Program-made: the position numbers and the translations under genes
Notes under the pieces: model-generated
Told to the model about the DNA's origin: nothing
Seen by the model: only the letters and a program-made list of their open reading frames with translations
Databases searched by the model: none
IMG/VR virus record: IMGVR_UViG_2939521961_000009
Reading direction: 5' to 3' (one strand)
Origin: a virus
Taxonomy: Duplodnaviria; Heunggongvirae; Uroviricota; Caudoviricetes
Length of the DNA: 64,000 nt
Shown here: one piece after another, positions 1 through 64,000 of the stretch
Layout of the letters: each line of letters opens with the position of its first letter
How positions within the stretch are numbered: the first letter of the stretch is position 1

Positions 1-1201
1 TCCAGTTGCCATCTCCCCGTGATTCCGCACCATAATACCCGGCAGAAGCGATATCCGGGTCGTGCTCCGGCAGGTTGGTCGCGGTTTTATTACCGAACTC
101 ATCGTGCATCAGTGGAACAAAGTGAATGTTCTCGGAAGCCCGGTTTTTATATCCGCTATAAATGGTTTCATATGCCGCCGGGTTCTTCTCTTTCCAGTCA
201 TAGGTTGTGTCACCACATAACCACGGCACACTGTCTGATGAACCACCAATACACTGACCGGAGAAAGCACCAAGATCCGCACGGAATTTTTTCACCATCG
301 CAGTAAACTGGGCACCATGCTGGGCCGGGGTCGCTTTAAGGTCTCCTTCCCCCTGAATCCATACGACAGATAACAGCACATTCTTTGGATTCGCCTCAAG
401 TGCCGCTTTAGTTCGACTGACAAGATCCTGATACAGTGGGGTATCCACTCCCCAGCGTAGTGACGCCTCGGCTGCACCACTTGCCGGATCGAATGAGCCA
501 ACTGCGCCGGTTGTAAAAGCAGAGCCGCCACGGGCACAGGGAACCAGTAAAATCCCGGCATCAGCAGGAATCACCGGTAATACTTTTTTCGCAATATGAA
601 GTCCCTGCCCCACACAACCATACTGCCCTTTTTTCAGGTCTGCTTTTGGATGGTTCAGCAGACTCATATTCTGAACATCATGAAGGCAGTGATCTGCTGG
701 AATGATTTCATTGTATTTGCAGGGAATACCTCCGGGGGTTTGTGTATTCCTGCGTGCCAGCTGCATAATACGTGGATCAGGACGATCATAAGAATCCGGA
801 AGGGGCAACCCTTCACCATAAGATGAAGCATTGGACTGGCCGGCTATAACAATCACGTAATACCAGGAAGGGGAGCTGGAAGCAGTTTCATTTCCTGACG
901 GACGGGTATGTGTTTCAGCATTATCCCAGTCTGACGGTTCAGCAGTACCGGCAACATCAGCACTTAACGGAATGACCGCACCAATACCCGCTCCGGTAAT
1001 TTCCACACTCGGATCACCGGATACTGGCCTTACCCACAGGCAATCCCGTGTATTAAAACTGATGAGACAGTCAGCAAATGTCATTCCTCCTTTTGTTTCG
1101 GCCGGAGGAAAGGGAGCCTCAAGAAATGCCGCTGTACCACCGGAAACTTTAACAGTAAAGTTTCCGGGCATTGATGATAGTTGAACCCATTTGGACGTCA
1201 T
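1..1201 (-). CDS. SASA/DUF303-family sialate O-acetylesterase-like protein (NanS-p-like), N-terminal ~400 aa; continues beyond window start
   Basis: Manual translation from ATG at 1201 (MTSKWVQLSSMPGNFTVKV...) stays open to position 1; absent from ORF track because no stop in window; contains VIVIAGQSNASSYGEG resembling the GQSN catalytic block of SASA esterases. Confidence 0.5.
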   Translation of the reverse strand, partial: MTSKWVQLSSMPGNFTVKVSGGTAAFLEAPFPPAETKGGMTFADCLISFNTRDCLWVRPVSGDPSVEITGAGIGAVIPLSADVAGTAEPSDWDNAETHTRPSGNETASSSPSWYYVIVIAGQSNASSYGEGLPLPDSYDRPDPRIMQLARRNTQTPGGIPCKYNEIIPADHCLHDVQNMSLLNHPKADLKKGQYGCVGQGLHIAKKVLPVIPADAGILLVPCARGGSAFTTGAVGSFDPASGAAEASLRWGVDTPLYQDLVSRTKAALEANPKNVLLSVVWIQGEGDLKATPAQHGAQFTAMVKKFRADLGAFSGQCIGGSSDSVPWLCGDTTYDWKEKNPAAYETIYSGYKNRASENIHFVPLMHDEFGNKTATNLPEHDPDIASAGYYGAESRGDGNW

Positions 1202-1300
1202 AATAATCAGCCTGTTCCTGAATAAACTGAATTATCATATCCACAGACCGATAAACGCCATTTTGCGTTAATTCAGTAAAGGCCCAACAAAGAGAGCGTC

Positions 1301-1861
1301 TTATTTTTCCGAAACGCTCGCAGGATAATAACGATAAAGGGTTGAAAGACCGATATCAAAAATAAGTGCCACCTGTCTTCGACTGACACCCCCGGCCAGT
1401 AAACGCCCGACCTGCTCGTATTGTTCCTGCGTGAGACGGCGGGGTCTGCCGCCGGTTCGTCCCCTTTCACGGGCAGCTGCAAGACCAGCCCGTGTCCGTT
1501 CGACAATTAATTCACGCTCCATTTCTGCCAGCGCACCCATTATGTGAAAAAAGAAACGCCCCATGGGGGTTGACGTATCAATGTTGTCAGTAAGACTACG
1601 AAAATTTATCCCCTGTTGCTGTAATTCATCTGTCAGCGCAACAAGGTGGCGCATACTGCGCCCCAGCCTGTCCAGTTTCCAGACCATCAGTGTGTCACCG
1701 GGTTTTAGTTTCTTCAGTGCCCGCTTCAGTCCCGGCCGCTGTGTCGTTTTACCACTCATTTTGTCTTCAAAAATCTGCTCACATCCTGCACATTCCAGCG
1801 CATTTCTTTGTAAACCGGTGTTCTGGTCATTTGTTGATACGCGTATATAGCCAATCAGCAT
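1301..1861 (-). CDS. pin: DNA invertase, Pin/Gin/Hin-family serine recombinase
   Basis: 186 aa, MLIGYIRVSTNDQNTGLQRNAL... with catalytic Ser motif and C-terminal HTH; near-identical in pattern to e14 Pin / Mu Gin as recalled. Confidence 0.9.
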   Translation of the reverse strand: MLIGYIRVSTNDQNTGLQRNALECAGCEQIFEDKMSGKTTQRPGLKRALKKLKPGDTLMVWKLDRLGRSMRHLVALTDELQQQGINFRSLTDNIDTSTPMGRFFFHIMGALAEMERELIVERTRAGLAAARERGRTGGRPRRLTQEQYEQVGRLLAGGVSRRQVALIFDIGLSTLYRYYPASVSEK

Positions 1862-1916
1862 GTATTTACCTTCCTTAAAAAGAGGTGAAAATGCCTTTTA
1901 AAACAGATATACGGTA

Positions 1917-1942
1917 TCCCTGAAAACCTCGGTTTACGGGAA
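1917..1942. other. gix/pix-like recombination crossover site (left)
   Basis: Reverse complement reads TTCCCGTAAACC GA GGTTTTCAGGGA, closely matching the Mu gix site as recalled (TTCCTGTAAACC GA GGTTTTGGATAA). Confidence 0.6.
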
Positions 1943-2083
1943 ACGGTAAATAAGGCGGCGAATGCCCTGCCATCGAACGGAACGGCTGTTGCAGCGAATA
2001 AACTCGCCACTCCAAGAAATATTAATGGTGTCCCATTTGACGGAACGCAGGATATAAATATTACATCGGGGATGACGCAGTCT
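1931..2083. repeat. Inverted repeat, left copy (~155 bp) of invertible segment
   Basis: Plus-strand 1931-2083 is near-identical to reverse complement of 3152-3304 (e.g. shared GGTTTACGGGAAACGGTAAATAAGGC). Confidence 0.8.
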
Positions 2084-2287
2084 GTGGCTGACTCACGTTA
2101 TGTTCAAAGCATTCGAAGAGGTTCAAGGTCAACGATTGGAATGCAATATAATATTTTTGAAGTTCCTGACGGATGCGTACTTACAGGGCTTGATGTCGCT
2201 GGTGATGGTAATGCAACGGTAACCGCATATTATCGACCTGTTCAGTTTCTGATAGATGGTTCGTGGAAAACAGCTTCCAGCGCATAA
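1931..2287 (+). CDS. Alternative tail-fibre C-terminal segment (S'v-like), no own start, silent in current orientation
   Basis: Open frame through the left repeat into unique sequence ...SVADSRYVQSIRRG...YYRPVQFLIDGSWKTASSA; parallels the expressed fibre tip. Confidence 0.55.
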   Translation, partial: GLRETVNKAANALPSNGTAVAANKLATPRNINGVPFDGTQDINITSGMTQSVADSRYVQSIRRGSRSTIGMQYNIFEVPDGCVLTGLDVAGDGNATVTAYYRPVQFLIDGSWKTASSA

Positions 2288-2366
2288 AAGTGCAGTAGTT
2301 CAAAAAACAGATTATCTGAATAAATATATGATGATTTTGTCTTTTCAACAAAAACAAGGTGAAATA

Positions 2367-2888
2367 ATGGAGCTTATTAACGTAAAACGATATTACCCGG
2401 AACACAAACCCTATGGTGAGGATGTTCAGTATTTCCAGAGTGAGGACGGAAGGGATTTTTATGAATCTATCCCGCTTTTCACAAAGAAATACAAACTCTG
2501 TATTTCGCCTGTAACGGGTATTATCTGCTCTGTTGCTGAAGATGTCTCTGCTTTATATCCGGCAGGTTTTACTGTTGTTGAAGTGGACGAACTGCCGGAA
2601 GGTGTGAATATTGACGGTAACTGGCAGTTTTCTGATGGCCTGATATCAAAGGTGCCGGTAAACTGGAAGACGGTTGCTGAAAAGCGTCGCTCATCGCTGC
2701 TCCAGGAAGCCAACGAAACCGTGGATGACTGGAAAACAGAATTAAAACTGGACATGATTAGCGATGAAAATAAATTACAGCTGACGCGCTGGATGGCGTA
2801 TATCCGACAGCTTAAAGAAATGCACTTTAATGATATTGCCAGTGAGGGGCATTACCAGGCGATTCCCTGGCCGGAAAAACCGGAATAA
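2367..2888 (+). CDS. Tail fibre assembly protein (Tfa/U-like), in the currently inverted (non-expressed) orientation
   Basis: MELINVKRYYPEHKPYGEDVQYF... typical Tfa N-terminus; AAGGTGA Shine-Dalgarno 5 nt upstream of ATG at 2367; ORF track lists a longer 2256 start. Confidence 0.8.
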   Translation: MELINVKRYYPEHKPYGEDVQYFQSEDGRDFYESIPLFTKKYKLCISPVTGIICSVAEDVSALYPAGFTVVEVDELPEGVNIDGNWQFSDGLISKVPVNWKTVAEKRRSSLLQEANETVDDWKTELKLDMISDENKLQLTRWMAYIRQLKEMHFNDIASEGHYQAIPWPEKPE

Positions 2889-2922
2889 TTCAGAGGGTGC
2901 ATTCAGCACCCTTTTCTGTGGT

Positions 2923-3834
2923 TTACACTGAACTTACCGTTCTCCAGGCATTATTAATATAAATCTGAACCGGGCGATAATAGACCCCACCGATATTGTC
3001 CGCAGACCGGGAGCCGGTTTCCTGCACGTTAATACCGGAAAGCATACAACCGGAAGGTGCGCTGTAATTCCATGATATTTCATTGCCTCCGGGTGAATGA
3101 TAGCTCTGTGCTCCAAGCTGAACATTCTGTACATACCGGCCATCTGCGGTTGACTGCGTCATTCCTGACGTGATGTTGATATCCTGCGTTCCGTCAAAAG
3201 GAACGCCATTAATATTTCTTGGGGTGGCGAGTCTGTTTGCTGCCACGGCGGTTCCACCCGATGGCAGGGCATCAGCAGCCTTATTTACCGTTTCCCGTAA
3301 ACCGACGTTATCGATAAAAGCGCCTTTATCCGGAATGTCTGCGCCGTTCTGCTCCCTGCGCAGGTAACGGTTATCACCTTCGCTTTTGCTGTAAACATCC
3401 AGATTATTACGGGCGGTTCCCGCATTCTCCAGGTCGGCAAGGTTCTGATCCTTCGCCAGAGCATTAACGTCACCGGGACCAAGACTGTTTTTTGTGGCAA
3501 GCGCCCCAAGACCAAGATAACCACGGGCAAGACGCTGGGCTTCCGCACCGGCATCAGCAATTTCTTTCAGGTTGTTTTTCCGGGAAAAGGCATTCGCAGC
3601 GATAATGGCTTTAATGGACAGCGTAAGCTGGTTTAACTGCGCCTTATCCGGCTGAATACTGGCTTCAGCCAGAATATTCAGCAGTTCGGCCTGGAGAATA
3701 TTCAGCCAGTCCTGACCAATCCAGCTGATACCTTTTTGTCCGTCACCTTCGGTAAACCAGGTGGTGGTATTACTCTGCGCCGGTGCCAGCGCAGGCATAT
3801 TCGCCACGCCGGAATTATTATCAACATGAAACAT
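2923..3834 (-). CDS. Tail fibre protein (Mu S-like); constant N-terminus fused to the currently expressed variable tip
   Basis: 303 aa; C-terminus crosses the gix site and right inverted repeat; start overlaps stop of upstream gene at 3834. Confidence 0.8.
   Translation of the reverse strand: MFHVDNNSGVANMPALAPAQSNTTTWFTEGDGQKGISWIGQDWLNILQAELLNILAEASIQPDKAQLNQLTLSIKAIIAANAFSRKNNLKEIADAGAEAQRLARGYLGLGALATKNSLGPGDVNALAKDQNLADLENAGTARNNLDVYSKSEGDNRYLRREQNGADIPDKGAFIDNVGLRETVNKAADALPSGGTAVAANRLATPRNINGVPFDGTQDINITSGMTQSTADGRYVQNVQLGAQSYHSPGGNEISWNYSAPSGCMLSGINVQETGSRSADNIGGVYYRPVQIYINNAWRTVSSV
3152..3304. repeat. Inverted repeat, right copy of invertible segment
   Basis: Reverse complement matches 1931-2083; encodes the conserved ...ATPRNINGVPFDGTQDINITSGMTQ stretch in both tail-fibre variants. 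Confidence 0.8.
3292..3317. other. gix/pix-like recombination crossover site (right)
   Basis: TTCCCGTAAACC GA CGTTATCGATAA on plus strand; shares the 12-bp half-site with the left site in inverted orientation. Confidence 0.6.
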
Positions 3835-4394
3835 TAAATAGTCTCCTCTTCATGGCTGTTTGCATACACGTAAATAAACGTCTGCCATGCAGGCTTATAA
3901 CGGTTCAGAATACATTCCAGCGCACCGCCTTCATAAATACGCAGCGGCGTGAGAATATCATCCAGCACATTCATATTCCGGTAGCCGGTTTCACTGTTAA
4001 TCGTGACAATACTGACCCACTGTGAATCCGGTGATGGCTGAATATCTATTTCATAACCAAACTCTGCCGCAAACCGGATATAAAATTCACGGTTAAGAGA
4101 GGGTTTCATCCGGTATTTATTCCCGGCATAACGCTGACGCTCCTGAATGGTTGCGCCGGTCATATCACATTCCGGTAACCCCAGATAACGCTCCCAGTCT
4201 TCCAGCAGCAGACGGGATGAATCAGGAAAACGTTCTGCCAGCATCTGGTTACCGGTCCAGGAAACACGCTCCGTGGAATGACTGAGGCCCAGGCACAAAG
4301 CCGCAAGAACGGATGACGGCCGCTTATCCCATGCCAGCCCGTCAGGCAGCAACTGCAACAGGGCACGCTGATGCGGGGTCAGGGTTACAGCCAT
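3834..4394 (-). CDS. Tail protein, Mu gp48-like (DUF2313 / YmfQ-like)
   Basis: 186 aa; position between baseplate J-like gene and tail fibre; family resemblance from memory. Confidence 0.7.
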   Translation of the reverse strand: MAVTLTPHQRALLQLLPDGLAWDKRPSSVLAALCLGLSHSTERVSWTGNQMLAERFPDSSRLLLEDWERYLGLPECDMTGATIQERQRYAGNKYRMKPSLNREFYIRFAAEFGYEIDIQPSPDSQWVSIVTINSETGYRNMNVLDDILTPLRIYEGGALECILNRYKPAWQTFIYVYANSHEEETI

Positions 4395-5470
4395 GTGATT
4401 TCCCCCACGGTCAGCAACTCTGTATCTCCGGCCATCACGGACTTCAGCGGGCTGCGAACTTCAAAATCCTCCAGTCCTTTCACCCCTGCAACAGCCCGCC
4501 AGAATGATGAAGGCAATACAAGTCCACCCGGCCGCGATTCGTTATAAAGCAGGTCCGTTAATGCCTGTTTTACGGCAGCCTGATTTTCCGGCGTTTTGGG
4601 TACAATCCTGATCTCAAACGCCACCGGCTTATTGGTCAGCTTAAACACGCTGATTGTCGGCCCAAGTGGCTGACCAACGGGCTGGCCCGTCGCCGGATCA
4701 TCATGACTGCGGATATAATCCGCCACCCGCTTCACATCACCTTCTCCGGGGAAAATGTCAGGGTTATTATCCTGAACAAAAGTCACACCAACACTACCCG
4801 CCTCAGGCCATTCAGGCTTACACCATGCCCGCGTCACGCCCGGTACTTCCCGTGCCCAGCGTTCAAAATCATACTGTGTTCCCCCTGATGGCGGGTTCTG
4901 TACCCGGAATACCAGCCTGGACAGCAACTCCGGCACCGTTTCCACATCCGCACCACCGGTGAGTCCCGTGCCGGTGACCGTGGCTGTCTGGTTGATGCCC
5001 GCCTGTGGCGTGATAAAGGACAGGCGGGTTCCGGTCGGGGTATTTCCAGCGCGCCCCGCACTTTCCGCCTCCACATTAACATTCAGTGTTCCGGCTTTTC
5101 CGGTCGCAGAGCCGGTGATGCGGTACACAACACCATCGCTTCGCTGAAGGAGTACGCCTTCCGTGATCCCTGCATCCGTGGTCAGCATCAGTTGTACCGG
5201 TCCGTCAGCGCGGGAAGCCGGTTTACGGATGACACCCCAGAATGCGCAGTGTTTCAGGAGTTCGGCTTCATCAGCTTCTGTCGGAATTATCTGCCGGGAG
5301 ATCCAGGCCAGATGTTCATGCTCCTGTGCTGACAGACCCGCCAGTGCATACGCAATGGCATTCAGGGTGGTTTCATTCACGCCCGGCTGCGAACCGGGCA
5401 GGCGCTGGCTGATATCCTGTTGTGTCTGTGTGATCAGTTGCGCCAGTGGTAAGGGCTGATAAGGCATCAT
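4385..5470 (-). CDS. Baseplate J-like protein (Mu gp47-like)
   Basis: 361 aa; synteny in Mu-type baseplate cluster. Confidence 0.8.
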   Translation of the reverse strand: MMPYQPLPLAQLITQTQQDISQRLPGSQPGVNETTLNAIAYALAGLSAQEHEHLAWISRQIIPTEADEAELLKHCAFWGVIRKPASRADGPVQLMLTTDAGITEGVLLQRSDGVVYRITGSATGKAGTLNVNVEAESAGRAGNTPTGTRLSFITPQAGINQTATVTGTGLTGGADVETVPELLSRLVFRVQNPPSGGTQYDFERWAREVPGVTRAWCKPEWPEAGSVGVTFVQDNNPDIFPGEGDVKRVADYIRSHDDPATGQPVGQPLGPTISVFKLTNKPVAFEIRIVPKTPENQAAVKQALTDLLYNESRPGGLVLPSSFWRAVAGVKGLEDFEVRSPLKSVMAGDTELLTVGEITWL

Positions 5471-5904
5471 TCCCCCTTCATATCAGCATAAAAAATCATC
5501 GGATGTCTGCTTCCGTCCGGCAGGGTGATTTTCACGGAAAGCGAAAGGCGAGCATGCCCCACACGCATGGCATGGCATACCACGGATGTGGCAGCACCGC
5601 TTTTATGCAGCCACGCCAGCGCTTCATCAGCATAGGCCTGTGCACGGCTGACCACGGAGGACAGCGTCTTTTCACGGCTTAACAGCCAGAGACGGGAGCC
5701 AACGGGGCGCTCCCGGAAACTGTCTCCCCACCATCCCCGACGGTCACGGGTGCCGTCAGGGATTTCATCGGAATCCAGCGCCCGCCTGTCCGTAAACAGT
5801 GAAATAATGACCGCAGTCAGCAGGCTGTTATCCGTCAGAAGATCTGCGCCGTTCAGTTGCAGGGAACCGCAACCCTGATCCCAGACGACAGCAATATCAG
5901 CCAT
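5467..5904 (-). CDS. Baseplate protein, Mu gp46-like
   Basis: Start placed at MADIAVVWDQ (ATG 5904) to avoid 220-bp overlap with upstream gene; ORF track start 6117 probably spurious. Confidence 0.7.
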   Translation of the reverse strand: MADIAVVWDQGCGSLQLNGADLLTDNSLLTAVIISLFTDRRALDSDEIPDGTRDRRGWWGDSFRERPVGSRLWLLSREKTLSSVVSRAQAYADEALAWLHKSGAATSVVCHAMRVGHARLSLSVKITLPDGSRHPMIFYADMKGE

Positions 5905-6511
5905 TCTCTGGTCCTCCCGTTTTGCTGCCTTCACCGTTATCGTGATGCACATGACCTGAATAGGTGATCCCGGCAATAACCGCTTCGGACATCGTGAACG
6001 TCCCCTGTGATCTTCCGGTGCCGTCAATGGACACATTGCCTTTGACATGCAGGTTCTTATCCACTGTGACATTACCGGTAAAGTGAGCCTCCGGTGTATC
6101 CACCTGAACACCTTCATCGGCGTAAATCTCCAGCGTCTTACAGGTCACAATGATCCGGCCGTTCTTTGTCAGACGTATACGGTGCCCCTCATGGTGATAC
6201 ACGCCGGTATCTCCGGCGGTAAGTCCGGTCGGGCGACTGCGGCGGTCTTCCACCACAAGCACCACGGCCTGATCCCGTTGTCCGCCAGCACAGGCCAGAA
6301 AAACTTCCGCACCAGGCAGGGGGACGCTGATTTGCCCGTACTGCTGGGGGCGTTCAACGTCATCAAAGGTTTCACCATCCATACCGGTGATTTGCACATT
6401 CTGGATTTTCAGCGTGTCCGTTGTGCCGGTCAGTACACCACGCCCGAACAGCAGACGAACACCCCGCATTACGGGGGCCAGAAGGCGGCTGATGACTTCG
6501 TCATTCATCAT
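5897..6511 (-). CDS. Baseplate assembly/spike protein (gpV-like, Mu gp45-like)
   Basis: 204 aa; synteny and size. Confidence 0.75.
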   Translation of the reverse strand: MMNDEVISRLLAPVMRGVRLLFGRGVLTGTTDTLKIQNVQITGMDGETFDDVERPQQYGQISVPLPGAEVFLACAGGQRDQAVVLVVEDRRSRPTGLTAGDTGVYHHEGHRIRLTKNGRIIVTCKTLEIYADEGVQVDTPEAHFTGNVTVDKNLHVKGNVSIDGTGRSQGTFTMSEAVIAGITYSGHVHHDNGEGSKTGGPENG

Positions 6512-7625
6512 TGAATTTAATCCCCTGTTTTTTCATCTGTGCCCGCACGAAGGCGTCCACGTCACCCGCATTTCCGCTTCCGCTGTTTCCCGGCTCTGCC
6601 GGAACAATAAAGCCGTCACGGGGTGCCAGAATCAGACGGGTGGTTTCGCCGTGATTTGCATCCAGCGAAAACTCCACCTGACAGACAAGAAGATCACGCT
6701 CTTCCACTCCGGTGCGGGGAGCCGTGACAGCCGTCAGCAGGTTGATATCCCACAACTGGCCGTTCTCCCGAAACCAGTGCCGCACGGTGGCTGTCAGGCG
6801 CACAGAGCGGGCAACCGCCCGGCGCATTTCCCGGACAGCCCTCTGGCGTGCACCGTCTGCATCAACAGCATGATCCGCCAGCACAATTTTCGGTCTGTAA
6901 CGGTGGATGGCACTGTCTGTCACCGTACCAACGGGTGCGGCCAGCGTTCCGGCTGTCAGTGCATCCCCGGCATGACCACCACCACGCCCGTGCCCCCGTA
7001 CACGGTATTCACTGTGGCGCAGACGGTGATCCACGTTGTGATCCAAATCCAGCAGATTTTCGCCCAGCGTCAGCGTGTCGCCACGCTGACTGCCGGCCTG
7101 AGTGAAAACCAGTTCACCGGCGGCATTACTGGTTACCAGGACGCCTCTGTGTCTCGCGGCCCGTGTCAGCGCATCTGCCACGGTTTCTGAGTTTTCCAGT
7201 GTGAAGGTGGAAAAGGGCCGGGCTGCCGTTGCATCATTTACCTGCCAGCGCACCGTGACCCCGAACGGAGCACACAAATCTGAAGCAATGTGCTCCAGCG
7301 TGCGGTTCCTCCACTGGCTGCCCGGATGAATGGCTGAACAGTCCACCAGGTCACCGGTTTTATCCCGTCCGCTGAGCGTGATCTGAAAACGCGTGGCGCT
7401 GATGCGCTGCCGGACCTGATCCAGCCAGCCAGTGATCACAGGCTGACCGTCAATGCGCAATTCCAGAGACTGACCGGCACGGACGGATGACGGAAGGCGT
7501 ACACCGGGCATCATTACCCCCAGTTCAAAGGAGCCCGCCAGATGTTCAAGAGAGCGACGAACACTCACCGTCAGCCAGCCGGAAAAAATCTCACCGCCCA
7601 GATACAGTTCAACCCTGCTGCTCAC
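6501..7625 (-). CDS. Baseplate hub / late control D-like protein (Mu gp44 P-like)
   Basis: 374 aa; synteny downstream of DNA circularisation protein. Confidence 0.75.
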   Translation of the reverse strand: MSSRVELYLGGEIFSGWLTVSVRRSLEHLAGSFELGVMMPGVRLPSSVRAGQSLELRIDGQPVITGWLDQVRQRISATRFQITLSGRDKTGDLVDCSAIHPGSQWRNRTLEHIASDLCAPFGVTVRWQVNDATAARPFSTFTLENSETVADALTRAARHRGVLVTSNAAGELVFTQAGSQRGDTLTLGENLLDLDHNVDHRLRHSEYRVRGHGRGGGHAGDALTAGTLAAPVGTVTDSAIHRYRPKIVLADHAVDADGARQRAVREMRRAVARSVRLTATVRHWFRENGQLWDINLLTAVTAPRTGVEERDLLVCQVEFSLDANHGETTRLILAPRDGFIVPAEPGNSGSGNAGDVDAFVRAQMKKQGIKFNDE

Positions 7626-8979
7626 TAATCACCTCCACTGAATGGCCTCCGGGAATGAACAGCGGATCAACAATACCGTTACGGCGCACAAAACGTTGCC
7701 AGCCGGTACTGTTCCCGGTGGCACGGTACAGGGTCACCAGTGCAGGCTCGGTGGTACGTACAGTCACTACTGTTGCACCGGGTAGCTGAACTCCCCGTGT
7801 ATTCAGATCCTCTGTCAGTGCCAGTCTGGCATCACGAAGCGTCAGCGCCGTGGCGGTATACCCCTGCCCGGACAGTGTCATCACCTGCCGTTCGAGCGCT
7901 TCGCTTAAGTCACGGTTAATGCGCTGAAGATCAACTGAACTTTCCAGCCAGACAGGCCAGGTACGGTGGGCTGCGTCACTGTCCGGCAGGGTTTCCTGAC
8001 TGAGAACCTGATCCAGCAGTTTTCCCACGGTCTGTGCCTGGGCCACCACGGCAGCACTCTGCATTACCGCCCGTATCAGACGAATATTCTTTTGTGCTGC
8101 CGGTGTCAGACCGATGAGAGTCTGCGGATTATCCTGCTCATCCAGCACGTAACGCAGGGAAGATAATGTCCTGTACAGTTGCGGCATTCCCTGAGAGACG
8201 GCGGATGTCGTCCGGCCGATACTGCCACCGGGCCGGGTATTCAGGCCTCCTGAAGACAGTGACGGCAGCGATGGCAGGGTGATCAGGGCACTGAAAAGCC
8301 CCGCAAAAGATGAGGCCATGCGGGAAGGTGCTGTCAGTAATGCCGTGGCATTCCCTTTCAGCGCCGTGAACGTGGCAGTAAAGGCACTGATATCCTGTAC
8401 AATCCCCATGCCGGAAACGGCATTTTCCAGGGCGGACACCTTATCGCTGATGGTTTCGGTCATTGCCTGGACATCGTGCATTCCGTCAGAAATCACCGTC
8501 CAGCCCGCTTCCAGGGTTTCAAAAACCTTCCCGAGCGCGGTGGTACTCTTCTGCTCCAGAATGGCGGCCGTGTCCTGTGTGACAGCAGGTGCGGTATCAT
8601 CACTTACCGGCGTGACATTAATGGTGAACTCAACCACGCCCTGTTCAGCAGCGTTATAACGACTTTCAAAGCTGTTTATCAGCACATTTAACGTGCCGTA
8701 ATCCGGGTGAAGCAGCTCCCCGGCACCGGGAGCACGAAGGGCATCACGCAGACGATTTCGCTGTGTCTGAACATCATCCCCCATCACAAGTACACTGAAC
8801 GTAAATTCAGCCAGTTTAGGTCCCAGATCGTCTGCACCACCGGTTTCCCGTAACGGATATTCCCGACGGACAATGTTTCGCCCGCCACGTTCGCGCTGCT
8901 CACGCCAGACGAGGAACGGCACACCACGGAACGCACCACGACCGTCACCAGAGGCCATAATTCCCTCCGTTCCAGACAT
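7609..8979 (-). CDS. DNA circularisation protein N-like (Mu gp43-like)
   Basis: 456 aa; immediately downstream of tape measure gene. Confidence 0.75.
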   Translation of the reverse strand: MSGTEGIMASGDGRGAFRGVPFLVWREQRERGGRNIVRREYPLRETGGADDLGPKLAEFTFSVLVMGDDVQTQRNRLRDALRAPGAGELLHPDYGTLNVLINSFESRYNAAEQGVVEFTINVTPVSDDTAPAVTQDTAAILEQKSTTALGKVFETLEAGWTVISDGMHDVQAMTETISDKVSALENAVSGMGIVQDISAFTATFTALKGNATALLTAPSRMASSFAGLFSALITLPSLPSLSSGGLNTRPGGSIGRTTSAVSQGMPQLYRTLSSLRYVLDEQDNPQTLIGLTPAAQKNIRLIRAVMQSAAVVAQAQTVGKLLDQVLSQETLPDSDAAHRTWPVWLESSVDLQRINRDLSEALERQVMTLSGQGYTATALTLRDARLALTEDLNTRGVQLPGATVVTVRTTEPALVTLYRATGNSTGWQRFVRRNGIVDPLFIPGGHSVEVISEQQG

Positions 8980-11020
8980 TCACATCCAGTCCGTGACCGG
9001 ACGTGTCATCAATATCAATACTGCGAGCCTGCCACCCTTCCGGGGCAACCAGCTCCACACGGGCAGAGGCTTTTTGTACCGCCTGTCCACTGCTTTCATC
9101 ATCACTGCCCCGTAATTTCTGCCAGGCTTCAGTCAGCCATCCCCCCAGATAGTTACCGAGATAGCTGCCCACCGTAGAACCAATGGCAATCCCCACAGGT
9201 CCGGCTGCCGCCCCCAGCGCACCACCGGCAATACTGCCTGCAAGAGAGCCGACCGCTTCTCCCTTGTCTGTGGCACTGGCGCTGCCATCCAGCAGAACCG
9301 GGGCTGCCATCGCGCCAGCCCACAGGGCACCTCCACCCAGCCGGCCGGCCAGTCCACCGGCACTGCGGAAAAAGCCGGAGAAACGCCCCAGCCCCATGCG
9401 GCTACCGACAGACGAAAGTAACCCACCGGCGCGCCCCATCATGCGCCCCCAGAACCCTGCCCCACCAGAAGAGGGAGACGGTGGCACTGGGGACGGTGGC
9501 AGGGGAGGCGTGACCGGTCTTCCGCGCCCCGGTCCGCGTTTCCTGCGGCCCCGCCCCTGACGTCCGCCTGAGGATGTATCGGTCGCGCCGGTGCCGGACA
9601 GTCCTCCTGTGGGCCAGTTTGTTACAAGTACTGGCTGAACGGCTGCCGGATTTACCCCGGTAAGAAAGTTTATAAAACGTTGCCCTCGTCCCTGAGATGT
9701 GCCTGGTGGTGTTCCGGCCGGAGGAGAGCGCCGGAAAGGTGAAGTCAGGAAGGCCGCCGCTGATAATCCGTATCCCAGCAATGCAGCACCCGGACGTATA
9801 ATCCCCGTTCCGACAGCCCGCGCCATTTTCAGGGCACGGGTGGCGAGATACATGTACAGCAGGTATTTCGCGGCAGTCTGTGCCCCCTGACCAATGCGAT
9901 CCAGCGCATCACCATAGCCCGCATCCCGCAGAGCCTGAAGCGTGTCGCGTACCTTTCTGATCGCCTGATAAAACCCTGTCACTGCATCACGGGCATACTC
10001 AAAGCCCTGGTTCATGGCTGATGCCGTGCTTTCCGCCAGGGAATGGTAACTGCCATCAGATTTGGCACTGTCAACCCATGAAAGAAATCCCCTGAGATTA
10101 CCCTTCAGTTTTTCAAATGGCCCACTGTCCATCACATCCCGGGCAAACTGGTCCCAGACGTCACCCATCATGGCCGTCAGGCCACTCCAGGAATTCATTG
10201 CGTCCTTTTGTGCTCCCCTGGCCTGTTCCGCCAGCGTCTGAAATAACAGGCGAATACTGTCCGGCCCAAGCAGCCCTTTTTCACCAAGTTTTCTGACCAC
10301 TTTCTGGTCCACACCCAGACGATCAGCCAGCACGCGGTAGGCATTAATGCCGTAGGTGGCAAGAATATTTGCATCCGCCGCCTGAATACTGCCTCTTGCA
10401 TACATCTGTTTCAGTTGCAGGGATGCCCCCTGTGCATCGGACAGTGACCAGCCGCCCACGGCCCCCTGATCCTGAAGCATGGTGACAAAATTTCGGGCCT
10501 CCCTGTCACTCATACCAAAGCCCAGACTGGACGTATATTCCTGCATGACGCCAGCCAGCCCCCAGGTGGTTTCCTTCGCATTCTGTATTGCCCACCTGCG
10601 GACATCATCCGTTTTCGCCCGATCCCCTTTGTAAAGGGAGTTCAGGCGAATCATATAGGTTTCCATCTCCGCTGCCGGGCGAATAAATCCCCGGTTAAAG
10701 CCATATACAGCAGCACCACCGGCCAGCATTCCGTAAAGATTGCTGATCCGCCCGATGGTGCCGGTAATACTGCCCTGAAGACGGTCAAAATCAGAAGTGA
10801 CATGGCGGATACTGCCCCGCACCCCGGCCAGCGTGCGCTGCATCCTGCTTCCGAGTACATCTGTTTCCTGCCCGGCACGGCGGGCAGCATTTCCCAGGCC
10901 ACCCAGCCCCGCCTGGCCGGAGCGTGAGAATGCCCCCAGCTCCTGTGACCACTGGCGGGATTTGGCTGAGATATTGCCGAGCAAATCAACTATCAGAGAT
11001 GCTCTGAGATTTCGGGCCAT
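8945..11020 (-). CDS. Tail tape measure protein
   Basis: 691 aa, Gly/Ala-rich C-terminal region, position between tail chaperone and baseplate genes. Confidence 0.85.
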   Translation of the reverse strand: MARNLRASLIVDLLGNISAKSRQWSQELGAFSRSGQAGLGGLGNAARRAGQETDVLGSRMQRTLAGVRGSIRHVTSDFDRLQGSITGTIGRISNLYGMLAGGAAVYGFNRGFIRPAAEMETYMIRLNSLYKGDRAKTDDVRRWAIQNAKETTWGLAGVMQEYTSSLGFGMSDREARNFVTMLQDQGAVGGWSLSDAQGASLQLKQMYARGSIQAADANILATYGINAYRVLADRLGVDQKVVRKLGEKGLLGPDSIRLLFQTLAEQARGAQKDAMNSWSGLTAMMGDVWDQFARDVMDSGPFEKLKGNLRGFLSWVDSAKSDGSYHSLAESTASAMNQGFEYARDAVTGFYQAIRKVRDTLQALRDAGYGDALDRIGQGAQTAAKYLLYMYLATRALKMARAVGTGIIRPGAALLGYGLSAAAFLTSPFRRSPPAGTPPGTSQGRGQRFINFLTGVNPAAVQPVLVTNWPTGGLSGTGATDTSSGGRQGRGRRKRGPGRGRPVTPPLPPSPVPPSPSSGGAGFWGRMMGRAGGLLSSVGSRMGLGRFSGFFRSAGGLAGRLGGGALWAGAMAAPVLLDGSASATDKGEAVGSLAGSIAGGALGAAAGPVGIAIGSTVGSYLGNYLGGWLTEAWQKLRGSDDESSGQAVQKASARVELVAPEGWQARSIDIDDTSGHGLDVNVWNGGNYGLW

Positions 11021-11146
11021 ACTTACTGCTTCGTTCTGATGATTTTTTCTGTCTGTCGGCAGTGCCGGTAAAGTTGCGACAGGGGGAGGTTAAGCGCCCA
11101 TTCCGGACCGCTTTTTGTCACCATCCCCAGGATAATTGCCGCTTCT

Positions 11147-11641
11147 TCAATCTGATCCCGACACTGCGCCTGATCGCCCCCGGTCAGCTGCCAGCTTTCC
11201 GGCAAGCGCGGTATCCAGCAGGCTGACCGCTGCCATCAGGCGGGAGAGATCGCGCTCGCTTAACTGTCCAATCTGACGGGGTGACAACGGACCTTCAATG
11301 TCTCCCACTGCGGCAATCTGACGGCGCAGCAGTGCAACACCGCGTAACGACGGAGACGCTATCAGCATCGGGCCATTGTTTGTCTCCACCACGCGCTCGG
11401 CTTCTGCTTCTGCGTCAATACTGTCTTTCGCTGTCAGTTCCCGGAACGTGACACGATATTCACGGGTCTCACCAAACGGCAGACCATCAAGCAGATCCAC
11501 ATATCCCTTTGCCAGTTGCTCTGTCAGCCCGGCAGTGCGTGGATCAGCCCCCTCAAGTGCTTCCCGGATTGCCTCCATCACGGCTGCCTCGGAAACTGCC
11601 GTTTTTTTCTTACGTGTGGTCATTTTATTTTTCCTGATCAC
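11147..11641 (-). CDS. Tail assembly chaperone-like protein (Mu gp41-like); start may be the internal MTTRKKK at ~11623
   Basis: Acidic ~160 aa protein between tail tube and tape measure genes. Confidence 0.6.
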   Translation of the reverse strand: MIRKNKMTTRKKKTAVSEAAVMEAIREALEGADPRTAGLTEQLAKGYVDLLDGLPFGETREYRVTFRELTAKDSIDAEAEAERVVETNNGPMLIASPSLRGVALLRRQIAAVGDIEGPLSPRQIGQLSERDLSRLMAAVSLLDTALAGKLAADRGRSGAVSGSD

Positions 11642-12003
11642 TGAACACGGGTACTGGTGGCGCTGGCGAACTTCACGGAGATCTCCCCGCCACCGTCAAG
11701 CGAGGCCGGTTCACTGCTCCAGGCCTTCGTCATCATGTGGACTTCGCCGGTATCCGCCACAAACTCGATAGTGACCGCAGTCCAGTTGTTGATTTCATCA
11801 GCGGCTGGTGAGCCTTCTCCGCCTGCCGGAAATTTGCAGTCCAGCGTCGCTTCACGTGGTTTCTGGCGGTAACCATAGACTTTCGCGCCTTTCACCACTT
11901 CACGTTCAAAACCTGACGGAGAAAATGTAGCCCCCTCAAGCGTCTCGTATTCCTGACCGTTCACACGGATAGTGGCCGTGCCCTGATACTGTTTTCCGCT
12001 CAT
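11638..12003 (-). CDS. Tail tube protein (Mu gp40 M-like)
   Basis: 121 aa directly downstream of sheath gene. Confidence 0.8.
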   Translation of the reverse strand: MSGKQYQGTATIRVNGQEYETLEGATFSPSGFEREVVKGAKVYGYRQKPREATLDCKFPAGGEGSPAADEINNWTAVTIEFVADTGEVHMMTKAWSSEPASLDGGGEISVKFASATSTRVQ

Positions 12004-12011
12004 GCCTTACC

Positions 12012-13514
12012 TCACAAAATGAAACGGATCTGTGCTGCCAGGAAGCGGAACTGGTTAACCAGATCCGGCGTGCATAACACGTCAAGACGGTTTCGATCTG
12101 ACGCATTACGCTCCACAAGCAGATTCTTTTTAAAGGTGTCCAGATTTTCGACCAGCCCGAGTTCCACCCACTCTTCACCCAGCGAAATTAACTGAAGCTT
12201 CATGATCTCCGGCGTCACGATATTCTGACCGGCACGAACGGGCGTCCCGTCATCAGCCAGTTTATGGCGCGGAAAACGTTGTGTGATAAAAGTACGCAGG
12301 GAATAACGCAGCCAGGAGAGGGTGTAGATGGTTTCCACATCCAGATAGCTGGGATCACTTTCGCCGTACACGTTCTGGCGATACATGGTCACCTGACGTT
12401 CGATCTGAACCACATCACCGGCAGCCACACTGACCGTGGCAATCCCTCCCCACAGCAGACTGTTACGCTCTTCACGCGTCAGACGATCGGCCGGAGCCGG
12501 GGCCATGCGTGACGGAAGCGCCAGCGTCTGAAGCGGACGCGCAGGATCTGCTCCCAGAGAGGGTGCACAGGTGGCACAGACCGCCGCTGCCCAGAGGTAA
12601 TCCGGTTCAGGGGCTTTGGGAATGGATGTGCAGGTCGCCAGAAAATCATTGCGTTTTGCCCCGAATGCCTGCACCTCACCAAACGTGCCGGTATGTGCCA
12701 GCCACAGCACGCCGTCAGACATTTTGGCCGGTCCCCAGCGTTTCAGAAGCTCATCACTGATGATTTTCAGGTTTGCATCATCCTTATAGGGCATGACGAC
12801 ATAGTTGTACTGGCGATCGCCCATCCCCGCCACGCTTCGGGTGATATCCGGGTTAGCCGCTTTTTGTTTCGGATAGGCTATAGCGACCTGTATTCCTTCC
12901 GGGGTTGCTTCCCCGTCGTGATAGTTCAGGCGCACATCATGAACGGAGCATTCACCGGTAAAGCGGGCGGTGATCCCCAGAGACCCTTTCAGACCTGCGC
13001 CATTATCACCACTTCCTGCACCAGAGGAGGCCGTGAAGGGCGCGTCAGGATCGGCATTGATCAGCGCGGCCAGCTCGTCGGTCAGTTCTTTGCCTTTCTT
13101 ACCTTTTGGTGCCGGGAGTGTATAACGCCGCCCCCCCACGCAGGCATAAACAATCCCGTCACGGGTGACCGTTCCGGTCAGATTCATGGCCGCAGCCGTT
13201 GCCTGTCCGGTGCCGTTCCCCTGAGCAATGGCATACAGTTCAGCATCAGGATTGATGGCGATAAATTCCGCCACCATCAGGGCAATCATGGAACCGCGCC
13301 CCCAGAGTTCTGTTGCCTGAGACGCACGGGTGATCCTGACCGGAACATCCAGAACACCGGCACCGTCCACGGCATTCTCTTTCATTCTCGCCTGACCAAA
13401 CAGCAGCACACACTGACGCTGTGCCGGAGTGCCGGTGACAGCCATGGAGTTATTAAACTCAACCTCAATCAGCGGTATACGGCGGTCATTACCGATCCCG
13501 TCAAAATTAATCAT
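12012..13514 (-). CDS. Contractile tail sheath protein (Mu gp39 L-like)
   Basis: 500 aa; sheath-sized ORF followed by tube gene. Confidence 0.9.
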   Translation of the reverse strand: MINFDGIGNDRRIPLIEVEFNNSMAVTGTPAQRQCVLLFGQARMKENAVDGAGVLDVPVRITRASQATELWGRGSMIALMVAEFIAINPDAELYAIAQGNGTGQATAAAMNLTGTVTRDGIVYACVGGRRYTLPAPKGKKGKELTDELAALINADPDAPFTASSGAGSGDNGAGLKGSLGITARFTGECSVHDVRLNYHDGEATPEGIQVAIAYPKQKAANPDITRSVAGMGDRQYNYVVMPYKDDANLKIISDELLKRWGPAKMSDGVLWLAHTGTFGEVQAFGAKRNDFLATCTSIPKAPEPDYLWAAAVCATCAPSLGADPARPLQTLALPSRMAPAPADRLTREERNSLLWGGIATVSVAAGDVVQIERQVTMYRQNVYGESDPSYLDVETIYTLSWLRYSLRTFITQRFPRHKLADDGTPVRAGQNIVTPEIMKLQLISLGEEWVELGLVENLDTFKKNLLVERNASDRNRLDVLCTPDLVNQFRFLAAQIRFIL

Positions 13515-13756
13515 TGCGGTTTCTCCTTATCGGATGCCGGTTGGGCGACCGGTTTTTCTGTCGCAGTCGTTGCATCCGCAGATACAGCCGGAGCCTCTTC
13601 AGCGGCTTTTTCAGCCTGAATGACATCGCCGTCATCAAGACGCCGACACCAGAACGGCGTAAAGGGCTTTTCCTCCCCCTCCTGTGCCAGCGGGCGCATT
13701 GTGTCGGGATCACGAATCAGGCGTCCCGGCGCGGGTTTGATAAAGATGGTTTTCAT
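13511..13756 (-). CDS. Small protein, Mu gp38-like (DUF2635-like)
   Basis: 81 aa, synteny upstream of sheath. Confidence 0.55.
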   Translation of the reverse strand: MKTIFIKPAPGRLIRDPDTMRPLAQEGEEKPFTPFWCRRLDDGDVIQAEKAAEEAPAVSADATTATEKPVAQPASDKEKPQ

Positions 13757-14317
13757 TTACAGTTCCTCCGGCGGTTCGACCGCCGTTGTCGTGTTCCCCG
13801 GCAAATCAATATGTGCCTCAAACGGCGGCGTACCGGGCGGCTCCACAAAGGTTTCGTAATGACGCAGGAAGTCGTCCAGCGAGCTGGTATCGGTCAGCGG
13901 TGCGATCATTTCCTCGCAGGAGAAATAAAGCGCATACATCACCGCACCACTGTCCGCCTGGGTTTCGGTGTAACCGTTGACCGCCTTTTCAAAGTAAAGC
14001 GGTGAGGTTTTTTCTGTTCTGAAGCCGTTAAGCACGGCAATCAGCCGGGCCACAATCTGATACAGTCCGGGACGGCTGGCCTCACGCCCGTTGAGCATGT
14101 CGCCGATGACGTAGAACACCCAGTGACTGACCAGGCGACCACGGGTACGGCCTTCACCGGCACCCAGCCAGGCAACGTAGATCGCCGGGGCGTTAATCAG
14201 CATGGTGCGCAGTACGCTGTCGCTCCAGTCGCCGGGATGCGTGTCAACAGACACCAGTTCATTCCCGAAATACTCACGGATACGGGCGATGTATGCCTGT
14301 TCGGTTTCCGTAATCAT
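13757..14317 (-). CDS. Tail/neck protein, Mu gp37-like
   Basis: 186 aa, synteny. Confidence 0.55.
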   Translation of the reverse strand: MITETEQAYIARIREYFGNELVSVDTHPGDWSDSVLRTMLINAPAIYVAWLGAGEGRTRGRLVSHWVFYVIGDMLNGREASRPGLYQIVARLIAVLNGFRTEKTSPLYFEKAVNGYTETQADSGAVMYALYFSCEEMIAPLTDTSSLDDFLRHYETFVEPPGTPPFEAHIDLPGNTTTAVEPPEEL

Positions 14318-14733
14318 ATGAAGCCCTTCTGGTTGCGCCCGAATACCGCTGCATCAGACTGAACCTGTGGTAAATCCCCGGATTCAGGGGCCGCACCGTT
14401 CGTATCCACACCGACCGGCACATTGCCGTTCATGACATCTTTCAGCCAGGCCAGCGCTTCACGGTAACGGTCACGCGCCTGATCGGAGGCTCGCTGATCG
14501 CACAGGTAATAAAAGGCAATCGCGCAACAGTGCTGAACAAGAACGGCCGGAATAACCTCCAGCGGCAACGTGTAACGGGCGGACAGATAGCTGTCGATAA
14601 GGGCTGACGCATCTGTCAGCGCCCGGTTCAGCTTGCGCGTGTCCGGCTCATCCGAACGGGGCACAGCCAGTAACGGCCTGAGCAAATCCTCGCGGTAACG
14701 CGCCCGCATATCGGTTTCAGTGGCGTAATTCAT
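14314..14733 (-). CDS. Head-tail connector protein, Mu gp36-like
   Basis: 139 aa, synteny. Confidence 0.55.
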   Translation of the reverse strand: MNYATETDMRARYREDLLRPLLAVPRSDEPDTRKLNRALTDASALIDSYLSARYTLPLEVIPAVLVQHCCAIAFYYLCDQRASDQARDRYREALAWLKDVMNGNVPVGVDTNGAAPESGDLPQVQSDAAVFGRNQKGFI

Positions 14734-15083
14734 GCGCGGGCCTTTTTCGCCTGTTTCGCTTTGTTACCGGTCTTTTTCCGGGGAGTATCCTGTCCGGCTT
14801 CGGCTAAATCTGTACCGGCCACTGCATGAACCACACCCGCCACGCTCCCCGCATCATCAGCAGGCGTCTGTAGTATTCGCACAGTGAGGCATGGCTCCGC
14901 CTCCAGTCGGGCAAGCTGCTCCGGGGAGACCTCAACCTGCTGACGTCCACGCGTGAACAGGAACCCCGCACGACGAAACGCCGAACGACTGCAACGCACT
15001 TCTGCCAGCACTGTGACAGAATTGTCACCACTGACCTGAAGACCTGAATCATCTGTTGCTGCCACAGTGTGATGTTCATTCAT
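14730..15083 (-). CDS. Hypothetical head-module protein (Mu gp35-like), basic C-terminus
   Basis: 117 aa downstream of major capsid gene. Confidence 0.5.
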   Translation of the reverse strand: MNEHHTVAATDDSGLQVSGDNSVTVLAEVRCSRSAFRRAGFLFTRGRQQVEVSPEQLARLEAEPCLTVRILQTPADDAGSVAGVVHAVAGTDLAEAGQDTPRKKTGNKAKQAKKARA

Positions 15084-15126
15084 ATTTGCCCTCCGCAGGG
15101 GCCGGGCCGTAAGCCCGGCTCACCGT

Positions 15127-16074
15127 TTACAGATAATCCGCGACAACCAGCTCCAGCTTGCCCTTCATCTCGTTAGAGACGGTTGCGTTTCCGTCTGCGA
15201 ACAGTTCACGCTCCAGCAGCTGCACCGCCTGTTTTTCCAGCGAGGTGGGGACAACAATATGGGTGGGTTTGATGCCGAGTTTGCGGCCACCGTCAGCGGT
15301 AAATTCGCGCATGGCTGACCAGCCGTGCCACAGTGCATCCAGCGTCAGCGGTGACTGCATCATGTAGGCCATCTGCCAGAAGCCGTAGCCCACATTGCGA
15401 CGGGCGGATGCACCAAACACAAATTCGTTATCGGTGAATGCGCGACCTTCATCGACTTTGGTCTGGGCAACCAGTTCAGCCTTACGGCGATCCTGATAAA
15501 TCAGCGGTTTGATTGCGCGTGAACAGTCGAGCAGATACCAGGCAGGACCGCTGTAATCCGCTTGTGCACCGACAGAGCCGGTTTTTGCCACAAACATATT
15601 GCTGACCATCTGCGCATCCCCGGAGCCATCCACTTTGGGGTAAACAGGATGTTCGGTATCAAAGAAGTTCTGGCCGTCATAGCAGGCCGCATTAATCCCG
15701 TCACGAAGAGCAGCAAAGACCAGTTCATCCGGTTGTGCCGCAGCAGCGCGCCCCATCTCCTGGAACAACGGGGAATAAATACCGAGGTTATCGTCTTCGA
15801 AGTCATCGCGGTTAATGGCGACGGTGCCTTCAAAGGTTTTGTTCACGATGGCATAGCCATAGGCCTTCATCTTCTCGATGACGCGGGAGCCGATCCACTC
15901 ACGGAACTGCGGGAACTGCCCCAGCCAGCCGTAGGTGTTGGATTTCGACGTGGACGGTACGGTCATCGCAATTTTTTTGTACTGCGACGGGGCCATGGAC
16001 ATCCCGGCCTGAAAATCAGAACGGTAGCCCGTCATCAGGGCGGTGATCATCGCCGGTGTAATCGGGGTAGGCAT
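15127..16074 (-). CDS. Major capsid protein (Mu T-like)
   Basis: 315 aa; downstream of protease/scaffold gene. Confidence 0.85.
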   Translation of the reverse strand: MPTPITPAMITALMTGYRSDFQAGMSMAPSQYKKIAMTVPSTSKSNTYGWLGQFPQFREWIGSRVIEKMKAYGYAIVNKTFEGTVAINRDDFEDDNLGIYSPLFQEMGRAAAAQPDELVFAALRDGINAACYDGQNFFDTEHPVYPKVDGSGDAQMVSNMFVAKTGSVGAQADYSGPAWYLLDCSRAIKPLIYQDRRKAELVAQTKVDEGRAFTDNEFVFGASARRNVGYGFWQMAYMMQSPLTLDALWHGWSAMREFTADGGRKLGIKPTHIVVPTSLEKQAVQLLERELFADGNATVSNEMKGKLELVVADYL

Positions 16075-17198
16075 TATTGCATTTCCTCTTTCATTTTCAG
16101 GAACTCGGCTTCGGTTTTACCCAGCAGTTTGGCGGCCGCGATATCTTCAGCCGACAGCACAGCGGTGGCAGTCTTTTTATCCGGCACGGTCACGGTGTCG
16201 GTCTGAAGGCCGGTCAGGGCCGCAACCGGCTGGCGGGCGTCAAGCTGTGCAGAAAGTGCCGCAACGCCAATCTGCCCGCCCAGTTGTTCCAGATAGCCGC
16301 GTTCGCTTTTGAAGATGCGCCCTTCGGATTCAGCCTTGTCCAGCACCTGCTCCAGCGTGGTGCTGCCGTGCTGCGCCGACAGCGCAACGTATTCGGTACG
16401 CAGGGCGTTATACGTTTCAACGGGCACGTATTTCGTCAGATCAATACTGCCGCCAGCCGGTGTGCCTTTTGCGGTTTCCAGCTCTGCCGACAGACTGGCG
16501 ACCTGTGTTTTCAGGTTGTCGTGTGCATCCGCACGGGTTTTGATCCCGGTGAGGGCAGACAGCGCCGCCGTGCCCAGCTCCGGCGTAAATTCGTCACCGT
16601 CAGCCACGGTCAGACCGAGCGCCGTCAGCAACTGGCGTAATTGCTCATTCATGGAGGTATCCTTTAAAGGAGGGTTTAAGGCGTTATAAAGGTCATCCGC
16701 CGACAGTGCGGCGACAGGATTCATGCCGGTCAGACCGGGGTCACCGGTAATAGCCAGCATCCGAAGTTCGACAGGTTCGCCGGTGCTCTCGTCATAGCCA
16801 ATCACCGGTGAAAACCAGGGGAATTCGTTATTACGCAGATGTTCAAGGGCCGGAGGGTTCCACTTCGGGCGCACCTCGAAACCTCGCTCTTCACTGAAGC
16901 GAAAATTCTCCGGTGAGGCCATCACAAAACCGGCAGCCGGTGCCGGATGTCCCTCAATCAGGGTCTGGTGGTTGTAGTCAATTTTCACCGGCTGATTGAG
17001 CGCCACAACACGGGAGACCATGCGCTCAACGGCTGCATGGTTGATCAGCCAGCCCTCGGCCGGTTTTTCCGGGCGACCGTCACGGGCCTTTACCCGACCG
17101 GCTGGCATGATCTGACACCAGTCACCGTCCCCGTCTGCGGACAGGCTGATGGCATTCAGAATGGCATAAGCAAGTTTGGGCGTGTTTTTCGTCTTCAT
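16074..17198 (-). CDS. Head maturation protease/scaffold (Mu I-like)
   Basis: 374 aa with Ala/Leu-rich scaffold-like C-terminal half. Confidence 0.8.
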   Translation of the reverse strand: MKTKNTPKLAYAILNAISLSADGDGDWCQIMPAGRVKARDGRPEKPAEGWLINHAAVERMVSRVVALNQPVKIDYNHQTLIEGHPAPAAGFVMASPENFRFSEERGFEVRPKWNPPALEHLRNNEFPWFSPVIGYDESTGEPVELRMLAITGDPGLTGMNPVAALSADDLYNALNPPLKDTSMNEQLRQLLTALGLTVADGDEFTPELGTAALSALTGIKTRADAHDNLKTQVASLSAELETAKGTPAGGSIDLTKYVPVETYNALRTEYVALSAQHGSTTLEQVLDKAESEGRIFKSERGYLEQLGGQIGVAALSAQLDARQPVAALTGLQTDTVTVPDKKTATAVLSAEDIAAAKLLGKTEAEFLKMKEEMQ

Positions 17199-17374
17199 TC
17201 CGGCAGCATAGGCCGGGAATTTTCAGGGCGGGTTTTGCGGGATTTCAGGAAGTGCTTCCAGGGGAAAAATACAAAGGCGCTTCACGCAGATTTTAAAGCC
17301 CGTTAAATACAGGTTAGAAAATCACGACACGCGCCTGAAGGGGGTAAGGTAATGCATTTGCATACCTTAAACAA

Positions 17375-17848
17375 TTAAGGCGTTTCTGTGGCCTTTTTAA
17401 AGCGTTTTCTGATTTCGTCCATGATCTCCTGCTCTGCCACCTGATCAAAGCCCATATACGGACGTGCACCAATGGCCGCCGGTCCCGGCGGCATACCTGG
17501 CAGGCCACCCCACTGATGAATGGCCGCATAAGGCTCATTTGATCCAATCAGCGCCCAGGTGTCGCCATAATCCGTGGTCAGGCGTCGGGCCAGATCGCCG
17601 TTCAGCGTCAGGATTTTGCCGGGCATGTATCCCTTACGGGTACGCCACTTGCGGTAAGGATCTGACCAGTCATGCCAGCGTTCGCCGTCCGGCTCTTTTT
17701 CCTGTTCAAACGCCATTTCTGACGATGACAGAAGGCTGGACGCCACACTGCGGGCCAGGTCTTTTCCGCCACCCACAAACTGAAGCCGGGCAAAGACCCG
17801 CTGGAGACGCGTAACGTCAACAACGACGGCGGCATCAATGGATGACAT
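17375..17848 (-). CDS. Virion morphogenesis protein (Mu G-like)
   Basis: 157 aa between F-like and I-like genes. Confidence 0.7.
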   Translation of the reverse strand: MSSIDAAVVVDVTRLQRVFARLQFVGGGKDLARSVASSLLSSSEMAFEQEKEPDGERWHDWSDPYRKWRTRKGYMPGKILTLNGDLARRLTTDYGDTWALIGSNEPYAAIHQWGGLPGMPPGPAAIGARPYMGFDQVAEQEIMDEIRKRFKKATETP

Positions 17849-17969
17849 ATTGCCTCCGTATAAAATATGAATATAAAATAAGCAGGCGGTCAGTGTACGC
17901 TTAACTGGTAAAGTCGGTGCCTGCCTCCGGGTGGATCATGTATGCGGGTTCGACCCCCGCCACTGACCG

Positions 17970-19301
17970 TTAATCAATATCTCCTTCCAGTACCTCAAGC
18001 ATTCCGCCCCGGATATCCGATTTCAGCTTATCCATATTGATAACCCGGTAAGCATTAACAATCACATCCAGTTTATCCGGCTGACGCTTCAGGCTGTACG
18101 GTGCATTAACGGCAATCTGCACACTGCCATCCTGATTTTCCACGATATACATCAGATTGTTGTGCCGTTTGTCCCACAGTACCGCTTTTGGCCTTGCCAG
18201 CATTGCCGGTAAGCGCCCGAAATCCTCCGGTGTCAGGGCGATACCGTCATTCTGATGTTTCATGCTGTCCGCATGGAGCACATTTTTACCGCTCATCGCC
18301 AGCAGGCGGGCCGGTGGCGTTCCCGTCCGGCTTTCCACCGCCTGCGCAATGCTTTCGGTCATAAAGCCCAGCGTGCGGATATCGTTACCGCCTCGCCGGG
18401 TTTTCATGATGTTTTTTGCCCAGATGCGGAACGCCAGCTGCCGCTCCGGGCTGTTGTTCATCTCCTGAACCACCATTTCCCGTAACGCCGGGCTTTTCAC
18501 CTCGATCAACTTGCGGAGCAGCGCCTGGTCTGTGCCGAACGCCGCCGAACCGGGGTTATATGACCAGCCCACATCCGGTGTCATGGTTCTGGTGCCATCT
18601 GAATATGTGGTCACCGGCATTTCTCTGACTTCTCCGGTCTGCTTATCCACGCCAGCCTCAACATTGCGGGTGGAAAGATGATCCTGACCGGATGAAACGG
18701 ATAACCCCATTGCATCCAGACGGGTCTGAGACAATGGCCGGACACGGCAGCGGCAGTTCCAGCCATTGGGTGGGTAGTGTGTATTCCAGAACGGATCGTC
18801 ATAGCGGAATACCAGACCGTTAAGGGCGGAATGCGCCGGGCGGGTGCGGCTGTCCATCACCGCCACATACTGCCAGAACGGATGCGTGTCCGTGTTGTTC
18901 ATCATCTGCGTGTAACGCCCGGCATTGTAAGCCACGCGGGTGTTCACGTTGTAAATCAGCGCCAGACGGCGGGGACAGCCCAGCTGCACTTCTTCTGCGT
19001 TACCGGCGCTGTCCACCACAATCTGCTTTCCCCACCATCCCAGCTTTTGCAGGCGGGGGGTCAGTGTGCGGATAAATGCTTTCTGTGAAATCCCCTCATC
19101 AATGGCCCGTTGCACTTCCGCCTGTAGTGTGGTCAGTACGTCCAGGCGTGCCACTTTTGCCGCCGTGAACGAACGGGCATGAACATCCGCGTCTGTTTCG
19201 AACCAGTTCCAGCTGATATGCGCCCCTTTGGCGCGGAAGTATGCCACCGCCTCTTTTGAGGGAAGCGTGGCGGCATAACCTAAATCAATCCCCTGTGCCA
19301 T
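17970..19301 (-). CDS. Head morphogenesis protein (Mu F-like)
   Basis: 443 aa downstream of portal. Confidence 0.8.
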   Translation of the reverse strand: MAQGIDLGYAATLPSKEAVAYFRAKGAHISWNWFETDADVHARSFTAAKVARLDVLTTLQAEVQRAIDEGISQKAFIRTLTPRLQKLGWWGKQIVVDSAGNAEEVQLGCPRRLALIYNVNTRVAYNAGRYTQMMNNTDTHPFWQYVAVMDSRTRPAHSALNGLVFRYDDPFWNTHYPPNGWNCRCRVRPLSQTRLDAMGLSVSSGQDHLSTRNVEAGVDKQTGEVREMPVTTYSDGTRTMTPDVGWSYNPGSAAFGTDQALLRKLIEVKSPALREMVVQEMNNSPERQLAFRIWAKNIMKTRRGGNDIRTLGFMTESIAQAVESRTGTPPARLLAMSGKNVLHADSMKHQNDGIALTPEDFGRLPAMLARPKAVLWDKRHNNLMYIVENQDGSVQIAVNAPYSLKRQPDKLDVIVNAYRVINMDKLKSDIRGGMLEVLEGDID

Positions 19302-20883
19302 CCAGCATCCCCTTCATTTCCGCAGCAAACATGGCATCACTGAGCAGCGTCATCAGGCGGGAATCATCCATTTCACGGTAAAGGGCAGGCAGGTCTGCCA
19401 GTGCCTCCGCCAGCCCCCGCGTTCTGATGGCATCAATGACCGGCTCCAGTACCGGGTCGATGGCCTCCTGTAACCGGCGGGCAGGCACCGCATCCCCCAT
19501 GTCGTCCAGTTCATCTCGGGGGCTGCTTTTCGCTTCCGGCAGTCTGGCAGCCAGCGCTGTCTGCTCTGTCTTCTCCTGTTTTTCCGGTGGCATCTCTTTG
19601 TCTGTCTGAGCAGGTTCATTGCCACTCTGACGGACACGGAAGATGGCTTCACCGGGGGCAGGCTGTGGAATACCGGTCTGCTCCCGTACCCAGGGATCAG
19701 GAATATCCATCCCCGTACTGAGCTGCATCACCGCACTGGTGATTTTGGTGATATCCCCCGGCTCTTTTGTCTGGAAACAGATACGCGGCAGGCGACGGAT
19801 ATCAATGGCGTGGGCGGTGTTCAGGGCATACAGCGGATACACCAGATCGCGGTTCAGCGTGGCGGCCAGCTGACGTAAATCAGAATCCCTGATTTCCCGG
19901 CGCACCTCGTTATGCACTTCACCCAGCGAACGTGCGCCCTTGTCTCCGGCTTCCGTGGTCAGCGTGCCGCCGAGGATAGCTTTGGAGATGGAACGCTCCC
20001 CCCACGAAATCATGGTTTCAAACGGATCGGCCTGACCGTTCGCTGCCGCCTGAAACTCCAGCGACATCCCGGCCGGGATGATCCCGCCTGTACGTCGCCC
20101 GATATCCATCACCGCCCGCATCAGGGCGCTTTTCTGCTCCGGTGTTGCCCCGGAGGGGTATTTACCGACCTTCATCGGCAGGCCGTACACCTCCAGAAAT
20201 TCAGCCAGATCGCGCACGGAATAGTTTTTGAAAATGAACGGCCAGATAAGCGTTCTGACAAGCCCCGTCGCACCACCGTAGCCGGTGCGTGAACGTGACT
20301 GATGCACTATCCAGCCAAAGGGCTGAAACGCCACCCCGGCATGGCTGCCGTCACGCAGCCGCAGTTCGCTCAAATCATCCGGGTTAAGGCAGAAATGCCC
20401 GCTGTCACGCCAGCGGATGGCGCGGATGATGTGCATTTTACCGAGCATCCCGTGCTCAATCTCCATGCAGGAATAGCCTTTCAGGATGGCATCGGTGGCA
20501 TCAAACAGCATGGCATCAAACCAGTCGGCGGAATGCAGATATTCGTCGAGCATTTCCGCGTCCTTTTTCTCATTCGCGCTGGCGTTCGGGGGCGGCTCAA
20601 TACTCCAGGGCACGCCCTGAATGGCAAGACGTCGCTTGCCCAGCTCTGCAAAAAGGTGGGTATCCTTTTCTTCAATGTCAGCGGCCAGATCGGACTGGGC
20701 AATCAGATCGCCACGTTCAGCCCCGCGAAGGCACTGTGCCGCCCGGTTCGGGGTGATACCCGAGGCCGGATGTTCAATATAACGGCTGGCAATCTGCGGA
20801 ATATCCAGCGCGGCGCTCTGCATCTCCGGGTCAAAGGAGAAAGGTTTTCCGTCAAGATCAATTATACGTCCCACTACCAGCAC
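19285..20883 (-). CDS. Portal protein (Mu gp29-like, DUF935)
   Basis: 532 aa following terminase large subunit. Confidence 0.85.
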   Translation of the reverse strand: MLVVGRIIDLDGKPFSFDPEMQSAALDIPQIASRYIEHPASGITPNRAAQCLRGAERGDLIAQSDLAADIEEKDTHLFAELGKRRLAIQGVPWSIEPPPNASANEKKDAEMLDEYLHSADWFDAMLFDATDAILKGYSCMEIEHGMLGKMHIIRAIRWRDSGHFCLNPDDLSELRLRDGSHAGVAFQPFGWIVHQSRSRTGYGGATGLVRTLIWPFIFKNYSVRDLAEFLEVYGLPMKVGKYPSGATPEQKSALMRAVMDIGRRTGGIIPAGMSLEFQAAANGQADPFETMISWGERSISKAILGGTLTTEAGDKGARSLGEVHNEVRREIRDSDLRQLAATLNRDLVYPLYALNTAHAIDIRRLPRICFQTKEPGDITKITSAVMQLSTGMDIPDPWVREQTGIPQPAPGEAIFRVRQSGNEPAQTDKEMPPEKQEKTEQTALAARLPEAKSSPRDELDDMGDAVPARRLQEAIDPVLEPVIDAIRTRGLAEALADLPALYREMDDSRLMTLLSDAMFAAEMKGMLDGTGD

Positions 20884-22538
20884 CCCCGATCAAATTCATG
20901 ATATGCCTCATCGTCATCACGATAACCGCCCTCCATGGCCCGCGACCGCTCCGGCAGCGCCTGACAGGCTGATTCATCCAGGATGAAGCCCTCCATGTAT
21001 GACGCCCGGTTTGCCATACAGAGCGCCACGGCAAAATCGCCATGGCGGCGGGCGTTCACAGCCGTTGCGTTCTGGTCCTTCGTACGCCCCTTGTCAATTT
21101 GCGGGATACCGTTCACCACCTTCACATGGCGCAAATCATCAAGCGTGGTCTGATGGCGGGCGACGAGGATATTCTGATCCTCAAACTCGGCCTTCAGTTT
21201 TGGCATCCACTCGCCGTACCACTTCGGCGATAACATCACGCAGTCGATGATGTCCGGGCCAAAGGCCAGCAGCGCGGCTTCGGCCAGATAGCCGCCGTTA
21301 CCGGTGGCGTCGAACGCCGCACCGACCAGCGCCGGAACGCGGGTCAGGATGTACATCATCACCTGCTCCTGCTGGGCATACGGCAGGTTGCGCAGCTCCA
21401 CGCGAAACACCTCGCGTTTTGCCAGGGATTCAGTGATTTCCAGCAGCACAAAGCAGGAGAGGTCACCGATGCGGGCAAAGTCTTCCCCGAAGCTGAAGCG
21501 GGAACGGGGATTTAACGCCTCTAAAAGCGGTTTTAAATGTTCTTCACACCAGGTTAAAACCTCCGATTCACGCAGCCATGCGGCACGGCTGATGAAGTCG
21601 TCCGGGGCTTCAAACGTCAGAATCGGGATGTCGCGGAGCATCGCCATTTCAATAAGCGCGTGAGGAATATAGGCACCGCCGGATTTTTTCGGGATACAGC
21701 CGTATTCCTCGTCGGCATCCTCACGGGTCGGGGCGTTTTTGTAGAGATCATCACGCCACTTCTGCTCGCTTTCCGGTGACCATTCGCGGCCGGTGACATA
21801 ACAGATACGACGGTACAGCCCGTCCGCAATGGCATCATCCAGGGTAATGCGGTGGACGCTGTAATCCTTGCGCCCCTCGCGGGCTTCCTGAATGTACTGA
21901 TTAAACAGATTATCGACGCCGTTATGCGTGGAGATAATACGCACGCGCGCGCCCCACATGGTGAGCGCCATTGCCGCCTTGAGAAGCTCATCCAGTGACT
22001 CGTGGAACGCGGCTTCATCAATCACCACATCCCCCTGAAGGCCGCGCAGGTTTGACGGACGGGAAGACAGTGCCTGAATTTTGAATCCACTGTTCGGAAA
22101 GCGGATCATGTAGGTCAGAATTTCTTCTTTTTTATCCCGATCCCAGAAGGTCTGCTCATACACATCAGCATCTGCCAGCTGGTTAAAGGCACGGGAGAAC
22201 AGTGCGCAGGCAGAAATATATTCCAGCGCCATCTCCTGCTTTGACCCCACATAAAACACATTGCGGCCACCACGCCGCTTAGGCTTTGCGGCGGTAATGA
22301 CGTTACGCCCGGCTTCCGCCCAGGTAAGCCCGGTGCGGCGGGATTTTTCCGCGATGCAGACCTCGCTTTCATCCTCAAACCAGCGGGCCTGATAATCCAG
22401 AAATACCGGCATATCACCGGGCAAATCAAGGCTGTCCGGCACATCCACGCCCAGCAGGGCTTTTTCACCGGCCAGATCAATTTTGCGGGTGGAGACGGTA
22501 TTCGTCAGTAAGGGGGAGAGTTCTTCGGCGTTATTCAT
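20874..22538 (-). CDS. Terminase large subunit (Mu gp28-like)
   Basis: 554 aa; terminase-sized ORF between small subunit-like gene and portal. Confidence 0.85.
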   Translation of the reverse strand: MNNAEELSPLLTNTVSTRKIDLAGEKALLGVDVPDSLDLPGDMPVFLDYQARWFEDESEVCIAEKSRRTGLTWAEAGRNVITAAKPKRRGGRNVFYVGSKQEMALEYISACALFSRAFNQLADADVYEQTFWDRDKKEEILTYMIRFPNSGFKIQALSSRPSNLRGLQGDVVIDEAAFHESLDELLKAAMALTMWGARVRIISTHNGVDNLFNQYIQEAREGRKDYSVHRITLDDAIADGLYRRICYVTGREWSPESEQKWRDDLYKNAPTREDADEEYGCIPKKSGGAYIPHALIEMAMLRDIPILTFEAPDDFISRAAWLRESEVLTWCEEHLKPLLEALNPRSRFSFGEDFARIGDLSCFVLLEITESLAKREVFRVELRNLPYAQQEQVMMYILTRVPALVGAAFDATGNGGYLAEAALLAFGPDIIDCVMLSPKWYGEWMPKLKAEFEDQNILVARHQTTLDDLRHVKVVNGIPQIDKGRTKDQNATAVNARRHGDFAVALCMANRASYMEGFILDESACQALPERSRAMEGGYRDDDEAYHEFDRGCW

Positions 22539-23119
22539 CAGGCTTTACCCAACAGAATCCCCTTAATACGGGACTCAAGCTGTTCACTCATCCCGTCCAC
22601 GCCGCGCAGCTCGTCGGTGACGGCGTTTGCCATCTCTTCAGCAAATGCAGCCCGGATTTCTTTTTCACGCTTAATGCTGCGCTCGGCGGCACTTTCCGCA
22701 CGCTGTGCTGACAGGAGGATGTCCTTAATAAGACGCATATCCACGTCGCTGTCACTGTTCAGGGATTCGGTCGCGGCACGCAGACGGCGGTACATCAGGG
22801 CGCGGGACATCTCCAGAATCAGCGCTGTGGTTTCACCGGTTGGCTTGTCTCCCAGTTCGGCCATCATGGCTTTTGTCTGCTCGCGTAAATCACGCAGGTT
22901 ACGGGCAATCAGCTCATTACGGGAGGCTTCCCGGCTGATGGCCGCCGGTGAAAGCTGCTGCTCTTCCGGCAGGCCCGCCTCACGGATCAGACGGTTGATT
23001 TCCTCGCGTATCTGGACCTGCGTCAGACGTTTTTCACGCAGCATTTCCAGCAGTGGCTTACGGATGCTGTCGGGGAGCAAATCCACCTTGCGCACGCGTC
23101 CACGCGTCGGCTTGTCCAT
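22538..23119 (-). CDS. Terminase small subunit-like protein (Mu gp27-like)
   Basis: 193 aa basic/acidic protein immediately upstream of large terminase. Confidence 0.65.
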   Translation of the reverse strand: MDKPTRGRVRKVDLLPDSIRKPLLEMLREKRLTQVQIREEINRLIREAGLPEEQQLSPAAISREASRNELIARNLRDLREQTKAMMAELGDKPTGETTALILEMSRALMYRRLRAATESLNSDSDVDMRLIKDILLSAQRAESAAERSIKREKEIRAAFAEEMANAVTDELRGVDGMSEQLESRIKGILLGKA

Positions 23120-23121
23120 CG

Positions 23122-23412
23122 TTACCCCCTTGCGCGTGGTTTCTTCACACCCGGAACGCTGGCGCGACCTTCCGCCACATCCTGACCCCGGCCGGTCAGT
23201 TCGGCGATGAAATAACCGTTAACGAGCGTGCGCTTACGCACCAGTCCCTGCTCGGCAAGCCAGGCAATGTGGGTGTGAACGGTGTCGCGGGACACGCGGT
23301 GGCCGTAATCATCCAGACAGTCCTGGAGCACGGATTCACCCAGTTCACCGTTGTAATCTGCCAGCGACCGCAGAATGACCAGACGCTGATCTTCAGTAAT
23401 GAAATCACTCAT
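23122..23412 (-). CDS. Hypothetical late protein (Mu gp26-like)
   Basis: 96 aa, synteny. Confidence 0.5.
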   Translation of the reverse strand: MSDFITEDQRLVILRSLADYNGELGESVLQDCLDDYGHRVSRDTVHTHIAWLAEQGLVRKRTLVNGYFIAELTGRGQDVAEGRASVPGVKKPRARG

Positions 23413-23717
23413 TGCGTTTTTTTCCTTACAGCCTGCTCCAGCAGCAGTTCGTTCTGATAGGAGACAGAGCGGAGCGTGGCGTTCGTGGTTTTCAGTTCAC
23501 CCCGCAGGGTCACGATTTCCACATTCAGACGGTTGACCTCGGCTTCTGTCGGCAGTGACGACAGGCGGGTTTCCACCTTCTCAACGCGGTCGGAGAGTTT
23601 TTCAAAGGCCTCGCGGGGGACAAACGTTTTGCGCATCAGCGCCATGAATATCCCGCCAGCGGTTGCCGTCGCCGAAAGGATCGGCACAACATAATCTTTA
23701 ACGATGCTGACCCACAT
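23409..23717 (-). CDS. Small membrane protein (Mu gp25-like)
   Basis: 102 aa with N-terminal hydrophobic helix VPILSATATAGGIFMALM. Confidence 0.5.
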   Translation of the reverse strand: MWVSIVKDYVVPILSATATAGGIFMALMRKTFVPREAFEKLSDRVEKVETRLSSLPTEAEVNRLNVEIVTLRGELKTTNATLRSVSYQNELLLEQAVRKKTQ

Positions 23718-23991
23718 GACGGGCCTCCATGATGTTCTGGCAGTTCACACAACGGATGGCATCCGGCACAGCAACAAGACGTGCGGCGGGGATCTCTCCG
23801 CCACAGTCCGCGCAGACACGTCTGCCCGGAGCATCCATTGCCCGGCGCTTACGTGTCAGCCGGTTACAAAGGGCGCGTTCTGATCCCCGCTCCATCACAG
23901 CCTGAGCACGATCTGAATCATCCATACCTTTTTCCTTACTTCGTCTTTCCTGCCGGAACAGCAGGCGTTCCGGCCATATCAGTAAATTCAT
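23698..23991 (-). CDS. TraR/DksA-family C4 zinc-finger protein
   Basis: CADCGGEIPAARL...IRCVNCQ four-Cys motif. Confidence 0.7.
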   Translation of the reverse strand: MNLLIWPERLLFRQERRSKEKGMDDSDRAQAVMERGSERALCNRLTRKRRAMDAPGRRVCADCGGEIPAARLVAVPDAIRCVNCQNIMEARHVGQHR

Positions 23992-24307
23992 GTTGTCGCC
24001 GCGCCTCCAGACGACGAATACTGGCCTTGTCCACGTTGCAGTTCTTGATCACCGCCAGCAGTTGCAGGTTGTAAGTGACCGATGCCCCAAACGTGAACGG
24101 CTCCGGCGCAGGAGGGACCAGGCAGTCAGCCAGCCATTCAGCGGGGATCGGCACCGGCTTCACAGGCACGTATTTCACAGACGGCCCGGCGCACCCGATC
24201 AGCCACATCATCAGGAACAGGGGCAGAGGCCGCAGGCACTGCCGCCAGCGACCGGCGGACAACGCTCTGCTGCCCCTCGCTGTGCTGAATGTTCTGTTGT
24301 TTTTCAT
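23936..24307 (-). CDS. Putative o-spanin (Rz1-like outer-membrane lipoprotein), overlapping the i-spanin gene
   Basis: Alternative frame within/after Rz-like gene; signal peptide ending in lipobox LIGC followed by Pro-rich sequence; start (MKNNRTF at 24307) uncertain. Confidence 0.5.
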   Translation of the reverse strand: MKNNRTFSTARGSRALSAGRWRQCLRPLPLFLMMWLIGCAGPSVKYVPVKPVPIPAEWLADCLVPPAPEPFTFGASVTYNLQLLAVIKNCNVDKASIRRLEARRQHEFTDMAGTPAVPAGKTK

Positions 24308-24488
24308 TCGTGGCCGCCTCACTGATTTGTGAAATGAGTTGCAGGGTGTGCTGCTGATTTGCCAGCACCTGACGCGCCTCATCCCGCTCACGCACAAGCA
24401 CCTGATTATTGTCTTCAAGGCGCTGCGTCTTCTGGTGCATTCCCCATATAGCGGCAACCAGTACAGCGATAATCCCCAGCGCCGCCAT
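24138..24488 (-). CDS. Putative i-spanin (Rz-like); start uncertain (ATG 24488 or upstream GTG ~24536)
   Basis: N-terminal TM helix AALGIIAVLVAAIWG then coiled-coil-like Gln/Arg-rich region; directly downstream of endolysin. Confidence 0.55.
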   Translation of the reverse strand: MAALGIIAVLVAAIWGMHQKTQRLEDNNQVLVRERDEARQVLANQQHTLQLISQISEAATNEKQQNIQHSEGQQSVVRRSLAAVPAASAPVPDDVADRVRRAVCEIRACEAGADPR

Positions 24489-24600
24489 GCACGCCCCGGC
24501 AATCAGGGCCGGTAAGGCATTATTCACCGCAGCCACAGGACACCCCGTAACAGCAGTACCGCACACAGCAGCGCTATCATGAGCGGTCGCCAGAAGCGGT

Positions 24601-25101
24601 TCAGACTTTCGGCAAGTCGTAGCGACATAACCATTCATCCGCCGAACGGCGGGCCTCAAGGCCGGGGAGTTTCACCCCCTTTGAATAAATCCAGCGGATA
24701 TACTGCTTACAGGACGCGGGCATCTGCCCGGCATTGATCAGGCGCAGAAGCGTGGAGTTGCGAAAGTTCGTTTCACCGGCCCAGAAGATCCACGAAGCCA
24801 GCGCCACCGTCTGACCACGGGTAAGCGGCACCTGAACACGCCGATCAATGGCCGCAAAGGCCCATTTCATGTCCTTTTCCAGTAGTTCCAGGCATTCTTC
24901 ATCTGTCAGGGTCATACCCGGTTTCACATCCGGGCCGGTATGGCCGTAACAGATGGTGGGTGTACCGGTGGGATCGATATACGTGGAGTTTTCTTTCCCT
25001 TCCCAGTAACCGGTGTAATGCGTGGCAATCGTGAACGTCCCGGCACCGGCCAGAACAAGGGCAATCAGCTTTTTACGCAGTGGTGCGGGGAGTTTTGGCA
25101 T
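24601..25101 (-). CDS. SAR endolysin (lysozyme, GH24-like)
   Basis: 166 aa; N-terminal signal-anchor-release-like hydrophobic segment LIALVLAGAGTFTIATHY and lysozyme-like body. Confidence 0.85.
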   Translation of the reverse strand: MPKLPAPLRKKLIALVLAGAGTFTIATHYTGYWEGKENSTYIDPTGTPTICYGHTGPDVKPGMTLTDEECLELLEKDMKWAFAAIDRRVQVPLTRGQTVALASWIFWAGETNFRNSTLLRLINAGQMPASCKQYIRWIYSKGVKLPGLEARRSADEWLCRYDLPKV

Positions 25102-25172
25102 TGTTACGCTGTCTCATGATGTTCTCTGAGTCAGCGTAACGGTGAAGGAGAGGCGGCAGGCTTTGCGGAATA

Positions 25173-25598
25173 TCAGAAAAGTGGCGGTTGCGTTCTTGCC
25201 AGATGCAGACGGCGCTGTTCGCGTATGACGGTATAAATCTGGGTTTCTGACATCCGGTAATGGCGGCGAAGGGATTCAATTTTCTCGCCCCGGTCCCAGC
25301 GCGAAAATATCTCATTGTTTCGCAGCTCGGCAAAGAGAGATTCCCCGACCGGCAGGTAATAACCCCGTCCGCCCATATAGGCTGCCTGAGCCGCAGCCAC
25401 CTTGCGTGCCAGTTTACCGGCCAGTACCGGCTCAATCCCCTGACGCTGAAGTTCTGCGCCGGTGACTTCAACCAGTTCTGACAGGGTCCGCGGCCAGTTC
25501 TTTTTGAGAACATCATCAGGGATGTCATCAAGGCGGTCGATAAGGGCGTGCAGTTGCTCACTGTCACCACCAAACATGCTCATCTGAGTTTCTGCCAT
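25173..25598 (-). CDS. Mor/C-family transcriptional activator (late/middle gene activator)
   Basis: 141 aa with C-terminal HTH-like region, positioned immediately upstream of the lysis/late genes as in Mu. Confidence 0.75.
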   Translation of the reverse strand: MAETQMSMFGGDSEQLHALIDRLDDIPDDVLKKNWPRTLSELVEVTGAELQRQGIEPVLAGKLARKVAAAQAAYMGGRGYYLPVGESLFAELRNNEIFSRWDRGEKIESLRRHYRMSETQIYTVIREQRRLHLARTQPPLF

Positions 25599-25667
25599 AT
25601 CAGCCTCCGGTTCTCGCGTTCCCGGTAAGTTTAAAATAAAAATCCCGCGTTGTGGCGGGATTTGGAG

Positions 25668-26177
25668 TTAACGGGGAAGTGATTTTTCATACTGCCTGCA
25701 AACGGCGTCATACCCCATCAGCGTGCGTTCGGGCATTCCCATCGCGGCCAGCATTTTGCGGCGGTGCCATCGCTTGAGACGCTCCAGCACATCTGAGGCC
25801 AGGGCGGGGTGTTGCTCCAGCCACTGCCAGTTTGCCACACCTTCGCCGCCGTTTTGCGCGGCCGTCTGCGATTTCACCCAGCGGTTAAGGGCGGTTTCCG
25901 CACCATCGGTGATAAAGCCCTGCCGGTGCATCACCTTCCAGATGGCGCGAATTTTGGCGGTCACCGTACCCGGTTTTAAGGCCCGGTTAACCGGGTTCTG
26001 ACGCACTTTAAAACCGCGTTTTTTGAAAACATCCAGCACGCGGGATAACTCATCCGGTGACATATCCCGGCAGCTGGTTTTGCCGGTGGCTGCCAGCAGC
26101 GCGGATGTATAAGTCTCATCATCCAGGGCAAGCTCGCGCTTTGCCACATGAATGGCGGATATCAGTTTTCCTCTCAT
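25668..26177 (-). CDS. GemA-like protein (Mu gp16-like)
   Basis: 169 aa, position upstream of Mor/C-like gene. Confidence 0.65.
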   Translation of the reverse strand: MRGKLISAIHVAKRELALDDETYTSALLAATGKTSCRDMSPDELSRVLDVFKKRGFKVRQNPVNRALKPGTVTAKIRAIWKVMHRQGFITDGAETALNRWVKSQTAAQNGGEGVANWQWLEQHPALASDVLERLKRWHRRKMLAAMGMPERTLMGYDAVCRQYEKSLPR

Positions 26178-26470
26178 ACCGTATTTACCTTTTTACGGAC
26201 ATGGAAAGCCTTTTCTGCCTCATCCCACCGGGCATGGTGTGTTGGTGGAATAATCATTATGTGCCAGCCATCTCTGGTTGTTATCCGGCAGAAAAATTCA
26301 CCGCTATATAACACAATGGCCTGCTGAATGAGCGCATCAGCCGCCCGTTCAACCGGATGTCTTTTATCAAAAAAGCAGATGATTTTTCGACATAACCACC
26401 GGGTAATAACAAATGCGCCGAAAAAGGATGTGATATATAAGCACCAGAACAACAGAGAACTATTGTCCAT
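26174..26470 (-). CDS. Hypothetical small membrane-anchored protein (accessory cassette)
   Basis: 98 aa with N-terminal hydrophobic helix; overlaps upstream gene by 11 bp; AT-rich. Confidence 0.5.
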   Translation of the reverse strand: MDNSSLLFWCLYITSFFGAFVITRWLCRKIICFFDKRHPVERAADALIQQAIVLYSGEFFCRITTRDGWHIMIIPPTHHARWDEAEKAFHVRKKVNTV

Positions 26471-26657
26471 TATCTTTCTCCTTATTCAGTCTTCTGCGAC
26501 ATTCGGCACAGTCATCAGGGCTTTCAAATGTATCCGGCTCGCGATTATGAGCCAGATATAACCACCGCCTACATATACTGATATTATCGCCAGTTTTAAA
26601 AAAATGATGCTTCTTAGCCATCAGAGGGCGCGCCCATCCAGCGGGTAGACTATTCAT
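26460..26657 (-). CDS. Hypothetical small protein (accessory cassette)
   Basis: 65 aa; overlaps neighbours at both ends. Confidence 0.45.
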   Translation of the reverse strand: MNSLPAGWARPLMAKKHHFFKTGDNISICRRWLYLAHNREPDTFESPDDCAECRRRLNKEKDNGQ

Positions 26658-27024
26658 TTGCTTTATCCTCCATACTGGACAAAATCATCTGTATTAATGT
26701 CGGGCGTGGAGATATACGCATTTCATTAAGCGTCTGAAGGGCAGCAACAGCTGCCTGTTTATCGGTGCCTTTGGCAATTTCCGCAAGAGAATGCACAATC
26801 CATAACGGACTTAACGCCACGACTGAATCCAGAATCATGTCATCCATAATAATTTCTGACACATCCCGCTTATCACATTCCTTATCCATAAAAGAAACGA
26901 TTTTTTCCACATCTTCCGGTTTCATGCCTCCGGCGATAAGAAATTTGCGATACTCATAAGACGATCTTAATTCAATACTCATATTCATCTCCTGTAACTC
27001 TGACAAGGACGTGATTTTTCTCAT
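26650..27024 (-). CDS. Hypothetical acidic protein (accessory cassette)
   Basis: 124 aa; ATG overlaps stop of the restored upstream small ORF (ATGA). Confidence 0.5.
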   Translation of the reverse strand: MRKITSLSELQEMNMSIELRSSYEYRKFLIAGGMKPEDVEKIVSFMDKECDKRDVSEIIMDDMILDSVVALSPLWIVHSLAEIAKGTDKQAAVAALQTLNEMRISPRPTLIQMILSSMEDKANE

Positions 27025-27118
27025 TTATGTTTTCCAGTAATACGGATATATATGTCGATAAGAAGATTCATAATAAACAGGAAGAGCGACATCCTGATAA
27101 AGAACCAAATATCTGGCA

Positions 27119-27205
27119 TCATGGACAGGTTTCCTGTAATCGCAAATATAACCCCCCCCCCAACACCGGAACGAAAATTGCGAAAAATACAAGTCTCTTT
27201 ATCAT
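27119..27205 (-). pseudogene. Small membrane-protein ORF interrupted by G10 tract (28 codons as sequenced; 61 aa to 27021 if tract is G11 or G8)
   Basis: ATG 27205 overlaps stop of upstream gene; MIKRLVFFAIFVPVLGGG then frame exits; restored frame is hydrophobic and ends in ATGA overlap with next gene. Confidence 0.45.
27152..27161. repeat. Homopolymeric tract, C10 on plus strand (G10 on coding strand)
   Basis: Ten consecutive C at 27152-27161. Confidence 0.95.
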
Positions 27206-27753
27206 GGCGTTAACTCCCGTAATACAGCGTCCTCGGCAGTCCGGCGATGGTGATAAATAAAATTCACCGTACTCTCGGATAATTCAAATTTCTCGCCTAT
27301 TTCCCGGAAGGTAAGACGTCGTGGTGATTCAGCATCCCGTAATTCACGAATAAGATGAACATCATCGTCAGGTATACGGGTGAAGGGCAGCAATTCTCCG
27401 TATTTTTTCATGCTTACGCCAATATATCGCGCCCGATTGTGGACAGAATCCCGGTCTCGCCCCAGATATTCTCCTATTTGCTTACCGGTCATCGTTCTGG
27501 CATTTTTTCGGATAAATTTATCTTCATCATGTTTAAATCTTGGACGTTTGCATTTGAGCAACTCCGGGTAAGTACCGCGTAATAAAACAATCCGGTTATG
27601 TACACCCCAGAAACTTCTTTTTACCCTGACAGCAATATCCTTAACCGGGGTGGATGGATAAAGCGCAATCAGCAGCGCATCTTCTTCAGGTGTCCACGCA
27701 CGGACATGAGCAGGTGCCTGACCTTTTCGCCCCATGGGTTGTAAAATCATCAT
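27202..27753 (-). CDS. Hypothetical protein, possible DNA-binding regulator
   Basis: 183 aa basic protein with repeated helix-rich segments; function not recognised. Confidence 0.5.
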   Translation of the reverse strand: MMILQPMGRKGQAPAHVRAWTPEEDALLIALYPSTPVKDIAVRVKRSFWGVHNRIVLLRGTYPELLKCKRPRFKHDEDKFIRKNARTMTGKQIGEYLGRDRDSVHNRARYIGVSMKKYGELLPFTRIPDDDVHLIRELRDAESPRRLTFREIGEKFELSESTVNFIYHHRRTAEDAVLRELTP

Positions 27754-27756
27754 ACA

Positions 27757-28272
27757 TCACCCCCTGACTCGCTTTTCAGCAGCATAAAACTCATCAGACA
27801 GAATTTCGGTCATTTTCTGATTTGCGGGTTTTACGCCGCACTCAAGGTAAATCACATCGTCAACGCAGAACCACTTCACAGGGCCAAACATGATTGCCGA
27901 GAAATCAATACCCAGCCAGAACAACAGTGCATCGGTTCTGGCATACGTGACGGGCGAATATTCACGCCACAGACTGTTAAGTTCGTCAGAGGCAACGCGC
28001 AGGGCTTTGGGAATACGTGATGTGCGCGGTGTGCAGCTCCAGCCATTCGACGCAGTCGGTTTTCGCCATAAGTCGCGATGAAAAGGATATTTGTCATCCA
28101 TAAAGCGCAGCCCTTTAAAACAAAAGCCACTGATACCGGATACAAATACCGACCGGCACGCAACATTCAGCACGGCCTCAAGGCGTTTTGCCTCATCCTT
28201 AACTTTCTGGCAGTCCTGCTGATATTTTTGCCACGCGGCCAGCGCGGAAGGGTTTGATGTTTTAAAGAACAT
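27757..28272 (-). CDS. Hypothetical early-region protein
   Basis: 171 aa ORF, tightly packed with neighbours. Confidence 0.5.
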   Translation of the reverse strand: MFFKTSNPSALAAWQKYQQDCQKVKDEAKRLEAVLNVACRSVFVSGISGFCFKGLRFMDDKYPFHRDLWRKPTASNGWSCTPRTSRIPKALRVASDELNSLWREYSPVTYARTDALLFWLGIDFSAIMFGPVKWFCVDDVIYLECGVKPANQKMTEILSDEFYAAEKRVRG

Positions 28273-28805
28273 TACGCCACCTCCGCAGATATCCCGGCAG
28301 GCGCGGCCGTCCGGTCAACAATCAGGTAACGCAGAACGCGCGAGGTGATATTCCAGCCGCTTAAACCGCAGATAATGACACCCAGGCGTATGTCGATATA
28401 CGCCATCACAAACTGGGGCACGCCTTCTTTCATGGCCTGCTCATCAACTTCAGCCACCACATAAACGGTTTCACAGGTCAGAACGCCCTGAGCAAATTCC
28501 CACGCCATTGACGGAATATCATGCCCCTCAATCCACGGCAGGGATTTTCTGAAGCTGCACCACTGAACATCATCAGCCGCACCTTCCTGGCTGCATTTGC
28601 GACGAACCGGCTGCACCGGGCGGGGACGCGGAATATCATAAAAACCGTTACATTCCGTCAGCACCCCGGCATCGACCGCATCACGCAGAAAATAAACCAT
28701 CGAGGATGGCGGCATATTCATTTTTTCAGCCAGAATGCCGCAGGTCAGACGCCCGTAAATACTCAGCCAGTTTTTAACCCCTTCAAGCACTTTTGCATCA
28801 ATCAT
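28272..28805 (-). CDS. Hypothetical early-region protein
   Basis: 177 aa ORF, start overlaps upstream stop. Confidence 0.5.
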   Translation of the reverse strand: MIDAKVLEGVKNWLSIYGRLTCGILAEKMNMPPSSMVYFLRDAVDAGVLTECNGFYDIPRPRPVQPVRRKCSQEGAADDVQWCSFRKSLPWIEGHDIPSMAWEFAQGVLTCETVYVVAEVDEQAMKEGVPQFVMAYIDIRLGVIICGLSGWNITSRVLRYLIVDRTAAPAGISAEVA

Positions 28806-28808
28806 GAA

Positions 28809-29351
28809 TTATTCCTCCGTCAGCGCCACATATTCAGAATGTTTAATCTCCTGGCATTCTTCAGGAATACCCCCTTTTATTTCCCTGCCATAAGCGCCTA
28901 CTTTAAACACCACGCACAGGGCATCACGGGAGAGCGACGGGGTCCACCAGGAGTCCATGTTAAACATGGAGGGGATTCTCATTACCCCCAGCTTTTCACA
29001 GAGCCAGACAAGGAAATCAGGACGCTTTCTTAACTCGCGTTCAGCGGCTTCAATCATTGCGGCAATCGCCGGTCCTTCAGGGCATGACTCATCAGGTCTG
29101 GCAATAAAGCACGGTCCGTCCCCGATAAAAGCCACATCATCGCGCTTACGCCAGCCCGCAGGCAGAGCACCAGAAAAATAAAACTCACTGATTACGTCCA
29201 TGGCAAACGGCTTTAAGCGCAATCCGGCAGCGCCTGTATTTTTCAGTAATGCCCGAAGAATACTGTTGCGTAGCGGTAAAACAGTCTGTTGATATTTGGT
29301 GAAATATTTATTTGTCTGCACACGGTCTAATTTGAAATAAAAATATGCCAT
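28809..29351 (-). CDS. Hypothetical early-region protein
   Basis: 180 aa ORF. Confidence 0.5.
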   Translation of the reverse strand: MAYFYFKLDRVQTNKYFTKYQQTVLPLRNSILRALLKNTGAAGLRLKPFAMDVISEFYFSGALPAGWRKRDDVAFIGDGPCFIARPDESCPEGPAIAAMIEAAERELRKRPDFLVWLCEKLGVMRIPSMFNMDSWWTPSLSRDALCVVFKVGAYGREIKGGIPEECQEIKHSEYVALTEE

Positions 29352-29448
29352 ATATCCTGTTCCTTATTTTCAGTTTACAGGCGCAGGCAGTCCCCTGACG
29401 CGAGCGCCATACTTAAAACGATGTGATATTTAAAGATTTAATGCGGTG

Positions 29449-29979
29449 TTATTTATTCAGTCCGGCGTCCTGTTCAAAAGGCTCGACATAAAAACTTTCA
29501 GCGCCTTTATTCACCTTAATACCGGCAATGCCTTTCACTGCATCCGGCTCCGCCAGGACCGCTTCCTTGTTCACTTCCTCTTTCGTGCGGATGAATCGCT
29601 CAAGCCCCATACGGCGCAGCATTTCAATCACACCTTCCACATCACGGCTGACGCTGCATGATGGATTTCCCAGCCGCCATGATACTGTTCCGGTGGTCAG
29701 ATTGGCTGTTTTGGTTTTGCCGCCGTTCGTCAGCTCATCGCGGTTGGTTTTGCACCAGTCCTGAATCCCCTTAAAAAGCACTTTGATTTCTTTTTTAAGG
29801 TTTTCAATCTGCGGCGTATAACGGGCGGTGATTTCTGCCACTTCATCATTCATCGCCGTTTCCAGCCGCAGCGCCTCTCGCTGAATATCGCCCAGGGTAC
29901 GGATATCGCGGCTGACTTCTTCGCGGGTCTGCGGTGCAGCCTCGGCTGCGGCCTTTAATTTTGTAACACGTTTAGCCAT
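29449..29979 (-). CDS. gam: Gam-like host-nuclease inhibitor protein
   Basis: 176 aa, coiled-coil-rich, Mu Gam-like sequence and position. Confidence 0.75.
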   Translation of the reverse strand: MAKRVTKLKAAAEAAPQTREEVSRDIRTLGDIQREALRLETAMNDEVAEITARYTPQIENLKKEIKVLFKGIQDWCKTNRDELTNGGKTKTANLTTGTVSWRLGNPSCSVSRDVEGVIEMLRRMGLERFIRTKEEVNKEAVLAEPDAVKGIAGIKVNKGAESFYVEPFEQDAGLNK

Positions 29980-29990
29980 TTTGTTTTTCC

Positions 29991-30284
29991 TTATTGCAGT
30001 GTGCCTGATGCTTTATGCACGCGGTGGCGTTTAATGATGGCATCCGCCCCAAAAGCCTGTACAGATGCCTGAAATTCCGCTGAGAGAAACTGAATAATTT
30101 CAGGACTGTGATACTGGAGAATACTTGCATAAACGTCACAGAGTGACGTCGGCCTGTTATTCGTATCACGTTCTGTTTTTACATCCACACCAATCTTTTC
30201 ATGCACTTCAACACAGTCATTGCCTGCCGGTTTTTCGTCATGCGAAACATGCTTAAATTCAAAAATAACGCGTACTTTGCTCAT
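29991..30284 (-). CDS. Hypothetical small protein, paralog A (start at MSKVRVIFEFKHV)
   Basis: N-terminus parallels the adjacent upstream gene product. Confidence 0.45.
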   Translation of the reverse strand: MSKVRVIFEFKHVSHDEKPAGNDCVEVHEKIGVDVKTERDTNNRPTSLCDVYASILQYHSPEIIQFLSAEFQASVQAFGADAIIKRHRVHKASGTLQ

Positions 30285-30288
30285 GGAA

Positions 30289-30561
30289 TTACCCCTGCTG
30301 ATTAAATTCATTACCTTTAATAACCCCGGAACGCATGCTCATATCTTTCATGAGCGCACTGGCTTTCATTGCCACAAGTTCAGCAAAGTCTCTGCTTTCC
30401 GCGAGCATAACCACCCCAAAAATCATGGCGGGTCCATCACCTTTCTGCTTTATCCCGGTTGAACGTATGTCCAGACTTACCCCCATGCGCACTGTTCCAT
30501 CAGCGTTTTTATGGATAACGTGCTCCTTGTATTCGAAAATAATGCGTACGACTTTACTCAT
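30289..30561 (-). CDS. Hypothetical small protein, paralog B (MSKVVRIIFEYKEHV...)
   Basis: 90 aa; N-terminal similarity to paralog A. Confidence 0.45.
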   Translation of the reverse strand: MSKVVRIIFEYKEHVIHKNADGTVRMGVSLDIRSTGIKQKGDGPAMIFGVVMLAESRDFAELVAMKASALMKDMSMRSGVIKGNEFNQQG

Positions 30562-30839
30562 CCTCTGGTCCTCGTTCTGTTTGGATAACTGACCCGGCGT
30601 CTGACCTCACGGCAGAACCGAATCATGGCATTAAAGGCTTCTTCCTCCGTCACCGCTTCCGGTATCCCCGGAACCAGTAACTGCTCCTGTTCATCACGTC
30701 CATGACGCGCCATAACCTCAATCACATGCCGTACCGTGGCAGGCTTTCCGGCAACTATCGGCAATGCACCTTCCGGCAGGACGTAACCAAACTCAATAAG
30801 ACCACTCGACCACGCCCATGCAATGAGATTTTTTTTCAC
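30558..30839 (-). CDS. Hypothetical early-region protein
   Basis: 93 aa ORF. Confidence 0.45.
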   Translation of the reverse strand: MKKNLIAWAWSSGLIEFGYVLPEGALPIVAGKPATVRHVIEVMARHGRDEQEQLLVPGIPEAVTEEEAFNAMIRFCREVRRRVSYPNRTRTRG

Positions 30840-30840
30840 C

Positions 30841-31107
30841 TCACACCTCCCAGTAAACCGTGCAGCCGCTGATGCGGGTGGCCTTCACACGGCGGCGCAG
30901 GCCGTTGGTCTGTATGGTGATTTCAATTTCACCGGTTCCCTGCACGTTGCCTACCGGCGGCGTGGTTTTCAGTGCAAAACGTTGCGGATAGCGCTTACTG
31001 CGTTCCAGTACCGCACCGGCAAGTTCGGTCAGACGGCGCGCGCTGTTCAGGGAGTCGAATAAATTCATTTTGTTACCGCAGGATTGCATATTCATATAAC
31101 ACCTCAT
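30841..31107 (-). CDS. Hypothetical early-region protein (start uncertain)
   Basis: 88 aa ORF. Confidence 0.4.
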   Translation of the reverse strand: MRCYMNMQSCGNKMNLFDSLNSARRLTELAGAVLERSKRYPQRFALKTTPPVGNVQGTGEIEITIQTNGLRRRVKATRISGCTVYWEV

Positions 31108-31335
31108 TTAGCTGACTTGTTTCGCACCAACAGAACGGCATATTCCGCTGTAAACGTCTGTCGCACCTTCGCGATCAAGTCCGGCAGATATCACCATTCG
31201 TGTGCGGTCATTAAATTCAAAAAGAAAATCGCCACATTCTTTATTTTCGGCCAGTGAAATCACCTTCACGTTATCGAAATTAACCAGGTAAAAGCGTCCG
31301 TAAATATCAGGAATATTAAATACCGCCATAATCAC
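31108..31335 (-). CDS. Hypothetical small protein directly downstream of B (Kil position)
   Basis: 75 aa ORF overlapping B stop. Confidence 0.4.
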   Translation of the reverse strand: MIMAVFNIPDIYGRFYLVNFDNVKVISLAENKECGDFLFEFNDRTRMVISAGLDREGATDVYSGICRSVGAKQVS

Positions 31336-32264
31336 ACCTGTGAGAGTAATTCAGGGTTGGTATAAACCTCTTTAAAGGCCGCATTAATATGTTTTTCTGT
31401 CAGCGCCGCGCCTTCACCGCTGGCGGTGAGCCACGCCTGGTTAAGCGTATGTGTCAGAACGCGTAACGCTCCCGGCTTTTCAGCGATAGCCTGCATGACG
31501 GCCAGCTCGGCCTCACCACTGATCCCCCACGCCCTGGCAATGGCCAGCACATCCGCCTTTTTGGCCTTGCGAAGTTGTTTTGTACGGGCAAGACGGCTGA
31601 ACAGGCGCGATAAATCATCAAAGGCGCGGCGTCCACCTTTAAACAATCCGCGCGGGTTACCAATAAGCACCATCCCGATCCCCGTGGCGTCCTGAATTGC
31701 CCGGAGTTGCTCCAGACCGTCAATACCAAGATGATCCGCCTCATCCACAATCACCAGTCCACGCGTTCCCATCAGGCGACGGCGGATGGCGCGGGATAAT
31801 GCCCCTTTGTTCGCGCGGGTGTAATCAATCCCCAGCGCATCGGCCAGCTCCAGCAGACACTCCGTGACGCTGGAGTGCGCGGGTGACAGGGTGATCATCC
31901 AGGTGTTTGGTTGCTCCTGGCAGTAATTACGGGCAGTGGCCGTTTTACCCACACCCGGTACGCCCACAATAACGTTAATACAGCCCATCAGACGAACCGC
32001 CTGAAACAGTGCGCGCAGCTCCTGGACTGTCTGCGTTTCCACAAACTGCGGCGGTTCCGGCAGTGCGCTTTGTTTATTCCAGTTCTCATACCAGGAACGC
32101 AGGGAAGCAGCCACAGCAGCGTTATCGCCTTTATATTTTCCCTTACGGAAAGCCGATAATGTGCCGTCGGAAATTCCCGCCTCTCTGGCGATGGCATACT
32201 GCGTCAGTACGCCGCCATCAATAAGTTCATCAATGGTCTTGATTACATCGTTAATATCAGTCAT
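31332..32264 (-). CDS. B: Transposition ATPase MuB-like
   Basis: 310 aa; N-terminal HTH, Walker A GVPGVGKT. Confidence 0.9.
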   Translation of the reverse strand: MTDINDVIKTIDELIDGGVLTQYAIAREAGISDGTLSAFRKGKYKGDNAAVAASLRSWYENWNKQSALPEPPQFVETQTVQELRALFQAVRLMGCINVIVGVPGVGKTATARNYCQEQPNTWMITLSPAHSSVTECLLELADALGIDYTRANKGALSRAIRRRLMGTRGLVIVDEADHLGIDGLEQLRAIQDATGIGMVLIGNPRGLFKGGRRAFDDLSRLFSRLARTKQLRKAKKADVLAIARAWGISGEAELAVMQAIAEKPGALRVLTHTLNQAWLTASGEGAALTEKHINAAFKEVYTNPELLSQV

Positions 32265-32335
32265 ATTATTAACCTCTCATTTGATACCTTGTTTAATCAA
32301 ATAACCTGAGTCGCCGCTCGGGTTATTTTTTTATT

Positions 32336-34426
32336 TCAGGCCAGCGGGTCATTTTCTTTTAATTTCGCTTCCAGCAACTGCAATCCCCGCTGGAAATTAC
32401 GCTCGTATTCTTCATCAGGTTCATCGTCAGCGACCGGTTGCTGAACGGTCACCGTATTACCCACAGGGCGGTATATGTTTTCCAGCCAGGGCTCCTGCGG
32501 CTTGTGCTCCAGCACGTTGACAACCTCATCCTCGGCATCACGGATTTTTTCCTCTGCGCGTTTACGCATGCCTTTAAGGCGTTGCTGCTGTTTGTAGTAT
32601 TCCGCGCTAACCGGGAAGGCTTCGCGTTTATTACCGTCCCATACCGCCTCGCAAATCACGCTGCCATCCAGGCGACGTACGGTAATTCGTTCGGCATCAT
32701 GAATGTCATAGCTGATAAGCACCTTACGACCATGCTCGTCACGCAGCTCGGGCGCGTAGTAAATATTATTCAGCCAGCGTATTTCACAGCGTCTTACAGG
32801 GCGTTCCACCATCGGCCGGAACATATCCCGCAGCTCAACATCGGACAGCCATTCAATTTCCGTGTCCTCTTCCGCCAGGCGTTTTTTTCTGAACTCCGCC
32901 GGGCTGTAATGCTTGCCGTTCGGCTTCACCGGTAATTCATCGTGCGGCCGGTTGTTGTACCACTCAACACCGTCACGAATGGCATCAATCAGTTCAGACC
33001 AGGACGGTAAATCACGCATCGCTGACTGCTGCCGGGCGTTCAGCCGTTTGCCCTGTTGCAGGGCAGTAAATGCCGAGCGTAAATCGCGGTTGGTTTTGCG
33101 TAACGTCTCGCGATCTGCACCTTTCCCGAAATAGGTGCGGTATTTACGGGCTATGCGCATCGGTAATGTGCGGTTAAGCCGTTCGATAATGCCTCGTCCC
33201 TGCGGATTACCGGCAATCCCGGTCGGGTGATTAATCCCCAGTCGCGGCAGTATCCCCACAACCTCCTTATCCAGGATGTCGGCGGTTTCCCCGGAGCCGT
33301 TATCCGAGTAATACAGAAACGGTTTGCCGTGATGGCGAATGCCGTGCTGTATGGCACCGGCTACGGCGAAAACATTTTCAGCCAGGTCAAGGCTCCAGCC
33401 CACCACAAAGCGCGTGCCACCGTCGATAACAAAGGTCACTTCCGGTGCAAATGGCCGACCGTGAACCGGGTGTGCGCATTTCAGCTTCATGCCGTGACCG
33501 TCACCAATCCAGACATAATTCACCGGCATTCTGGACCAGTCGCGGCGCGTGAATCCCTCAAGCTGGCGGTATTCACTGCCGGTCACCCGGCCTTTTTGTT
33601 TCACCACTTCCGGCAGTTTCTTCATTGCGCGGCGAATGGTGTCATAAGACGGCATGATATCGAGCATATAAGGCTCATCAGCGTGCCGGTGCTGCCATTC
33701 AGCGACAAAATCCTCGTAAGCCTCGGTCATTGGTCGGCCGTTTGACTGGCGATACTGCGCCAGAAATTCGGGCAGCCAGTTAATATCTTCAGCTTTTATT
33801 TCCTGGCGCTTACCCGGTGCCAGTAAAAGCAGGCGTTCAGCGGCGTTCTGCGCCTTGTTAAAGGCCGCAATCCAGCGTTTCAGCGTTATTTCACTCAACG
33901 CACGGCTGTTTCCCTTTTTGGCGTTCGCCGTCTCAACCATTGCCACAATGCGCTCGTCCAGTTGCGAACGTGCCAGGTTGTCAACGATAAACCGGATAGC
34001 TTTCGCACAGCTGAAACCGGGTTGTTGCGCGACTTTCATCACTTCGCTGACGATCGCAATTCGTGCATCAGCCACCTGGCGCTGGTTTTCAGTCAGGGCA
34101 TTAAGGCGTTCAACCATCAGTTGTGGTGATCCGCGATATGCCTCCACCGCATCAACCACGGCAGGCGAGCGTCTGGCCTTTGTCACCACCGGAGCCGGTG
34201 ATTCATCAGCTTTTTGCGTCATCAGTTGAAGGGCATAACGTTCACGCAATACTTGTTGCGCGCCAGAAGGCAAACAATCGATATTAAATTCGATTGCTTT
34301 TGTCCCCTTACGTTTGCGTAACATGGCTGCATTTCCCGCAGCTGCTTTTGTGAGTCGATGGCGAATGTTATGTTCCATCATTGGTAAATCAGGAAGACCA
34401 ACACATTCTTTTGCTGTTACCCACAT
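32336..34426 (-). CDS. A: DDE transposase MuA-like
   Basis: 696 aa; N-terminus WVTAKECVGLPDLP parallels Mu A WVSPKECANLPGLP; followed by B. Confidence 0.9.
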   Translation of the reverse strand: MWVTAKECVGLPDLPMMEHNIRHRLTKAAAGNAAMLRKRKGTKAIEFNIDCLPSGAQQVLRERYALQLMTQKADESPAPVVTKARRSPAVVDAVEAYRGSPQLMVERLNALTENQRQVADARIAIVSEVMKVAQQPGFSCAKAIRFIVDNLARSQLDERIVAMVETANAKKGNSRALSEITLKRWIAAFNKAQNAAERLLLLAPGKRQEIKAEDINWLPEFLAQYRQSNGRPMTEAYEDFVAEWQHRHADEPYMLDIMPSYDTIRRAMKKLPEVVKQKGRVTGSEYRQLEGFTRRDWSRMPVNYVWIGDGHGMKLKCAHPVHGRPFAPEVTFVIDGGTRFVVGWSLDLAENVFAVAGAIQHGIRHHGKPFLYYSDNGSGETADILDKEVVGILPRLGINHPTGIAGNPQGRGIIERLNRTLPMRIARKYRTYFGKGADRETLRKTNRDLRSAFTALQQGKRLNARQQSAMRDLPSWSELIDAIRDGVEWYNNRPHDELPVKPNGKHYSPAEFRKKRLAEEDTEIEWLSDVELRDMFRPMVERPVRRCEIRWLNNIYYAPELRDEHGRKVLISYDIHDAERITVRRLDGSVICEAVWDGNKREAFPVSAEYYKQQQRLKGMRKRAEEKIRDAEDEVVNVLEHKPQEPWLENIYRPVGNTVTVQQPVADDEPDEEYERNFQRGLQLLEAKLKENDPLA

Positions 34427-34436
34427 ACATCCCCCA

Positions 34437-34703
34437 TCAAGCCACTTCTCTGGCGTCCACCTGGTATCTGCTGGGCCAGATTACAGCAGGTTCAACCCCT
34501 ATTTTTTCGGCGATGGCGGCTTCGTATTTACGGCACTGGCGGTAAAACACATTGCGCATTGATCCGCTTTTTAATCCTAACTCCCTTTCCAGTTCAGGGA
34601 GGTCTGTGCCTTTGTTTTCAAGGGCTGCATATACCGCTTTAGCAGACCAGTCACACCCCTCTCGAACAAACAAATTATTCGATGCTTGTCTGGATACCCT
34701 CAT
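34437..34703 (-). CDS. ner: Ner-like DNA-binding protein
   Basis: 88 aa ending ...VIWPSRYQ as in Mu Ner. Confidence 0.8.
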   Translation of the reverse strand: MRVSRQASNNLFVREGCDWSAKAVYAALENKGTDLPELERELGLKSGSMRNVFYRQCRKYEAAIAEKIGVEPAVIWPSRYQVDAREVA

Positions 34704-34859
34704 TGTGTGATCCTCTCATGTTTACCTGAACCGATAATCAAAACCGGTTATCGATTTAGGTAAATCATAATCGCAAAATAATTCGATATCAACGGTTTTT
34801 TGCGAGCATATCGAAATTAAATGCGATGTCGATAATTTCTTTGTTTTATAGGGGGTTAT
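34704..34859. promoter_or_regulatory. Divergent early promoter/operator region between repressor and ner
   Basis: AT-rich intergenic region with repeated CGAT(A/G)TC-containing motifs between divergent genes. Confidence 0.5.
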
Positions 34860-35471
34860 ATGGATAAGGCAGAAAAAACCGTATCCAGTGCGGAACGGTT
34901 TATTGATATGGAAGGAATAAACCGATTTTCAGAACGCTTAGCTATGGCTATGGGAAACATGACAAACGTCGAACTGGCGACCCTTTGTGGACTATCTGAA
35001 GCCACAGTAAGAAATTACAGGAAGGGGAAAAACTTCCCTCCTTTGGATAAACTGGCCTTAATAGCTAAAGCCTGTAATTGTTCACTCGAATGGTTGGCCA
35101 CAGGCAAGAACGAAGATGAATGCGGAAAAATCGAAAACAATTGCGATTCAGGTTCGGGTATTGATCAGGCGCTTAGCTCTCTAAGCCCCCAAGAGAAGCA
35201 ATTAATCCTTACATTCATCAGGCGAGAAGGTACTAATAACCTTGTCAGGCTGGCAGCAATGAATACATCTACAATCAGCCAGGATGCGGTAGAAAGCATC
35301 ATTGATGCCTTGCCATTACGTCCCGTACTAAAAAATGCAATAAAGATAGGAATGGCGGGAAGTGAAGAAACAGACAAAGAGATTTTGCGCGTTATTGAGA
35401 AGTACAACTCGAGCAATAACGCCACCCAGGAATCAGGGGCAGTGACAGTAAAGAAAAATGTTGTTGGTTAA
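34860..35471 (+). CDS. HTH (XRE-type) repressor, Mu c-analogue
   Basis: 203 aa; N-terminal HTH NVELATLCGLSEATVRNYRKG; divergent from ner at the prophage left end. Confidence 0.7.
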   Translation: MDKAEKTVSSAERFIDMEGINRFSERLAMAMGNMTNVELATLCGLSEATVRNYRKGKNFPPLDKLALIAKACNCSLEWLATGKNEDECGKIENNCDSGSGIDQALSSLSPQEKQLILTFIRREGTNNLVRLAAMNTSTISQDAVESIIDALPLRPVLKNAIKIGMAGSEETDKEILRVIEKYNSSNNATQESGAVTVKKNVVG

Positions 35472-35617
35472 GCGCCATCGCTATCATGAGGTGGTGCTGT
35501 AAATACATATAGAGATCATATGACTCATCCCAAGATAATCACGCTATTGAATAGTAATTCATGATGATTATCATACTGATTATAGTTAGATCGATTATGT
35601 GAGCATTTTGGCAGTTT

Positions 35618-35650
35618 GAAGATGTTTTGAAGATGTTTTGAAGAAGATTT
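35618..35650. repeat. Tandem direct repeat (GAAGATGTTTT unit, ~2.5 copies)
   Basis: gaagatgttttgaagatgttttgaagaag read directly. Confidence 0.8.
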
Positions 35651-35654
35651 TAAG

Positions 35655-35838
35655 GGTAAATTAGCAGTATCAAATGTGTCGCCGTTTTTTGATCTTTTGA
35701 CTATTTGTTGAGCAGTCGGTATCAAAAAGAGTTTTCCGTCCGAAGTATACATCACCTGTTTTATTTCAGCATCTTACAGGTGATTTCACCTCCTTTCACT
35801 AAAACCCTTGTCGGTATCAAATGATTCACCTGGTTACA
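35655..35838. repeat. Mu-like left-end (attL) with three transposase-binding repeats and terminal TG
   Basis: Minus strand reads TGTAACCAGG TGAATCATTTGATACCGACAAG (like Mu L1 TGATTCACTTGAAGTACGAAAA); further TTTGATAC(C/T)G copies at 35707-35729 and 35655-35678. Confidence 0.55.
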
Positions 35839-35985
35839 CTGGTCGGCAGTTCGGTTCTCCCGTCGGGCTTTGTGTGTCCGCGTCGTTTTTACGGCCTCAT
35901 AAGCCTGGATCACCGCACGGGAACGCAGCCTTGCCGCTTTCCATCCTGGTGAAAAAACGCCAATCACATCATCAAGAATTGCCAT
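35839..35985 (-). pseudogene. Lambda-family portal protein, N-terminal 49 codons only (truncated by Mu-like insertion)
   Basis: MAILDDVIGVFSPGWKAARLRSRAVIQAYEAVKTTRTHKARRENRTADQ then frame runs into Mu-like end; follows W and terminase A in lambda order. Confidence 0.65.
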
Positions 35986-36203
35986 CAGAACCTCGCCAGC
36001 CGGTACCCGGGATGCCCCCGTCGTCGTGTAATCAGAGCCGCAAGGCGGCGCTCCCACTCCTGCCGTCCCTGCCGGATCTCAGATAAGTTTTCCATGGTCA
36101 TCTGCTGACCATTAAAGGTGACGGATTTTCCGTCCAGCACCGCCATTTCAGCTTCCGTATAACGCTGAATCATGGCTTCGATATCATTCTGGTTCATAAC
36201 CAT
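35985..36203 (-). CDS. Head-tail joining protein W-like
   Basis: 72 aa ending ...RRRGHPGYRLARF, located between terminase A and portal. Confidence 0.65.
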   Translation of the reverse strand: MVMNQNDIEAMIQRYTEAEMAVLDGKSVTFNGQQMTMENLSEIRQGRQEWERRLAALITRRRGHPGYRLARF

Positions 36204-38293
36204 CCTCCGGAAGTCAGCCAGGGGTTAACATCGTCAGTTACTGTTTTCTTCCGTTTTTGTTTTTTAACAGGCGTGGATACCGGTTCCGGTGAGGATGACG
36301 GTTCGGTACTGTCCTGGACACACTCCAGCCAGGTCTCCCGGCTCGCCCACTCCGGTGCATCCGGCCAGCGGATCTTTTCGTATCCATGCAGAATGACCAG
36401 AGCCTCGGCATACACCATCAGGTCAAAAGCTTCGTTGGCACCGCGACCCGGCTTACTCCATTTCCCGTCACTGCTCCGCTCTTCATACGTCAGTTCGTCG
36501 TAAAACCAGCTCCCCAGCCAGTCAGGGAAATGCACATAGCCTGGACCTGGCGAGTCACGCCATAACGCGTTATTCACCCGGTCTTTCAGGGCATCCGTCT
36601 GAAGAAGCCAGAGCGGCACATCACCTGCGGCCTGCGCCCGGCGGCCCGTTCGTCCGGTGTTATCAGGGAATGTACGGCTGATCAGTTTTGCGCGCCGGAT
36701 GCTGTCACCCTTAAACAGGTAAATACGTTTACCAAGGCCATCACGACGGCAACGACGCCAGAATTTATAGGCATTATCAGTGACCCCGTCTTCACCGCCG
36801 GAGTCCACCGCCATTGCCATCAGTCGCATTTGTTGAGAAGGATCGGAGGCCAGCGGCCAGCTTTTATGAAAAACATCCGTCAGCAGGACATCCCAGTCTT
36901 CCGGATAGCTGGCCGGATCAATTCGCTGGCTCTCCCCGTCGCAGTCACTGCGCAATGACTGCGTGATGTTGTAACGATCAATAATCCAGCGTTCGCCACG
37001 ACTGCCATAGCCCGTTACCTGAACCACAAAACGGCGATGACGTCCCGCCTGCACATCCACTGTCGCCACAAGGAAATTAACGCCATCCGGCACACTGCGG
37101 GAAGGAACTGGCTCTGCCCGCTGCTCAAGCAGTTCACTTTTTCGTTGCTCCATGCTGGCACGAGGAAGATAAGGCAATCCCCAGTCGGTGTTGATAACCG
37201 CCCTGAGTGTTTCTTCGCTTCCTGTCGCTTCATACTCCTGTTCTGCAGTCAGTAATTTGTAAACCAGTTGCGCCCAGGTCTGATACGCAGCAGCTGGCCC
37301 TTCCATCCAGAAACTGGCGATACGGGAGCGGCGCGGTTCACCGGAAACGTTGCCGTTACGATCAATGACCTGACCTTCACGCAACCAGACTCCTGCACTA
37401 TTGAGCTCACGCTTTTTCTCCGCAGTGATAATGCCGCTGCAGTGCGGGCAAAGTAGATACGCCGCCTCACTGGCTTTAAAGGGATCCGGTTCATTACGGT
37501 AGCCGGTCATGGCATCCATGGCTGGCTGAAAATATTCACCGCAGTGCGGACATGACCAGTACCAGCGGCGGCGGTCACCACGATTGTAAAGGGAAAGAAT
37601 ACCAGTCGTCGGTGGCGCTTCATGAGGCGACTTACGTCGCCATTTGCTGTCGCAGATGTCACGTCCCGGCGAGCTCTCCACCAGAGTCATCCCAGCGGAC
37701 ATAAATGTGGTGGTACGTTTTGAGGCCAGGGAGAAACCATCACCCTCGCTGTCGATATTCTCCGGAAAACGGTCGTAATCGGTTAAGGCGACAAACCGGT
37801 AATCCGACGACGACATAATGTTGACCGAGGGCCAACCAATTTTAAGGAACGAGCCATCCCTGAACGTCTTATCATGGACATTATTGTCGTTACGACGTGG
37901 ACTCATTCTTTTCTTTACCGCCGCACTGCTTCTGAACGTTCTGTCGAGGCGCTTTTTAGAATGCTCGCGGGCCTTATCTTCGGTCATCTGCACAACGAGC
38001 ATGTCCGAAGGATCGCAAACGATGGTATAGACAATCCATCCATCGATCAGACCAATGGTCTTCCCTGTTCGCGCAGGACCAACAAAAATCACCGCATCGT
38101 ATTCACGCGATGCCAGGCAGTTCATGGGCTCAATGATGTAGGGTGTCAGTTCAGGATCCCATGGCACCGAGTTACCAGCCCCCTTGGGAACACGCATGAA
38201 TTTTTTAACAGCCTCCGAAATCGGCATGCGACGTGGTGGGGAAAATCCTGCCGATATGTCCCTTCCCAAATTTCGGGCTGATGAAAAACCCAT
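36194..38293 (-). CDS. Terminase large subunit (lambda gpA-like)
   Basis: 699 aa; Walker A GPARTGKT. Confidence 0.9.
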   Translation of the reverse strand: MGFSSARNLGRDISAGFSPPRRMPISEAVKKFMRVPKGAGNSVPWDPELTPYIIEPMNCLASREYDAVIFVGPARTGKTIGLIDGWIVYTIVCDPSDMLVVQMTEDKAREHSKKRLDRTFRSSAAVKKRMSPRRNDNNVHDKTFRDGSFLKIGWPSVNIMSSSDYRFVALTDYDRFPENIDSEGDGFSLASKRTTTFMSAGMTLVESSPGRDICDSKWRRKSPHEAPPTTGILSLYNRGDRRRWYWSCPHCGEYFQPAMDAMTGYRNEPDPFKASEAAYLLCPHCSGIITAEKKRELNSAGVWLREGQVIDRNGNVSGEPRRSRIASFWMEGPAAAYQTWAQLVYKLLTAEQEYEATGSEETLRAVINTDWGLPYLPRASMEQRKSELLEQRAEPVPSRSVPDGVNFLVATVDVQAGRHRRFVVQVTGYGSRGERWIIDRYNITQSLRSDCDGESQRIDPASYPEDWDVLLTDVFHKSWPLASDPSQQMRLMAMAVDSGGEDGVTDNAYKFWRRCRRDGLGKRIYLFKGDSIRRAKLISRTFPDNTGRTGRRAQAAGDVPLWLLQTDALKDRVNNALWRDSPGPGYVHFPDWLGSWFYDELTYEERSSDGKWSKPGRGANEAFDLMVYAEALVILHGYEKIRWPDAPEWASRETWLECVQDSTEPSSSPEPVSTPVKKQKRKKTVTDDVNPWLTSGGWL

Positions 38294-38301
38294 TATTCCT
38301 C

Positions 38302-38859
38302 CTAGAGACTCTCTCCTTCCTCATCAGGAATTAATTCAGCAGCACAAGCCTCGTAGGATTTTTCCTGAAGAGTGTATCGCAGGTCATCAATGGCCTGCTG
38401 TACAACGCCGACGGCCTGAGGAGTCAGGGCGCAATCGCGTTCAAGAACATCCGGAATTGTCTCCAGAACCTGGACGACAGCCTTTCTCATGGACGAATAG
38501 ACGATGACTACTTCATCAACGGGGATGAGTTTTCGCTGCTCCTTTTCCAGCTTGATCCTTTCATTTTCAGATTGGTACCAGTCCTTTCTCTCTTTCGGCT
38601 CCATACGGGATGGATCATGAACAGAGTCTGCTGCCTCATGCTTCACACTAAACAGGGCTGGCCCGACATGCTGCAGGGCGTAAACGGGGTTCCCCCTGAC
38701 AGTCGCAGCCACAGGAGTGTTAGCCGCGAGGAGCCGTTTTTTTACTGTGTCCCGGTGAAGCCCAAAGGCCTCAGCGATTTTAAAAACACTCCAGTAATAA
38801 GCATCACCGATCCCGCTCACATTTGACATAAGCAACTCCATCTGGCAGGTGAAAATCAT
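38302..38859 (-). CDS. Terminase small subunit (Nu1/NohA-like)
   Basis: 185 aa, N-terminal HTH, upstream of gpA. Confidence 0.8.
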   Translation of the reverse strand: MIFTCQMELLMSNVSGIGDAYYWSVFKIAEAFGLHRDTVKKRLLAANTPVAATVRGNPVYALQHVGPALFSVKHEAADSVHDPSRMEPKERKDWYQSENERIKLEKEQRKLIPVDEVVIVYSSMRKAVVQVLETIPDVLERDCALTPQAVGVVQQAIDDLRYTLQEKSYEACAAELIPDEEGESL

Positions 38860-39008
38860 GTTTATTTATATATTTCAATTAATTGCAAACTGGTCTAATG
38901 ACAGGGAGAAAGAAATATTGTACAGGTGAAAAGAGAAATAACTTTTAATTATCAATAAATTACCAAACATGCTGCCGCCGCCATGGAAATGCAAAAACTA
39001 GCCTTTTT

Positions 39009-39026
39009 CCGCGACGCTCCCGCCCC
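39009..39026. other. Putative cosN-like cohesive-end site
   Basis: Minus strand reads GGGGCGGGAGCGTCGCGG ~150 bp upstream of Nu1, resembling lambda GGGCGGCGACCTCGCGGG. Confidence 0.4.
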
Positions 39027-39050
39027 GTGGCAGGGGCCCCCACCGGGAGG

Positions 39051-39075
39051 ACCCGACAGCCTGACAGCCTGACAG
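39051..39075. repeat. Triple direct repeat GACAGCC adjacent to putative cos
   Basis: gacagcctgacagcctgacagcc. Confidence 0.7.
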
Positions 39076-39213
39076 CCGTGATGAGCATCTGATACAGCGC
39101 TTTACATAATGGCATAGGAATAATTCAGAAGGACATCACAGCATGCCCACACAAATTAGTGTGAGTGTCCTGTTTCTTCCTACGCACAGGACTGACGAGC
39201 ATGAGGGGAAAAT

Positions 39214-39384
39214 ATGCGAACCATAAATGCCTCATCTTCAGCAATGCAACCGGCATCCGAACAGGACGATATTGTAAATTCACCTAATTACGAGGACATT
39301 GCAGTAGTTGAATTGCAGCTCTGTATTAGCCTGACAGTGACAGAATGCGATATTGACTCTGTCACAGGTGAAATAGTTTGAATG
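39214..39384 (+). CDS. Hypothetical small protein (56 aa)
   Basis: ATG preceded by GAGGGG; below ORF-track size cutoff. Confidence 0.3.
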
Positions 39385-39401
39385 ATTAGCAGTTATGGTG
39401 C

Positions 39402-39608
39402 TCAGTCAACCACCAGGGAATAATCCTTCGAATTCTTATCGTGCTTCACCAACGCTGCCTCAATTGCCCTGAATGCTTCCAGAGACACCTGATGTTCTAT
39501 ACATGCAATTACAACATCCGGGTAACTCATAGAAATGGTGCTATTAAGCATATTTTTTACACGAATCAGATCCAACGAGACTTCATCAGCAGATTGTTCT
39601 TTATTCAT
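39402..39608 (-). CDS. YbcW-like small protein
   Basis: 68 aa [39 protein letters not shown]... Confidence 0.6.
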
Positions 39609-39908
39609 TTTGTCGCTCCATGCGTTTGCTCGTCATCTAGCGGTTAAAATATTACTTCAAATCTTACTGCATAAAAGAGGAAAAGTATGAAAGTTTGAGT
39701 ACATCGACCTTACATACATCTGTCGGTTGCATATCCCTCCTGGATGCCAGCAAGGCTCAATTTTGTTACGCAATCAACACTATTCATTAAAAACAGGCTT
39801 AATATTTGACATAAATCATCAACAAAACACAAAGAGGTCAGACCAGATTGAAACAATAAACACGATAATGCTAACTACGCGCCATCGTATCACATGGAAG
39901 GTTTACCA

Positions 39909-40319
39909 ATGGCTCAGGCTGCCATTTTTAAAGAAATATTCGATCAAGTGCGTAAAGATTTAAACTGTGAATTATTTTATTCTGAGCTAAAACGTCACAA
40001 TGTCTCACTTTATATTTACTATTTAGCCACAGATAATATTCACATTGTGTTAGAAAACGACAACATAGTGTTAGTAAAAGGACTCAAAAAGGTTGTAAAT
40101 GTTAAATTCTCCAGAAACAAACATCTTATAGAGACCTCCTATAATAAGTTGAAATCAAAAGAAATCACATTTCAACAATACAGGGAAAATCTTGCTAAAG
40201 CAGGAGTTTTCCGATGGGTTACAAATATCCAGGAACACCAAAGATATTACTATGCCTTTGATAACTCATTACTATTTACTGAAAGCATCCAGAAAACTAC
40301 ACAGATCTTACCACGCTAA
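39909..40319 (+). CDS. DUF1398-family protein (YdfO/YbcV-like)
   Basis: 136 aa from [11 protein letters not shown]...; ORF track start at 39894. Confidence 0.65.
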
Positions 40320-40470
40320 ACCATAACGTCCGGCTTCTCTCACTCCTGAGCCGGACTGCATTGGTTTAATAAAAACCATCAACAATTGTGATTTAGATAT
40401 TCGGAACCATTCAAATATAACAAAACCCCGAAAAAACGAGGTTTATGGATAAATTTTATTATTGAATACA

Positions 40471-40644
40471 TCAGATTAAATTAATCTTGACATCATAGCT
40501 TTCAAGACCCGTCATTTTTTCCCGTGCGGTAAACTGAATACTGGTAACTTCTTTCCCGGTCTTTTTCTTAAGTTCAATAATTTTTTTTGTTATATATTCA
40601 GAAATATCTGCTTCTGCTTTTGTTTTTAAGTTTTCAATATTCAT
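40471..40644 (-). CDS. gnsB: GnsB-like small protein (57 aa)
   Basis: Manual translation MNIENLKTKAEADISEYITKKIIELKKKTGKEVTSIQFTAREKMTGLESYDVKINLI; below ORF-track cutoff. Confidence 0.65.
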   Translation of the reverse strand: MNIENLKTKAEADISEYITKKIIELKKKTGKEVTSIQFTAREKMTGLESYDVKINLI

Positions 40645-40815
40645 CATTTCCTCTTTTAGTCTGTTATGACTTTCCAGTTACACAGTAAGTCGATTATATG
40701 GTGCAAACGTGTAAAAGATAAGATGAAACATCGCAATAATCAACATACGATAGTCTAAATTTTACACAAACAGACAAAGAGAATTTTCCTGAATTATCAA
40801 TACAATAGCATCAAA

Positions 40816-41046
40816 TCAACTCAAGAGCCTTATTGCTGCTTCCAGAATTTCTTCTGAAGTAACATGTCGATCCGCGGCTACATAAATGACTTTATGATCT
40901 CCGGTCAGAGATGGAAACCCTGCGGCCATTACAGTAAGGTGTGTTTTTTCGCCATTTGGATATTCACGCATGATGGTGTTAACTCCAGTCATCGCTGGCA
41001 CTACCACTGCTGGTTCAGAGTTAAAAAAAACTATGATTTTTTTCAT
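40816..41046 (-). CDS. Hypothetical small protein (start at MKKIIVFF)
   Basis: ORF track 40816..41088. Confidence 0.4.
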   Translation of the reverse strand: MKKIIVFFNSEPAVVVPAMTGVNTIMREYPNGEKTHLTVMAAGFPSLTGDHKVIYVAADRHVTSEEILEAAIRLLS

Positions 41047-41090
41047 GATGTTACCGTAGTATGTGAGTATCCATCGAATAGATACCAAGC

Positions 41091-41113
41091 AAAAAAGCTC
41101 CCGAAGGAGCCTT
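41091..41113 (-). terminator. Rho-independent terminator candidate
   Basis: Minus strand AAGGCTCCTTCGGGAGCTTTTTTG hairpin plus T-run. Confidence 0.5.
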
Positions 41114-41317
41114 CATTTTCACTTTTTTAAATCCAACGACAGACGGCTGGCATTTAAGTATTGTGAAATATTATCAAATGTAATCATCATTGATTTACAA
41201 AAGATACATTTTGCCCCGAAAGGATTCATGTCAGAAACATCAAAAGATGATGTTCTATACTGGGAACCATGACAACACGGGCATCTAAAGTGAATATGGT
41301 TTGTAATATTGTCTACC

Positions 41318-41530
41318 TCAAAGCGCCACTACATGAACAGCGGCAGGACCTTTAGGTCCGTTCTCAATACCAAATTCAACTTCCTGATTCTCAGTTAATG
41401 TTTTGAAATCGTTGCTCTGAATTGCTGAGAAATGGACAAACACATCTTTGCTGCCATCTTTCGGCGTGATGAAACCAAAACCTTTTTCAGGGTTAAACCA
41501 TTTCACTAAACCAGTCATTTTGTTAGACAT
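41318..41530 (-). CDS. cspI: Cold-shock protein CspI-like
   Basis: 70 aa [42 protein letters not shown]... Confidence 0.9.
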
Positions 41531-41892
41531 AATTATTACCTTTTGAAGAAATTAGCCCTTGGGCAGAATGGTCCGAAAAAAAATATCAGAGAGAAAAACC
41601 AACAAGGAAATCTCAAGAGGTACAAATAATAAAATTATAACAATGACTGCTTCAGATAAATTTGTAACAAACCAGAACACCATTAACGCATGATTAACCA
41701 CCCATAGCAAGGATTACTTTTGTAAAGAAAAACACAGCAATGAAAGAATAGCTTTATTTATTAATAAAACGTGTCATTCTGATTAAGACCTTTTATCTTA
41801 CCCTTAAGATTTCAGGAATTTTGGCTCATGGAAGAGTCCTTTTTATTTAAATTTTACATTCCGCGATGTAAATGTTCCGATTTAATATTACC

Positions 41893-42916
<1,024 letters not shown>

Positions 42917-42920
<4 letters not shown>

Positions 42921-43228
42921 ATATATTTATGATGAGGACGCTCGTGCTTATTGGCAGGATTTTCAATCTTAAAGGAGTACTGATGCTGCAGATAAGACTC
43001 AACTTTTTCTGACAATTTTTCTGCTACTTCCAGGAAGACTTGCCGGACGCTCCTTCTGGCTGCTGCCTCATAAAACTCCAGCGCAGCTCCTTCAACACGG
43101 TCCATGGCGACATCCAGGTCAAAAATTTCACCGTCAAAGCGTTCCTTGTCCTGTAAGGCTACAGTTACCGTAACTTTATTCTCAAAATTACGGACTCCTT
43201 TCACAACCAGTTCATAGTCTTGAGTCAT
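42917..43228 (-). CDS. YdfR-like protein
   Basis: 103 aa between holin and lysozyme. Confidence 0.55.
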
Positions 43229-43232
43229 TGGA

Positions 43233-43448
43233 TTACTCTCCTCTCGCAGCCTTACGCCTGTCTTCTTTAATCTTGAAATAAAGATTTGTCAGATACGTCA
43301 GCAGGCCAAAAACCAGGCTACCCAGCACACCGATTGCAGCCCACTGTGACGGAGTTACTTTATCGAGTAACTGTAATGCCCAGAAACCAGCATTACCCGC
43401 CGATGTGCCATAGGCAACACCTGTTGTTAACTTATCCATTGATTTCAT
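43233..43448 (-). CDS. Holin (EssQ/EssD-like class II)
   Basis: 71 aa from [14 protein letters not shown]... with two TM segments; ORF track start 43526 likely too long. Confidence 0.75.
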
Positions 43449-43667
43449 ATCCTCACCCCGATGTACACGGATGGTGCAATATGTTTGAAAAAGATCGGAG
43501 TCTACGGGGTAGTTTTGACAGCACACGTTGTTCTCAACGGCGCTAAAGAAACATACACATTAAAAATGTGAGTAATTATTTTGAAAGAAAGTCATATATA
43601 AAATAATAATACGAGAAATGTTTTCATATTTAGTGTACTGTATACGGCCATTATACAGGAAAAGCCT

Positions 43668-43838
43668 ATGTCAGAACGTAAAGACTCAAAATCACGCCGT
43701 AATTATCTCGTTAAATGTTCCTGCCCAAACTGCACCCAAGAGTCAGAACACAGTTTTTCAAGAGTACAAAAAGGTGCCCTTTTGATCTGCCCTCATTGCA
43801 ACAAAGTATTCCAGACAAATCTTAAAGCTGTAGCCTGA
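43668..43838 (+). CDS. Hypothetical small zinc-ribbon-like protein (56 aa)
   Basis: CSCPNC...CPHC pairs of Cys; below ORF-track cutoff. Confidence 0.4.
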   Translation: MSERKDSKSRRNYLVKCSCPNCTQESEHSFSRVQKGALLICPHCNKVFQTNLKAVA

Positions 43839-43895
43839 TTGATTTTATTAGTAACAAGTATTTTTTATATTTTAATAATATATTTAAAGCAGATA

Positions 43896-43920
43896 ATAAA
43901 AAACCCGCCTGAGCGGGTTT
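43896..43920 (-). terminator. Rho-independent terminator candidate (possibly bidirectional)
   Basis: CCCGC-CTGA-GCGGG hairpin flanked by A-run/T-run. Confidence 0.45.
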
Positions 43921-44201
43921 GAGATTGTGGTGCTTTTTGTGGGAGTCATCCACTTACGCACTTTGTTTTGCGATGCCAGCAGTTAGCTTCTGCTGTGAAA
44001 CTATTCATGCAGCAAACCTGCACTTCACCACAATGGTTAGCATACTTTTCCTGATTAAGATTTTGCCAAATATGCTAGCCATTGTTTCATGTATTGGACC
44101 TCCTTACTTTTTATTAAAGAGATCCAATATTCACTACTCTGTCCGTATCTCTACTCAGGCATCAGCCTTCTTCGTTATCGTATACAGACGAGCGATGAAT
44201 T

Positions 44202-44417
44202 TTAATCAGTAATGATGACATTTGCTGCTGCAGGACCTTTAGCACCTCTCTCTATAGAGAAGGTAACCTTTTGACCTTCAAATAAGGTTCGATAATTATC
44301 ATTCTGAATCGCAGAAAAATGCACAAACACATCTTTACTACCATCAACAGGAGAAATAAAGCCGAAACCTTTATCAGCGTTAAACCATTTTACTAAACCA
44401 GTCATTTTATTTGACAT
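44202..44417 (-). CDS. cspB: Cold-shock protein CspB-like
   Basis: 71 aa [51 protein letters not shown]... Confidence 0.9.
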
Positions 44418-44717
44418 TCTACATTCCTTAACTTGAGCCTTTCGGCATAAATGGTTTGCATAACAGAAACGACTTCGTACTTAATTGGAGAGACTCAAAG
44501 AAGGAATAAGTGAATAACACCTGAAATGAGAACTGCTTTAGTAAACTACTTCGTATATCGTCTGTTCTTCAAACCGACGCAATCATTAACGCATAGTTGA
44601 ACATATGAAGCAATGTTTATTTTAGACATCCAGCCATCTTCAACCCCATCAAAAAACTATAGCTTTCTTCAGGAACGTGTGTATAGTGCGCCAAGTTATC
44701 AGTATTAAGGAATTTTT

Positions 44718-44930
44718 TTGTCCCGTAAAATGACAGGAATTGTCAAAACCTTTGACGGCAAAAGCGGCAAGGGTCTTATCACCCCATCCGATGGTCGTAT
44801 CGATGTCCAGCTTCATGTTTCAGCGCTCAATCTCCGCGATGCAGAAGAAATTACCACCGGATTACGCGTGGAATTTTGCCGGATAAATGGTCTGCGTGGC
44901 CCTTCAGCTGCCAATGTTTACCTTTCATGA
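44718..44930 (+). CDS. cspF: Cold-shock-like protein CspF/CspH-like
   Basis: 70 aa [27 protein letters not shown]... Confidence 0.85.
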
Positions 44931-45222
44931 GCTATATTAAAGCTTTAATTTCAGGCCCCATCGGATCACACATGGAGAGTTTTTATGAATAACCCCGTCT
45001 GTCTTGATGACTGGTTGATTGGCTTTAAAAGCTTATGCTGTACTTTGGCCGTAATAGCTCTGCTAATAATATAATAAGCAGACTCATTGTGTTTAGGGAC
45101 ATTGTACTGGAAGAAAACATTTTAAACATCAGGCAAATAACCAAGTCACCAGCTAAATAATAAGTTAACAGACATGAGTCCCGGGATGAGATTCAACATT
45201 ACCATTGCCCCATTTAAAGCAC

Positions 45223-45255
45223 AAAACCCGCTCATCAGCGGGTTTTCTACTTTTT
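45223..45255. terminator. Intrinsic terminator hairpin (candidate tR'-type, bidirectional)
   Basis: AAAACCCGC-TCATCA-GCGGGTTTT followed by T-rich run; downstream of Q. Confidence 0.4.
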
Positions 45256-45351
45256 CTTAACGTCGGGTATACAAAGCCCATCGTTGAAAAAATTTTATCC
45301 ATATTTTTTGAAAAATGCAAACATCATGTCGCCATCTTCAGCAAAAATCAT

Positions 45352-46104
45352 TTATCTCGTCACCTTCCTCAATTGCGCTTCCGCGTATGCTTCTTCCTGC
45401 CAGCACTTTGTTACCAGTTTACCAATGACGTCCGCATACCCCTTATACCACTGATAATCGGTCAGGTCTGGTACCAGCTTCTGGACATGACGTCGTGCCA
45501 GCGTGGTCGGTAAACGACTAAACCGGTTTCCATTACAACGCCCACAAATCTTATATACCGGTACGCCATGAAACCGGGTTCTTTTTTCATCCAGAACAAT
45601 CCCTTTACCCTTACACCCTCTGCACGCTGTGCTGACTTCACCCTTACCATGGCAATGCTGACATAGTTCCTTCACCCATTCTTCCTTGATTACAGATTCC
45701 CCGCGTCGGTAGTGTTTCACCACTTCGCGCAATACATTATAAAATCCCGTACCTGAACAATGCTCACAGCGAGCCTTACTTGCCGCAGACCTGGAGTAAT
45801 CAGCAAAGGCAAAATTCACGAGGTAAGGAATAATCTGTAACCGGATTTCTTCACTCAATTTGTTCAATGTCGGGTTATCCAGTGCCATCGCGTAATTTAG
45901 CAGGCCTTCAATCGCAAACTGAGGGTCCTGAACACCAACTTTTGCCAGAAATAAGGCCAACCCAAGTGGTGCTTTCGACTGCACCATCCCCTGCGCTGCC
46001 ATTACATCCGTAATTGTTAAACAACCGGTGCCTGTCGCTGGAGCGTCATCGCTCAATTTTGGAGATTTTGGGGAGTAATATTTTGGTAAGGCTTCAAGGT
46101 TCAT
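45352..46104 (-). CDS. Late antiterminator Q (QuuQ-like)
   Basis: 250 aa from MNLEALPKYYSPKSPKL...; several CxxC pairs. Confidence 0.85.
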   Translation of the reverse strand: MNLEALPKYYSPKSPKLSDDAPATGTGCLTITDVMAAQGMVQSKAPLGLALFLAKVGVQDPQFAIEGLLNYAMALDNPTLNKLSEEIRLQIIPYLVNFAFADYSRSAASKARCEHCSGTGFYNVLREVVKHYRRGESVIKEEWVKELCQHCHGKGEVSTACRGCKGKGIVLDEKRTRFHGVPVYKICGRCNGNRFSRLPTTLARRHVQKLVPDLTDYQWYKGYADVIGKLVTKCWQEEAYAEAQLRKVTR

Positions 46105-46117
46105 GCTCGTTCTCCAC

Positions 46118-47206
46118 TTACGCCAGTACGCCAATTGCCAGCGCGCGATCGATAAAACGAAATATCAGCTCCAGTTGGGAGCCATACTTATCTTCAAATG
46201 CCACTGTATCCGTATGCAGCTCGTTGTGATGCTTTCTGCACAAAGGCAACACAAAGAGATCATGTGCTTTTGTTCCCATTCCGCCCTGCCCGTGACCAAT
46301 CAGATGATGCGGATCGTCGGCTGGCATACCGCAGCAAGCACACGGCTGTGTCTTAACCCAACGTGTGTATTTCTCCTTAACCCAGCGGCGACGTTTAGGC
46401 AGCTTCATGAAAGATTCCGGAGACTCTGGATCAACGGTGATGCTTACCACCGTCTTTTCCTGTGGTGATTTTTGTTGCTGGTGGGCGTAAGGCAACGGTG
46501 CAAGATTTTTTGTGCGTTGTTTCAATATGCTGGTGGCGGTCTGCTCTCCCGGTACGATGTCGCTTTCGCGGTACACCGAGCAGATTTTTTCCGCTGGTAA
46601 TCCCAGCGAACGACGCGATACAGCCTCAGGTAGTGCATCCACCACCTGATTGCAGACCGCCCACCAGGATAATTCAGCCAAAGATAATTCCCGCTCCTGC
46701 GTACCGCTTATTGCGTGACGGATGACGTCAATCACCCATGCTGTCAGATTTTGTTGAGCAAGCAGCTCCAGTGATTCCGATGTCTGGTCACGCAGTTGGT
46801 TGTCGCAGTGCCAGCACAACACCATTGCGCCGGTACCATAACGGTGAATGACTGTTTCAGTGTGATGGTAATCGCCATTAGGCCACTGGCAGGATGTAAC
46901 ATGACGTAATAGCCAGTCGGACAATGCGCCAACGCCGCCAGCAGCACGAATCACCCGTTCGTTACTAAAAAACGGCAGCAATGTTTTGTCTTCCGCCAGC
47001 GGCTGGCGAACGGCAGGAACGACTCCGGATGGCAGATTACGCATGCTTTTTGGTTCCGGTTCCACCAGCACTCGAGGATTATGAAATATCTGTATGGATT
47101 CACGGCCCGGCTTAAGGACCACCAGCCCAAGCTCAGGCACCAGAACAGGTCTAAGTAATACCCGCACGTTACCTCCAGATCCGTTGCTGGAAAGTGCGGG
47201 ACGCAC
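46118..47206 (-). CDS. YdfU-like protein (DUF968)
   Basis: 362 aa with C-terminal Cys/His-rich motif CACCGMPADDPHHLIGHGQGG. Confidence 0.65.
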   Translation of the reverse strand: MRPALSSNGSGGNVRVLLRPVLVPELGLVVLKPGRESIQIFHNPRVLVEPEPKSMRNLPSGVVPAVRQPLAEDKTLLPFFSNERVIRAAGGVGALSDWLLRHVTSCQWPNGDYHHTETVIHRYGTGAMVLCWHCDNQLRDQTSESLELLAQQNLTAWVIDVIRHAISGTQERELSLAELSWWAVCNQVVDALPEAVSRRSLGLPAEKICSVYRESDIVPGEQTATSILKQRTKNLAPLPYAHQQQKSPQEKTVVSITVDPESPESFMKLPKRRRWVKEKYTRWVKTQPCACCGMPADDPHHLIGHGQGGMGTKAHDLFVLPLCRKHHNELHTDTVAFEDKYGSQLELIFRFIDRALAIGVLA

Positions 47207-47447
47207 GTGGTGGGCGTTCGGAATAAGGCAGCCTGACAGAGATTATCCAGTGCCGATAGTCGAGACTGAGAGCTTTCTTAACCTCGAACCCGCGCCTGCG
47301 GTAAGAATGAATCAGCCATTCGGCCTGTTCTGCAGTGCATGGAGGGTGCTGGAACCATTCAGACTTGAATGCGTGAGAATACCGCCCGTGCGTGCAGGCA
47401 AGAACGGGCGAATTATCAGAATTGTAATATTTTGCGTTGCGTGCCAT
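47169..47447 (-). CDS. Hypothetical protein (overlaps start region of YdfU-like gene)
   Basis: 92 aa ORF only. Confidence 0.3.
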   Translation of the reverse strand: MARNAKYYNSDNSPVLACTHGRYSHAFKSEWFQHPPCTAEQAEWLIHSYRRRGFEVKKALSLDYRHWIISVRLPYSERPPRASRTFQQRIWR

Positions 47448-47513
47448 CGGTTTTCTCCGGTGGCACGGTGTTACTCAGCGGGAGTTCAGCCCCGCGCAAG
47501 ATTGTAGATGAGT

Positions 47514-47765
47514 TTATTCTCCTGAAAAAGCAGAAAAGCCAGCTTTTATTCCGATCTCTTTCAATGCCTGTAATGAAGTGACAAACTCACCTTCGCGCAA
47601 GATAAATCCGTCCGTGACCCGAGCATCCACAAAATTAATTAACGCAGCCCCATTCTTTCGCAAACACATAATGCGGTAATGACTAACAAGATTTCCATTT
47701 TCAACGCACACAGCATAGAGGCCATCTTCACAAAAAATTTTACGCAGTTCTTCGATGTTCATCAT
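47514..47765 (-). CDS. Rem-like protein
   Basis: 83 aa, position between Q-side genes and hokD as in Qin. Confidence 0.6.
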   Translation of the reverse strand: MMNIEELRKIFCEDGLYAVCVENGNLVSHYRIMCLRKNGAALINFVDARVTDGFILREGEFVTSLQALKEIGIKAGFSAFSGE

Positions 47766-47884
47766 CAGAATCCTTCCGGATAATTAGCTCTCCCCTTTAA
47801 GGGACCATCCCTCTTATCCCTGCGCGCTACTTAAGTATTTTTGATTCTATTCCGGCACCGTCCAGAACTTCAAACGCGTTGAAA

Positions 47885-47911
47885 ATAAAAACAAAAACCC
47901 GCCGAAGCGGG
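47885..47911 (-). terminator. Rho-independent terminator downstream of hokD
   Basis: CCCGC-CGAA-GCGGG hairpin followed on minus strand by T-run. Confidence 0.55.
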
Positions 47912-47981
47912 TTAAGTGCGGGTGCGTTGAGGATGCCTGCCACATCAGAGGTGGCGAGGGATTTCTCCCCCGCCGGGTCTC

Positions 47982-48137
47982 TTACTCCTCAGGTTCGTAA
48001 GCTGTGAAGACAGCGACCTCCGTCTGGCCGGTTCGGATTCGTACCTCGCAGAGGTCTTTCCTCGTTACCAGTGCCGTCACTATGACGGTTAAACAGATGA
48101 CGATCAGGGCGATTAACATCGCCTTTTGCTGCTTCAT
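47982..48137 (-). CDS. hokD: Hok-family membrane toxin (HokD/RelF-like)
   Basis: Manual translation MKQQKAMLIALIVICLTVIVTALVTRKDLCEVRIRTGQTEVAVFTAYEPEE; 51 aa below ORF-track cutoff. Confidence 0.85.
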   Translation of the reverse strand: MKQQKAMLIALIVICLTVIVTALVTRKDLCEVRIRTGQTEVAVFTAYEPEE

Positions 48138-48208
48138 AGCCTGCTTCTCCTGTCAACGCAAAGCAGAAGTGTCACCTTCGGTGCGAAACAGAGATGTCAT
48201 GCTTTGGT

Positions 48209-48496
48209 TCAGAGAATGCGTTTGACCGCCTCGCTATATACTTCCGAGCGTTCTCTTTTCCCAACAGAAATCACGAAAACGACAACTTTCTCGTCTATAA
48301 CCTGGTATACAAGGCGATAGCCTGAAGACCGGAGCTTAATCTTGTAACAATCAGGCATACCACGGAGCTTGTTTGCTTCAATCCGGGGTGACTCAAGTAC
48401 TTCAACCAGCTTCTTTTTCAACTGTTCACGTACCGTCGAGCCCAGCTTTCGCCATTCCTTTAGTGCCCGCTCGTCAAAATCCAGAAAATACGCCAT
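48209..48496 (-). CDS. relE: RelE mRNA interferase toxin
   Basis: 95 aa MAYFLDFDERALKEWRKLGSTVREQLKKKLVEVLESPRIEANKLRGMPDCYKIKLR... Confidence 0.9.
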   Translation of the reverse strand: MAYFLDFDERALKEWRKLGSTVREQLKKKLVEVLESPRIEANKLRGMPDCYKIKLRSSGYRLVYQVIDEKVVVFVISVGKRERSEVYSEAVKRIL

Positions 48497-48735
48497 CAGA
48501 GTTCATCCAGCGTCACACGTACTGGCTTAGGATTACGAAGCCGTTCTTTCACTATCTCCACAAGTTCAGCATCTTCATCACTCAGGAGTGTCTGTTTGAA
48601 CGGCAAGCGTTCATTGTCAGCGATATACTCGAGCATGAGACGAAGCGCTTCAGAAGGAGTTACACCCATTTTTTCAAGCGCGGCGTAAGAACGCGCTTTA
48701 AGTTCATCGTCAATACGCAGGTTAATGCTACCCAT
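48496..48735 (-). CDS. relB: RelB antitoxin
   Basis: 79 aa MGSINLRIDDELKARSYAALEKMGVTPSEALRLMLEYIADNERLPF...; stop overlaps relE start. Confidence 0.9.
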   Translation of the reverse strand: MGSINLRIDDELKARSYAALEKMGVTPSEALRLMLEYIADNERLPFKQTLLSDEDAELVEIVKERLRNPKPVRVTLDEL

Positions 48736-49217
48736 GTCTTACACCTCTTGTAATTACAAATGTCATTACAAGTATCGCACTACAACATGCTTAGGGCAAG
48801 TCACGAAGGAAGTCAGAAAGTAGTCGTAAGAACGGTGATCACTGTCCGCTTTGTGCCAGGAGCAGCCATTGCTAAGTCCATCCTGTATTGTGCAGGTCAG
48901 CTCGTTTTTAAAGAGTCCGGCCATCATCTTACTGGTACAGACACCATATACTTTGTGACGGTCAGGCTACATATGCACAACTCAACTTATTCATCTATTT
49001 TTTGCTTTAGCATGTCAGTGTTGCTTTCTCGTCGGCGGGTGAGCGGTGACCTGACCTGTCGATAAAGGAACGTAGCACGTTTTATGCAACACCCGCATGC
49101 GGCAGAAAATTATTGCCGAACGTTTACCCCTGTCAACAAGCTTTACTTTCTGAGGCGCGCCAGCCCGCGAGGAAAACAATCTGAACATCAAACAATTAAT
49201 GACACAAGAAATACGAT

Positions 49218-49244
49218 TAAAGATTTTTTTGTGCATGCCGATAG
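49218..49244 (+). promoter_or_regulatory. Sigma-28 (FliA) class promoter upstream of flxA
   Basis: TAAAGATT-N11-GCCGATAG matches TAAAGTTT-N11-GCCGATAA consensus ~25 nt upstream of flxA start. Confidence 0.6.
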
Positions 49245-49267
49245 TGCTTTTTTAAAAGGAGAAATCT

Positions 49268-49600
49268 ATGTCTGTCACAATTCAGGGAAATACCTCAACC
49301 GTTATTTCAAACAACTCCGCCCCGGAAGGAACATCAGAAATAGCCAAAATCACAAGACAAATTCAGGTGCTGACTGAAAAGCTTGGGAAAATCTCATCGG
49401 AAGAGGGGATGACGACACAGCAGAAAAAAGAAATGGCTGCATTGGTACAGAAGCAAATTGAAAGCCTCAGGGCTCAACTGGAGCAGTTGTTAAGGCAGCA
49501 GGCAGAGAAAAAGAATAAAGACGCGACAGTTCAGCCTGATAAAAAAGAAGAGAAAAAAGACGATACAAATACCGCTGGCACCATTGATATTTACGTCTAA
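49268..49600 (+). CDS. flxA: FlxA-like protein
   Basis: 110 aa MSVTIQGNTSTVISNNSAPEGTSEIAKITRQIQVLTEKL... Confidence 0.85.
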   Translation: MSVTIQGNTSTVISNNSAPEGTSEIAKITRQIQVLTEKLGKISSEEGMTTQQKKEMAALVQKQIESLRAQLEQLLRQQAEKKNKDATVQPDKKEEKKDDTNTAGTIDIYV

Positions 49601-49614
49601 GTGACAGCCGTATT

Positions 49615-49640
49615 GTGGCCCTCATCGGGCCACTTTTCGC
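49615..49640 (+). terminator. Rho-independent terminator after flxA
   Basis: GTGGCCC-TCATC-GGGCCAC followed by TTTTCGCC. Confidence 0.55.
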
Positions 49641-49794
49641 CATCAGCCTTTTCTTTAAAGACATATTATCTTTGTATCATTTCTGATAGTTAACATTACA
49701 AGATATAAGTAATGGACGCACTCCCAATTAGTCTATTTAAATCGCCACGAGTTTAACTGACAACCCATGATCAATTATGAATTGCAACTATTTC

Positions 49795-51438
49795 TGTAGT
49801 CACTTTTGTGGGGACAGTCCACAAAACTGCCAACTTCCGCTTCTTGCTCTTAGCGGACATTAGCATAGGCTATTTACCATAACGCCTCATTACGCGCACC
49901 GCCCAGACTGACTCAGCGCGTTTCTGGCATATCCCCGGTAAAACAAGTAACAAACCACCCGAAAATGAACATCAGAAACGCGACTTAAGAATCTACCCTA
50001 TGAATGGATATGCACTCAACCGAATCGATCTTGGTTTCAATCTATTTTATCGGGATCAGGCTTCTTTTTAGGTAACTTCGGGGGCTTAACTTGCTGATGA
50101 CTTTGCGTTCGGCGCGTAAGCCAGGGATGGTCAGCTTTAGATTTAACATAGTATTTTGAGCGTAAATCAATACGGGCATTATCCACTCGTTCATGGACAC
50201 TCTTTTCATCATCCAGTGGTATAGGCTCCGGGCCATCAACATACTTTTCCCAGCCCAGCGCTTTCCCGTCATACAGAACGTTAATTTCACCGTCAAAGTT
50301 CTCACATACAGTAACAACCGAATGCCTAAGTCGATATCCCCGGCCCTCACTGCGTACCTGAAACGCACTGCTTTTGTACTGGAAAGTGAGATTTTTAGAC
50401 AGAACGCGCTTCGCCTGTAGGCTGAAGATATAACCCAGTTCCTCTTCAGAATGGTGCACATCAAGATGAGCATTATCAGTAGTACGAGGCGACGTAGCGA
50501 ACCGGTTGTTATAGGCTTCAATAAAGGTCGGCAACCATGCATTTGCTGTTTCAATATCACTGATATTCTGAAGCCGCATTTCTTTGACCAGCCTGTCCTG
50601 TAGTGTCTGATTGGCGCGCTCTACCCGCCCTTTTGCCTGCGGGCTGTTGGCATGGATTGGCTCGATGCCCAGTGTCTTTATCGCACGAGTGAACTGGGTC
50701 AGCTCACCTTCCCGCTCTGGGTTATTTACCCTGAATATACTGTGTCTATCAGAGTAGAGAGCGAGCGGTACGCCATGATCATTAAGGTAACCCCGGAGGG
50801 TTTCCATGTAAGCCCGGGTTGTTTCAGCAGGCACAAAACGCAACGCCATCAACGCACTGGTGGCATCATCAATGAAAACGATCAGTGTACATCTGGGGCC
50901 TCGATTTTCAAACCAGTCATGAGGTGAGCCATCAATCTGGATCAGTTCACCGTAAGATGGTCGTCGCATGCGGCGTTGATATATACGGGCAATTTTACGA
51001 CGGCGTTCACGCCATAACCCCTCTTCTATCATCCACTTTCTGAGAGTTTCAACGGATAAAGATAAACCGTGTATCTCGCGCAATTTTTCGCACGCAAACG
51101 TAGGTCCAAAATCAGCGTAACGGCCTTTGAGGAGTGAAATTACTGTTGCTCTGAATTCAGTAGAAAAGGAATTATTAGGACGCTTTCCACGTCGGTGGGA
51201 AACCAGACCAGAAGGCCCTTCATTTCTATACCGTTGCACCAGACGTTTAACCTGCCGAATAGAAATGCCAATGCGTGCCGCAGCTTGTTCCTGAGTAATA
51301 TGTCGATTAATTGACTCCTGAATAATCTGAAGTCGGTGGAGTTCCTTATGACTCATCGTAACAGTCTCTTTGATCATGAAAAATCCCCCAGAGAATTGTC
51401 TGGGGACATTTTAGAATGGTTCAAAGGGGACATTACAG
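49795..51438 (-). mobile_element. Insertion sequence carrying single rve-type DDE transposase (IS481/ISNCY-like); boundaries approximate
   Basis: Single 446-aa HTH+integrase-core transposase; candidate TGTA-initiated imperfect ends; no target duplication confirmed. Confidence 0.4.
50037..51377 (-). CDS. DDE (rve/integrase-core) transposase with N-terminal HTH
   Basis: 446 aa; LIQIDGSPHDWF...IDDATS...YSDRHSIF... integrase-core-like D,D,E spacing. Confidence 0.75.
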   Translation of the reverse strand: MIKETVTMSHKELHRLQIIQESINRHITQEQAAARIGISIRQVKRLVQRYRNEGPSGLVSHRRGKRPNNSFSTEFRATVISLLKGRYADFGPTFACEKLREIHGLSLSVETLRKWMIEEGLWRERRRKIARIYQRRMRRPSYGELIQIDGSPHDWFENRGPRCTLIVFIDDATSALMALRFVPAETTRAYMETLRGYLNDHGVPLALYSDRHSIFRVNNPEREGELTQFTRAIKTLGIEPIHANSPQAKGRVERANQTLQDRLVKEMRLQNISDIETANAWLPTFIEAYNNRFATSPRTTDNAHLDVHHSEEELGYIFSLQAKRVLSKNLTFQYKSSAFQVRSEGRGYRLRHSVVTVCENFDGEINVLYDGKALGWEKYVDGPEPIPLDDEKSVHERVDNARIDLRSKYYVKSKADHPWLTRRTQSHQQVKPPKLPKKKPDPDKID

Positions 51439-51830
51439 CTTGGTGTTAACAATAGCCTGCTTCTCCTTGCCTTCCGGCACTCGCGACAGATTATGTTTAG
51501 ACGACTGTCGTAGCGACGTATTTCTCCGTCAGGTAATGACCAGATAAGGTCCGGATCAACCACAGCAGGTTTCTTCACCTTTGCCCTCGAGAGTTTTTTG
51601 CGGGCGTTTTGCCAGTCCTTACGCGCCTGTTCAGACGGGAATAACCCGTAACCAGAGCTGTATACATCGCCACTGGCAACCAGCTCTCTGGCCAGAACGC
51701 TCATCAGATATCTTGTTGCCCCAGTTTTAGCTTCCAGTTGTCGTAACGTCTCGCGCCCACTCTGGCGTACGAGTTCCACCACCTGCCCTTTAATTTTTTC
51801 CCGCTCTTCTTGTGTAAAAACTTTTGCCAC
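51411..51830 (-). CDS. Hypothetical replication-region protein, C-terminus probably altered by IS insertion
   Basis: 139 aa; ORF terminates within ~30 bp of the IS boundary. Confidence 0.4.
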   Translation of the reverse strand: MAKVFTQEEREKIKGQVVELVRQSGRETLRQLEAKTGATRYLMSVLARELVASGDVYSSGYGLFPSEQARKDWQNARKKLSRAKVKKPAVVDPDLIWSLPDGEIRRYDSRLNIICRECRKARRSRLLLTPSCNVPFEPF

Positions 51831-51870
51831 AAGTCCTCCTGAACATTACTTTATACCCTAAAATCAACAC

Positions 51871-52890
51871 TTATCCCCTGAAACCAGGCGGAATTTCTGT
51901 ATCCGGTTCAGAAATATGATTCACACAACGCTGTACAGGTGAACGTCCCAGGCGGATGACCAGTTCGTCCCATTTTTCGCGGAGTTTTGACGGGCTCATG
52001 ATGTTTTTTACCCAGAATTGATCTCGCTGTACCCGACCAAACATTTCGCAAATTTGTCTGTGGCTTCTGCCATCCAGCATCCGCATTGTGCGCACGTCAT
52101 TGGCCCAGGCTGTCCAGTTAGGCTCTTTTGGTCGCATGATCTCTCCATCGTCGCTGGCAGCCTGTTCGTAAAGGTTCACGATCCGCCCCCAAATCCACTG
52201 CGCACACGCCAAATCCTCCCTGCTACCCCACTGGCGTTTTTTCGCACTAAACACAACCGCGTCGGGGTTCCGGGTTAAAAAATCCTGTTCAGCGGTCTGC
52301 TGGTCCGGTTGCGAAGCTTCCGGACGAAAAGTGTTTTTATTCTCTGTAGTAATCTCTGTTGTATTCTCTGTAAGATCATCAGGCCATTTTGACCCGATGA
52401 CATTGGGTCGTTTTGAACCAATGGAGCGTTTCATTTTGACCTCTTCCATCGTGTCATTTTGACCTGATGGAGCGGCGCATTTTAAACCGATGGATTCGCT
52501 CAATTTGCCACCATCTAAAAGCTCGCTCCCGTAGTTGATCGTGTAGAAATTGGTCATATCGCGCTTTGATTTATTGAGCTTTTCACAACGCAAAAGCCCC
52601 AGCGTTTTCAGACTTGCAAACGCGCGCTTTAACGTTGACTCTGACCAGAATGGGAACTGTTCCAGCCATTGTTCCGTTGTGTTGTAAATCCAGCGAACAC
52701 CATCACATTCCATGCCGGAATTGGTATCTCTCAACCAGTAATGCAACTGCTGCAACACAATGGCTTCATTTAAGCCAATCTTCATCGCAAGCTGTGTGTT
52801 TATAACCAGTGGGCGTTCAGCAAAAAGAAGGCTCATAATTCCATCCAGCTTTTTGTTGGTATTGCTGTCGATACGCAAGTTTGAAAGCAA
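51871..52890 (-). CDS. Putative replication initiation / replisome-organiser-like protein
   Basis: 339 aa; N-terminal winged-helix-like segment; position downstream of cro-like gene. Confidence 0.45.
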   Translation of the reverse strand: MLSNLRIDSNTNKKLDGIMSLLFAERPLVINTQLAMKIGLNEAIVLQQLHYWLRDTNSGMECDGVRWIYNTTEQWLEQFPFWSESTLKRAFASLKTLGLLRCEKLNKSKRDMTNFYTINYGSELLDGGKLSESIGLKCAAPSGQNDTMEEVKMKRSIGSKRPNVIGSKWPDDLTENTTEITTENKNTFRPEASQPDQQTAEQDFLTRNPDAVVFSAKKRQWGSREDLACAQWIWGRIVNLYEQAASDDGEIMRPKEPNWTAWANDVRTMRMLDGRSHRQICEMFGRVQRDQFWVKNIMSPSKLREKWDELVIRLGRSPVQRCVNHISEPDTEIPPGFRG

Positions 52891-53338
52891 TTGCTTTTTC
52901 TATAAGTTCGTCAGTTTCACGATCCACTACGGCAGGATCAGCAAAAAGCAGTCCGGACTCCACCACATCGCCATATTCTTTGTTTAACCCGGCGATCATG
53001 TACGTGATGCTTTTTCCGTCACTAATTTCACGATACAACCTGAAATCATTAATCCGAATAGCCTCCATAATTGCAGGCACTAGCGCCGTGAACTTTTCAC
53101 GCTTATCCCTGGTGTCGATAGCCTTCCAGCGTTCGAATATCTTCACTCGATTAACGCCAAGTGCTCGCTGATCAACCGCGCCACCTTCATCTGTGACACG
53201 CTGAACATCGATGTTCGGGCGCTCTTTCAAAGCCCAGAATGCTTCAGTGATTAATATCGTCGCCTGCTCCTGTGTCATTCCTGGTCGACATATCCAGGCA
53301 TCCAGAGCCTCACGAGCCTGTTCAGGAGTGATTTTCAT
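52817..53338 (-). CDS. Hypothetical protein (YdfX/YdaT-position)
   Basis: 173 aa ORF immediately downstream of dicC-like gene. Confidence 0.4.
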   Translation of the reverse strand: MKITPEQAREALDAWICRPGMTQEQATILITEAFWALKERPNIDVQRVTDEGGAVDQRALGVNRVKIFERWKAIDTRDKREKFTALVPAIMEAIRINDFRLYREISDGKSITYMIAGLNKEYGDVVESGLLFADPAVVDRETDELIEKAIAFKLAYRQQYQQKAGWNYEPSFC

Positions 53339-53549
53339 TGTTCAACCGCCCCGCCCGCTTCGTCTTACGATATTCGTCATAAACCTTGGGATCATACAGA
53401 AGCTCGCCGCCAGATGCCTCCTGTAGACGCATCGCGCGACCTTCAGGAACCAGCTCTTGCCATTGAGAAACAGCAGATGGGTCAACGCCAGCAGCTTTCG
53501 CTACTTTGGCTTTCGTACCGTAAAAATTAATTACGTCTGATTTAAACAT
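53322..53549 (-). CDS. dicC: Cro-like repressor DicC-like
   Basis: C-terminus ...LVPEGRAMRLQEASGGELLYDPKVYDEYRKTKRAGRLNNENHS matches DicC as recalled; start at MFKSDVINFYG. Confidence 0.8.
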   Translation of the reverse strand: MFKSDVINFYGTKAKVAKAAGVDPSAVSQWQELVPEGRAMRLQEASGGELLYDPKVYDEYRKTKRAGRLNNENHS

Positions 53550-53626
53550 CGCACCTCCAATATTGAGTTTTCTCAATGCTAATCACTCAAGGAATCTCAA
53601 GTCAAGGGTTATTAAGATATCTAAAT
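53550..53626. promoter_or_regulatory. Divergent promoter/operator region between dicC and dicA
   Basis: Intergenic region between divergently transcribed repressor genes. Confidence 0.5.
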
Positions 53627-54034
53627 ATGAACGAGAAAACTTTAGGTCAACGCATTAGAGAAAGACGTAAGCAGGTAGGCTTAAGTCAAAACGGTTTAAG
53701 CAAAGCTGCTGGCGTATCTGGCTCATCAATTTCATTATGGGAAAGTGACCATACAGCCCCGCGCGGGCAAAATTTGCATCGCCTCGCCGAGGTATTGCAA
53801 TGTTCACCAACTTGGATACTGTTTGGCGACGAGGACAAAACACCAGCTCCCCCTGTTTCACTCGATAGTGCCTTAGACTTATCGGAAGATGAGTTAGAGA
53901 TGCTGCGTTTGTATCGCGCACTTCCTAAATCAGAGCAACAAGCACAACTCAGCGAACTCCGCGCCCGCGTTGAGAATTTTAATCGCCTGTTCACCGAGCT
54001 ATTAGAGGCTCGCAAACGCAACAAGCATCAATAA
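53627..54034 (+). CDS. dicA: CI-like HTH repressor DicA-like
   Basis: 135 aa; ...LAEVLQCSPTWILFGDEDK... and ...RARVENFNRLFTELLEARKR matching DicA as recalled. Confidence 0.85.
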   Translation: MNEKTLGQRIRERRKQVGLSQNGLSKAAGVSGSSISLWESDHTAPRGQNLHRLAEVLQCSPTWILFGDEDKTPAPPVSLDSALDLSEDELEMLRLYRALPKSEQQAQLSELRARVENFNRLFTELLEARKRNKHQ

Positions 54035-54226
54035 TCATCCCTTCACAAAATTTTAAAGCCTTACATTTCAATGTATTGGCTTTATCTTGCGCCAACACTT
54101 GAGTTTTCTCATCAAAAAACCTTGACGAAAAATAATGAGAAAACTAAATTACCTCCATCAAGACACCGCACGGTGTTCTCAGCAAACAGTTCCGCTACCC
54201 CGGCGTTAAGGGGAAATGAGGTCAGC

Positions 54227-54382
54227 ATGGATACTATCGATCTTGGCAACAGCGAATCTCTGGTATGTGGCGTGTTCCCCAACCAGGACGGCACGTTCAC
54301 CGCGATGACGTATACCAAAAGCAAAACGTTTAAAACCGAAAATGGTGCCCGTCGCTGGCTGGAAAGAAACTCAGGTGAGTGA
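54227..54382 (+). CDS. ydfA: YdfA-like small protein
   Basis: 51 aa MDTIDLGNSESLVCGVFPNQDGTFTAMTYTKSKTFKTENGARRWLERNSGE. Confidence 0.8.
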   Translation: MDTIDLGNSESLVCGVFPNQDGTFTAMTYTKSKTFKTENGARRWLERNSGE

Positions 54383-54383
54383 T

Positions 54384-54959
54384 ATGGATTTCAACACAAT
54401 CATGGAAAAGGCTTACGAAGAATACTTCGAAGGCCTTGCCGAAGGCGAAGAAGCTCTCAGCTTCAGTGAGTTTAAACAGGCACTCAGAATAAGAATGTGC
54501 TCTCACAATGACGCGGAGCACAAATATGAGAAGCAAAATCAGACCGCAGAAAATTTTGTTCTGGAACCCGGAGAAACGCTTTTCAAAATTCCCGTTACGT
54601 GCCCCATTTGCGGTTTTACATCAGAAGAACTTGACGACTCCTGTAACAATCAGGAAACAACCAAGTATGTCGAAGATGATACCGAGTGCGCACGAAGAAC
54701 GATTATATCCACGAGTCCAAACTCCAGGACCAATAAATCTCACTATGAGAGGGTGATTAATCCACTCCCCCAAACCAATAAAAAAGATGCCGGAGGACAA
54801 AAAACCCAATGGAACAACGGGATATCTGTCAAAAAAAGACGTTCCATTAAAGACAAACAACGCAGCGCCAACAACTGTAAGCGCTTTATACCAGTAATCA
54901 ATTTTCATGTTCTTAAGCGGATTTATTGGTGGTTGCGACATTGCTTAATGAATCCTTAA
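54384..54959 (+). CDS. YdfB/YdfC-like protein (longer single ORF)
   Basis: Starts MDFNTIMEKAYEEYFEGLAEGEE...; contains CPICGF. Confidence 0.55.
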   Translation: MDFNTIMEKAYEEYFEGLAEGEEALSFSEFKQALRIRMCSHNDAEHKYEKQNQTAENFVLEPGETLFKIPVTCPICGFTSEELDDSCNNQETTKYVEDDTECARRTIISTSPNSRTNKSHYERVINPLPQTNKKDAGGQKTQWNNGISVKKRRSIKDKQRSANNCKRFIPVINFHVLKRIYWWLRHCLMNP

Positions 54960-55218
54960 AACTGTGGTGATTTTAAGGATACCACCTCGCCTGACGTGGT
55001 TAAAAGCAGGCACACAACACGAAAGCGCACGGCGAAGTTCGTCTCACTGTACGGTGTCGTTAAATTTAATTCGACCGTGCGCTTCCGGTTGTGGCAACCC
55101 GCAAAATGGCGCGGCGGTAAGTATGGCGGGGTTATTCCTTCCCCGTTGAGGACACCGGGTTGTCAGGTTGACCATACGCTTAAGTGACAACCCCGCTGCA
55201 ACGCCCTCTGTTATCAAT

Positions 55219-55271
55219 TTTCTGGTGACGTTTGGCGGTATCAGTTTTACTCCGTGACTGCTCTGCCGCCC
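55219..55271 (+). ncRNA. dicF: DicF small regulatory RNA
   Basis: tttctggtgacgtttggcggtatcagttttactccgtgactgctctgccgccc followed by T-run; matches DicF as recalled. Confidence 0.8.
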
Positions 55272-55445
55272 TTTTTAAAGTGAATTTTGTGATGCGGTGA
55301 ATACGGCTAAGCGCACGCGGAACAGTTAAAACCAAAAACAGTGTTATGGGTGGATTCTCTGTATCCGACGTTAATTGTTAACTGGTTAACGTCACCTGGA
55401 GGCACCAGGCACTGCATCACAAAATTCATTGTTGAGGACGCGATA

Positions 55446-55634
55446 ATGAAAACGTTATTACCAAACGTTAATACGTCTGAAGGTTGTTTTGAAATTGGTG
55501 TCACTATCAGTAACCCTGTATTTACTGAAGATGCCATTAACAAGAGAAAACAAGAACGGGAGCTATTAAATAAAATATGCATTGTTTCAATGCTGGCTCG
55601 TTTACGTCTGATGCCAAAAGGATGTGCACAATGA
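55446..55634 (+). CDS. dicB: Cell-division inhibitor DicB
   Basis: 62 aa MKTLLPNVNTSEGCFEIGVTISNPVFTEDAINKRKQERELLNKICIVSMLARLRLMPKGCAQ. Confidence 0.9.
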   Translation: MKTLLPNVNTSEGCFEIGVTISNPVFTEDAINKRKQERELLNKICIVSMLARLRLMPKGCAQ

Positions 55635-55822
55635 ATTCAGCATTTGCGCTTGTTCTGACAGTTTTTCTTGTTTCCGGAGTGCCAGTTGATATTGCAGTCA
55701 GTGTTCACAGGACAATGCAGGAGTGTATGACTGCAGCAACCGAACAGAAAATTCCCGGTAACTGTTACCCGGTCGATAAAGTTATTCACCAGGATAATAT
55801 CGAAATCCCGGCAGGTCTTTAA
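55631..55822 (+). CDS. ydfD: YdfD-like lysis protein
   Basis: 63 aa MNSAFALVLTVFLVSGVPVDIAVSVHRTMQECMTAATEQKIPGNCYPVDKVIHQDNIEIPAGL. Confidence 0.85.
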   Translation: MNSAFALVLTVFLVSGVPVDIAVSVHRTMQECMTAATEQKIPGNCYPVDKVIHQDNIEIPAGL

Positions 55823-55915
55823 AACAGTTCCGTAATAAATATCCGGTTTCATTCTTATATGCCAGCAATGGCAGGGATTTGTTCATCCTTAAATCTGTCA
55901 TGAGGTTAAAACAAA

Positions 55916-58387
55916 ATGAGTAAAGTCTTTATTTGCGCCGCTATTCCTGACGAACTGGCAACAAGGGAAGAAGGCTCTGTGGCTGTAGCCACAGCCATTG
56001 AAGCTGGCGACGAACGCCGTGCTCGAGCAAAATTTCACTGGCAGTTCCTGGAACATTATCCGGCTGCTCAGGACTGCGCTTATAAATTTATTGTCTGCGA
56101 GGATAAACCTGGCATACCCCGCCCTGCCCTCGATTCATGGGATGCTGAATATATGCAGGAAAACCGCTGGGATGAGGAGTCTGCTTCTTTTGTCCCGGTT
56201 GAGACTGAATCCGATCCGATGAACGTCACTTTTGACAAGCTGGCCCCTGAAGTACAGAACGCTGTCATGGTTAAGTTCGACACATGTGAAAACATCACCG
56301 TTGATATGGTTATTAGCGCACAGGAATTGTTGCAGGAAGACATGGCAACATTCGACGGACATATCGTTGAAGCGTTGATGAAAATGCCAGAAGTTAACGC
56401 CATGTATCCGGAGCTTAAGTTGCACGCCATTGGGTGGGTTAAGCATAAATGTATTCCTGGTGCTAAATGGCCCGAAATTCAGGCAGAGATGCGCATCTGG
56501 AAAAAACGTCGCGAAGGTGAACGCAAGGAAACCGGAAAATACACGTCTGTTGTTGATCTCGCCCGCGCCAGAGCCAATCAACAGTACACTGAAAATTCAA
56601 CAGGAAAAATCAGCCCGGTCATTGCTGCCATTCATCGCGAATACAAGCAGACATGGAAAACACTGGATGACGAACTGGCCTACGCTCTCTGGCCTGGTGA
56701 TGTGGATGCCGGAAACATTGACGGCAGCATCCATCGCTGGGCAAAAAAAGAAGTTATCGACAACGACCGCGAAGACTGGAAGCGTATCTCGGCATCAATG
56801 CGCAAACAGCCTGATGCCCTTCGCTACGACCGCCAAACTATTTTTGGCCTTGTCCGTGAGCGTCCGATCGACATTCACAAAGATCCCGTAGCACTGAACA
56901 AATATATCTGCGAATACCTGACGACAAAGGGCGTGTTTGAGAATGAAGAAACAGACCTGGGCACTGTTGATGTTCTCCAGTCATCAGAAACACAAACTGA
57001 TGCAGTGGAAACTGAGGTATCTGATATCCCAAAAAATGAAACCGCGCCGGAAGCTGAACCATCTGTAGAGCGTGAGGGGCCGTTCTATTTCCTCTTCGCA
57101 GATAAGGACGGAGAAAAATACGGTCGCGCAAACAAACTTTCTGGTCTGGATAAGGCACTGGCTGCTGGCGCCACTGAAATCACAAAAGAAGAATATTTTG
57201 CCCGAAAAAATGGCACATACACGGGCTTACCGCAAAATGTAGATACCGCTGAAGATTCAGAACAACCAGAGCCGATAAAAGTTACCGCTGACGAAGTAAA
57301 CAAAATTATGCAGGCAGCCAATATCAGCCAGCCTGACGCCGATAAGTTGCTTGCTGCATCACGTGGTGAATTTGTTGAAGGGATTAGTGACCCGAATGAT
57401 CCGAAATGGGTTAAGGGGATCCAGACCCGCGATTCTGTGAACCAGAACCAGCATGAATCGGAACGGAACTACCAAAAAGCGGAACAAAACAGTCCAAATG
57501 CGTTACAAAACGAGCCAGAAACGAAACAGCCTGAACCAGTGGCGCAACAGGAAGTGGAAAAAGCCTGCACCGCCTGCGGTCAGACCGGCGGCGGCAACTG
57601 CCCTGATTGTGGCGCGGTGATGGGCGACGCAACATACCAAGAAACATTCGATGAAGAGTATCAGGTTGAAGTTCAGGAAGATGATCCGGAGGAAATGGAA
57701 GGCGCTGAACATCCACACAAGGAGAACACTGGCGGCAATCAGCATCACAATAGCGATAATGAAACTGGCGAGACGGCAGATCACCCAATTAAGGTGAACG
57801 GTCATCACGAAATCACATCCACCAGCAGGACGTGTGACCATCTAATGATCGACCTTGAAACCATGGGAAAAAATCCTGATGCCCCGATCATCTCAATAGG
57901 TGCAATATTTTTCGATCCGCAAACCGGAGATATGGGACCGGAATTTAGTAAGACTATCGATCTGGAAACTGCTGGCGGAGTCATTGATCGGGACACCATT
58001 AAATGGTGGCTTAAGCAATCACGCGAAGCGCAATCTGCCATTATGACCGATGAAATCCCGTTAGATGATGCACTGTTACAATTGCGGGAATTTATCGACG
58101 AAAACTCCGGTGAATTTTTTGTTCAGGTCTGGGGAAATGGAGCCAACTTCGACAACACGATTTTGCGCCGTTCATACGAACGGCAGGGGATCCCCTGCCC
58201 GTGGCGTTACTACAACGATCGCGATGTACGCACAATCGTTGAGCTGGGGAAAGCCATAGACTTCGATGCCAGAACGGCTATTCCATTCGAAGGTGAGCGC
58301 CATAATGCACTTGATGACGCCCGTTACCAGGCAAAATACGTTTCAGTTATCTGGCAAAAACTGATCCCGAGTCAGGCTGATTCTTAA
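55916..58387 (+). CDS. YdfE-like protein with C-terminal DEDDh-type 3'-5' exonuclease domain
   Basis: 823 aa; N-terminus MSKVFICAAIPDELATREEG... YdfE-like; C-terminal DLETMG ... WGNGANFD ... HNALDDA motifs. Confidence 0.7.
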   Translation: MSKVFICAAIPDELATREEGSVAVATAIEAGDERRARAKFHWQFLEHYPAAQDCAYKFIVCEDKPGIPRPALDSWDAEYMQENRWDEESASFVPVETESDPMNVTFDKLAPEVQNAVMVKFDTCENITVDMVISAQELLQEDMATFDGHIVEALMKMPEVNAMYPELKLHAIGWVKHKCIPGAKWPEIQAEMRIWKKRREGERKETGKYTSVVDLARARANQQYTENSTGKISPVIAAIHREYKQTWKTLDDELAYALWPGDVDAGNIDGSIHRWAKKEVIDNDREDWKRISASMRKQPDALRYDRQTIFGLVRERPIDIHKDPVALNKYICEYLTTKGVFENEETDLGTVDVLQSSETQTDAVETEVSDIPKNETAPEAEPSVEREGPFYFLFADKDGEKYGRANKLSGLDKALAAGATEITKEEYFARKNGTYTGLPQNVDTAEDSEQPEPIKVTADEVNKIMQAANISQPDADKLLAASRGEFVEGISDPNDPKWVKGIQTRDSVNQNQHESERNYQKAEQNSPNALQNEPETKQPEPVAQQEVEKACTACGQTGGGNCPDCGAVMGDATYQETFDEEYQVEVQEDDPEEMEGAEHPHKENTGGNQHHNSDNETGETADHPIKVNGHHEITSTSRTCDHLMIDLETMGKNPDAPIISIGAIFFDPQTGDMGPEFSKTIDLETAGGVIDRDTIKWWLKQSREAQSAIMTDEIPLDDALLQLREFIDENSGEFFVQVWGNGANFDNTILRRSYERQGIPCPWRYYNDRDVRTIVELGKAIDFDARTAIPFEGERHNALDDARYQAKYVSVIWQKLIPSQADS

Positions 58388-58582
58388 TGTTCAACTGTCG
58401 CCGGTTGTGACTGGTATTCTGCAACCGGCGCTCGTCTGATGTAAGAGATAAAGAAATCGATGAGCGAAGTAATCATGATTGTCTCTCCCGGCAAATGGGT
58501 ATCCGAAGAGCAGTTAATTGCGCTGAAAGGAATAAAAAAAGGTACGTTAAAAGTAAGCGACTCGTCAGAACCGTATTGATAT

Positions 58583-60154
58583 TTACTGAGAGCTCAGATC
58601 AACTTTCCAGGGCAACAGATCGCGTACCCGGTTTGCCGGCCAGTCCTGGATATGTTCAATGACGTAACGCAGCCACTTTTCTGGCTCCACATTGTTCAGA
58701 CGGCATGTGCCGATCAGCGAGTACAACACCGCCGCATGTTCACCACCGCTGTCGGAACCCGCGAACATCCAGTTTTTCCGGCCTACGGCCACTCCCCGTA
58801 AGGCGTTCTCTGCGATGTTGTTGTCGATTTCCACCCAGCCATTACTGCAGTACACGTTCAGTGCATCCCACTGTTTCAGCAGGTATGCGAACGCTTTTGC
58901 CGTATCTGAGTGACGCGACAGTGTTTTCATCTGTTGCTGTATCCAGTCATACAGTGACTGCATCAGTGGCGCGGCTCTGGCTTTTCTTGCCGCCAGACGC
59001 TGTTCTGCTGAACAGCCCCGGACCTCTGCCTCGATGGCATACAGTTCACCGATACGCTGCAGGGCTTCCGTGGTGATGTAGGTGGGCGCTCTTGCATGCA
59101 CATCGTGGATTTTTCTCCGGGCATGAGCCATACACGCGGCTTCCGTTATTCTGCCGGATTCGTATAACGCCCGGTAACCACCGTAAGCATCGGCCTGAAG
59201 CACACCGCTGTAACCGGCCAGGTGATTTTGTGGATGGATACCTTTCCGGTCCGGACTGTACGCGAACCAGACCGCCGGGGGCATCTGTGAACCGGCGTTA
59301 CGGTCATCACGGACGTAGACCCACAGCCGGGCTGTCCGGGTTTTACCGCTGCCCGGCTCCTGGACCGGGACGGGGATATCATCAGCATGGACTTTACCGG
59401 GCATCAGCACATACTGGCGCAGGACGTCATACAGCGGCTCCAGCAGTTCAGCAACAGCACCTGTCCAGCGCCCCAGTGTGGCACGGCTCAGCTCCACTCC
59501 CTGACGACGGTATATTTCTGACTGGCAGTATAACGGCAGATGGTCTGCATATTTCCCGGTGACAACATGGGCCAGAAGCCCCGCTCCGGCATAACTGCGT
59601 GCAATGGGTTTTGAAGGTACTGGTGCCTGCACGATATGGTCGCACCGGCAACAGGCCTGTTTCGGACGTTGTGTTTCGATAACCTTAAAGGCGCTGCTGA
59701 TAAGCTCCAGTTGCTCTGACACATCACATCCCAGAGAACTGAGTTCACCACCACAGGCAGGACAGCATTCCTCTTCCGGCCGGATAACCCGGGTTTCACG
59801 GGGAAGTGAGGCCGGTAACGGTTTACGGGCTGAAGACTGGCGCAGGGCGGATGGCAGTACCGGGTCATATTGCTCACCCAGCGTTTCCGCCATTTCTTCC
59901 TGAAGTGCGCTGATTCGCTCCTGTGCTTCCTGTATCTGCCGTTCGGTTTTTGCACGAAGTTTTTCTGAGCTTTTACCGAACTGCATACGTTGCAGTTTCG
60001 CAACCAGCGCCTTCAGCCGGTTGATTTCGGAAGCATAAGCCGCCACCCGCTGTGAGAGCAGGCGGTTGTATTCAGCCATCTGGCGGATGGTGTCCTGTTG
60101 CGTCTGCAACAGTGCCCGCAGGCGGGCGTTCTCATGAGCAAGTGAGGTGTCCAT
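58583..60154 (-). CDS. IS66-family transposase TnpC
   Basis: 523 aa; leucine-zipper-like N-terminus, CxxC zinc motif, IS66-type DDE region. Confidence 0.85.
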
Positions 60155-60173
60155 ATCCTCACTTTACAACGGG

Positions 60174-60521
60174 TTATATGCGGATTCCAGCGCGTTCCGT
60201 TCGTTTCGGGTGCTTCCAGTTGATACCTTCAAGAAGCATGGATAACTGAGCCGGAGTAAGGTGCACCTTGCCGTCACGGGTGACTGGCCAGACGAAGCGG
60301 CCCCGCTCCAGGCGTTTGGTGAAGAGGCACAGTCCGTCACTGTCAGCCCACAACACTTTTATCTGGTCACCCCGGCGTCCGCGGAAGATGAACAGGTGTC
60401 CGGAGAACGGGTCATCCTTCAGGACGTTCTGAACTTTTGATGCCAGGCCGTTAAAGCCATTTCGCATATCGGTGATACCTGCAACCAGCCAGATACGCGA
60501 ACCTGCAGGGAGAGATATCAT
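60174..60521 (-). CDS. IS66-family Orf2 (TnpB)
   Basis: 115 aa from MISLPAGSRIWLVAGITDMR... Confidence 0.8.
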   Translation of the reverse strand: MISLPAGSRIWLVAGITDMRNGFNGLASKVQNVLKDDPFSGHLFIFRGRRGDQIKVLWADSDGLCLFTKRLERGRFVWPVTRDGKVHLTPAQLSMLLEGINWKHPKRTERAGIRI

Positions 60522-60622
60522 CAGTGGCTGCTCCCTTTTATTTCGCGGATAAGTGTCTGTAATAACGCCGGCGTCAGTTTGAGGTGTACTGGCAATAGCG
60601 GACACTACCATTTGTTCTTTTT

Positions 60623-61441
60623 TTAAGCAGCCATCTGATGATATTTTTCCCTGAAGGCTGCCGGGGAGATATTCCCCAGACGAGAGTGACGACGCTGACG
60701 ATTGTAGAAAATCTCAATGTATTCCCGTATTACTGAGATGGCTTCATCCCGGTTATTAAAACGATAGTGGCTCAGGCTCTCATTTTTCAGCGTTCCCCAG
60801 AAGCTTTCCATCGGAGCGTTGTCGTAACAGTTACCTTTACGCGACATTGATGTTTTCAGACCAAACTGCTCCTGTATGACCCGGTAATCGTATGCGCAGT
60901 ACTGTGAACCTCGATCAGAGTGGTGGATTAGCCCGGCAGGTGGGCGCTGGCTCCTGAGCGCCATAAACAGAGCTTTACCTGTCAGCTCTTTTGTCATGCG
61001 CTCTCCCATGGCGTAGCCGACAATTTCGCACGTATAAACATCTTTGATGCCAGCGAGGTACAACCATCCCTCCTGTGTGGCAACATACGTCAGGTCCGCC
61101 ACCCAGACCTGATTTGGTGCTGTAGGAGCGAACGTCTGGTTCAGCAGATTTGGCGCAACTGGCAGATTGTGGTTCGAGTTCGTAGTCGCTCTGAACTTGC
61201 GTTTCTGCTTACAGCGTAGCCTTAGCTCCTTACGAAGACGTGCCAGTCGGTCACGACCAACGATGATGCCATTCTCTGCCAGCTCCGTCTGGAGCCGCCG
61301 GGTTCCATATGTTTCGCGAGTGCGGATATGTGCCACCTTAATCTCCAGTTTTAGCCGCTCATCACTTTGTTTTCTGTCTGAGGGTTCATGCTGTACCCAG
61401 TTGTAATAACCGCTCCTGGATACACCAAATACCTGACACAT
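60623..61441 (-). CDS. IS3-family transposase OrfB (integrase core)
   Basis: 272 aa; DDE motif region; frame continues upstream into orfA. Confidence 0.85.
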   Translation of the reverse strand: MCQVFGVSRSGYYNWVQHEPSDRKQSDERLKLEIKVAHIRTRETYGTRRLQTELAENGIIVGRDRLARLRKELRLRCKQKRKFRATTNSNHNLPVAPNLLNQTFAPTAPNQVWVADLTYVATQEGWLYLAGIKDVYTCEIVGYAMGERMTKELTGKALFMALRSQRPPAGLIHHSDRGSQYCAYDYRVIQEQFGLKTSMSRKGNCYDNAPMESFWGTLKNESLSHYRFNNRDEAISVIREYIEIFYNRQRRHSRLGNISPAAFREKYHQMAA

Positions 61442-61476
61442 CGCTTCAATGGGAAATTGTTGTCGCCATTGTTCGA

Positions 61477-61779
61477 TTAACGCGTATTTTTCAGCGACTC
61501 CTGTGCAAAATACGCTGTTGCTTTTTTTAATATATCTCGATCAAGGCGAGCTTCATTTAACGCCTTACGCAGTTGCAGAATTTCAGATTCCAGTTCAGCC
61601 ACCGTGCGGGAACCAGGAGTACCGAGCCCTTTTCTGGCGGCGGTAACCCATTGTCCTAAAGTGCCTTCAGGAAGAGATAATCGGGAAGCGCCTTCACTGA
61701 TCGAAAGTTGATTTTCAAGAACCGTTCTGACAGCTTCGGCTTTGAACTCTTTAGAGTAACGTTGGGTTTTTCTGCTCAT
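61477..61779 (-). CDS. IS3-family transposase OrfA (HTH)
   Basis: 100 aa MSRKTQRYSKEFKAEAVRTVLENQLSISEGA... Confidence 0.85.
   Translation of the reverse strand: MSRKTQRYSKEFKAEAVRTVLENQLSISEGASRLSLPEGTLGQWVTAARKGLGTPGSRTVAELESEILQLRKALNEARLDRDILKKATAYFAQESLKNTR
61523..61529 (-). other. A7 slippery heptamer for -1 programmed frameshift OrfA to OrfAB
   Basis: Minus strand TTA AAA AAA GCA in orfA frame; -1 frame reads through to MCQVFGVSR. Confidence 0.7.
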
Positions 61780-61843
61780 TATTAGCTCCTTCTGATGCCA
61801 TTCTATTTCAGGAAGGAGTGTCCGTTAAACTCAGGCTACCTCA

Positions 61844-62465
61844 GTTTACCTTTAAGCCTGAGAGTTCCGGCCGGCAGAACCAGCTCACAACACAGACTGT
61901 CGGACGGTGTATTTATCTGCTCTGGTTCCTGTGCGGGGGCCGGGATTTTATTATCCGGCTCCGGCGTTAACGTCACGGGAAGCAGTGCCGGCATATTTTT
62001 TCCGGAAGGCAGCAGGCCACCTTTCCGGTATTGATGGCGCCAGTTGAAGAGCAGGTTATCGTTGATTCCGTTTTCCCGGGCGATCTGCGCCACACAGGCT
62101 CCGGGCTGCAGTGACTGCTCCACTAAGGCGATTTTAAACTCATAAGGGAAGTTGGGCCGCCGGGGACGTTTTTTTACCACGGGGGCTTCGGATATAACGG
62201 TGCTTTCAGGACGTACGACTGGTACCGTGGAAAATTGTCCGTAAAGGCAGGCATCAAGTTCCTGCTCCGACATGCCTGCGGGCAAAGGCCACGAAAGGCC
62301 AGCTCTCCGAAAGCGCACGAACATACTACAAACTGTTGATTTTGGTACACCCAGGCGACGCCCGGCCACAACCCGGGGTAAATGTTCTTCAAAGTGAAGA
62401 CGTAAAGCTTCAGTGATCCAGGTCCGGTGTTTCATACGATAGTGTCCATTAAAAATGATGGACAT
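61844..62465 (-). pseudogene. IS66-family Orf1 (TnpA-like), C-terminus interrupted by IS600-like insertion
   Basis: Frame would continue across the insertion site to overlap orf2 start once the IS3 element and one GTT are removed. Confidence 0.55.
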
Positions 62466-62704
62466 TATTTTTGTAGAGCCGGAGGAAACAGACCAGACGG
62501 TTTAAATGAGCCGGTTACCGTTAAAAAAGGCCCGGGAAAAATCGTTTATGGAAGGAAGGGAATATAAGCATGTCGCTCATGACGGTATGCCATGGGATAA
62601 CAGTCCATGCTTTTATAACCTGGAAGAAATTGATCGCTGGATTGAGCGCCAGGCATCAGCGAGACCAAGACGTCATCTTACTTGACTAAAAGCCACACTA
62701 ACTA

Positions 62705-64000
62705 ATGAGAGAAGTTGAAATGAAATATCCGACAGGCGTGGAAAACCATGGAGGGAAATTACGTATCTGGTTTGTTTATAAAGGCGTAAGAGTCAGGGAA
62801 AATCTGGGGGTTCCTGACACATCAAAAAACAGGCGCGTTGCAGGTGAACTACGCTCCTCTGTTTGTTACGCAATAAAAACTGGTGTTTTCGACTATGCAA
62901 AACAGTTTCCCTCCTCACGCAATCTGGAAAAATTTGGTGAGGCCCGACAAGATTTAACCATAAAAGAACTGGCTGAAAAATTTTTGGCACTGAAAGAAAC
63001 TGAAGTCGCCAAAACATCACTCAACACATACCGTGCCGTCATCAAAAATATCCTGAGCATAATCGGTGAAAAAAATCTTGCCTCATCGATTAATAAAGAA
63101 AAATTACTGGAGGTTCGTAAAGAGCTACTGACTGGATACCAGATCCCCAAAAGTAACTATATTGTTACACAACCAGGGAGATCGGCTGTAACTGTAAATA
63201 ATTACATGACAAATCTTAACGCCGTGTTCCAGTTTGGTGTTGATAACGGTTACCTGGCAGATAATCCGTTTAAGGGGATCTCGCCATTAAAGGAATCAAG
63301 AACCATTCCGGATCCTCTTTCGCGGGAGGAATTTATCCGTCTTATCGATGCGTGCAGAAATCAGCAAGCAAAAAATTTATGGTGTGTTTCTGTTTATACT
63401 GGCGTTCGCCCTGGTGAGCTGTGTGCACTTGGATGGGAGGACATAGATCTGAAAAATGGAACAATGATGATCAGGAGAAATTTAGCAAAAGACCGTTTCA
63501 CGGTACCAAAAACACAGGCGGGAACCAATCGGGTCATTCATCTTATTAAGCCAGCAATCGACGCTCTCCGGAGTCAGATGACATTAACGAGACTGAGCAA
63601 AGAGCATATCATTGATGTTCACCTCAGAGAGTATGGCAGAACAGAAAAACAAAAATGCACCTTTGTTTTTCAACCTGAAGTGTCAGCGAGAGTAAAAAAT
63701 TATGGTGACCATTTTACCGTTGACTCAATAAGGCAGATGTGGGACGCAGCGATAAAACGTGCCGGACTCCGCCATCGAAAATCATATCAGTCGAGACATA
63801 CTTATGCCTGCTGGTCGCTGACAGCTGGTGCTAACCCGGCATTTATAGCAAACCAGATGGGCCATGCAGATGCGCAAATGGTATTTCAGGTATACGGAAA
63901 ATGGATGTCTGAAAACAATAATGCACAGGTAGCTTTGTTAAATACACAGTTAAGCAAGTTTGCCCCAACCATGCCCCATAACGAAGCAATGAAAAATTAA
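62705..64000 (+). CDS. Tyrosine-recombinase phage integrase (IntQ-like); stop codon at window end
   Basis: 431 aa; C-terminal catalytic region with R...HxxR...Y (RHTYA) pattern. Confidence 0.85.
   Translation: MREVEMKYPTGVENHGGKLRIWFVYKGVRVRENLGVPDTSKNRRVAGELRSSVCYAIKTGVFDYAKQFPSSRNLEKFGEARQDLTIKELAEKFLALKETEVAKTSLNTYRAVIKNILSIIGEKNLASSINKEKLLEVRKELLTGYQIPKSNYIVTQPGRSAVTVNNYMTNLNAVFQFGVDNGYLADNPFKGISPLKESRTIPDPLSREEFIRLIDACRNQQAKNLWCVSVYTGVRPGELCALGWEDIDLKNGTMMIRRNLAKDRFTVPKTQAGTNRVIHLIKPAIDALRSQMTLTRLSKEHIIDVHLREYGRTEKQKCTFVFQPEVSARVKNYGDHFTVDSIRQMWDAAIKRAGLRHRKSYQSRHTYACWSLTAGANPAFIANQMGHADAQMVFQVYGKWMSENNNAQVALLNTQLSKFAPTMPHNEAMKN

Follow-up and report, generated by a model that had tools for sequence, protein, structure and literature searches.

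Four genes in a variable stretch between gam and gemA in the early region of a Mu-like prophage

Four small and tightly packed genes in the early region of a Mu-like prophage raise the question of what their products are and whether they act as a unit. The genes lie in a window of 64,000 nucleotides, the whole stretch of DNA that was analysed, and the carrier is a Mu-like prophage of the kind found in E. coli O157:H7 and other STEC genomes. About 14 ORFs occupy the semi-essential early region of Mu, as has been recognised for decades, and most of them have no assigned function; the region contributes to host killing, and its deletion is tolerated and relieves that killing (PMC3325207). An earlier note had assigned the four ORFs to this region and had located them between gam and an AT-rich cassette; both placements proved correct (Table 1).

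Table 1. Coordinates of the four genes and of the features that frame them in the window
Feature	Position	Strand	Description
gene A	27202-27753	minus	183 aa; three tandem Myb/homeodomain-like helix-turn-helix repeats, putative DNA-binding
gene B	27757-28272	minus	171 aa; Mu gp12 orthologue (PF26885), probable remote paralogue of D
gene C	28272-28805	minus	177 aa; Mu gp11 orthologue, Pfam Gp11_C
gene D	28809-29351	minus	180 aa; divergent DUF5420 protein, SfMu ORF11 equivalent
gam (Mu Gam, host-nuclease inhibitor)	29449-29979	minus	Pfam Phage_Mu_Gam PF07352, 1.5e-41; PHROG 491
gemA	25668-26177	minus	Pfam PF06252, 3.2e-30; downstream synteny anchor, early operon end
terminator-like hairpin	25663-25640	minus	directly 3' of gemA
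Pe-like sigma-70 promoter	34764-34792	minus	upstream of ner; 10/12 consensus positions (consensus scan only)
low-GC cassette	26174-27192		38-44% GC

The organisation of the block is that of a compact operon segment. Transcription proceeds after gam, the upstream neighbour and synteny anchor of the block, in the order D, C, B, A. Genes A, B, C and D all begin with ATG in the ORF list, and a Shine-Dalgarno-like sequence (AGGA, GGAGGA, GGAGG, GGGGG) stands 5-10 nt 5' of each start. Three nucleotides separate the stop codon of D from the start of C, the C/B junction is a common TAATG, three nucleotides again separate the stop of B from the start of A, and the stop codon of A overlaps the following ATG, an arrangement by which the four genes are translationally coupled. 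From the Pe-like promoter to gemA, the consensus scan revealed no comparable minus-strand promoter and no strong terminator, and this promoter is likely the start of the transcript that carries all four genes; an Rfam search of positions 24000-36500 returned no RNA family.

These are real genes and not chance ORFs. All four are under purifying selection, with pairwise dN/dS values against related prophages of 0.25 for A, 0.19 for B, 0.13 for C and 0.37 for D (for comparison, gam 0.07 and gemA 0.24). RefSeq E. coli genomes annotate each of them as a CDS; of 5426 complete E. coli genomes, 233 contain the region, and 215 of these 233 keep nearly the whole of it. The four ORFs of 183, 171, 177 and 180 aa that had been reported are thus confirmed in their exact coordinates, ribosome-binding sites, coupled stop and start codons, purifying selection and RefSeq annotation. 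Their composition is uneven: GC3 is 0.40 in A and 0.48 in D versus 0.53-0.59 in the neighbours, and the median nucleotide difference of A reaches 14.8% versus 4-5% for its neighbours.

The earlier note had found none of the four assignable to a known family, which was wrong, as a family can be named for each. Gene C is 67% identical to Mu gp11 over 177 aa, full-length and collinear, and is identified from this match as the Mu gp11 orthologue. Supporting this assignment, residues 90-167 match Pfam PF25754 (Gp11_C) across profile positions 1-78 of 78 (7.9e-40; 135.5 bits against a gathering cut-off of 27), and the protein matches PHROG 1949 at 2e-105. An alignment of 18 sequences reveals a conserved N-terminal domain (aa 1-60), a variable linker and the Gp11_C domain (aa 90-167). 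The N-terminal domain is possibly a winged helix, its helix-turn-helix (HTH) and winged-helix matches being all sub-threshold (E 0.04-0.3). Matches of gp11 to macrophage migration inhibitory factor in PDB searches (E 0.2-0.4) were dismissed as noise.

Gene B, directly after gp11, is assigned by similar means as the orthologue of Mu gp12, with 54% identity over 169 aa (E 4e-68), full-length and collinear; its TAATG overlap parallels the overlap of gp11 and gp12 in Mu. It matches PHROG 2314 at 1e-85, and RefSeq names it a 'Mu-Gp12 family protein'. The label PF26885 is precomputed and comes from relatives of B that are 94-98% identical; the copy of Pfam that was searched returned no family for B, nor for Mu gp12 itself.

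Neither gene D nor SfMu gp11 has a Pfam match even at E<=1, the gathering threshold of PF17457 (DUF5420) not being reached. A profile of the D family retrieves relatives at E values of 1e-9 to 1e-4 among 1.8 billion proteins, and 18 of the 21 aligned sequences match PF17457. D also scores 78 bits, along its entire length, with an HMM made from 12 remote relatives and no D-type sequence. The DUF5420 motifs are YFK, PDRRYKEGK, P.FS.W and EIKKSEF[IV]ALTEE; D contains YFK, P.F..W and IKHSEYVALTEE, and its central motif has decayed. By these profiles D is placed as a divergent member of DUF5420 of the SfMu ORF11 type. The D-type proteins make up a very narrow subfamily of 14 clusters at 90% identity, nearly all from E. 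coli, and a profile search of genome contigs with the DUF5420 alignment found only 3 loci.

Genes B and D are likely remote paralogues that share one alpha/beta fold, a homology that was anticipated when SfMu ORF11 and Mu gp12 were proposed as possible divergent homologues (PMC4406740). An hhalign comparison of B with the DUF5420/D-family profile gave E 6e-4 over 158 collinear columns with a probability of 28%, versus E 0.14-0.39 over 17-33 columns for controls; the first comparison, of a shallow D alignment with B, was not significant (E 0.42), and the signal appeared only with the deeper DUF5420 profile. B and D present their secondary-structure elements in the same order, and six of the top eight neighbours of B in a Foldseek search of BFVD are among the top 13 of D, the model of B being of low confidence (pLDDT 64.8, residues 35-111 poor). 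Among solved structures in the PDB, none resembles the B/D fold, and the two families have no conserved residues in common that would suggest catalysis. A PD-(D/E)xK nuclease motif was considered within PDRRYKEGK and rejected: the spacing is wrong, the segment forms a loop and helix start in the model, and neither D nor B preserves it. The two proteins are read as non-enzymatic because PDRRYKEGK has become PDESCPEG in D and stands as PRTSRIP in B.

Gene A encodes a protein of three HTH repeats, at about aa 17-68, 70-119 and 125-171 in a repeat alignment. Residues 2-182 match positions 80-256 of the 319 in PHROG 323 (E 6.3e-59), for which 'transcriptional regulator, D5-like' is an annotation label. 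All Pfam scores are below the gathering cut-off (HTH_AsnC 22.4 bits against 27, HTH_11 21.2 against 25, Sigma70_r4 19.4 against 24.1 and Myb 14.7 against 24.4); A is HTH-like and outside any named Pfam HTH family. A profile of A matches the tandem-HTH protein 2lvs (E 0.016) and the homeodomain 2da1 weakly in the PDB, identity to the SfMu gp09/Mu gp9 type is 27%, and RefSeq names for A include 'DNA-binding', 'AsnC family' and 'SANT/Myb-like'.

The distribution of the genes among related prophages is revealing of how loosely they are held together. Dozens of enterobacterial Mu-like prophages share the arrangement gam-[D]-C-[B]-[A]-small ORFs-gemA-mor. In a sample of 57 non-redundant Mu-like loci anchored on gp11, C lies directly downstream of gam or D in all 57; B is present in 41 of them, D in 33 and A in 27. 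The full set DCBA occurs in 22, C alone in 11, CB in 8, DCB in 6, and CBA and DC in 5 each; a D-C-A locus exists as well, so that related prophages hold seven subsets. That same prophage contradicts a rule that A never occurs without B, which had held in a 63-locus sample. The deletions are clean, with 146 nt from gam to C where D is missing. The earlier note had allowed that all four might turn out to be routine Mu early proteins of invariant occurrence; only two of the four occur in Mu, which lacks D and A, and presence and absence vary widely.

Remote-homology searches and structure prediction, the checks that had been proposed, placed all four proteins in families and yielded neither a similar solved structure nor a function. 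PDB searches with single proteins and with profiles gave chance-level matches only, Foldseek against BFVD retrieved only uncharacterised phage proteins with no annotated structural neighbours, and NCBIfam gave no family for A, B, C or D. PADLOC had no match for B, C or D, and for A only a weak match to the DNA-binding region of a homing endonuclease (E 0.008). No functional study of Mu gp11, gp12, DUF5420 or the RefSeq accessions came up in literature searches, nor did any paper linking the families of A-D to defence. The absence of any established function had been rightly noted before; the accompanying hint at host takeover or anti-defence receives no direct support from PADLOC, annotated structural neighbours or the literature.

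The reading favoured here, somewhat more probable than not, is that A-D are dispensable and individually exchangeable accessory genes of the Mu-like early (Pe) operon, none of whose products, we infer, is an enzyme. Protein A would bind DNA, as the N-terminal domain of C probably would too, and both would serve as regulators or architectural factors in lytic development; B and D would be small binding proteins that modulate DNA transactions of the phage or host, for example replicative transposition, DNA-end handling or recombination. This role of B and D is suggested because DUF5420 genes are neighbours of gam in the Mu-like group and, in phages unrelated to it, of NinB, of an exonuclease with a DNA methylase, or of a clamp-like gene; such neighbours abound in the early regions of phages, which makes the argument a weak one. 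That the four might instead form one obligate system, such as a prophage defence or toxin-antitoxin module, could be read from their similar sizes, their coupled stop and start codons and their near-complete retention in the 215 E. coli genomes. However, because gene subsets vary across the 57 loci (C, CB, DC, DCB, CBA and DCBA, with DCA besides) and the deletions are clean, such a system is largely refuted and must be considered extremely improbable; PADLOC does not match it, and expression would come from a lytic early promoter and not from one active in the lysogen.

An anti-defence or host-takeover cassette, in which at least one of the four products inhibits host immunity or shuts off a host function early in lytic growth, is unlikely, although several observations accord with it. 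The block sits in the early semi-essential region beside gam, itself a host-nuclease inhibitor, and host-lethal functions are found in that region of Mu (PMC3325207); close relatives carry or lack D, B and A independently of one another, dN/dS within the block is highest for D, and the divergence of A far exceeds that of the genes around it. The low GC3 of A and D, together with the patchy distribution, fits exchangeable counter-defence cargo equally well. Nevertheless, no similarity to described systems emerged from PADLOC, Pfam, NCBIfam or the PDB, no paper tying these families to defence was found, dN/dS is well under 1 for all four genes, and the presence of C in every gp11-anchored locus examined is more in keeping with a core function of the phage than with cargo of an arms race. 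That constancy of gp11, always just 3' of gam or D, is compatible with a block, gp11 and gp12 especially, that boosts Mu DNA replication, for instance by acting on DNA ends or on the transpososome with Gam, MuA and MuB. The four genes would then supply 'arm', the classical replication-boosting function, early and non-essential, that maps to the Mu semi-essential region; the possible DNA-binding domain of C and the co-transcription of the block with gam and the MuA and MuB genes, as suggested by the consensus promoter scan, point the same way. Such enhancers are nonetheless quite unlikely, B being missing from 16 and D from 24 of the 57 loci, and homology to replication or transposition proteins was not found. 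It is more improbable still that DUF5420 and Mu gp12 constitute one unrecognised alpha/beta phage superfamily, of small proteins that accompany genes for recombination and for the handling of DNA ends (gam, ninB, exonucleases), whose members D and B form with gp11 a heteromeric module countering or redirecting host repair or nuclease defence; if so, D and B would bracket the two-domain gp11, and a host pathway would be neutralised or redirected toward replicative transposition.

On the favoured reading of exchangeable accessory genes, the locus is ordinary variable phage "dark matter" and no new kind of element. The gam-gemA interval has gp11 as its constant core, and gp12, the DUF5420 gene and the triple-HTH gene come and go. 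As gp12 and DUF5420 are apparently one fold family, a single structure together with a single interaction screen would be informative for both, and the two families occur in hundreds of prophages of E. coli and Salmonella, O157:H7 included. The practical payoff would be modest unless one of the proteins proves to inhibit a host pathway.

Comparison with known systems places each gene beside a relative and also sets it apart. Mu gp11 and gp12 (formerly E10-E12 and E13) agree with C and B in order, overlap and position in the early operon after gam; here, in contrast, they are flanked by D and A, both missing from Mu and D108, and the match provides names without explaining function. Gene A resembles Mu gp9 (E8)/SfMu gp09 of PHROG 323 in its type of HTH repeat and as an early-operon gene of a Mu-like phage, but has three repeats in 183 aa where gp9 has two in 95 aa, and lies downstream of gp12 where gp9 lies upstream of gam; the prophage has no gp9-type gene in that upstream position, and the Mu_9 label is confined to Mu/SfMu-type loci. 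Over two consecutive repeats A is weakly like the tandem-HTH module 2lvs, and it weakly matches DNA-binding regions of homing endonucleases (the PADLOC HEase match; PHROGs 1891 and 6156). Since A has no nuclease domain and these matches fall below significance after multiple testing, the likeness is an analogy of architecture only. Protein D falls below the Pfam model of DUF5420 (PF17457), its central motif decayed, but resembles that family and SfMu ORF11 in length, N-terminal YFK strand, P.F..W and C-terminal IKHSEYVALTEE tail, and it lies between gam and gp11, where SfMu has ORF11 and another Mu-like prophage has a Pfam-positive DUF5420 gene.

The Mu-like prophage in the window lies on the minus strand, and its early end (tabulated from right to left) carries four genes, here called D, C, B and A in order of transcription. 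The coordinates that an earlier note had given for these four ORFs agree exactly with the ORF list, and the gene order likewise places them between gam and a low-GC cassette. The tight packing of starts and stops described there is also seen, with gaps of 3 nt or overlaps at every junction: the TAA of D is separated from the ATG of C by 3 nt, C and B share TAATG, the TGA of B is followed after 3 nt by the ATG of A, and the stop of A overlaps the ATG of the next small ORF. Each of the four genes has an ATG start and an upstream Shine-Dalgarno-like sequence. Because a Pe-like promoter (10/12 matches in a consensus scan) lies upstream of ner and the sole convincing minus-strand terminator in a scan lies just after gemA, A-D are most likely carried on a single early transcript, these promoter and terminator calls being pattern matches and not proof. 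The strong terminator-like hairpin, which has a 9-bp stem with 5 GC pairs and a T-run, fits an early transcript that ends before the regulator of the middle operon. The repressor end of the prophage adjoins a very large adhesin gene (window about 35760-51000); a near-identical genome has this gene annotated as a pseudogene with internal stops (BapA-related SiiEA), and few long ORFs remain in this interval.

Early end of the Mu-like prophage, listed from right to left in window coordinates
Feature	Coordinates	Strand	Remarks
repressor	34860-35471	plus	
Pe-like promoter	34792-34764	minus	upstream of ner
ner	34437-34703	minus	
MuA	32336-34426	minus	
MuB	31332-32264	minus	
five small ORFs	between MuB and gam	minus	kil among them
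gam	29449-29979	minus	
D	28809-29351	minus	180 aa
C	28272-28805	minus	177 aa
B	27757-28272	minus	171 aa
A	27202-27753	minus	183 aa
low-GC cluster of small ORFs	26174-27192	minus	38-44% GC
gemA	25668-26177	minus	
terminator-like hairpin	25663-25640	minus	between gemA and mor
mor	25173-25598	minus	lysis genes beyond

Related prophages differ in which of the four genes they carry. Mu-like loci were collected from IMG/VR with D, DUF5420 and gp11 as probes and their ORFs labelled with HMMs; the order gam-[D]-C-[B]-[A]-variable small ORFs-gemA-mor is constant. Of 57 non-redundant complete loci with gp11 (gene C) as the only anchor, 33 have D, 41 have B and 27 have A, and the combinations are DCBA (22), C alone (11), CB (8), DCB (6), CBA (5) and DC (5). 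Where D is missing, gam and C are only 146 nt apart, and another Mu-like prophage (L129) carries D-C-A without B. Thus gp11 is the constant element around which D, B and A are individually exchangeable, and an obligate four-component system is therefore ruled out.

Downstream, the small cassette ORFs (124, 65 and 98 aa) have matches in PHROGs 1988, 2358 and 17269, none of which has a known function. Cassette content differs between related prophages, with genes of the Mu gp13, gp14 and gp54 types at this position elsewhere. The small ORF that follows A (about 27120-27207) contains a homopolymer of ten G on its coding minus strand (27152-27161; C10 in the plus-strand sequence) and is truncated by it to 28 aa (MIKRLVFFAIFVPVLGGGLYLRLQETCP*). 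At this tract, a related O157:H7 genome reads GGGGGGTGGTTTT, 1 nt longer, with an annotated 61-aa hydrophobic CDS (WP_000595947); the difference stems either from a frameshift or phase-variable tract or from a sequencing error in the homopolymer.

The DNA of the region matches E. coli 2012C-4502 at 100% identity. Of 5426 complete E. coli genomes, 233 contain the region, including many O157:H7 and other STEC, and A-D are all annotated CDSs there. The four-gene block is stable in this lineage, being near full length in 215 of the 233 genomes; one intact Mu-like prophage, Sp18, has been reported in O157 Sakai (PMC2669165). Pairwise dN/dS against related prophages is 0.25 for A, 0.19 for B, 0.13 for C and 0.37 for D, compared with 0.07 for gam and 0.24 for gemA, and A-D are, as judged from sequence, expressed and selected genes. 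Gene A is much more diverged than its neighbours (median nucleotide difference 14.8% versus 4-5%), and GC3 is lower in A (0.40) and D (0.48) than in B, C, MuA and MuB (0.53-0.59).

The earlier note could not assign any of the four to a known family by eye; all four can be placed. Gene C is assigned as the orthologue of phage Mu gp11 (67% identity, full length), matching Pfam PF25754 ('Phage Mu Gp11 C-terminal domain', 135 bits) and PHROG 1949. An 18-sequence alignment divides it into a near-invariant N-terminal domain (aa 1-60), a variable Pro/Arg-rich linker and the Gp11_C domain. Pfam matches of the N-terminal domain are all sub-threshold (E 0.04-0.3), and all are to HTH or winged-helix families (HTH_10, HTH_20, HTH_CodY, PCI, WH4_Lhr), through the same residues in four homologues; this domain is tentatively read as a winged helix. 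Gene B is assigned as the orthologue of Mu gp12 (54% identity; PHROG 2314; 'Mu-Gp12 family protein' in RefSeq), and PF26885 is carried by database proteins near-identical to it. Gene A matches PHROG 323 ('transcriptional regulator, D5-like', 6e-59) and consists of three repeats of one HTH type, about 50 aa each (aa 17-68, 70-119 and 125-171), with sub-threshold Pfam matches to AsnC-type, HTH_11, sigma-70 region 4 and Myb HTH families. It shares 27% identity with SfMu gp09, a two-repeat, 95-aa protein of the Mu gp9 type, and its profile weakly matches the tandem-HTH protein 2lvs over two repeats (E 0.016) and a homeodomain. Weak matches to homing-endonuclease models are attributed to the HTH DNA-binding modules of those models; A itself lacks a nuclease domain.

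Gene D, which is 40% identical to SfMu ORF11, has no match in a Pfam search and lies below the reach of the DUF5420 model. It is nevertheless placed as a divergent DUF5420 member, because 18 of 21 sequences aligned after an exhaustive HMMER search with the D-family profile (26 proteins found among 1.8 billion representatives) match PF17457, and because an HMM built from 12 remote relatives, none of them of the D type, gives D a full-length score of 78 bits. D retains the YFK strand at its N-terminus and a C-terminal tail that is strikingly conserved (I-K-H-S-E-Y-V-A-L-T-E-E, followed by the stop); the central DUF5420 motif, PDRRYKEGK, is decayed. A related Mu-like prophage (L034 5473-6602; IMG/VR UViG_2663762818_000004) has two tandem DUF5420 genes upstream of gp11 and no Gam homologue detectable at the usual position, where several Citrobacter/Salmonella-type loci also show about 700 bp that lack any Gam match.

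Gene B is probably a remote paralogue of gene D. Profile-profile comparison aligns DUF5420 with gp12 end to end (E 6e-4, 158 collinear columns), compared with E 0.39 over 17 columns for gp11 and E 0.14 over 33 columns for A as controls, and a DUF5420-only HMM ranks B second only to D among 26 control proteins. The predicted model of B is the weaker one (pLDDT 64.8); where it is confident, its elements run in the same order as in D: β1 and a long N-terminal helix, then a β-hairpin, a pair of helices at about 90-120, a second β-hairpin, a short strand and finally a C-terminal helix. Six of B's top eight structural neighbours in BFVD fall within D's top thirteen (A0A7G8Z7V2, A0A6G5YHC7, A0A8S5PYN2, A0A0K0N751, A0A6G5YGU2 and A0A0K1LJK8), all uncharacterised phage proteins.

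A-D are best read as non-essential early-operon proteins, in line with the Mu semi-essential region, which can be deleted and is mostly unassigned (PMC3325207). On this reading A would bind DNA, as probably would the N-terminal domain of C. B and D would be non-enzymatic binding proteins, the two families sharing no conserved polar motif and having strongly conserved termini, and would act on phage or host DNA transactions. Outside Mu-like phages, a remote DUF5420 member of an integrase-type temperate phage (L029) shares its early region with genes for an RNase T-like exonuclease and a C5 methylase; others neighbour NinB in a lambdoid nin region (L130) and a protein with a weak beta-clamp-domain match (L128). 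This recurring company, which includes gam in Mu-like phages, consists of DNA-end, recombination and replication functions; the association is weak, since genes of this kind abound in phage early regions in general. For A-D, a role in anti-defence or host takeover appears unlikely, and it is somewhat less likely still that they supply 'arm', the classical replication-enhancing function of Mu.

All four genes fall in families that are already catalogued but have no known function (PF25754, PF26885, DUF5420 and PHROG 323), and hundreds of genomes have them annotated. Modestly new are the placement of D in DUF5420 despite its failing the Pfam model, the probable union of DUF5420 and gp12 in one fold family, and the map of which genes are present or absent around gp11. 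The locus, unsurprising to a specialist, is a reasonable but non-urgent target for function discovery.

Mu and D108 carry the combination CB and have no counterpart of D, as the SfMu authors noted for ORF11 (PMC4406740). Because SfMu ORF11 and Mu gp12 occupy the same region, the same authors guessed that the two 'may be divergent homologues' (PMC4406740). In the window, B (gp12) and D (DUF5420) coexist, flanking gp11. SfMu also keeps a gp12 homologue alongside ORF11, unannotated and apparently fragmented, between ORF12 and ORF13 (HMM E 5e-64, two pieces; L003 3603-3971 = SfMu record 7442-7957, a gap in the annotation), so that the published absence of a Mu gp12 equivalent from SfMu would reflect a pseudogene or an annotation gap.

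Follow-up and report, generated by a model that had tools for sequence, protein, structure and literature searches.

The window, a stretch of 64,000 nucleotides whose position 1 is position 2,959,491 of the E. coli strain War chromosome record (NZ_CP074717.1, plus strand), holds most of a Mu-like transposable phage lying directly against the packaging genes of a lambdoid prophage. Unless another sequence is named, positions are those of the window; L001 denotes the upstream War chromosome. The lambdoid features are as follows:

35839-35985, minus strand: N-terminal 49 codons of the portal gene (lambda family, gpB-like), cut by the insertion (translation)
35985-36203, minus strand: gpW-like head-tail adaptor, 72 aa (phrog_118, E=1.4e-37)
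36194-38293, minus strand: large terminase of the gpA family (Pfam GpA_ATPase and GpA_nuclease)
38302-38859, minus strand: small terminase, DUF1441 (Pfam DUF1441; phrog_141, terminase small subunit)
58460-62685, plus strand: xis gene split by ISCro1 (IS66 family) with IS600 nested inside it (RefSeq annotation)
62705-64000, plus strand: tyrosine integrase, next to rspB (Pfam Phage_integrase, Arm-DNA-bind_2)

On the minus strand the packaging genes run in the order small terminase, large terminase, gpW-like adaptor (a 72-aa ORF matched in PHROGs and without a match in Pfam) and then 49 portal codons, from 35985 to 35839. Translated on this strand, positions 35700-36060 read MAILDDVIGVFSPGWKAARLRSRAVIQAYEAVKTTRTHKARRENRTADQ and thereafter CNQVNHLIPTRVL... 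before a stop; the portal ORF starts MAILDDVIGVF... at 35985 and keeps its 49 codons up to ...NRTADQ, where CNQVNHLIPTRVL takes over. RefSeq labels this stub 'phage portal protein, incomplete, missing C-terminus'. An intact homologue in O26:H11 11368 has the same MAILDD start, is 502 aa long without a break and is annotated as a phage portal protein; the stub (35839-35985) is identical to the first 147 nt of its gene. The intact protein matches Pfam Phage_portal_2 (PF05136) with E=7.6e-82, and the 49-aa stub, too short for a profile match of its own, receives this assignment through the rejoined gene, which encodes the O26 protein. Gene order also agrees with a lambda-family portal: small terminase, large terminase (gpA), gpW-like adaptor, portal, protease/capsid.

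The preliminary description, made from the sequence alone, had ended the portal N-terminus at 35838/35839, and comparison with the intact gene places the junction exactly there. The O26:H11 11368 sequence continues across this point uninterrupted (...GGCTTAACTGGTCGGCAG...), whereas the window reads ...CACCTGGTTACA/CTGGTCGGCAG, and in the alignment the portal frame stops at 35838 with no continuation. One megablast portal match that reached window position 35830, 9 bp inside the phage end, was an extension artefact from partial matches. A 1.1-kb query spanning the junction matched War at 100% over its full length and found matches in 2024 of 5426 complete E. coli genomes; among the matches listed, all except War cover the lambdoid part alone (query 531-1101), and War is the only genome with the junction. 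In the annotated structural and early regions of the lambdoid prophage that were read, there is no second portal gene, only the missing C-terminal part.

This C-terminal part, the remaining 1362 nt of the gene, adjoins the phage right end 38.84 kb away, to the left of the window. The right junction reads ...GGCTTAACTGG/TATAGCGCGGCGATTTTTTTGATACCG..., and the feature past it is annotated 'phage portal protein, incomplete, missing N-terminus'; beyond it come a ClpP-protease/major-capsid fusion and then a lambda-type tail module that extends as far as J, Lom and the tail fibre. The Mu-like right end that the preliminary description had proposed to look for thus lies 38,839 bp from the left end, abutting the rest of the portal gene. 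When the phage and one CTGG were excised in silico, by joining window 35985 to 35839 with L001 16485 to 15124, the product was a 1509-nt ORF with 0 nt differences from the O26:H11 11368 portal gene. A deletion, a recombination breakpoint and a chance resemblance are ruled out by this perfect rejoined gene. The portal gene now consists of two fragments, a 49-codon N-terminal stub and a 454-codon promoter-distal remainder 38.84 kb downstream, and since the rejoined gene shows no difference from the intact allele, the insertion appears to be recent; it also appears to be specific to strain War. The presence of a Mu-like transposable prophage within the lambdoid portal gene, the core of the preliminary description, is thereby supported.

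The phage side of the junction contains the following features:

1-35838, minus strand: Mu-like prophage of the Sp18 type, first 35,838 of 38,839 bp (99.7-99.96% identity over its length to five other replicons)
1-1203, continuing to L001 18643, minus strand: 672-aa protein with a SASA sialate O-acetylesterase domain and DUF6645, between the invertase gene and com/mom
1301-1861, minus strand: invertase gene (Pfam Resolvase)
31332-32264, minus strand: MuB-like AAA+ target-capture ATPase (Pfam Phage-MuB_C, E=2.5e-25; AAA_22)
32336-34426, minus strand: transposase A, DDE type, 696 aa (Pfam Mu-transpos_C, E=1.5e-17; HTH_Tnp_Mu_1; phrog_310 transposase, E=1e-209)
34437-34703, minus strand: Ner-like early regulator, winged HTH (Pfam HTH_35, E=1.7e-20)
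34860-35471, plus strand: repressor, CI-type HTH, divergent from the early operon (Pfam Phage_CI_repr/HTH_3; phrog_3037 transcriptional repressor, E=3e-59)
35665-35838, minus strand: Mu-like prophage left end (attL), starting 5'-TGTAACCAGGTGAATCATTTGATACCG (end identical in 13 copies)
35839-35842, no strand: target-site duplication CTGG, copy at the phage left end (junction sequences)

In phage orientation the termini are 5'-TGTAACC...GCGCTATA-3', located at window 35838 (left) and L001 16490 (right). The minus-strand phage sequence from 35838 begins TGTAACCAGGTGAATCATTTGATACCGAC..., and on the window plus strand the sequence common to all copies runs from TATAGCGCGG... to ...CCTGGTTACA. Among the 13 copies with an identical left terminus are Sp18 of Sakai and one copy inserted in an Stx2c phage; the right terminus, ...GCGCTATA-3', ends in TA in 12 of the 12 copies whose right end was read. 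Within the left end, three TTTGATAC(C/T)G sites occupy phage positions 18-27, 113-122 and 165-174. The window contains four occurrences of TTTGATACYG against 0.30 expected (0 of 100 shuffles reach four), and three of them lie on the minus strand no more than 174 bp from the junction, at 35812-35821, 35717-35726 and 35665-35674. The right end has TTTGATACYG at positions 18-27 and 40-49 and a variant at 75-83, inverted relative to the left end, and the repeats at both phage ends qualify as putative transposase-binding motifs. The terminal TG and the repeated Mu L1-like putative binding motifs that the preliminary description had read at the left end are directly legible there, at three sites.

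In the intact target CTGG occurs once (TTAA-CTGG-TCGG); in War a second copy stands left of the window, at L001 16486-16489. Ten of ten independent insertions of the phage carry a 4-bp direct repeat:

Strain War, portal gene: CTGG
Strain 2012C-4502, melA: AACG
Strain EH031, etk: TATG
Strain 88.0502, adjoining gabP: CGTG
Strain 380-94, siiEA: GGTG
Strain Show KS 470-1, betT: GTTG
Strain 2014C-3307, alcohol dehydrogenase gene: TCCA
Strain 2018-166, terminase gene of another prophage: GTTT
Strain SJ7, at dprA: AACA
Sakai (Sp18), sorM: TAAA

Strain 142, the 'plasmid' p8479-1 and 2010C-3347, in which unrelated genes stand on the two sides of the phage without a duplication, were left out of this count. 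For the nine insertions tabulated before Sakai, agreement at a fifth base is about what chance would give (4 of 9 to one side, 2 of 9 to the other), and in Sakai neither side agrees. The phage ends can also be fixed independently, because the motif TTTGATACCG falls at positions 18-27 from both termini when each is counted from T. Together, the ten-insertion comparison and the motif spacing identify CTGG as the War duplication and the next T as base 1 of the phage right end. The preliminary description had expected a 5-bp duplication, CTGGT: these letters are literally present on both sides, but the true repeat, judged from ten insertions, is the 4-bp CTGG. Two 5-bp alternatives, CTGGT with a right end starting ATAGCG and ACTGG with a left end starting GTAACC, were rejected on fifth-base agreement and motif spacing. 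An apparently invariant G preceding the right end was a selection artefact of the top matches, as matches beginning at query base 2 show A, T and A. Since the asymmetric termini (TG left, TA right) and the 4-bp repeat hold in every copy surveyed, they are features of the phage group and not defects of the War copy. The 4-bp duplication is already recorded in GenBank: the record LC727881.1 covers an Stx2c phage that carries a Mu-like insert, and it annotates a 4-bp 'duplication due to insertion of Mu' adjoining the same TGTAACCAGG end. We found no paper in the literature that discusses the 4-bp duplication.

The early genes next to the junction had been described as repressor-ner-A-B, and ORF strands together with Pfam and PHROG matches confirm this: a left-end repressor diverges from a ner-A-B operon in which a Mu-type DDE transposase is followed by a MuB-type ATPase. 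The repressor at 34860-35471 is of the CI type (Phage_CI_repr) and not of the Mu c type, and no peptidase S24 domain was detected in it. A Mu-type late gene set, com and mom are present as well (RefSeq annotation of War and sister copies; Pfam Mom and Resolvase). Annotation of the window's late region from sister copies comprises Mor, lysozyme, spanins, a DUF935 portal, a MuF-like head protein and a protease, then the gpT major head protein, sheath, tube, tape measure and baseplate, and the last features of the region are an invertible tail-fibre segment and the gene for a Gin-type serine invertase. This segment (1922-3312) is bounded by inverted repeats at 1922-2106 and 3128-3312, with 185-nt arms that are 81% complementary; it lies one way in War, EH031, strain 142 and p8479-1 and the other way in 2012C-4502 and 88.0502. 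The last 3 kb of the phage, left of the window, hold the rest of the SASA esterase gene, two small DUF genes, a frameshifted ORF, com, mom and the right end. We take the SASA/DUF6645 protein to resemble the nanS-p cargo genes of STEC lambdoid prophages.

At 38,839 bp the War copy is one base shorter than its closest relatives and otherwise collinear with them. The difference is a G-run at 27150-27156, where five sister copies read GGGGGGTGGTTTTA and War, one base shorter, reads GGGGGGGGGGTTA; this loss frameshifts a 61-codon early ORF and could be either a homopolymer sequencing error or a real frameshift. Sister copies carry a PGAP 'tRNA-OTHER' feature in the gap between the MuF-like and virion-morphogenesis genes, which corresponds by homology to L003 20991-21070 to about 17890-17969 (plus strand) of the window; ARAGORN found no tRNA anywhere in the window. 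Overall, the phage is full-length and probably still active.

The War phage belongs to the known Sp18 group: it has exactly the termini of the Mu-like prophage Sp18 in O157:H7 Sakai. Matches to its end regions come from about 233 of the 5426 complete E. coli genomes and lie at many loci, and in the War record the phage is found at one place. The same phage lies at melA, etk, betT, siiEA, sorM, dprA, near gabP, in an alcohol dehydrogenase gene and in another prophage's terminase, many unrelated sites each with a short duplication, and some further sites in the survey fall in or next to genes of other prophages that are annotated as terminase, head-completion or HK97-gp10-like. Hits of this kind are expected from near-random transposition, because much of the DNA in these genomes is prophage. 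The copies in strain 142, p8479-1 and 2010C-3347 suggest Mu-mediated rearrangements, excised circles or errors of assembly. The p8479-1 copy, on a 'plasmid' of 166,865 bp (NZ_CP074995.1), is flanked by the chromosomal genes ydhX and yeaW, and this strain carries a further copy on its chromosome. By transposase, the best database matches are LC727881.1 and LC727895.1 (94% identity). Among isolated phages Yersinia vB_YpM_5 comes closest (78%), with Klebsiella phages, SuMu (43%) and D3112-type Pseudomonas phages (30%) also among the nearest.

Previous work describes Sp18 as apparently intact and efficiently packaged, not circularised and not induced by mitomycin C (PMC2669165); a repressor without a detected S24 domain fits this absence of induction. 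Sp18 relatives occupy strain-specific sites (PMC7430833). In 13 closed genomes of CC119 STEC, 6 of 10 Sp18-like phages were inserted in mobile elements, and several Stx phages of these strains carry Mu-like insertions (PMC10132054).

The interrupted prophage lies at the Qin locus, adjoining rspB, and bears the markers dicB, ydfD, relBE, hokD, cspB/F/I, essD, rrrQ, rzpQ and ydfT/U. Its lambdoid character is evident from a tyrosine integrase, xis, an exonuclease (exo), a CI/Cro-type switch, a Q-type antiterminator, lysis genes and lambda-type head and tail genes (J, Lom, tape measure). The early region also contains a truncated ISEsa1 transposase gene (50307-51377). Sixty-six genomes, O26:H11 11368 among them, share the xis::ISCro1 junction at 100% identity, and at least 11 of the 66 keep an uninterrupted portal sequence across the insertion point; in both O26:H11 11368 and War, exactly 22,365 bp separate this junction from the portal start. 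Because the xis lesion is common to 66 genomes and at least 11 of these have the portal intact, the IS lesion would have come first and the Mu-like insertion second; by parsimony, the xis lesion is probably older than, and independent of, the War insertion. With xis split by IS elements, we infer that the prophage was already excision-defective when the Mu-like phage arrived.

Portal protein (gpB) is essential for lambda-type head assembly. Given this requirement, a lambdoid prophage without its own portal would be expected to form no proheads of its own; portal could be supplied in trans by another prophage. The preliminary description had held that the insertion inactivated the resident prophage, and this stands in part: the portal gene is destroyed, but the first crippling hit was not the Mu-like phage, xis having already been split by IS elements.

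What the two junctions record is almost certainly the integration, by DDE transposition, of an Sp18-type Mu-like phage into portal codon 50 of a Qin-like lambdoid prophage of strain War. The transposase joined both phage ends to target positions staggered by 4 bp, leaving CTGG on both sides; the portal stub runs into phage DNA and stops, with the remainder promoter-distal. Such an event is the predicted outcome of random transposition in a prophage-rich genome. A misplacement of the Mu-like prophage into the lambdoid prophage during repeat resolution, that is, an assembly artefact, might be suspected from War standing alone with the junction among the matches listed from 5426 genomes, from the repeat-rich nature of STEC-like genomes and from the three other phage copies with unrelated genes on their two sides. 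We find it hardly credible, as both junctions fall exactly at the phage termini with the typical 4-bp duplication, which a mis-join would not generate, and the single phage copy in War leaves no second copy to confuse the assembly; that the flanks rejoin into a perfect portal gene (0 of 1509 differences) weighs strongly against mis-assembly.

Accepting transposition into the portal gene, the states of the two elements at the time of the event can be read differently. That the insertion killed an otherwise functional lambdoid prophage would agree with the established need for gpB in lambda-type heads, with a portal gene split without further decay and with terminase, head, tail, lysis, Q-type antiterminator and integrase genes that are all annotated intact. 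We consider this rather unlikely in view of the xis gene split by ISCro1 and IS600, the truncated ISEsa1 transposase gene and the finding of the same xis lesion in genomes with an uninterrupted portal, which by parsimony would make it predate the War-specific insertion. The Mu-like insertion is better understood, we infer, as a further hit on a decaying prophage than as the first. It is quite improbable that the Mu-like element is itself a dead remnant fixed long ago: although a small early ORF has a 1-bp deletion and every copy has a 'frameshifted hypothetical protein' annotated close to com, the element has its full length (38,839 bp) and is 99.7-99.96% identical to copies at many other sites, its tail-fibre segment lies one way in some copies and the other way in others, the two portal halves show no difference from the intact allele and Sp18 DNA is efficiently packaged (PMC2669165). 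The late operon of the lambdoid prophage (terminase, portal) faces the same way as the early operon of the Mu-like phage (ner, A, B), both being on the minus strand. That Q-antiterminated lambdoid late transcription reads into ner-A-B, antisense to the Mu repressor, with induction of the host prophage triggering transposition of a Mu-like phage that mitomycin C does not otherwise induce, strikes us as a very long shot; lambdoid induction is itself doubtful because of a DicA-like switch and the damaged early region.

Transposition of an Sp18-type phage into the portal gene accounts for the pair of 'incomplete portal' pseudogenes found 38.8 kb from each other in the War genome, and the junction can be used as a strain-specific marker for War. 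It illustrates how prophages decay by mutual hits, a randomly transposing phage landing in the structural genes of a resident prophage. The War case is an ordinary strain-specific instance of a documented phenomenon, as both the phage family and its landing in lambdoid and Stx prophages are already recorded.

Compared with Mu, the War phage has the same layout of repressor, ner, A, B, semi-essential early genes, Mor, lysis, head and tail, and the same later part, with an invertible fibre segment and Gin-type invertase followed by com and mom, as well as near-random transposition. Each end has three putative sites at what we take to be Mu-like positions, ending at 27 (both ends) and 49 (right end). 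In contrast, Mu makes a 5-bp duplication and has a CA right terminus where the War phage has 4 bp and TA, and the War phage differs further in its CI-type HTH repressor and its SASA-type sialate O-acetylesterase cargo gene. The transposase is only distantly related to MuA: in a phmmer search against PDB sequences it matched retroviral integrase cores only, in keeping with a retroviral-integrase-like core, and no MuA chains; phage Mu is absent from the best 25 phage matches to the transposase. 'Mu-like' is thus right for lifestyle and layout, and strict membership of Mu fails on the CA terminus, the 5-bp repeat and closeness to MuA.

The closest known relatives are Sakai Sp18 and its STEC counterparts (for example, Phi804-3 of FRIK804), which share the termini TGTAACCAGGTGAATCATTTGATACC ... 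CGCCGCGCTATA and the 4-bp duplication and, like the War phage, occupy strain-specific loci at sizes of 38.76-39.2 kb (PMC7430833; PMC2669165). Sp18 differs from the War phage in lying in sorM rather than in a lambdoid portal gene, and besides this in a few SNPs and one 1-bp indel. LC727881.1 and LC727895.1, from the CC119 STEC Stx phages (Microb Genom 2023), represent the same phage group, with 94% transposase identity and a nearly identical left end. There the Mu-like insert lies within a short ORF of the structural region of a lambdoid prophage; the host is an Stx phage, whereas in War it is a Qin-like non-Stx prophage, and the target gene differs too.

For the host prophage, the defective Qin (Kim) prophage of K-12 lies at the same locus next to rspB and shares the marker genes listed above. 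Presumably, K-12 Qin is without any structural genes. The full-length Qin counterpart in O26:H11 11368 is identical to War in its portal, terminase and xis::IS junction, and to this shared arrangement War adds the Mu-like phage.

Follow-up and report, generated by a model that had tools for sequence, protein, structure and literature searches.

The region of the window (the whole stretch of 64,000 nucleotides analysed here) lying just upstream of the terminase genes is, with a probability of about 85%, where a lambda-like prophage of the Qin/Tritos type, read on the minus strand, has its cohesive-end (cos) site, and packaging most likely does not depend on the triple repeat adjoining it. At cos, the phage's own orientation is that of the minus strand. 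The elements of the site and the neighbouring terminase genes are collected in Table 1. This cos site is ordinary, already known in kind, and does not change the understanding of cos packaging; at least two phage records are already opened at it, and its cosN allele and that of Gifsy-1 differ by a single base.

Table 1. Features of the cos region and of the adjoining terminase genes (positions in the window; a slash marks a predicted nick).
Feature	Position	Strand	Remarks
Tandem 8-bp repeat, GGCTGTCA GGCTGTCA GGCTGTC	39055..39077	-	directly adjoins cosQ; outside the functional cos core
cosQ-type heptamer, GGGTCCT	39048..39054	-	first base 29 nt upstream of the predicted top-strand nick
cosN, CG / GGGCGGGAGCGT / CG	39012..39027	-	register from homology
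I2-like segment, CGGAAAAAGGCTAGTTTTTG	38992..39011	-	conserved core portion from cosN to cosB; putative equivalent of lambda I2, by position
cosB, class A	38860..38991	-	AT-rich, specific to this small-terminase type; presumed small-terminase binding region
IHF-consensus site, TATCAATAAATTA (WATCAANNNNTTR)	38950..38962	+	perfect match; at +64 to +76, counted from the left end
R-like site (candidate for the small terminase), TTTCACCTG, copy 1	38923..38931	-	core of TTTTCACCTG, at about +95; speculative
R-like site (candidate for the small terminase), TTTCACCTG, copy 2	38846..38854	-	at about +172; overlaps the possible TerS start region; speculative
Small terminase subunit (TerS), DUF1441 / phrog_141 type	38302..38829	-	alternative starts at 38841 and 38859; 175-185 aa
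Large terminase subunit (TerL), gpA family, ATPase and endonuclease domains	36194..38293	-	699 aa

cosQ, cosN and the predicted cohesive ends

A sequence-only reading of the window had pointed to an 18-mer on the minus strand that resembles the lambda cohesive-end region, and had placed a putative cos site at 39009-39075. The 18-mer is present (GGGGCGGGAGCGTCGCGG, at 39024-39007), and both the cosN call and its orientation hold: the site corresponds base for base to those of lambda, Gifsy-1 and LLS/mEp213, it lies directly upstream of the genes for TerS and a gpA-type TerL, and two GenBank records open there. The proposed span is in the right place, but about 2 nt short at each end. Similarly, the resemblance to lambda is present, but it had been aligned one base out of register, the first G belonging to the ...ACG flank; when the two sequences are set in register, 13/17 of the positions from +1 to +17 match lambda. 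The cosQ heptamer, located between the 18-mer and the repeat, had been missed.

The heptamer GGGTCCT is identical in lambda, Gifsy-1, LLS, cdtI, Tritos, mEp213, VT1-Sakai, CP-1639 and a Klebsiella phage. It is separated from cosN by a G+C-rich spacer of 21 nt, and in 115 of 119 instances it begins 29 nt before the nick, compared to 30 nt in lambda. It also forms the sharp left edge of a conserved block (see below). The 7-bp cosQ is known to be highly conserved and to be required for termination (Feiss et al. 2015).

On the phage strand, the cosN junction reads ...CCACG / GGGCGGGAGCGT / CGCGG..., with the 12-mer at 39025-39014. By homology, nicks are predicted at 39026/39025 on the phage strand and at 39014/39013 on the complementary strand, which would leave the 12-nt 5' overhang GGGCGGGAGCGT. 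When phage records are searched by megablast, that of Tritos (OV696610, linear) ends at 39026 and that of cdtI (AB285204) begins at 39025, the Tritos paper not stating how its record ends were set. Both records thus start with GGGCGGGAGCGT... on the left and finish with ...CCACG on the right, in the same register as ...TTACG / GGGCGGCGACCT in lambda. The overhang differs from that of lambda at bp 7, 8, 9 and 11 only (8/12 matches), bp 1-6 being identical, and the CG dinucleotides on both sides of the cosN nicks are conserved. In natural lambda-like cos sites, variation is seen in bp 7-12, and both cosQ and the nick-flanking CG dinucleotides are conserved (Feiss et al. 2015). The cosN call is thus supported, because the ends of the Tritos and cdtI records coincide with it and because the differences in the overhang are confined to the part that is known to vary. 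The two-fold symmetry of cosN is partial, with 8/16 positions here and in LLS, and 10/16 in lambda and Gifsy-1. Altogether, the site has several of the attributes of lambda-like cos sites as defined by Feiss et al. (2015), namely cosQ, the CG dinucleotides with their symmetry, variation within bp 7-12, and adjoining genes for TerS and a gpA-family TerL; the sequence of its predicted end, with 8/12 matches to lambda and 11/12 to Gifsy-1, also agrees with that group.

A close comparison for cosN is Gifsy-1, a member of the lambda-like group of Feiss, whose cos reads GGGTCCT-N23-ACG / GGGCGGCAGCGT / CGC, which reproduces what Feiss et al. (2015) state. Its cohesive end GGGCGGCAGCGT matches GGGCGGGAGCGT at 11/12 positions, bp 7 being the one that differs, and cosQ and the flanking CG are the same. 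In contrast, Gifsy-1 has Nu1, gpA and head genes of the lambda/21 type and another cosB, whereas the terminase and head genes of the window are of the Gifsy-2/cdtI type. Tritos, cdtI, mEp460 and LLS/mEp213 are lambdoid phages in which the small terminase is of the DUF1441 type and the heads are Gifsy-2-like. In Tritos, cosQ-cosN-I2-cosB is identical and is accompanied by the same triple repeat, whereas cdtI, identical in cosN and in its small terminase, lacks the repeat. LLS/mEp213 display the same architecture, with an overhang GGCGGCGCGCT preceded by G (GGGCGGCGCGCT), and in the LLS record GGGCGGCGCGCT, the 12 nt homologous to the overhang of the window, is labelled a 5' cohesive site. LLS differs from the window by the lack of the repeat, and its DUF1441-type small terminase is 41% identical to that of the window. 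Its overhang was inferred in the LLS paper, with reference to Vahanian et al. 2017 and to M. Feiss, and the nanopore reads of LLS virion DNA left out the ends around the cos site (LLS paper).

One further record, mEp460_4F5 (LR595868.1), starts 5 nt before the predicted nick (CCACG/GGGCGG..., positions 1-36) and, compared to mEp460, misses 3 nt just after the overhang region. This start is probably an assembly-end artefact at a cohesive end, and it is set aside as evidence for the nick. A literature search for the overhang, on either strand, did not retrieve a phage paper, nor did a search for physical mapping of virion DNA ends retrieve any for this phage group.

Terminase genes and prophage context

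The two genes downstream of the site encode the subunits of a terminase. TerL matches Pfam GpA_ATPase (4.2e-80) and GpA_nuclease (1.8e-86), is also called a terminase by PHROGs, and is 24% identical to lambda gpA (E = 3e-22). TerS matches Pfam DUF1441 (1.9e-44) and phrog_141, annotated as 'terminase small subunit' (7.9e-65), and the protein is 100% identical to the small terminase of cdtI. The sequence-only reading had put a Nu1-like gene about 150 bp from the 18-mer, and the distance is right, since the 18-mer ends 148 nt upstream of the start of the longest ORF (38859). The three candidate ATGs are found 167, 185 and 197 nt downstream of the predicted left end, 39025, and Nu1 of lambda starts at bp 191. 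As for the term Nu1-like, it holds for a remote profile similarity (phrog_57, the Nu1 family, 1e-9) but not beyond, as Pfam gives DUF1441 alone and BLASTP against Nu1 gives E = 4.6. The reciprocal PHROG cross-matches between phrog_141 and phrog_57 (1e-9 and 5.6e-8) suggest that TerS is, at most, remotely homologous to Nu1. A shallow hhalign comparison of TerS with Nu1 gives a probability of 5.8%, a PDB sequence search with TerS gives no match, and the single-sequence AlphaFold model of TerS (pLDDT 44.6) is too poor for fold comparison.

Over a 601-nt region including the site, the identity is 100% to a Qin-like prophage in E. coli O26:H11 str. 11368, and likewise to many other genomes, among them several labelled O26; matches to at least a part of this region are found in 2724 of the 5426 complete E. 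coli genomes searched. In the late region of the O26:H11 11368 prophage, the cold-shock genes cspB, cspF and cspI are found between the Q antiterminator and cos. An Rfam match to the cspA thermoregulator, at 41287-41500 on the minus strand of the window (77.7 bits for a gathering score of 78, and running off the end of the searched stretch), sits where this identical prophage has cspI. At the cos site itself, neither the Rfam scan of 38000-41500 nor a scan for promoters and terminators gives any match.

The site might be a cos by descent that persists as a relic without function, the Qin-like prophage being defective (cryptic) and no longer able to package DNA. Many defective lambdoid prophages are found in EHEC genomes, and the neighbourhood does resemble that of the cryptic Qin prophage of K-12, with ydfT/U, rem, hokD, cspB/F/I, essD, rrrQ, rzpQ and gnsB. 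However, the terminase, portal, protease-capsid fusion and tail genes are intact in RefSeq and carry no pseudogene flag, and an identical cos core is found in Tritos, which is active and makes virions and plaques. We therefore consider a relic to be improbable, and a cos site of a lambda-like prophage remains the preferred reading.

The cos feature is not annotated in RefSeq. A 51-aa ORF (38960-39115, minus strand) runs over cosN, cosQ and the repeat; it is rejected as a gene, as it has no Pfam match and as 8-bp indels would shift its frame. The intervals homologous to this ORF are labelled 'hypothetical protein' in the HannyBb, mEp460, mEp213 and PhiR40_1 records. The ORF almost certainly reflects a gene called spuriously across cos.

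A conserved core joined to exchangeable cosB segments

The exact 22-mer over the nick is found in at least 120 IMG/VR contigs. Among 90 distinct flanking sequences, conservation is at least 95% between about -29, where GGGTCCT begins, and about +34, and collapses beyond either limit. To the left of GGGTCCT, several wholly unrelated sequences adjoin the core. To its right, three unrelated cosB intervals are found, each with its own small terminase: class A, the type of the window (41 instances), class B (55) and class C (18). Pfam confirms DUF1441 for the class B small terminase. cosB diverges completely among the three classes, the cosQ-cosN-I2 core being constant; mEp460-type (class B) and class C phages thus differ from the window by their cosB and by their small terminase.

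The right part of this core, which after cosN reads AAAAAGGCTAGTTTTTG and reaches about 38992, includes the I2-like segment, at least 95% conserved over the three unrelated cosB/small-terminase classes to about +34, where divergence begins. In lambda, I2 lies between cosN and cosB and is needed for termination (Feiss et al. 2015). The arrangement is the modular one known from lambda, 21 and N15, in which a common cosQ, cosN and I2, read by the large terminase, are joined to alternative cosB segments read by the cognate small terminase (Feiss et al. 2015); the window differs from these phages by its cosN allele and its small-terminase family.

In cosB, the site at 38950-38962 is one of only two perfect matches to the IHF consensus in the 64-kb window. 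IHF matches (8 or 9 of the 9 specified positions) are found on the same strand at +62 to +64 in classes A, B and C and in LLS, and at +79 in lambda. This site is a candidate for the equivalent of lambda I1. By contrast, a search of cosB for a lambda-style set R3-I1-R2(inverted)-R1 gave weak AT-rich repeats only, with no inverted R2-type site. A simpler cosB is compatible with membership of the lambda-like group, as exemplified by N15 (Feiss et al. 2015).

Speculative binding sites for TerS are offered by TTTCACCTG, which occurs three times in the window, always on the phage strand (38846, 38923 and 39365) and within 530 nt, for 0.68 occurrence expected in the whole window. Copies 1 and 2 are in the same orientation, unlike the inverted R2 of lambda, and copy 1 is not strictly conserved, its common class-A variant being TTTTCAGCTG. 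The third occurrence (39365-39373, minus strand) lies 340 nt upstream of the nick, in a stretch that is 87% identical to lambda 47946-48090, where lambda has TTTAGTCTG.

Taken together, the window and lambda share GGGTCCT about 30 nt before the nick, the frame ...ACG/GGGCGG....../CGCGG with overhang bp 1-6, CG dinucleotides at both nicks, a partial two-fold symmetry, an IHF site in cosB, a small-terminase gene starting some 190 nt away from the left end (lambda, 191; window, up to 197) and a gpA-family TerL encoded next. They differ by overhang bp 7, 8, 9 and 11, by the distance from cosQ to the nick (29 and not 30 nt), by cosB, which is unrelated in the window and devoid of recognisable R3/R2/R1, and by TerS, which is of the DUF1441 type (phrog_141) and not Nu1 (phrog_57).

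Another arrangement of the core is found in the IMG/VR record IMGVR_UViG_2574179916_000005, which has two cos cores 8.1 kb apart (91-112 and 8226-8247). Downstream of the first core come a class-B small terminase, a truncated TerL reduced to the ATPase domain, an integrase, an AAA_25 protein and SSB; the second is followed by a degenerate class-A cosB that runs straight into the protease-capsid fusion gene. This record may correspond to a satellite or island inserted in the terminase gene of a prophage, reminiscent of cos capture by PICIs, or to a rearranged remnant.

A variable tandem repeat beside cosQ

The triple GACAGCC repeat announced by the sequence-only reading is present, as GACAGCCTGACAGCCTGACAGCC on the plus strand at 39055-39077. 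Tandem Repeats Finder describes it as an array of period 8 with 2.9 copies, 100% matches and a score of 46, and its 23-mer is unique in the window and found in 0/100 shuffles. The number of units adjoining cosQ varies among 121 instances with an identical cosN: 28 have none, one has a single unit, 84 have two and 8 have three. A targeted scan shows that alleles with four and with five units also exist, and that alleles with 2, 3, 4 and 5 units have identical flanks. The array thus has the properties of a variable number tandem repeat (VNTR), with perfect head-to-tail units and copy-number polymorphism between otherwise identical alleles.

The same reading had proposed that the repeat, together with cosN, forms part of the flanking terminase-recognition elements, and it could indeed be imagined as an extra small-terminase or termination site. 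It directly adjoins cosQ, two units are found in 84/121 of the sampled instances, and CTGTCA-like hexamers are also found in class-A cosB (CCCTGTCATT, ACCTGTACAA) and about 250 nt upstream. Several results nevertheless speak against this proposal. The copy number ranges from 0 to 5 with identical cosN and flanks, and it is independent of the small-terminase/cosB class, all three classes being seen with 0, 2 or 3 copies. cdtI has no repeat, despite a TerS that is 100% identical and a cosB that is about 98% identical (226-nt match). Furthermore, the sequence to the left of GGGTCCT is unrelated in several lineages, a period of 8 bp does not keep phase with the DNA helix, and the outermost element required in lambda is cosQ (Feiss et al. 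2015). We consider a recognition role of the repeat to be very unlikely: the actual flanks of cosN are cosQ on one side, and the I2-like segment and cosB with its IHF site on the other side.

As the copy number varies, as cdtI does without the repeat and as the array lies outside the conserved block, we regard the repeat as a VNTR and not as a recognition element. Most likely, it is prone to slippage, is carried along in a single lineage of right-end sequence and is dispensable for packaging. There is an outside chance, slimmer still than that of a recognition element, that the GGCTGTCA array (0 to 5 copies) is not neutral, and that it tunes the terminating cut or the processivity of packaging, or offers a site to a host or satellite factor. 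Such tuning could, for example, go through the altered DNA context or spacing met by the translocating terminase just before cosQ. If the array were not neutral, copy-number slippage would act as a heritable dial on phage yield.

Other lineages have a different sequence at this position. The ~20 nt that immediately precede cosQ form a palindrome, (A)TGATAATCATTATCA, in lambda (~48450-48470), at the right end of cdtI, and in mEp213, VT1-Sakai, CP-1639 and the Klebsiella phage Kp4865-4. About 16/19 of its positions fit the E. coli Fur-box consensus. In the window, in Tritos and in the mEp460 lineage, the GGCTGTCA repeat takes the place of this palindrome.

Similarity to lambda and chance

When the comparison is unguided, resemblance to lambda does not by itself exceed chance. 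No match to the lambda 18-mer is found in the window at up to 3 mismatches, and an unguided local alignment of the lambda cosQ-cosN core with the window gives a score of 23 at the site, for a null of 24.4 +/- 1.8, with a higher-scoring tile elsewhere in the window. Conversely, the pattern GGGTCCT-N18-22-ACGGGGCGG, which was picked after both sequences had been seen, occurs once in the window, at the cos site, and in 0/100 shuffles. Chi sites (GCTGGTGG) are not informative as a marker of cos orientation, their strand and position bias in the window (6 sites for 2.5 expected) not being significant. As the raw similarity to lambda is not significant, the case for cos rests on structure, position and comparison. 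The notion that the lambda resemblance is a chance match of G+C-rich sequence, DNA being packaged by headful (pac) or from a cos located elsewhere, can draw on the two unguided searches, but it is already largely refuted and keeps next to no credit, given a structured pattern that is unique in the window and absent from the shuffles, the Gifsy-1 and LLS/mEp213 intermediates that bridge the site to lambda, a block conserved between mosaic flanks, the coincidence of phage record termini with the site, and a TerL of the gpA family, a group that makes 5' cohesive ends.

Proposed packaging mechanism

By analogy with lambda, packaging could proceed as follows: (i) the DUF1441-type TerS would bind the AT-rich cosB (~38991-38860), assisted by IHF, which would bend the DNA at 38950-38962; (ii) this binding would set the gpA-type TerL on cosN; (iii) TerL would introduce nicks 12 bp apart, at 39026/39025 and 39014/39013, generating the 5' overhang GGGCGGGAGCGT; (iv) packaging would then run toward the terminase and head genes, that is, toward lower window coordinates; and finally (v) at the next cos on the concatemer, cosQ (39054-39048), cosN and the I2-like segment would trigger the terminating cut. 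In this scheme, we infer the positions of the nicks, the polarity of the overhang, the roles of cosQ, I2 and IHF, and the TerS binding sites. The transfer of the lambda mechanism is an extrapolation, because TerL is only 24% identical to gpA and TerS has no significant pairwise similarity to Nu1.

Implications

The cos interval is left blank in RefSeq and in most phage records, or is covered by spurious small ORFs. The value of the present assignment is one of annotation, as cos, the probable overhang of 12 nt (GGGCGGGAGCGT) and the direction of packaging are fixed for a type of prophage that is common in E. coli. Finally, our results reveal that one cosQ-cosN-I2 cassette is common to at least three cosB/small-terminase specificity classes, which bears on the prediction of which phages and satellites could cross-package.

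Follow-up and report, generated by a model that had tools for sequence, protein, structure and literature searches.

A single gene for a 446-aa protein lies between flxA and the replication region of a Qin-type defective lambdoid prophage in an E. coli O26:H11-like chromosome, and its position raises the question of whether this is a mobile element or a phage gene, and whether its arrival cut short the 139-aa reading frame beside it. The original prediction, made from the window alone (the whole 64-kb stretch of DNA that was analysed), had placed an rve-type insertion sequence (IS) near the lambdoid replication region at 49795-51830; the IS holds, but that extent is too wide, the element occupying 49829-51451. 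It sits between flxA and the lygF (DUF977) and replication genes, on the same strand as, and downstream of, the prophage replication operon (cro, ydaT-like, O-like, lygF), and beyond the DUF977 frame follow O-like, YdaT, Cro and CI genes. The explanation that best accounts for the locus as a whole, and that is held with considerable confidence, is an ISEsa1-type IS residing in Qin as an old, immobile copy, with a history that involves hok and lygF, and with a cer-type site inside it.

49268-49600, plus strand: flxA (Pfam FlxA)
49829-51451, minus strand: whole ISEsa1-type element, 1,623 bp, from the homology limits of independent copies in other contexts
49829-51437, minus strand: ISfinder-style definition of the element, 1,609 bp, the length given for ISEsa1
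50037-51377, minus strand: intact transposase gene, 446 aa (439 aa from Met8), HTH and DDE domains (reading frame, Pfam, NCBIfam)

Identity and limits of the element

The segment 49829-51451 is one copy of an ISEsa1-type IS of the IS1202 family (formerly ISNCY). Its ends were set by comparison with independent copies, namely L005 (a K. pneumoniae IncFII plasmid), L006 and L007 (IncHI2-type plasmids) and 14 enterobacterial loci, and multi-context alignments place the limits of homology at the same two boundaries in all independent copies. At the earlier boundaries, 49795 and 51830, a search for inverted repeats gave chance-level pairs only.

The predicted single transposase with HTH and integrase-core domains between flxA and the replication region was borne out by both profile collections. 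Pfam matches HTH_28, HTH_29, HTH_32, HTH_23 and rve_3 in the 446-aa frame, and NCBIfam NF033594, 'ISNCY family transposase' (ISNCY_2), scores 465.5 bits against a cut-off of 250 (E 1.2e-139); no tyrosine- or serine-recombinase domain was found by Pfam or NCBIfam, which returned HTH and DDE-transposase families only. The locus thus encodes what is usual for the IS1202 family: one transposase, 400-500 aa long, whose N-terminal HTH precedes a DDE (rve-like) domain. The signature of that family includes, besides the DDE triad, two extra Asp residues between the first two D and a Gln, rather than K or R, seven residues past the Glu (bioRxiv 10.1101/2022.12.17.520857). Here D149, D210 and E253, the extra D170/D171, and Q260 at E+7 are all intact, and these residues are kept in an alignment with relatives down to 43% identity.

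RefSeq labels the gene 'IS1202-like element ISEsa1 family transposase', and it divides the intact frame into 'ydfW' (50037-50186) and a 'partial' transposase (50307-51377); the K-12 'ydfW' is the last 49 codons of this transposase. ISEsa1 of Cronobacter sakazakii, an ISfinder entry, is listed with 1,609 bp, terminal inverted repeats matching at 15/22 positions, a 439-aa transposase and no target duplication (PMC10132070, Table 7). The window element appears to be of the same type: 49829-51437 is 1,609 bp, a start at Met8 gives 439 aa, and length, frame size, RefSeq naming and identity to the copies on Cronobacter and Enterobacter plasmids (91% in DNA, 94% in amino acids) all agree with equivalence; the termini of the L007 copy match at 14/22 positions. 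The ISfinder-length definition makes the left end 14 bp shorter than conservation indicates, leaving out TGTTAACACCAAGC. The element fixed in this Qin-type prophage is an ordinary IS of a type that is already catalogued; what is unexpected is the cer site within it.

Ends of the element and target duplication

51400-51451, minus strand: left end (IRL), intact, with conserved tip and two direct repeats
49829-49863, minus strand: right end (IRR), truncated and degenerate by comparison with other copies

IS1202-family termini are imperfect inverted repeats of about 22-29 bp that start with 5'-TGT, and the left end, which begins TGTTAAC at 51451, conforms. Inward of its tip, TGTTAACACCAAGC (51438-51451), come two copies of AATGTCCCC in direct orientation (51426-51434 and 51402-51410), probably transposase-binding sites. 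The tip is conserved in relatives of 78-100% amino acid identity despite different flanks, and is nearly identical in Hahella (62%) and chlamydial (50%) relatives, where it adjoins 16-bp target duplications. Throughout the window AATGTCCSC occurs three times, always on the minus strand: in these two repeats and at 49853-49861, which corroborates the direct orientation earlier noticed for GGGGACA-containing motifs. A larger element with outer repeats beyond 51480, as the L003 and L006 loci might suggest, was rejected; the sequence shared there is the hok/sok leader.

The right end is in a different state. The inner repeat, AATGTCCGC (49853-49861), has the direct, that is the 'wrong', orientation, and the outer repeat is mutated, with AACTTCCGC on the plus strand at 49832-49840 against CAATGTCCGC in the Enterobacter and Cronobacter copies, a mutation that distinguishes the E. 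coli/Klebsiella variant from ISEsa1. There is no TGT tip, the outer repeat reading GCCAACTTCCGC as against TGCAATGTCCGC in L007, and relative to the Hahella right end the terminal 14 bp or so are absent.

No target duplication of 16 bp (the best match has 6 mismatches) or shorter is present at 49829/51451, and about 25 enterobacterial copies likewise yielded none. The window copy is in this respect like ISEsa1, which is reported without a duplication (PMC10132070). Duplication length differs between IS1202 subgroups (5-6, 15-17 or 27-28 bp), and relatives in Hahella, Chromatiales and Rhabdochlamydiaceae have perfect 16-bp duplications. Inverted termini and a target duplication had been left unconfirmed in the original prediction; both are truly absent from this copy, whose right end is truncated and mutated. 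In an intact element the HTH and DDE transposase would bind the AATGTCCSC repeats at the ends and cut at the TGT tips; intact relatives insert with a 16-bp target duplication.

A cer-type XerCD site within the element

49872-50040, minus strand: cer-type XerCD site (arm matches and alignment with ColE1 cer)
About 50040 to 49901, minus strand: cer accessory region, with an ARG-box-like TGCATATCCATTCA at about 50001-50014
49900-49890, minus strand: XerC arm GGTGCGCGTAA, 10/11 to E. coli dif
49889-49883, minus strand: central region TGAGGCG, 7 bp, between the XerC and XerD arms
49882-49872, minus strand: XerD arm TTATGGTAAAT, 11/11 identical to ColE1 cer

A complete cer-type site lies between the transposase stop codon and the right end. 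With reference sequences as quoted in PMC2410131, GGTGCGCGTAA-TGAGGCG-TTATGGTAAAT (49900-49872) has the consensus organisation of an 11-bp XerC arm, a centre of 6-8 bp and an 11-bp XerD arm, and on the XerC side it carries the roughly 180 bp of accessory sequence (ArgR box, PepA region) that typifies cer. The region aligns with ColE1 3720-3938, across the accessory region and including the position of the ARG box, and is 74-79% identical (E to 3e-16) to the cer regions of small ColE1-type plasmids, where the matching sequence is located just downstream of exc2. It thus shares with ColE1 cer both arms, the centre and the accessory sequence, with the ARG-box-like element at the ColE1 position, but it resides inside an IS, is here chromosomal and single-copy, and has a centre of 7 bp rather than 8 bp. 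A scan revealed no second XerCD site of this kind in the window and no dif- or cer-like site adjoining the left end; a weak TTATGTTTAGA at 51491 was rejected as a Xer site because its XerC side does not fit and it falls within native lygF.

Two readings of this site have to be weighed. In one, it is a passively trapped stretch of plasmid backbone that has the transposase gene on one side and a makeshift right end on the other, contributes nothing to the IS and is inactive in the chromosome. This is quite possible, if somewhat short of an even chance: the Hahella and chlamydial relatives (1,449-1,466 bp), in which no cer-type site was found, transpose normally without one, the cores are degenerate in L040 and L043, the site is absent from L022, and the adjoining right end looks truncated. 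Against passive carriage, a full site is found between transposase stop and right end in nearly all enterobacterial relatives, its position unchanged down to about 80% amino acid identity, and the Scandinavium/Dryocola clade combines two arms that match the ColE1 type perfectly with a different, 8-bp central region, which suggests that the site is maintained or renewed rather than decaying. In Citrobacter portucalensis (L024), moreover, a 1.13-kb cassette lies exactly at the cer core, flanked by two direct Xer sites, an arrangement that, read from the sequence, is the expected product of Xer-mediated integration. Taken together, the sequence and this one natural rearrangement suggest the second reading, in which the site would be functional in recombination, depend on the host's XerCD, ArgR and PepA, and move along with the IS.

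A full internal cer-type site in an ISEsa1-type IS appears to be undescribed. Neither of two papers on the IS1202 family mentions an internal cer-type site or an association with hok, and a search of one literature collection returned nothing relevant that ties cer-like sites to ISNCY, ydfW to a transposase, or hok to IS1202.

The lygF junction and the hok leader

51411-51830, minus strand: chimeric lygF' (DUF977) reading frame, 139 aa (Pfam DUF977, residues 1-121; comparison with phage LygF)
51452-51480, minus strand: hok/sok leader relic (hok Shine-Dalgarno/ATG region, ...GGCAAGGAGAAGCAGGCTAT), from its match to IS flanks elsewhere

The C-terminus of the 139-aa frame had been thought to be replaced by IS sequence. 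Its last 20 residues (KARRSRLLLTPSCNVPFEPF) are indeed foreign, but they are encoded in part by a relic of a hok leader as well as by the IS left end, and the replacement is attributable to a deletion. The native LygF portion comprises residues 1-119 (51473-51830), and the stop codon (51411-51413) is 38 bp within the left end, whose tip is at 51451. A full-length frame of this kind in relatives would have told against truncation, but the frame in the window is not full-length: the similarity of 24 phage LygF genes, reaching 97.5% identity, is confined to residues 1-119/121, and past that point phage LygF proteins have a different 14-aa tail. That of mEp460, for example, is 133 aa long with such a tail, and DNA homology to it ends at ...GAGTGCCGGA.

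Between lygF and the IS tip, the relic matches the last 29 nt of the left-end flank in L003/L021 and L010, and its distal part, 51473-51480 (GTGCCGGA, minus strand), is an 8-bp microhomology shared with lygF. The flank in L003/L021 and L010 is Rfam RF01794 'sok' (90-104 bits), ending at the IS tip; over a wider set of loci (L003, L010, L014, L017, L021, L026, L028 and L043) the same family scores 81-104 bits and again ends at the tip. An intact Hok frame stands beside the IS in L024 only. None is present in the window, where the 21-29-bp relic alone remains, and past the right end neither a Hok frame nor hok 3' sequence was found; AAACTGCC at 49824-49831 resembles hok codons 2-4, but in the wrong orientation, and was treated as chance. 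The left ends of identical IS copies adjoin hok leaders that share no more than 60-72% identity, and in every case the junction falls at the hok Shine-Dalgarno/start codon; this juxtaposition, too, appears to be undescribed. Pedersen and Gerdes are said to have described, in 1999, IS-inactivated hok/sok loci in the E. coli K-12 chromosome, with IS150 or IS186 next to hokA, hokC and hokE. Those loci likewise combine hok/sok with an adjoining IS and with loss or uncoupling of the toxin, but the IS family differs, and the ISEsa1-type junction, by comparison, is always at the hok Shine-Dalgarno/start codon and recurs with identical IS copies at divergent leaders.

In the Qin prophage of strain CREC-629 a full DUF977 gene is followed by about 4 kb of other genes and then by a complete hok leader adjoining the IS. 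An order of events drawn from such other genomes would begin with insertion of the IS at the start codon of hok, in a hok/sok locus carried by a prophage, followed by loss of the hok reading-frame side. Within the O26 lineage, the 8-bp GTGCCGGA would then have been the site of a deletion, a few kb long, that joined lygF codon 119 to the last 21 nt or so of the hok leader and gave the 139-aa chimeric frame that ends inside the IS left end. By the evidence of the junction sequence, truncation of lygF is the result of microhomology deletion and not of IS insertion into lygF. Direct truncation of lygF in the O26 lineage, by a recently active IS that landed in the 3' end of the gene, would fit the intact transposase frame and left end and a neighbouring frame truncated right at the element. 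It is nonetheless highly improbable, for 21-29 bp of hok leader separate lygF from the IS tip, the junction has 8 bp of microhomology, there is no 16-bp duplication, the right end is mutated and lacks its tip, and the flxA-side junction is common to K-12, CREC-629 and Shigella even though their right-hand sides differ.

A probably old copy eroding by deletion

The flxA flank is joined to the IS end in 1,171 E. coli genomes, and at least 80% of the element is present in 785 genomes, at a median of one place per genome. K-12 strains retain only the part corresponding to window 49700-50221, followed by ydfX, so that what remains there is the final 49-codon part of the gene ('ydfW') together with the cer site and the right end. 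An empty site was found in none of 5,426 E. coli genomes. Two candidates were set aside: in L004 (PS1Phumofeces1) the element survives only as the outermost 34 bp of its right end, which makes that locus a deletion derivative, while another IS3-family element interrupts F8704-2.

A junction common to some 1,170 genomes points to an old, fixed and probably immobile copy, and together with the tipless, mutated right end, the lack of a duplication and the single-copy state it makes it most likely that the Qin copy is old, vertically inherited and now immobile, and is eroding by deletions. That the transposase frame is intact after so long a residence is not quite what a dead element would lead one to expect, and may reflect some activity or selection.

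The same 1.6-kb unit is found at 91-99.6% identity in unrelated contexts, including a K. pneumoniae IncFII plasmid (next to ncrY), Cronobacter and Enterobacter IncHI2-type plasmids, and Kluyvera, Citrobacter and Scandinavium. That the 446-aa gene is instead a conserved, non-mobile phage gene (Qin integrase-like, as the old K-12 name intK/ydfW implies), a proposal that the original prediction had named as its own refutation, would suit one fixed, single-copy position without target duplication in more than 1,100 E. coli genomes, but has next to no probability given that unit in many genera and on both plasmid types, homology that stops at the same two boundaries in every copy, multi-copy Hahella and chlamydial relatives with 16-bp duplications, and profile scores that denote an ISNCY transposase and not a phage integrase.

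Place within the IS1202 family and implications

The closest intact relatives, those of Hahella, Chromatiales and Rhabdochlamydiaceae, share the left-end tip with the window element and make 16-bp duplications, as in the ISTde1 subgroup (15-17-bp duplications), from which the enterobacterial ISEsa1 clade differs by an extra segment of about 200 bp containing cer, a truncated right end and a lack of duplications. Elements of the ISAjo2/ISAba32 subgroup have a transposase of the same family and are also physically tied to XerCD sites. Those elements insert beside an external dif-like site, their left end 5-6 bp away from its XerC arm, and make 5-6-bp duplications; the ISEsa1 type, by contrast, carries its Xer site internally, on the 3' side of the transposase gene and separated from it by the cer accessory sequence, and its left end adjoins a hok leader, not a Xer site. 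The window copy accordingly falls outside that subgroup, its left flank being the hok-leader relic and its sole Xer site being internal and at the other end.

A broader and more tentative proposal, on balance unlikely, is that the ISEsa1 type constitutes a distinct IS1202 branch that carries its own cer site and has its left end at hok translation starts instead of targeting external XerCD sites, with the roles for Xer recombination and the cryptic K-12 site that follow. A built-in cer site would let host XerCD, ArgR and PepA resolve cointegrates or plasmid multimers, and would serve as the point of entry into the IS for small circular cassettes, as in C. portucalensis; if Xer recombination also exchanged the flank beyond the site, the missing target duplications could be explained.

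The finding as such is of little weight, concerning a catalogued IS in a well-known defective prophage, and its practical point is a local fault of annotation, in that RefSeq splits an intact frame and ydfW is a transposase tail. The side observations on cer and hok could nevertheless interest students of mobile elements. The IS1202 family was tied to XerCD sites only in 2022-2023, and then as targets. If the broader proposal is true, K-12 and about 1,200 other E. coli genomes hold a cryptic, complete cer site in Qin, and a cer-bearing ISEsa1 type would offer an explanation for the missing target duplications reported for ISEsa1. An IS1202-family IS with a full cer site, recurrent at hok starts, would newly connect transposition, Xer recombination and plasmid-maintenance modules.

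Host prophage and transposase

E. coli O26:H11 str. 11368 is a 100% match to window 49600-52000, and the neighbouring genes are those of a Qin-type defective prophage (ydfT, ydfU, rem, hokD, relBE, ydfV and flxA); past flxA the order is the IS, DUF977, O-like, YdaT-like, Cro/CI-type regulators, ydfA and dicB. The original prediction of an rve-type IS in a lambdoid prophage was right in substance. A relB at positions 1-101 of an Enterobacter cloacae plasmid locus (NZ_CP104841.1; L007, IncHI2-type), at a distance of ~2.6 kb from the right end of the IS, encodes a product (WP_000534858.1) identical to RelB of the Qin prophage, a sign that the chromosome and IncHI2-type plasmids may have exchanged a Qin-like segment.

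Features in the window
50037..51377, minus strand: transposase ORF, 446 aa, N-terminal HTH domains and rve_3 core
49872-50040, minus strand: cer-type site with ARG-box-like element, accessory region, XerC arm, 7-bp central region and XerD arm
49900-49872, minus strand: Xer core, GGTGCGCGTAA-TGAGGCG-TTATGGTAAAT
51452-51480: hok-leader relic

The 446-aa ORF scores 465.5 bits (E 1.2e-139; cut-off 250) with NCBIfam NF033594, 'ISNCY family transposase', with IS481, IS21 and IS3 scoring far lower. Its catalytic residues and family signature are intact (D149, extra D170/D171, D210, E253 and Gln at E+7), the signature of D/D/E, extra Asp and Gln at E+7 being that of bioRxiv 10.1101/2022.12.17.520857. 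In RefSeq the gene is already called 'IS1202-like element ISEsa1 family transposase'. The division of this intact ORF by RefSeq/PGAP into 'protein YdfW' (50037-50186), its last 49 codons, and a 'partial, missing C-terminus' pseudogene (50307-51377) is an annotation artefact. K-12 strains keep only window 49700-50221, followed by ydfX; K-12 ydfW, formerly intK, is therefore what is left of the C-terminal end of this transposase.

Ends of the element

An internal repeat search at the IS region gave nothing convincing, and the ends were therefore set by comparing independent copies: one on a K. pneumoniae IncFII plasmid (99.6% identity, adjoining ncrY), those on Cronobacter and Enterobacter IncHI2-type plasmids (91% identity), and 78 loci from a reference-genome scan (L numbers below denote individual loci). 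Every copy, including relatives of 78-80% amino acid identity in unrelated contexts, starts at TGTTAACACCAAGCTGTAATGTCCCC on the transposase-proximal side, which places the left tip at 51451; this tip is also found in Hahella (62%) and Rhabdochlamydiaceae (50%) relatives. On the right, flxA-proximal side homology stops at about 49829, and the length read from the alignments is 1,623 bp (49829-51451). A shorter inverted-repeat definition (TGTAATGTCCCC at 51437) yields 1,609 bp, and a Met8 start 439 aa, both exactly equal to the figures listed for ISEsa1 (1,609 bp, TIR 15/22, 439 aa, no TSD; PMC10132070, Table 7).

The window holds three copies of AATGTCCSC, a putative transposase-binding motif, all of them on the minus strand, so that the motifs near both ends are indeed direct and not inverted, as originally noted. 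An inverted outer right-end copy, TGCAATGTCCGC in Enterobacter copies, is mutated to GCCAACTTCCGC in the window. Relative to the Hahella element, the whole enterobacterial clade lacks the terminal ~14 bp of the right end.

ISEsa2 (IS110 family) has inserted in the right-end hairpin AATGTCCGC-N13-GCGGACATT of ISEsa1-type elements, at an identical position across several genera (L002/L006, L011, L012, L014-L017). An imperfect hairpin (GTAGTCACTTTTGTGG / CCACAAAACTGCCAAC) lies at window 49796-49834, just outside and overlapping the right-end boundary, and a similar AGTTTTGT(C/G)(C/G)AC follows the right end in Kluyvera (L028). The E. coli CREC-629 copy (L003) lacks 27 internal bp (1,589 against 1,616 bp in the window, tip to right-end motif); its transposase carries a pseudogene annotation.

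A cer-type site within the element

In a BLAST search against plasmids, window 49868-50020 matches many ColE1-type plasmids of 3-15 kb at 74-79% identity (best E 3e-16), in unannotated DNA directly downstream of exc2, the location of cer. The XerD arm is identical to that of ColE1 cer, the XerC arm is one base off E. coli dif, and the alignment to ColE1 (core at 3909-3938) covers some 180 bp of accessory sequence and takes in the ARG-box position. Some 135 bp separate the transposase stop from the site on its 3' side, and the site is ~22 bp inside the right-end repeat, so that it travels with the IS. Nearly all enterobacterial relatives have it at the equivalent position; in an 80%-identity Scandinavium/Dryocola clade both arms match ColE1 cer exactly and the central region is different, at 8 bp. 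The Hahella and chlamydial relatives lack it. The configuration differs from that of the Xer-targeting ISAjo2/ISAba32 subgroup, whose left end lies 5 bp from a XerC arm with a 5-bp duplication (PMC10132070), whereas here the Xer site is internal.

A cassette of 1.13 kb occupies the exact position of the IS-borne cer core in Citrobacter portucalensis A60 (L024 2976-4146, NZ_MVFY01000016.1); of its three small ORFs one is DUF2158 and one lipoprotein-like. The cassette is enclosed by two directly repeated Xer sites, with normal IS sequence resuming past the second XerD arm. This looks like Xer-mediated integration into the IS, a natural rearrangement which suggests that the site may be active. 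Since K-12 keeps 49700-50221, its Qin prophage also has the complete site; by sequence, then, K-12 and about 1,200 further E. coli genomes carry a complete cer-type site on the chromosome, beside ydfW.

hok/sok leaders at the left end

The IS tip adjoins a match to Rfam RF01794 (sok) in L003/L021, L010, L011, L014/L026, L017, L028 and L043, with scores of 81-104 bits (L011 is weaker); the match is on the transposase strand and ends at the tip.

hok/sok leaders by the IS left end
L003, 4725-4896
L010, L014, L017, L021, L026, L028 and L043, at ~1256-1427

The junction falls at the hok Shine-Dalgarno/ATG, reading ...GGAGAAGAAGGCCAT(G) and then TGTTAAC. In C. portucalensis the same 16 nt lie across the tip, on its other side and inverted, and next comes an intact Hok ORF with 81% identity to R1 Hok. 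Copies in L011, L014 and L017 are 100% identical over 1,400 bp, whereas the adjoining leaders are only 60-72% identical, which argues for repeated, site-specific events at the left end and against one inherited junction. A target specificity of the IS for hok translation-initiation regions is suggested. On the right-end side no copy examined had a Hok ORF or a duplication. In Kluyvera sp. STS39-E (L020), which has no hok leader, an Rfam isrO match (RF01397, 58.8 bits; 1337-1450) on the opposite strand reaches and crosses the left-end tip.

The lygF junction

The 139-aa ORF beside the IS (51411..51830, minus strand) is a chimeric lygF. Pfam DUF977 spans its residues 1-121, and 24 phage LygF/DUF977 genes align from residue 1 to 119-121 (up to 97.5% identity) and diverge thereafter. 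LygF of phage mEp460 (133 aa) is identical in register up to CRECR(119) and ends in MSEVMQRILAFYQG, against KARRSRLLLTPSCNVPFEPF in the window. The ORF reads on through the relic into the IS left end, where it covers 38 bp and stops at 51411, 33 bp ahead of the transposase ATG. The C-terminus has thus been replaced, as originally proposed; the new codons come from the flank relic and the IS left end.

Direct insertion of the IS into lygF is very unlikely. The lygF DNA homology breaks off at ...GAGTGCCGGA (51473); the 29 nt up to the tip (51452-51480) match the left-end flank of other genomes, and the two homologies overlap in GTGCCGGA. At the same Qin site CREC-629 keeps a full DUF977 gene, a methyltransferase gene, DUF7167, an IS66 element and the complete 172-nt flank beside the IS, and therefore the O26 layout most plausibly arose when a few kb were deleted between microhomologies.

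Age and decay

Perfect 16-bp target duplications are seen in Hahella sp. SMD15-11 (at least 10 copies; L029-L035, L038, L039, L055), in Chromatiales MAGs and in one Rhabdochlamydiaceae MAG (at least nine copies; L045-L047, L051-L053, L067, L068, L074), where the elements are 1,449-1,466 bp long. The multi-copy Hahella and Rhabdochlamydiaceae relatives are evidently active; one Hahella locus (L030) holds a tandem pair with one common duplication. Such a duplication was seen in 0 of ~25 enterobacterial copies, the window's included.

Among 5,426 complete E. coli genomes, the junction of flxA-side flank and IS end is present in 1,171, and at least 80% of the IS in 785, at a median of one place per genome; no empty site was found. 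Strain F8704-2 was rejected as one because another IS interrupts the site, and PS1Phumofeces1 (L004) because it still has the outermost 34 bp of the right end, which makes it a deletion derivative. The common junction, the lack of an empty site and this derivative together indicate an old copy, passed down vertically with this Qin variant, and the IS is eroding through different deletions in different lineages.

The window element is an IS of an ordinary, catalogued kind, and the defective prophage that holds it is likewise known. No description of a cer-type site or hok association of the ISEsa1 clade was found in the IS1202-family papers (PMC10132070; bioRxiv 10.1101/2022.12.17.520857) or the searchable literature; both are properties of that clade.
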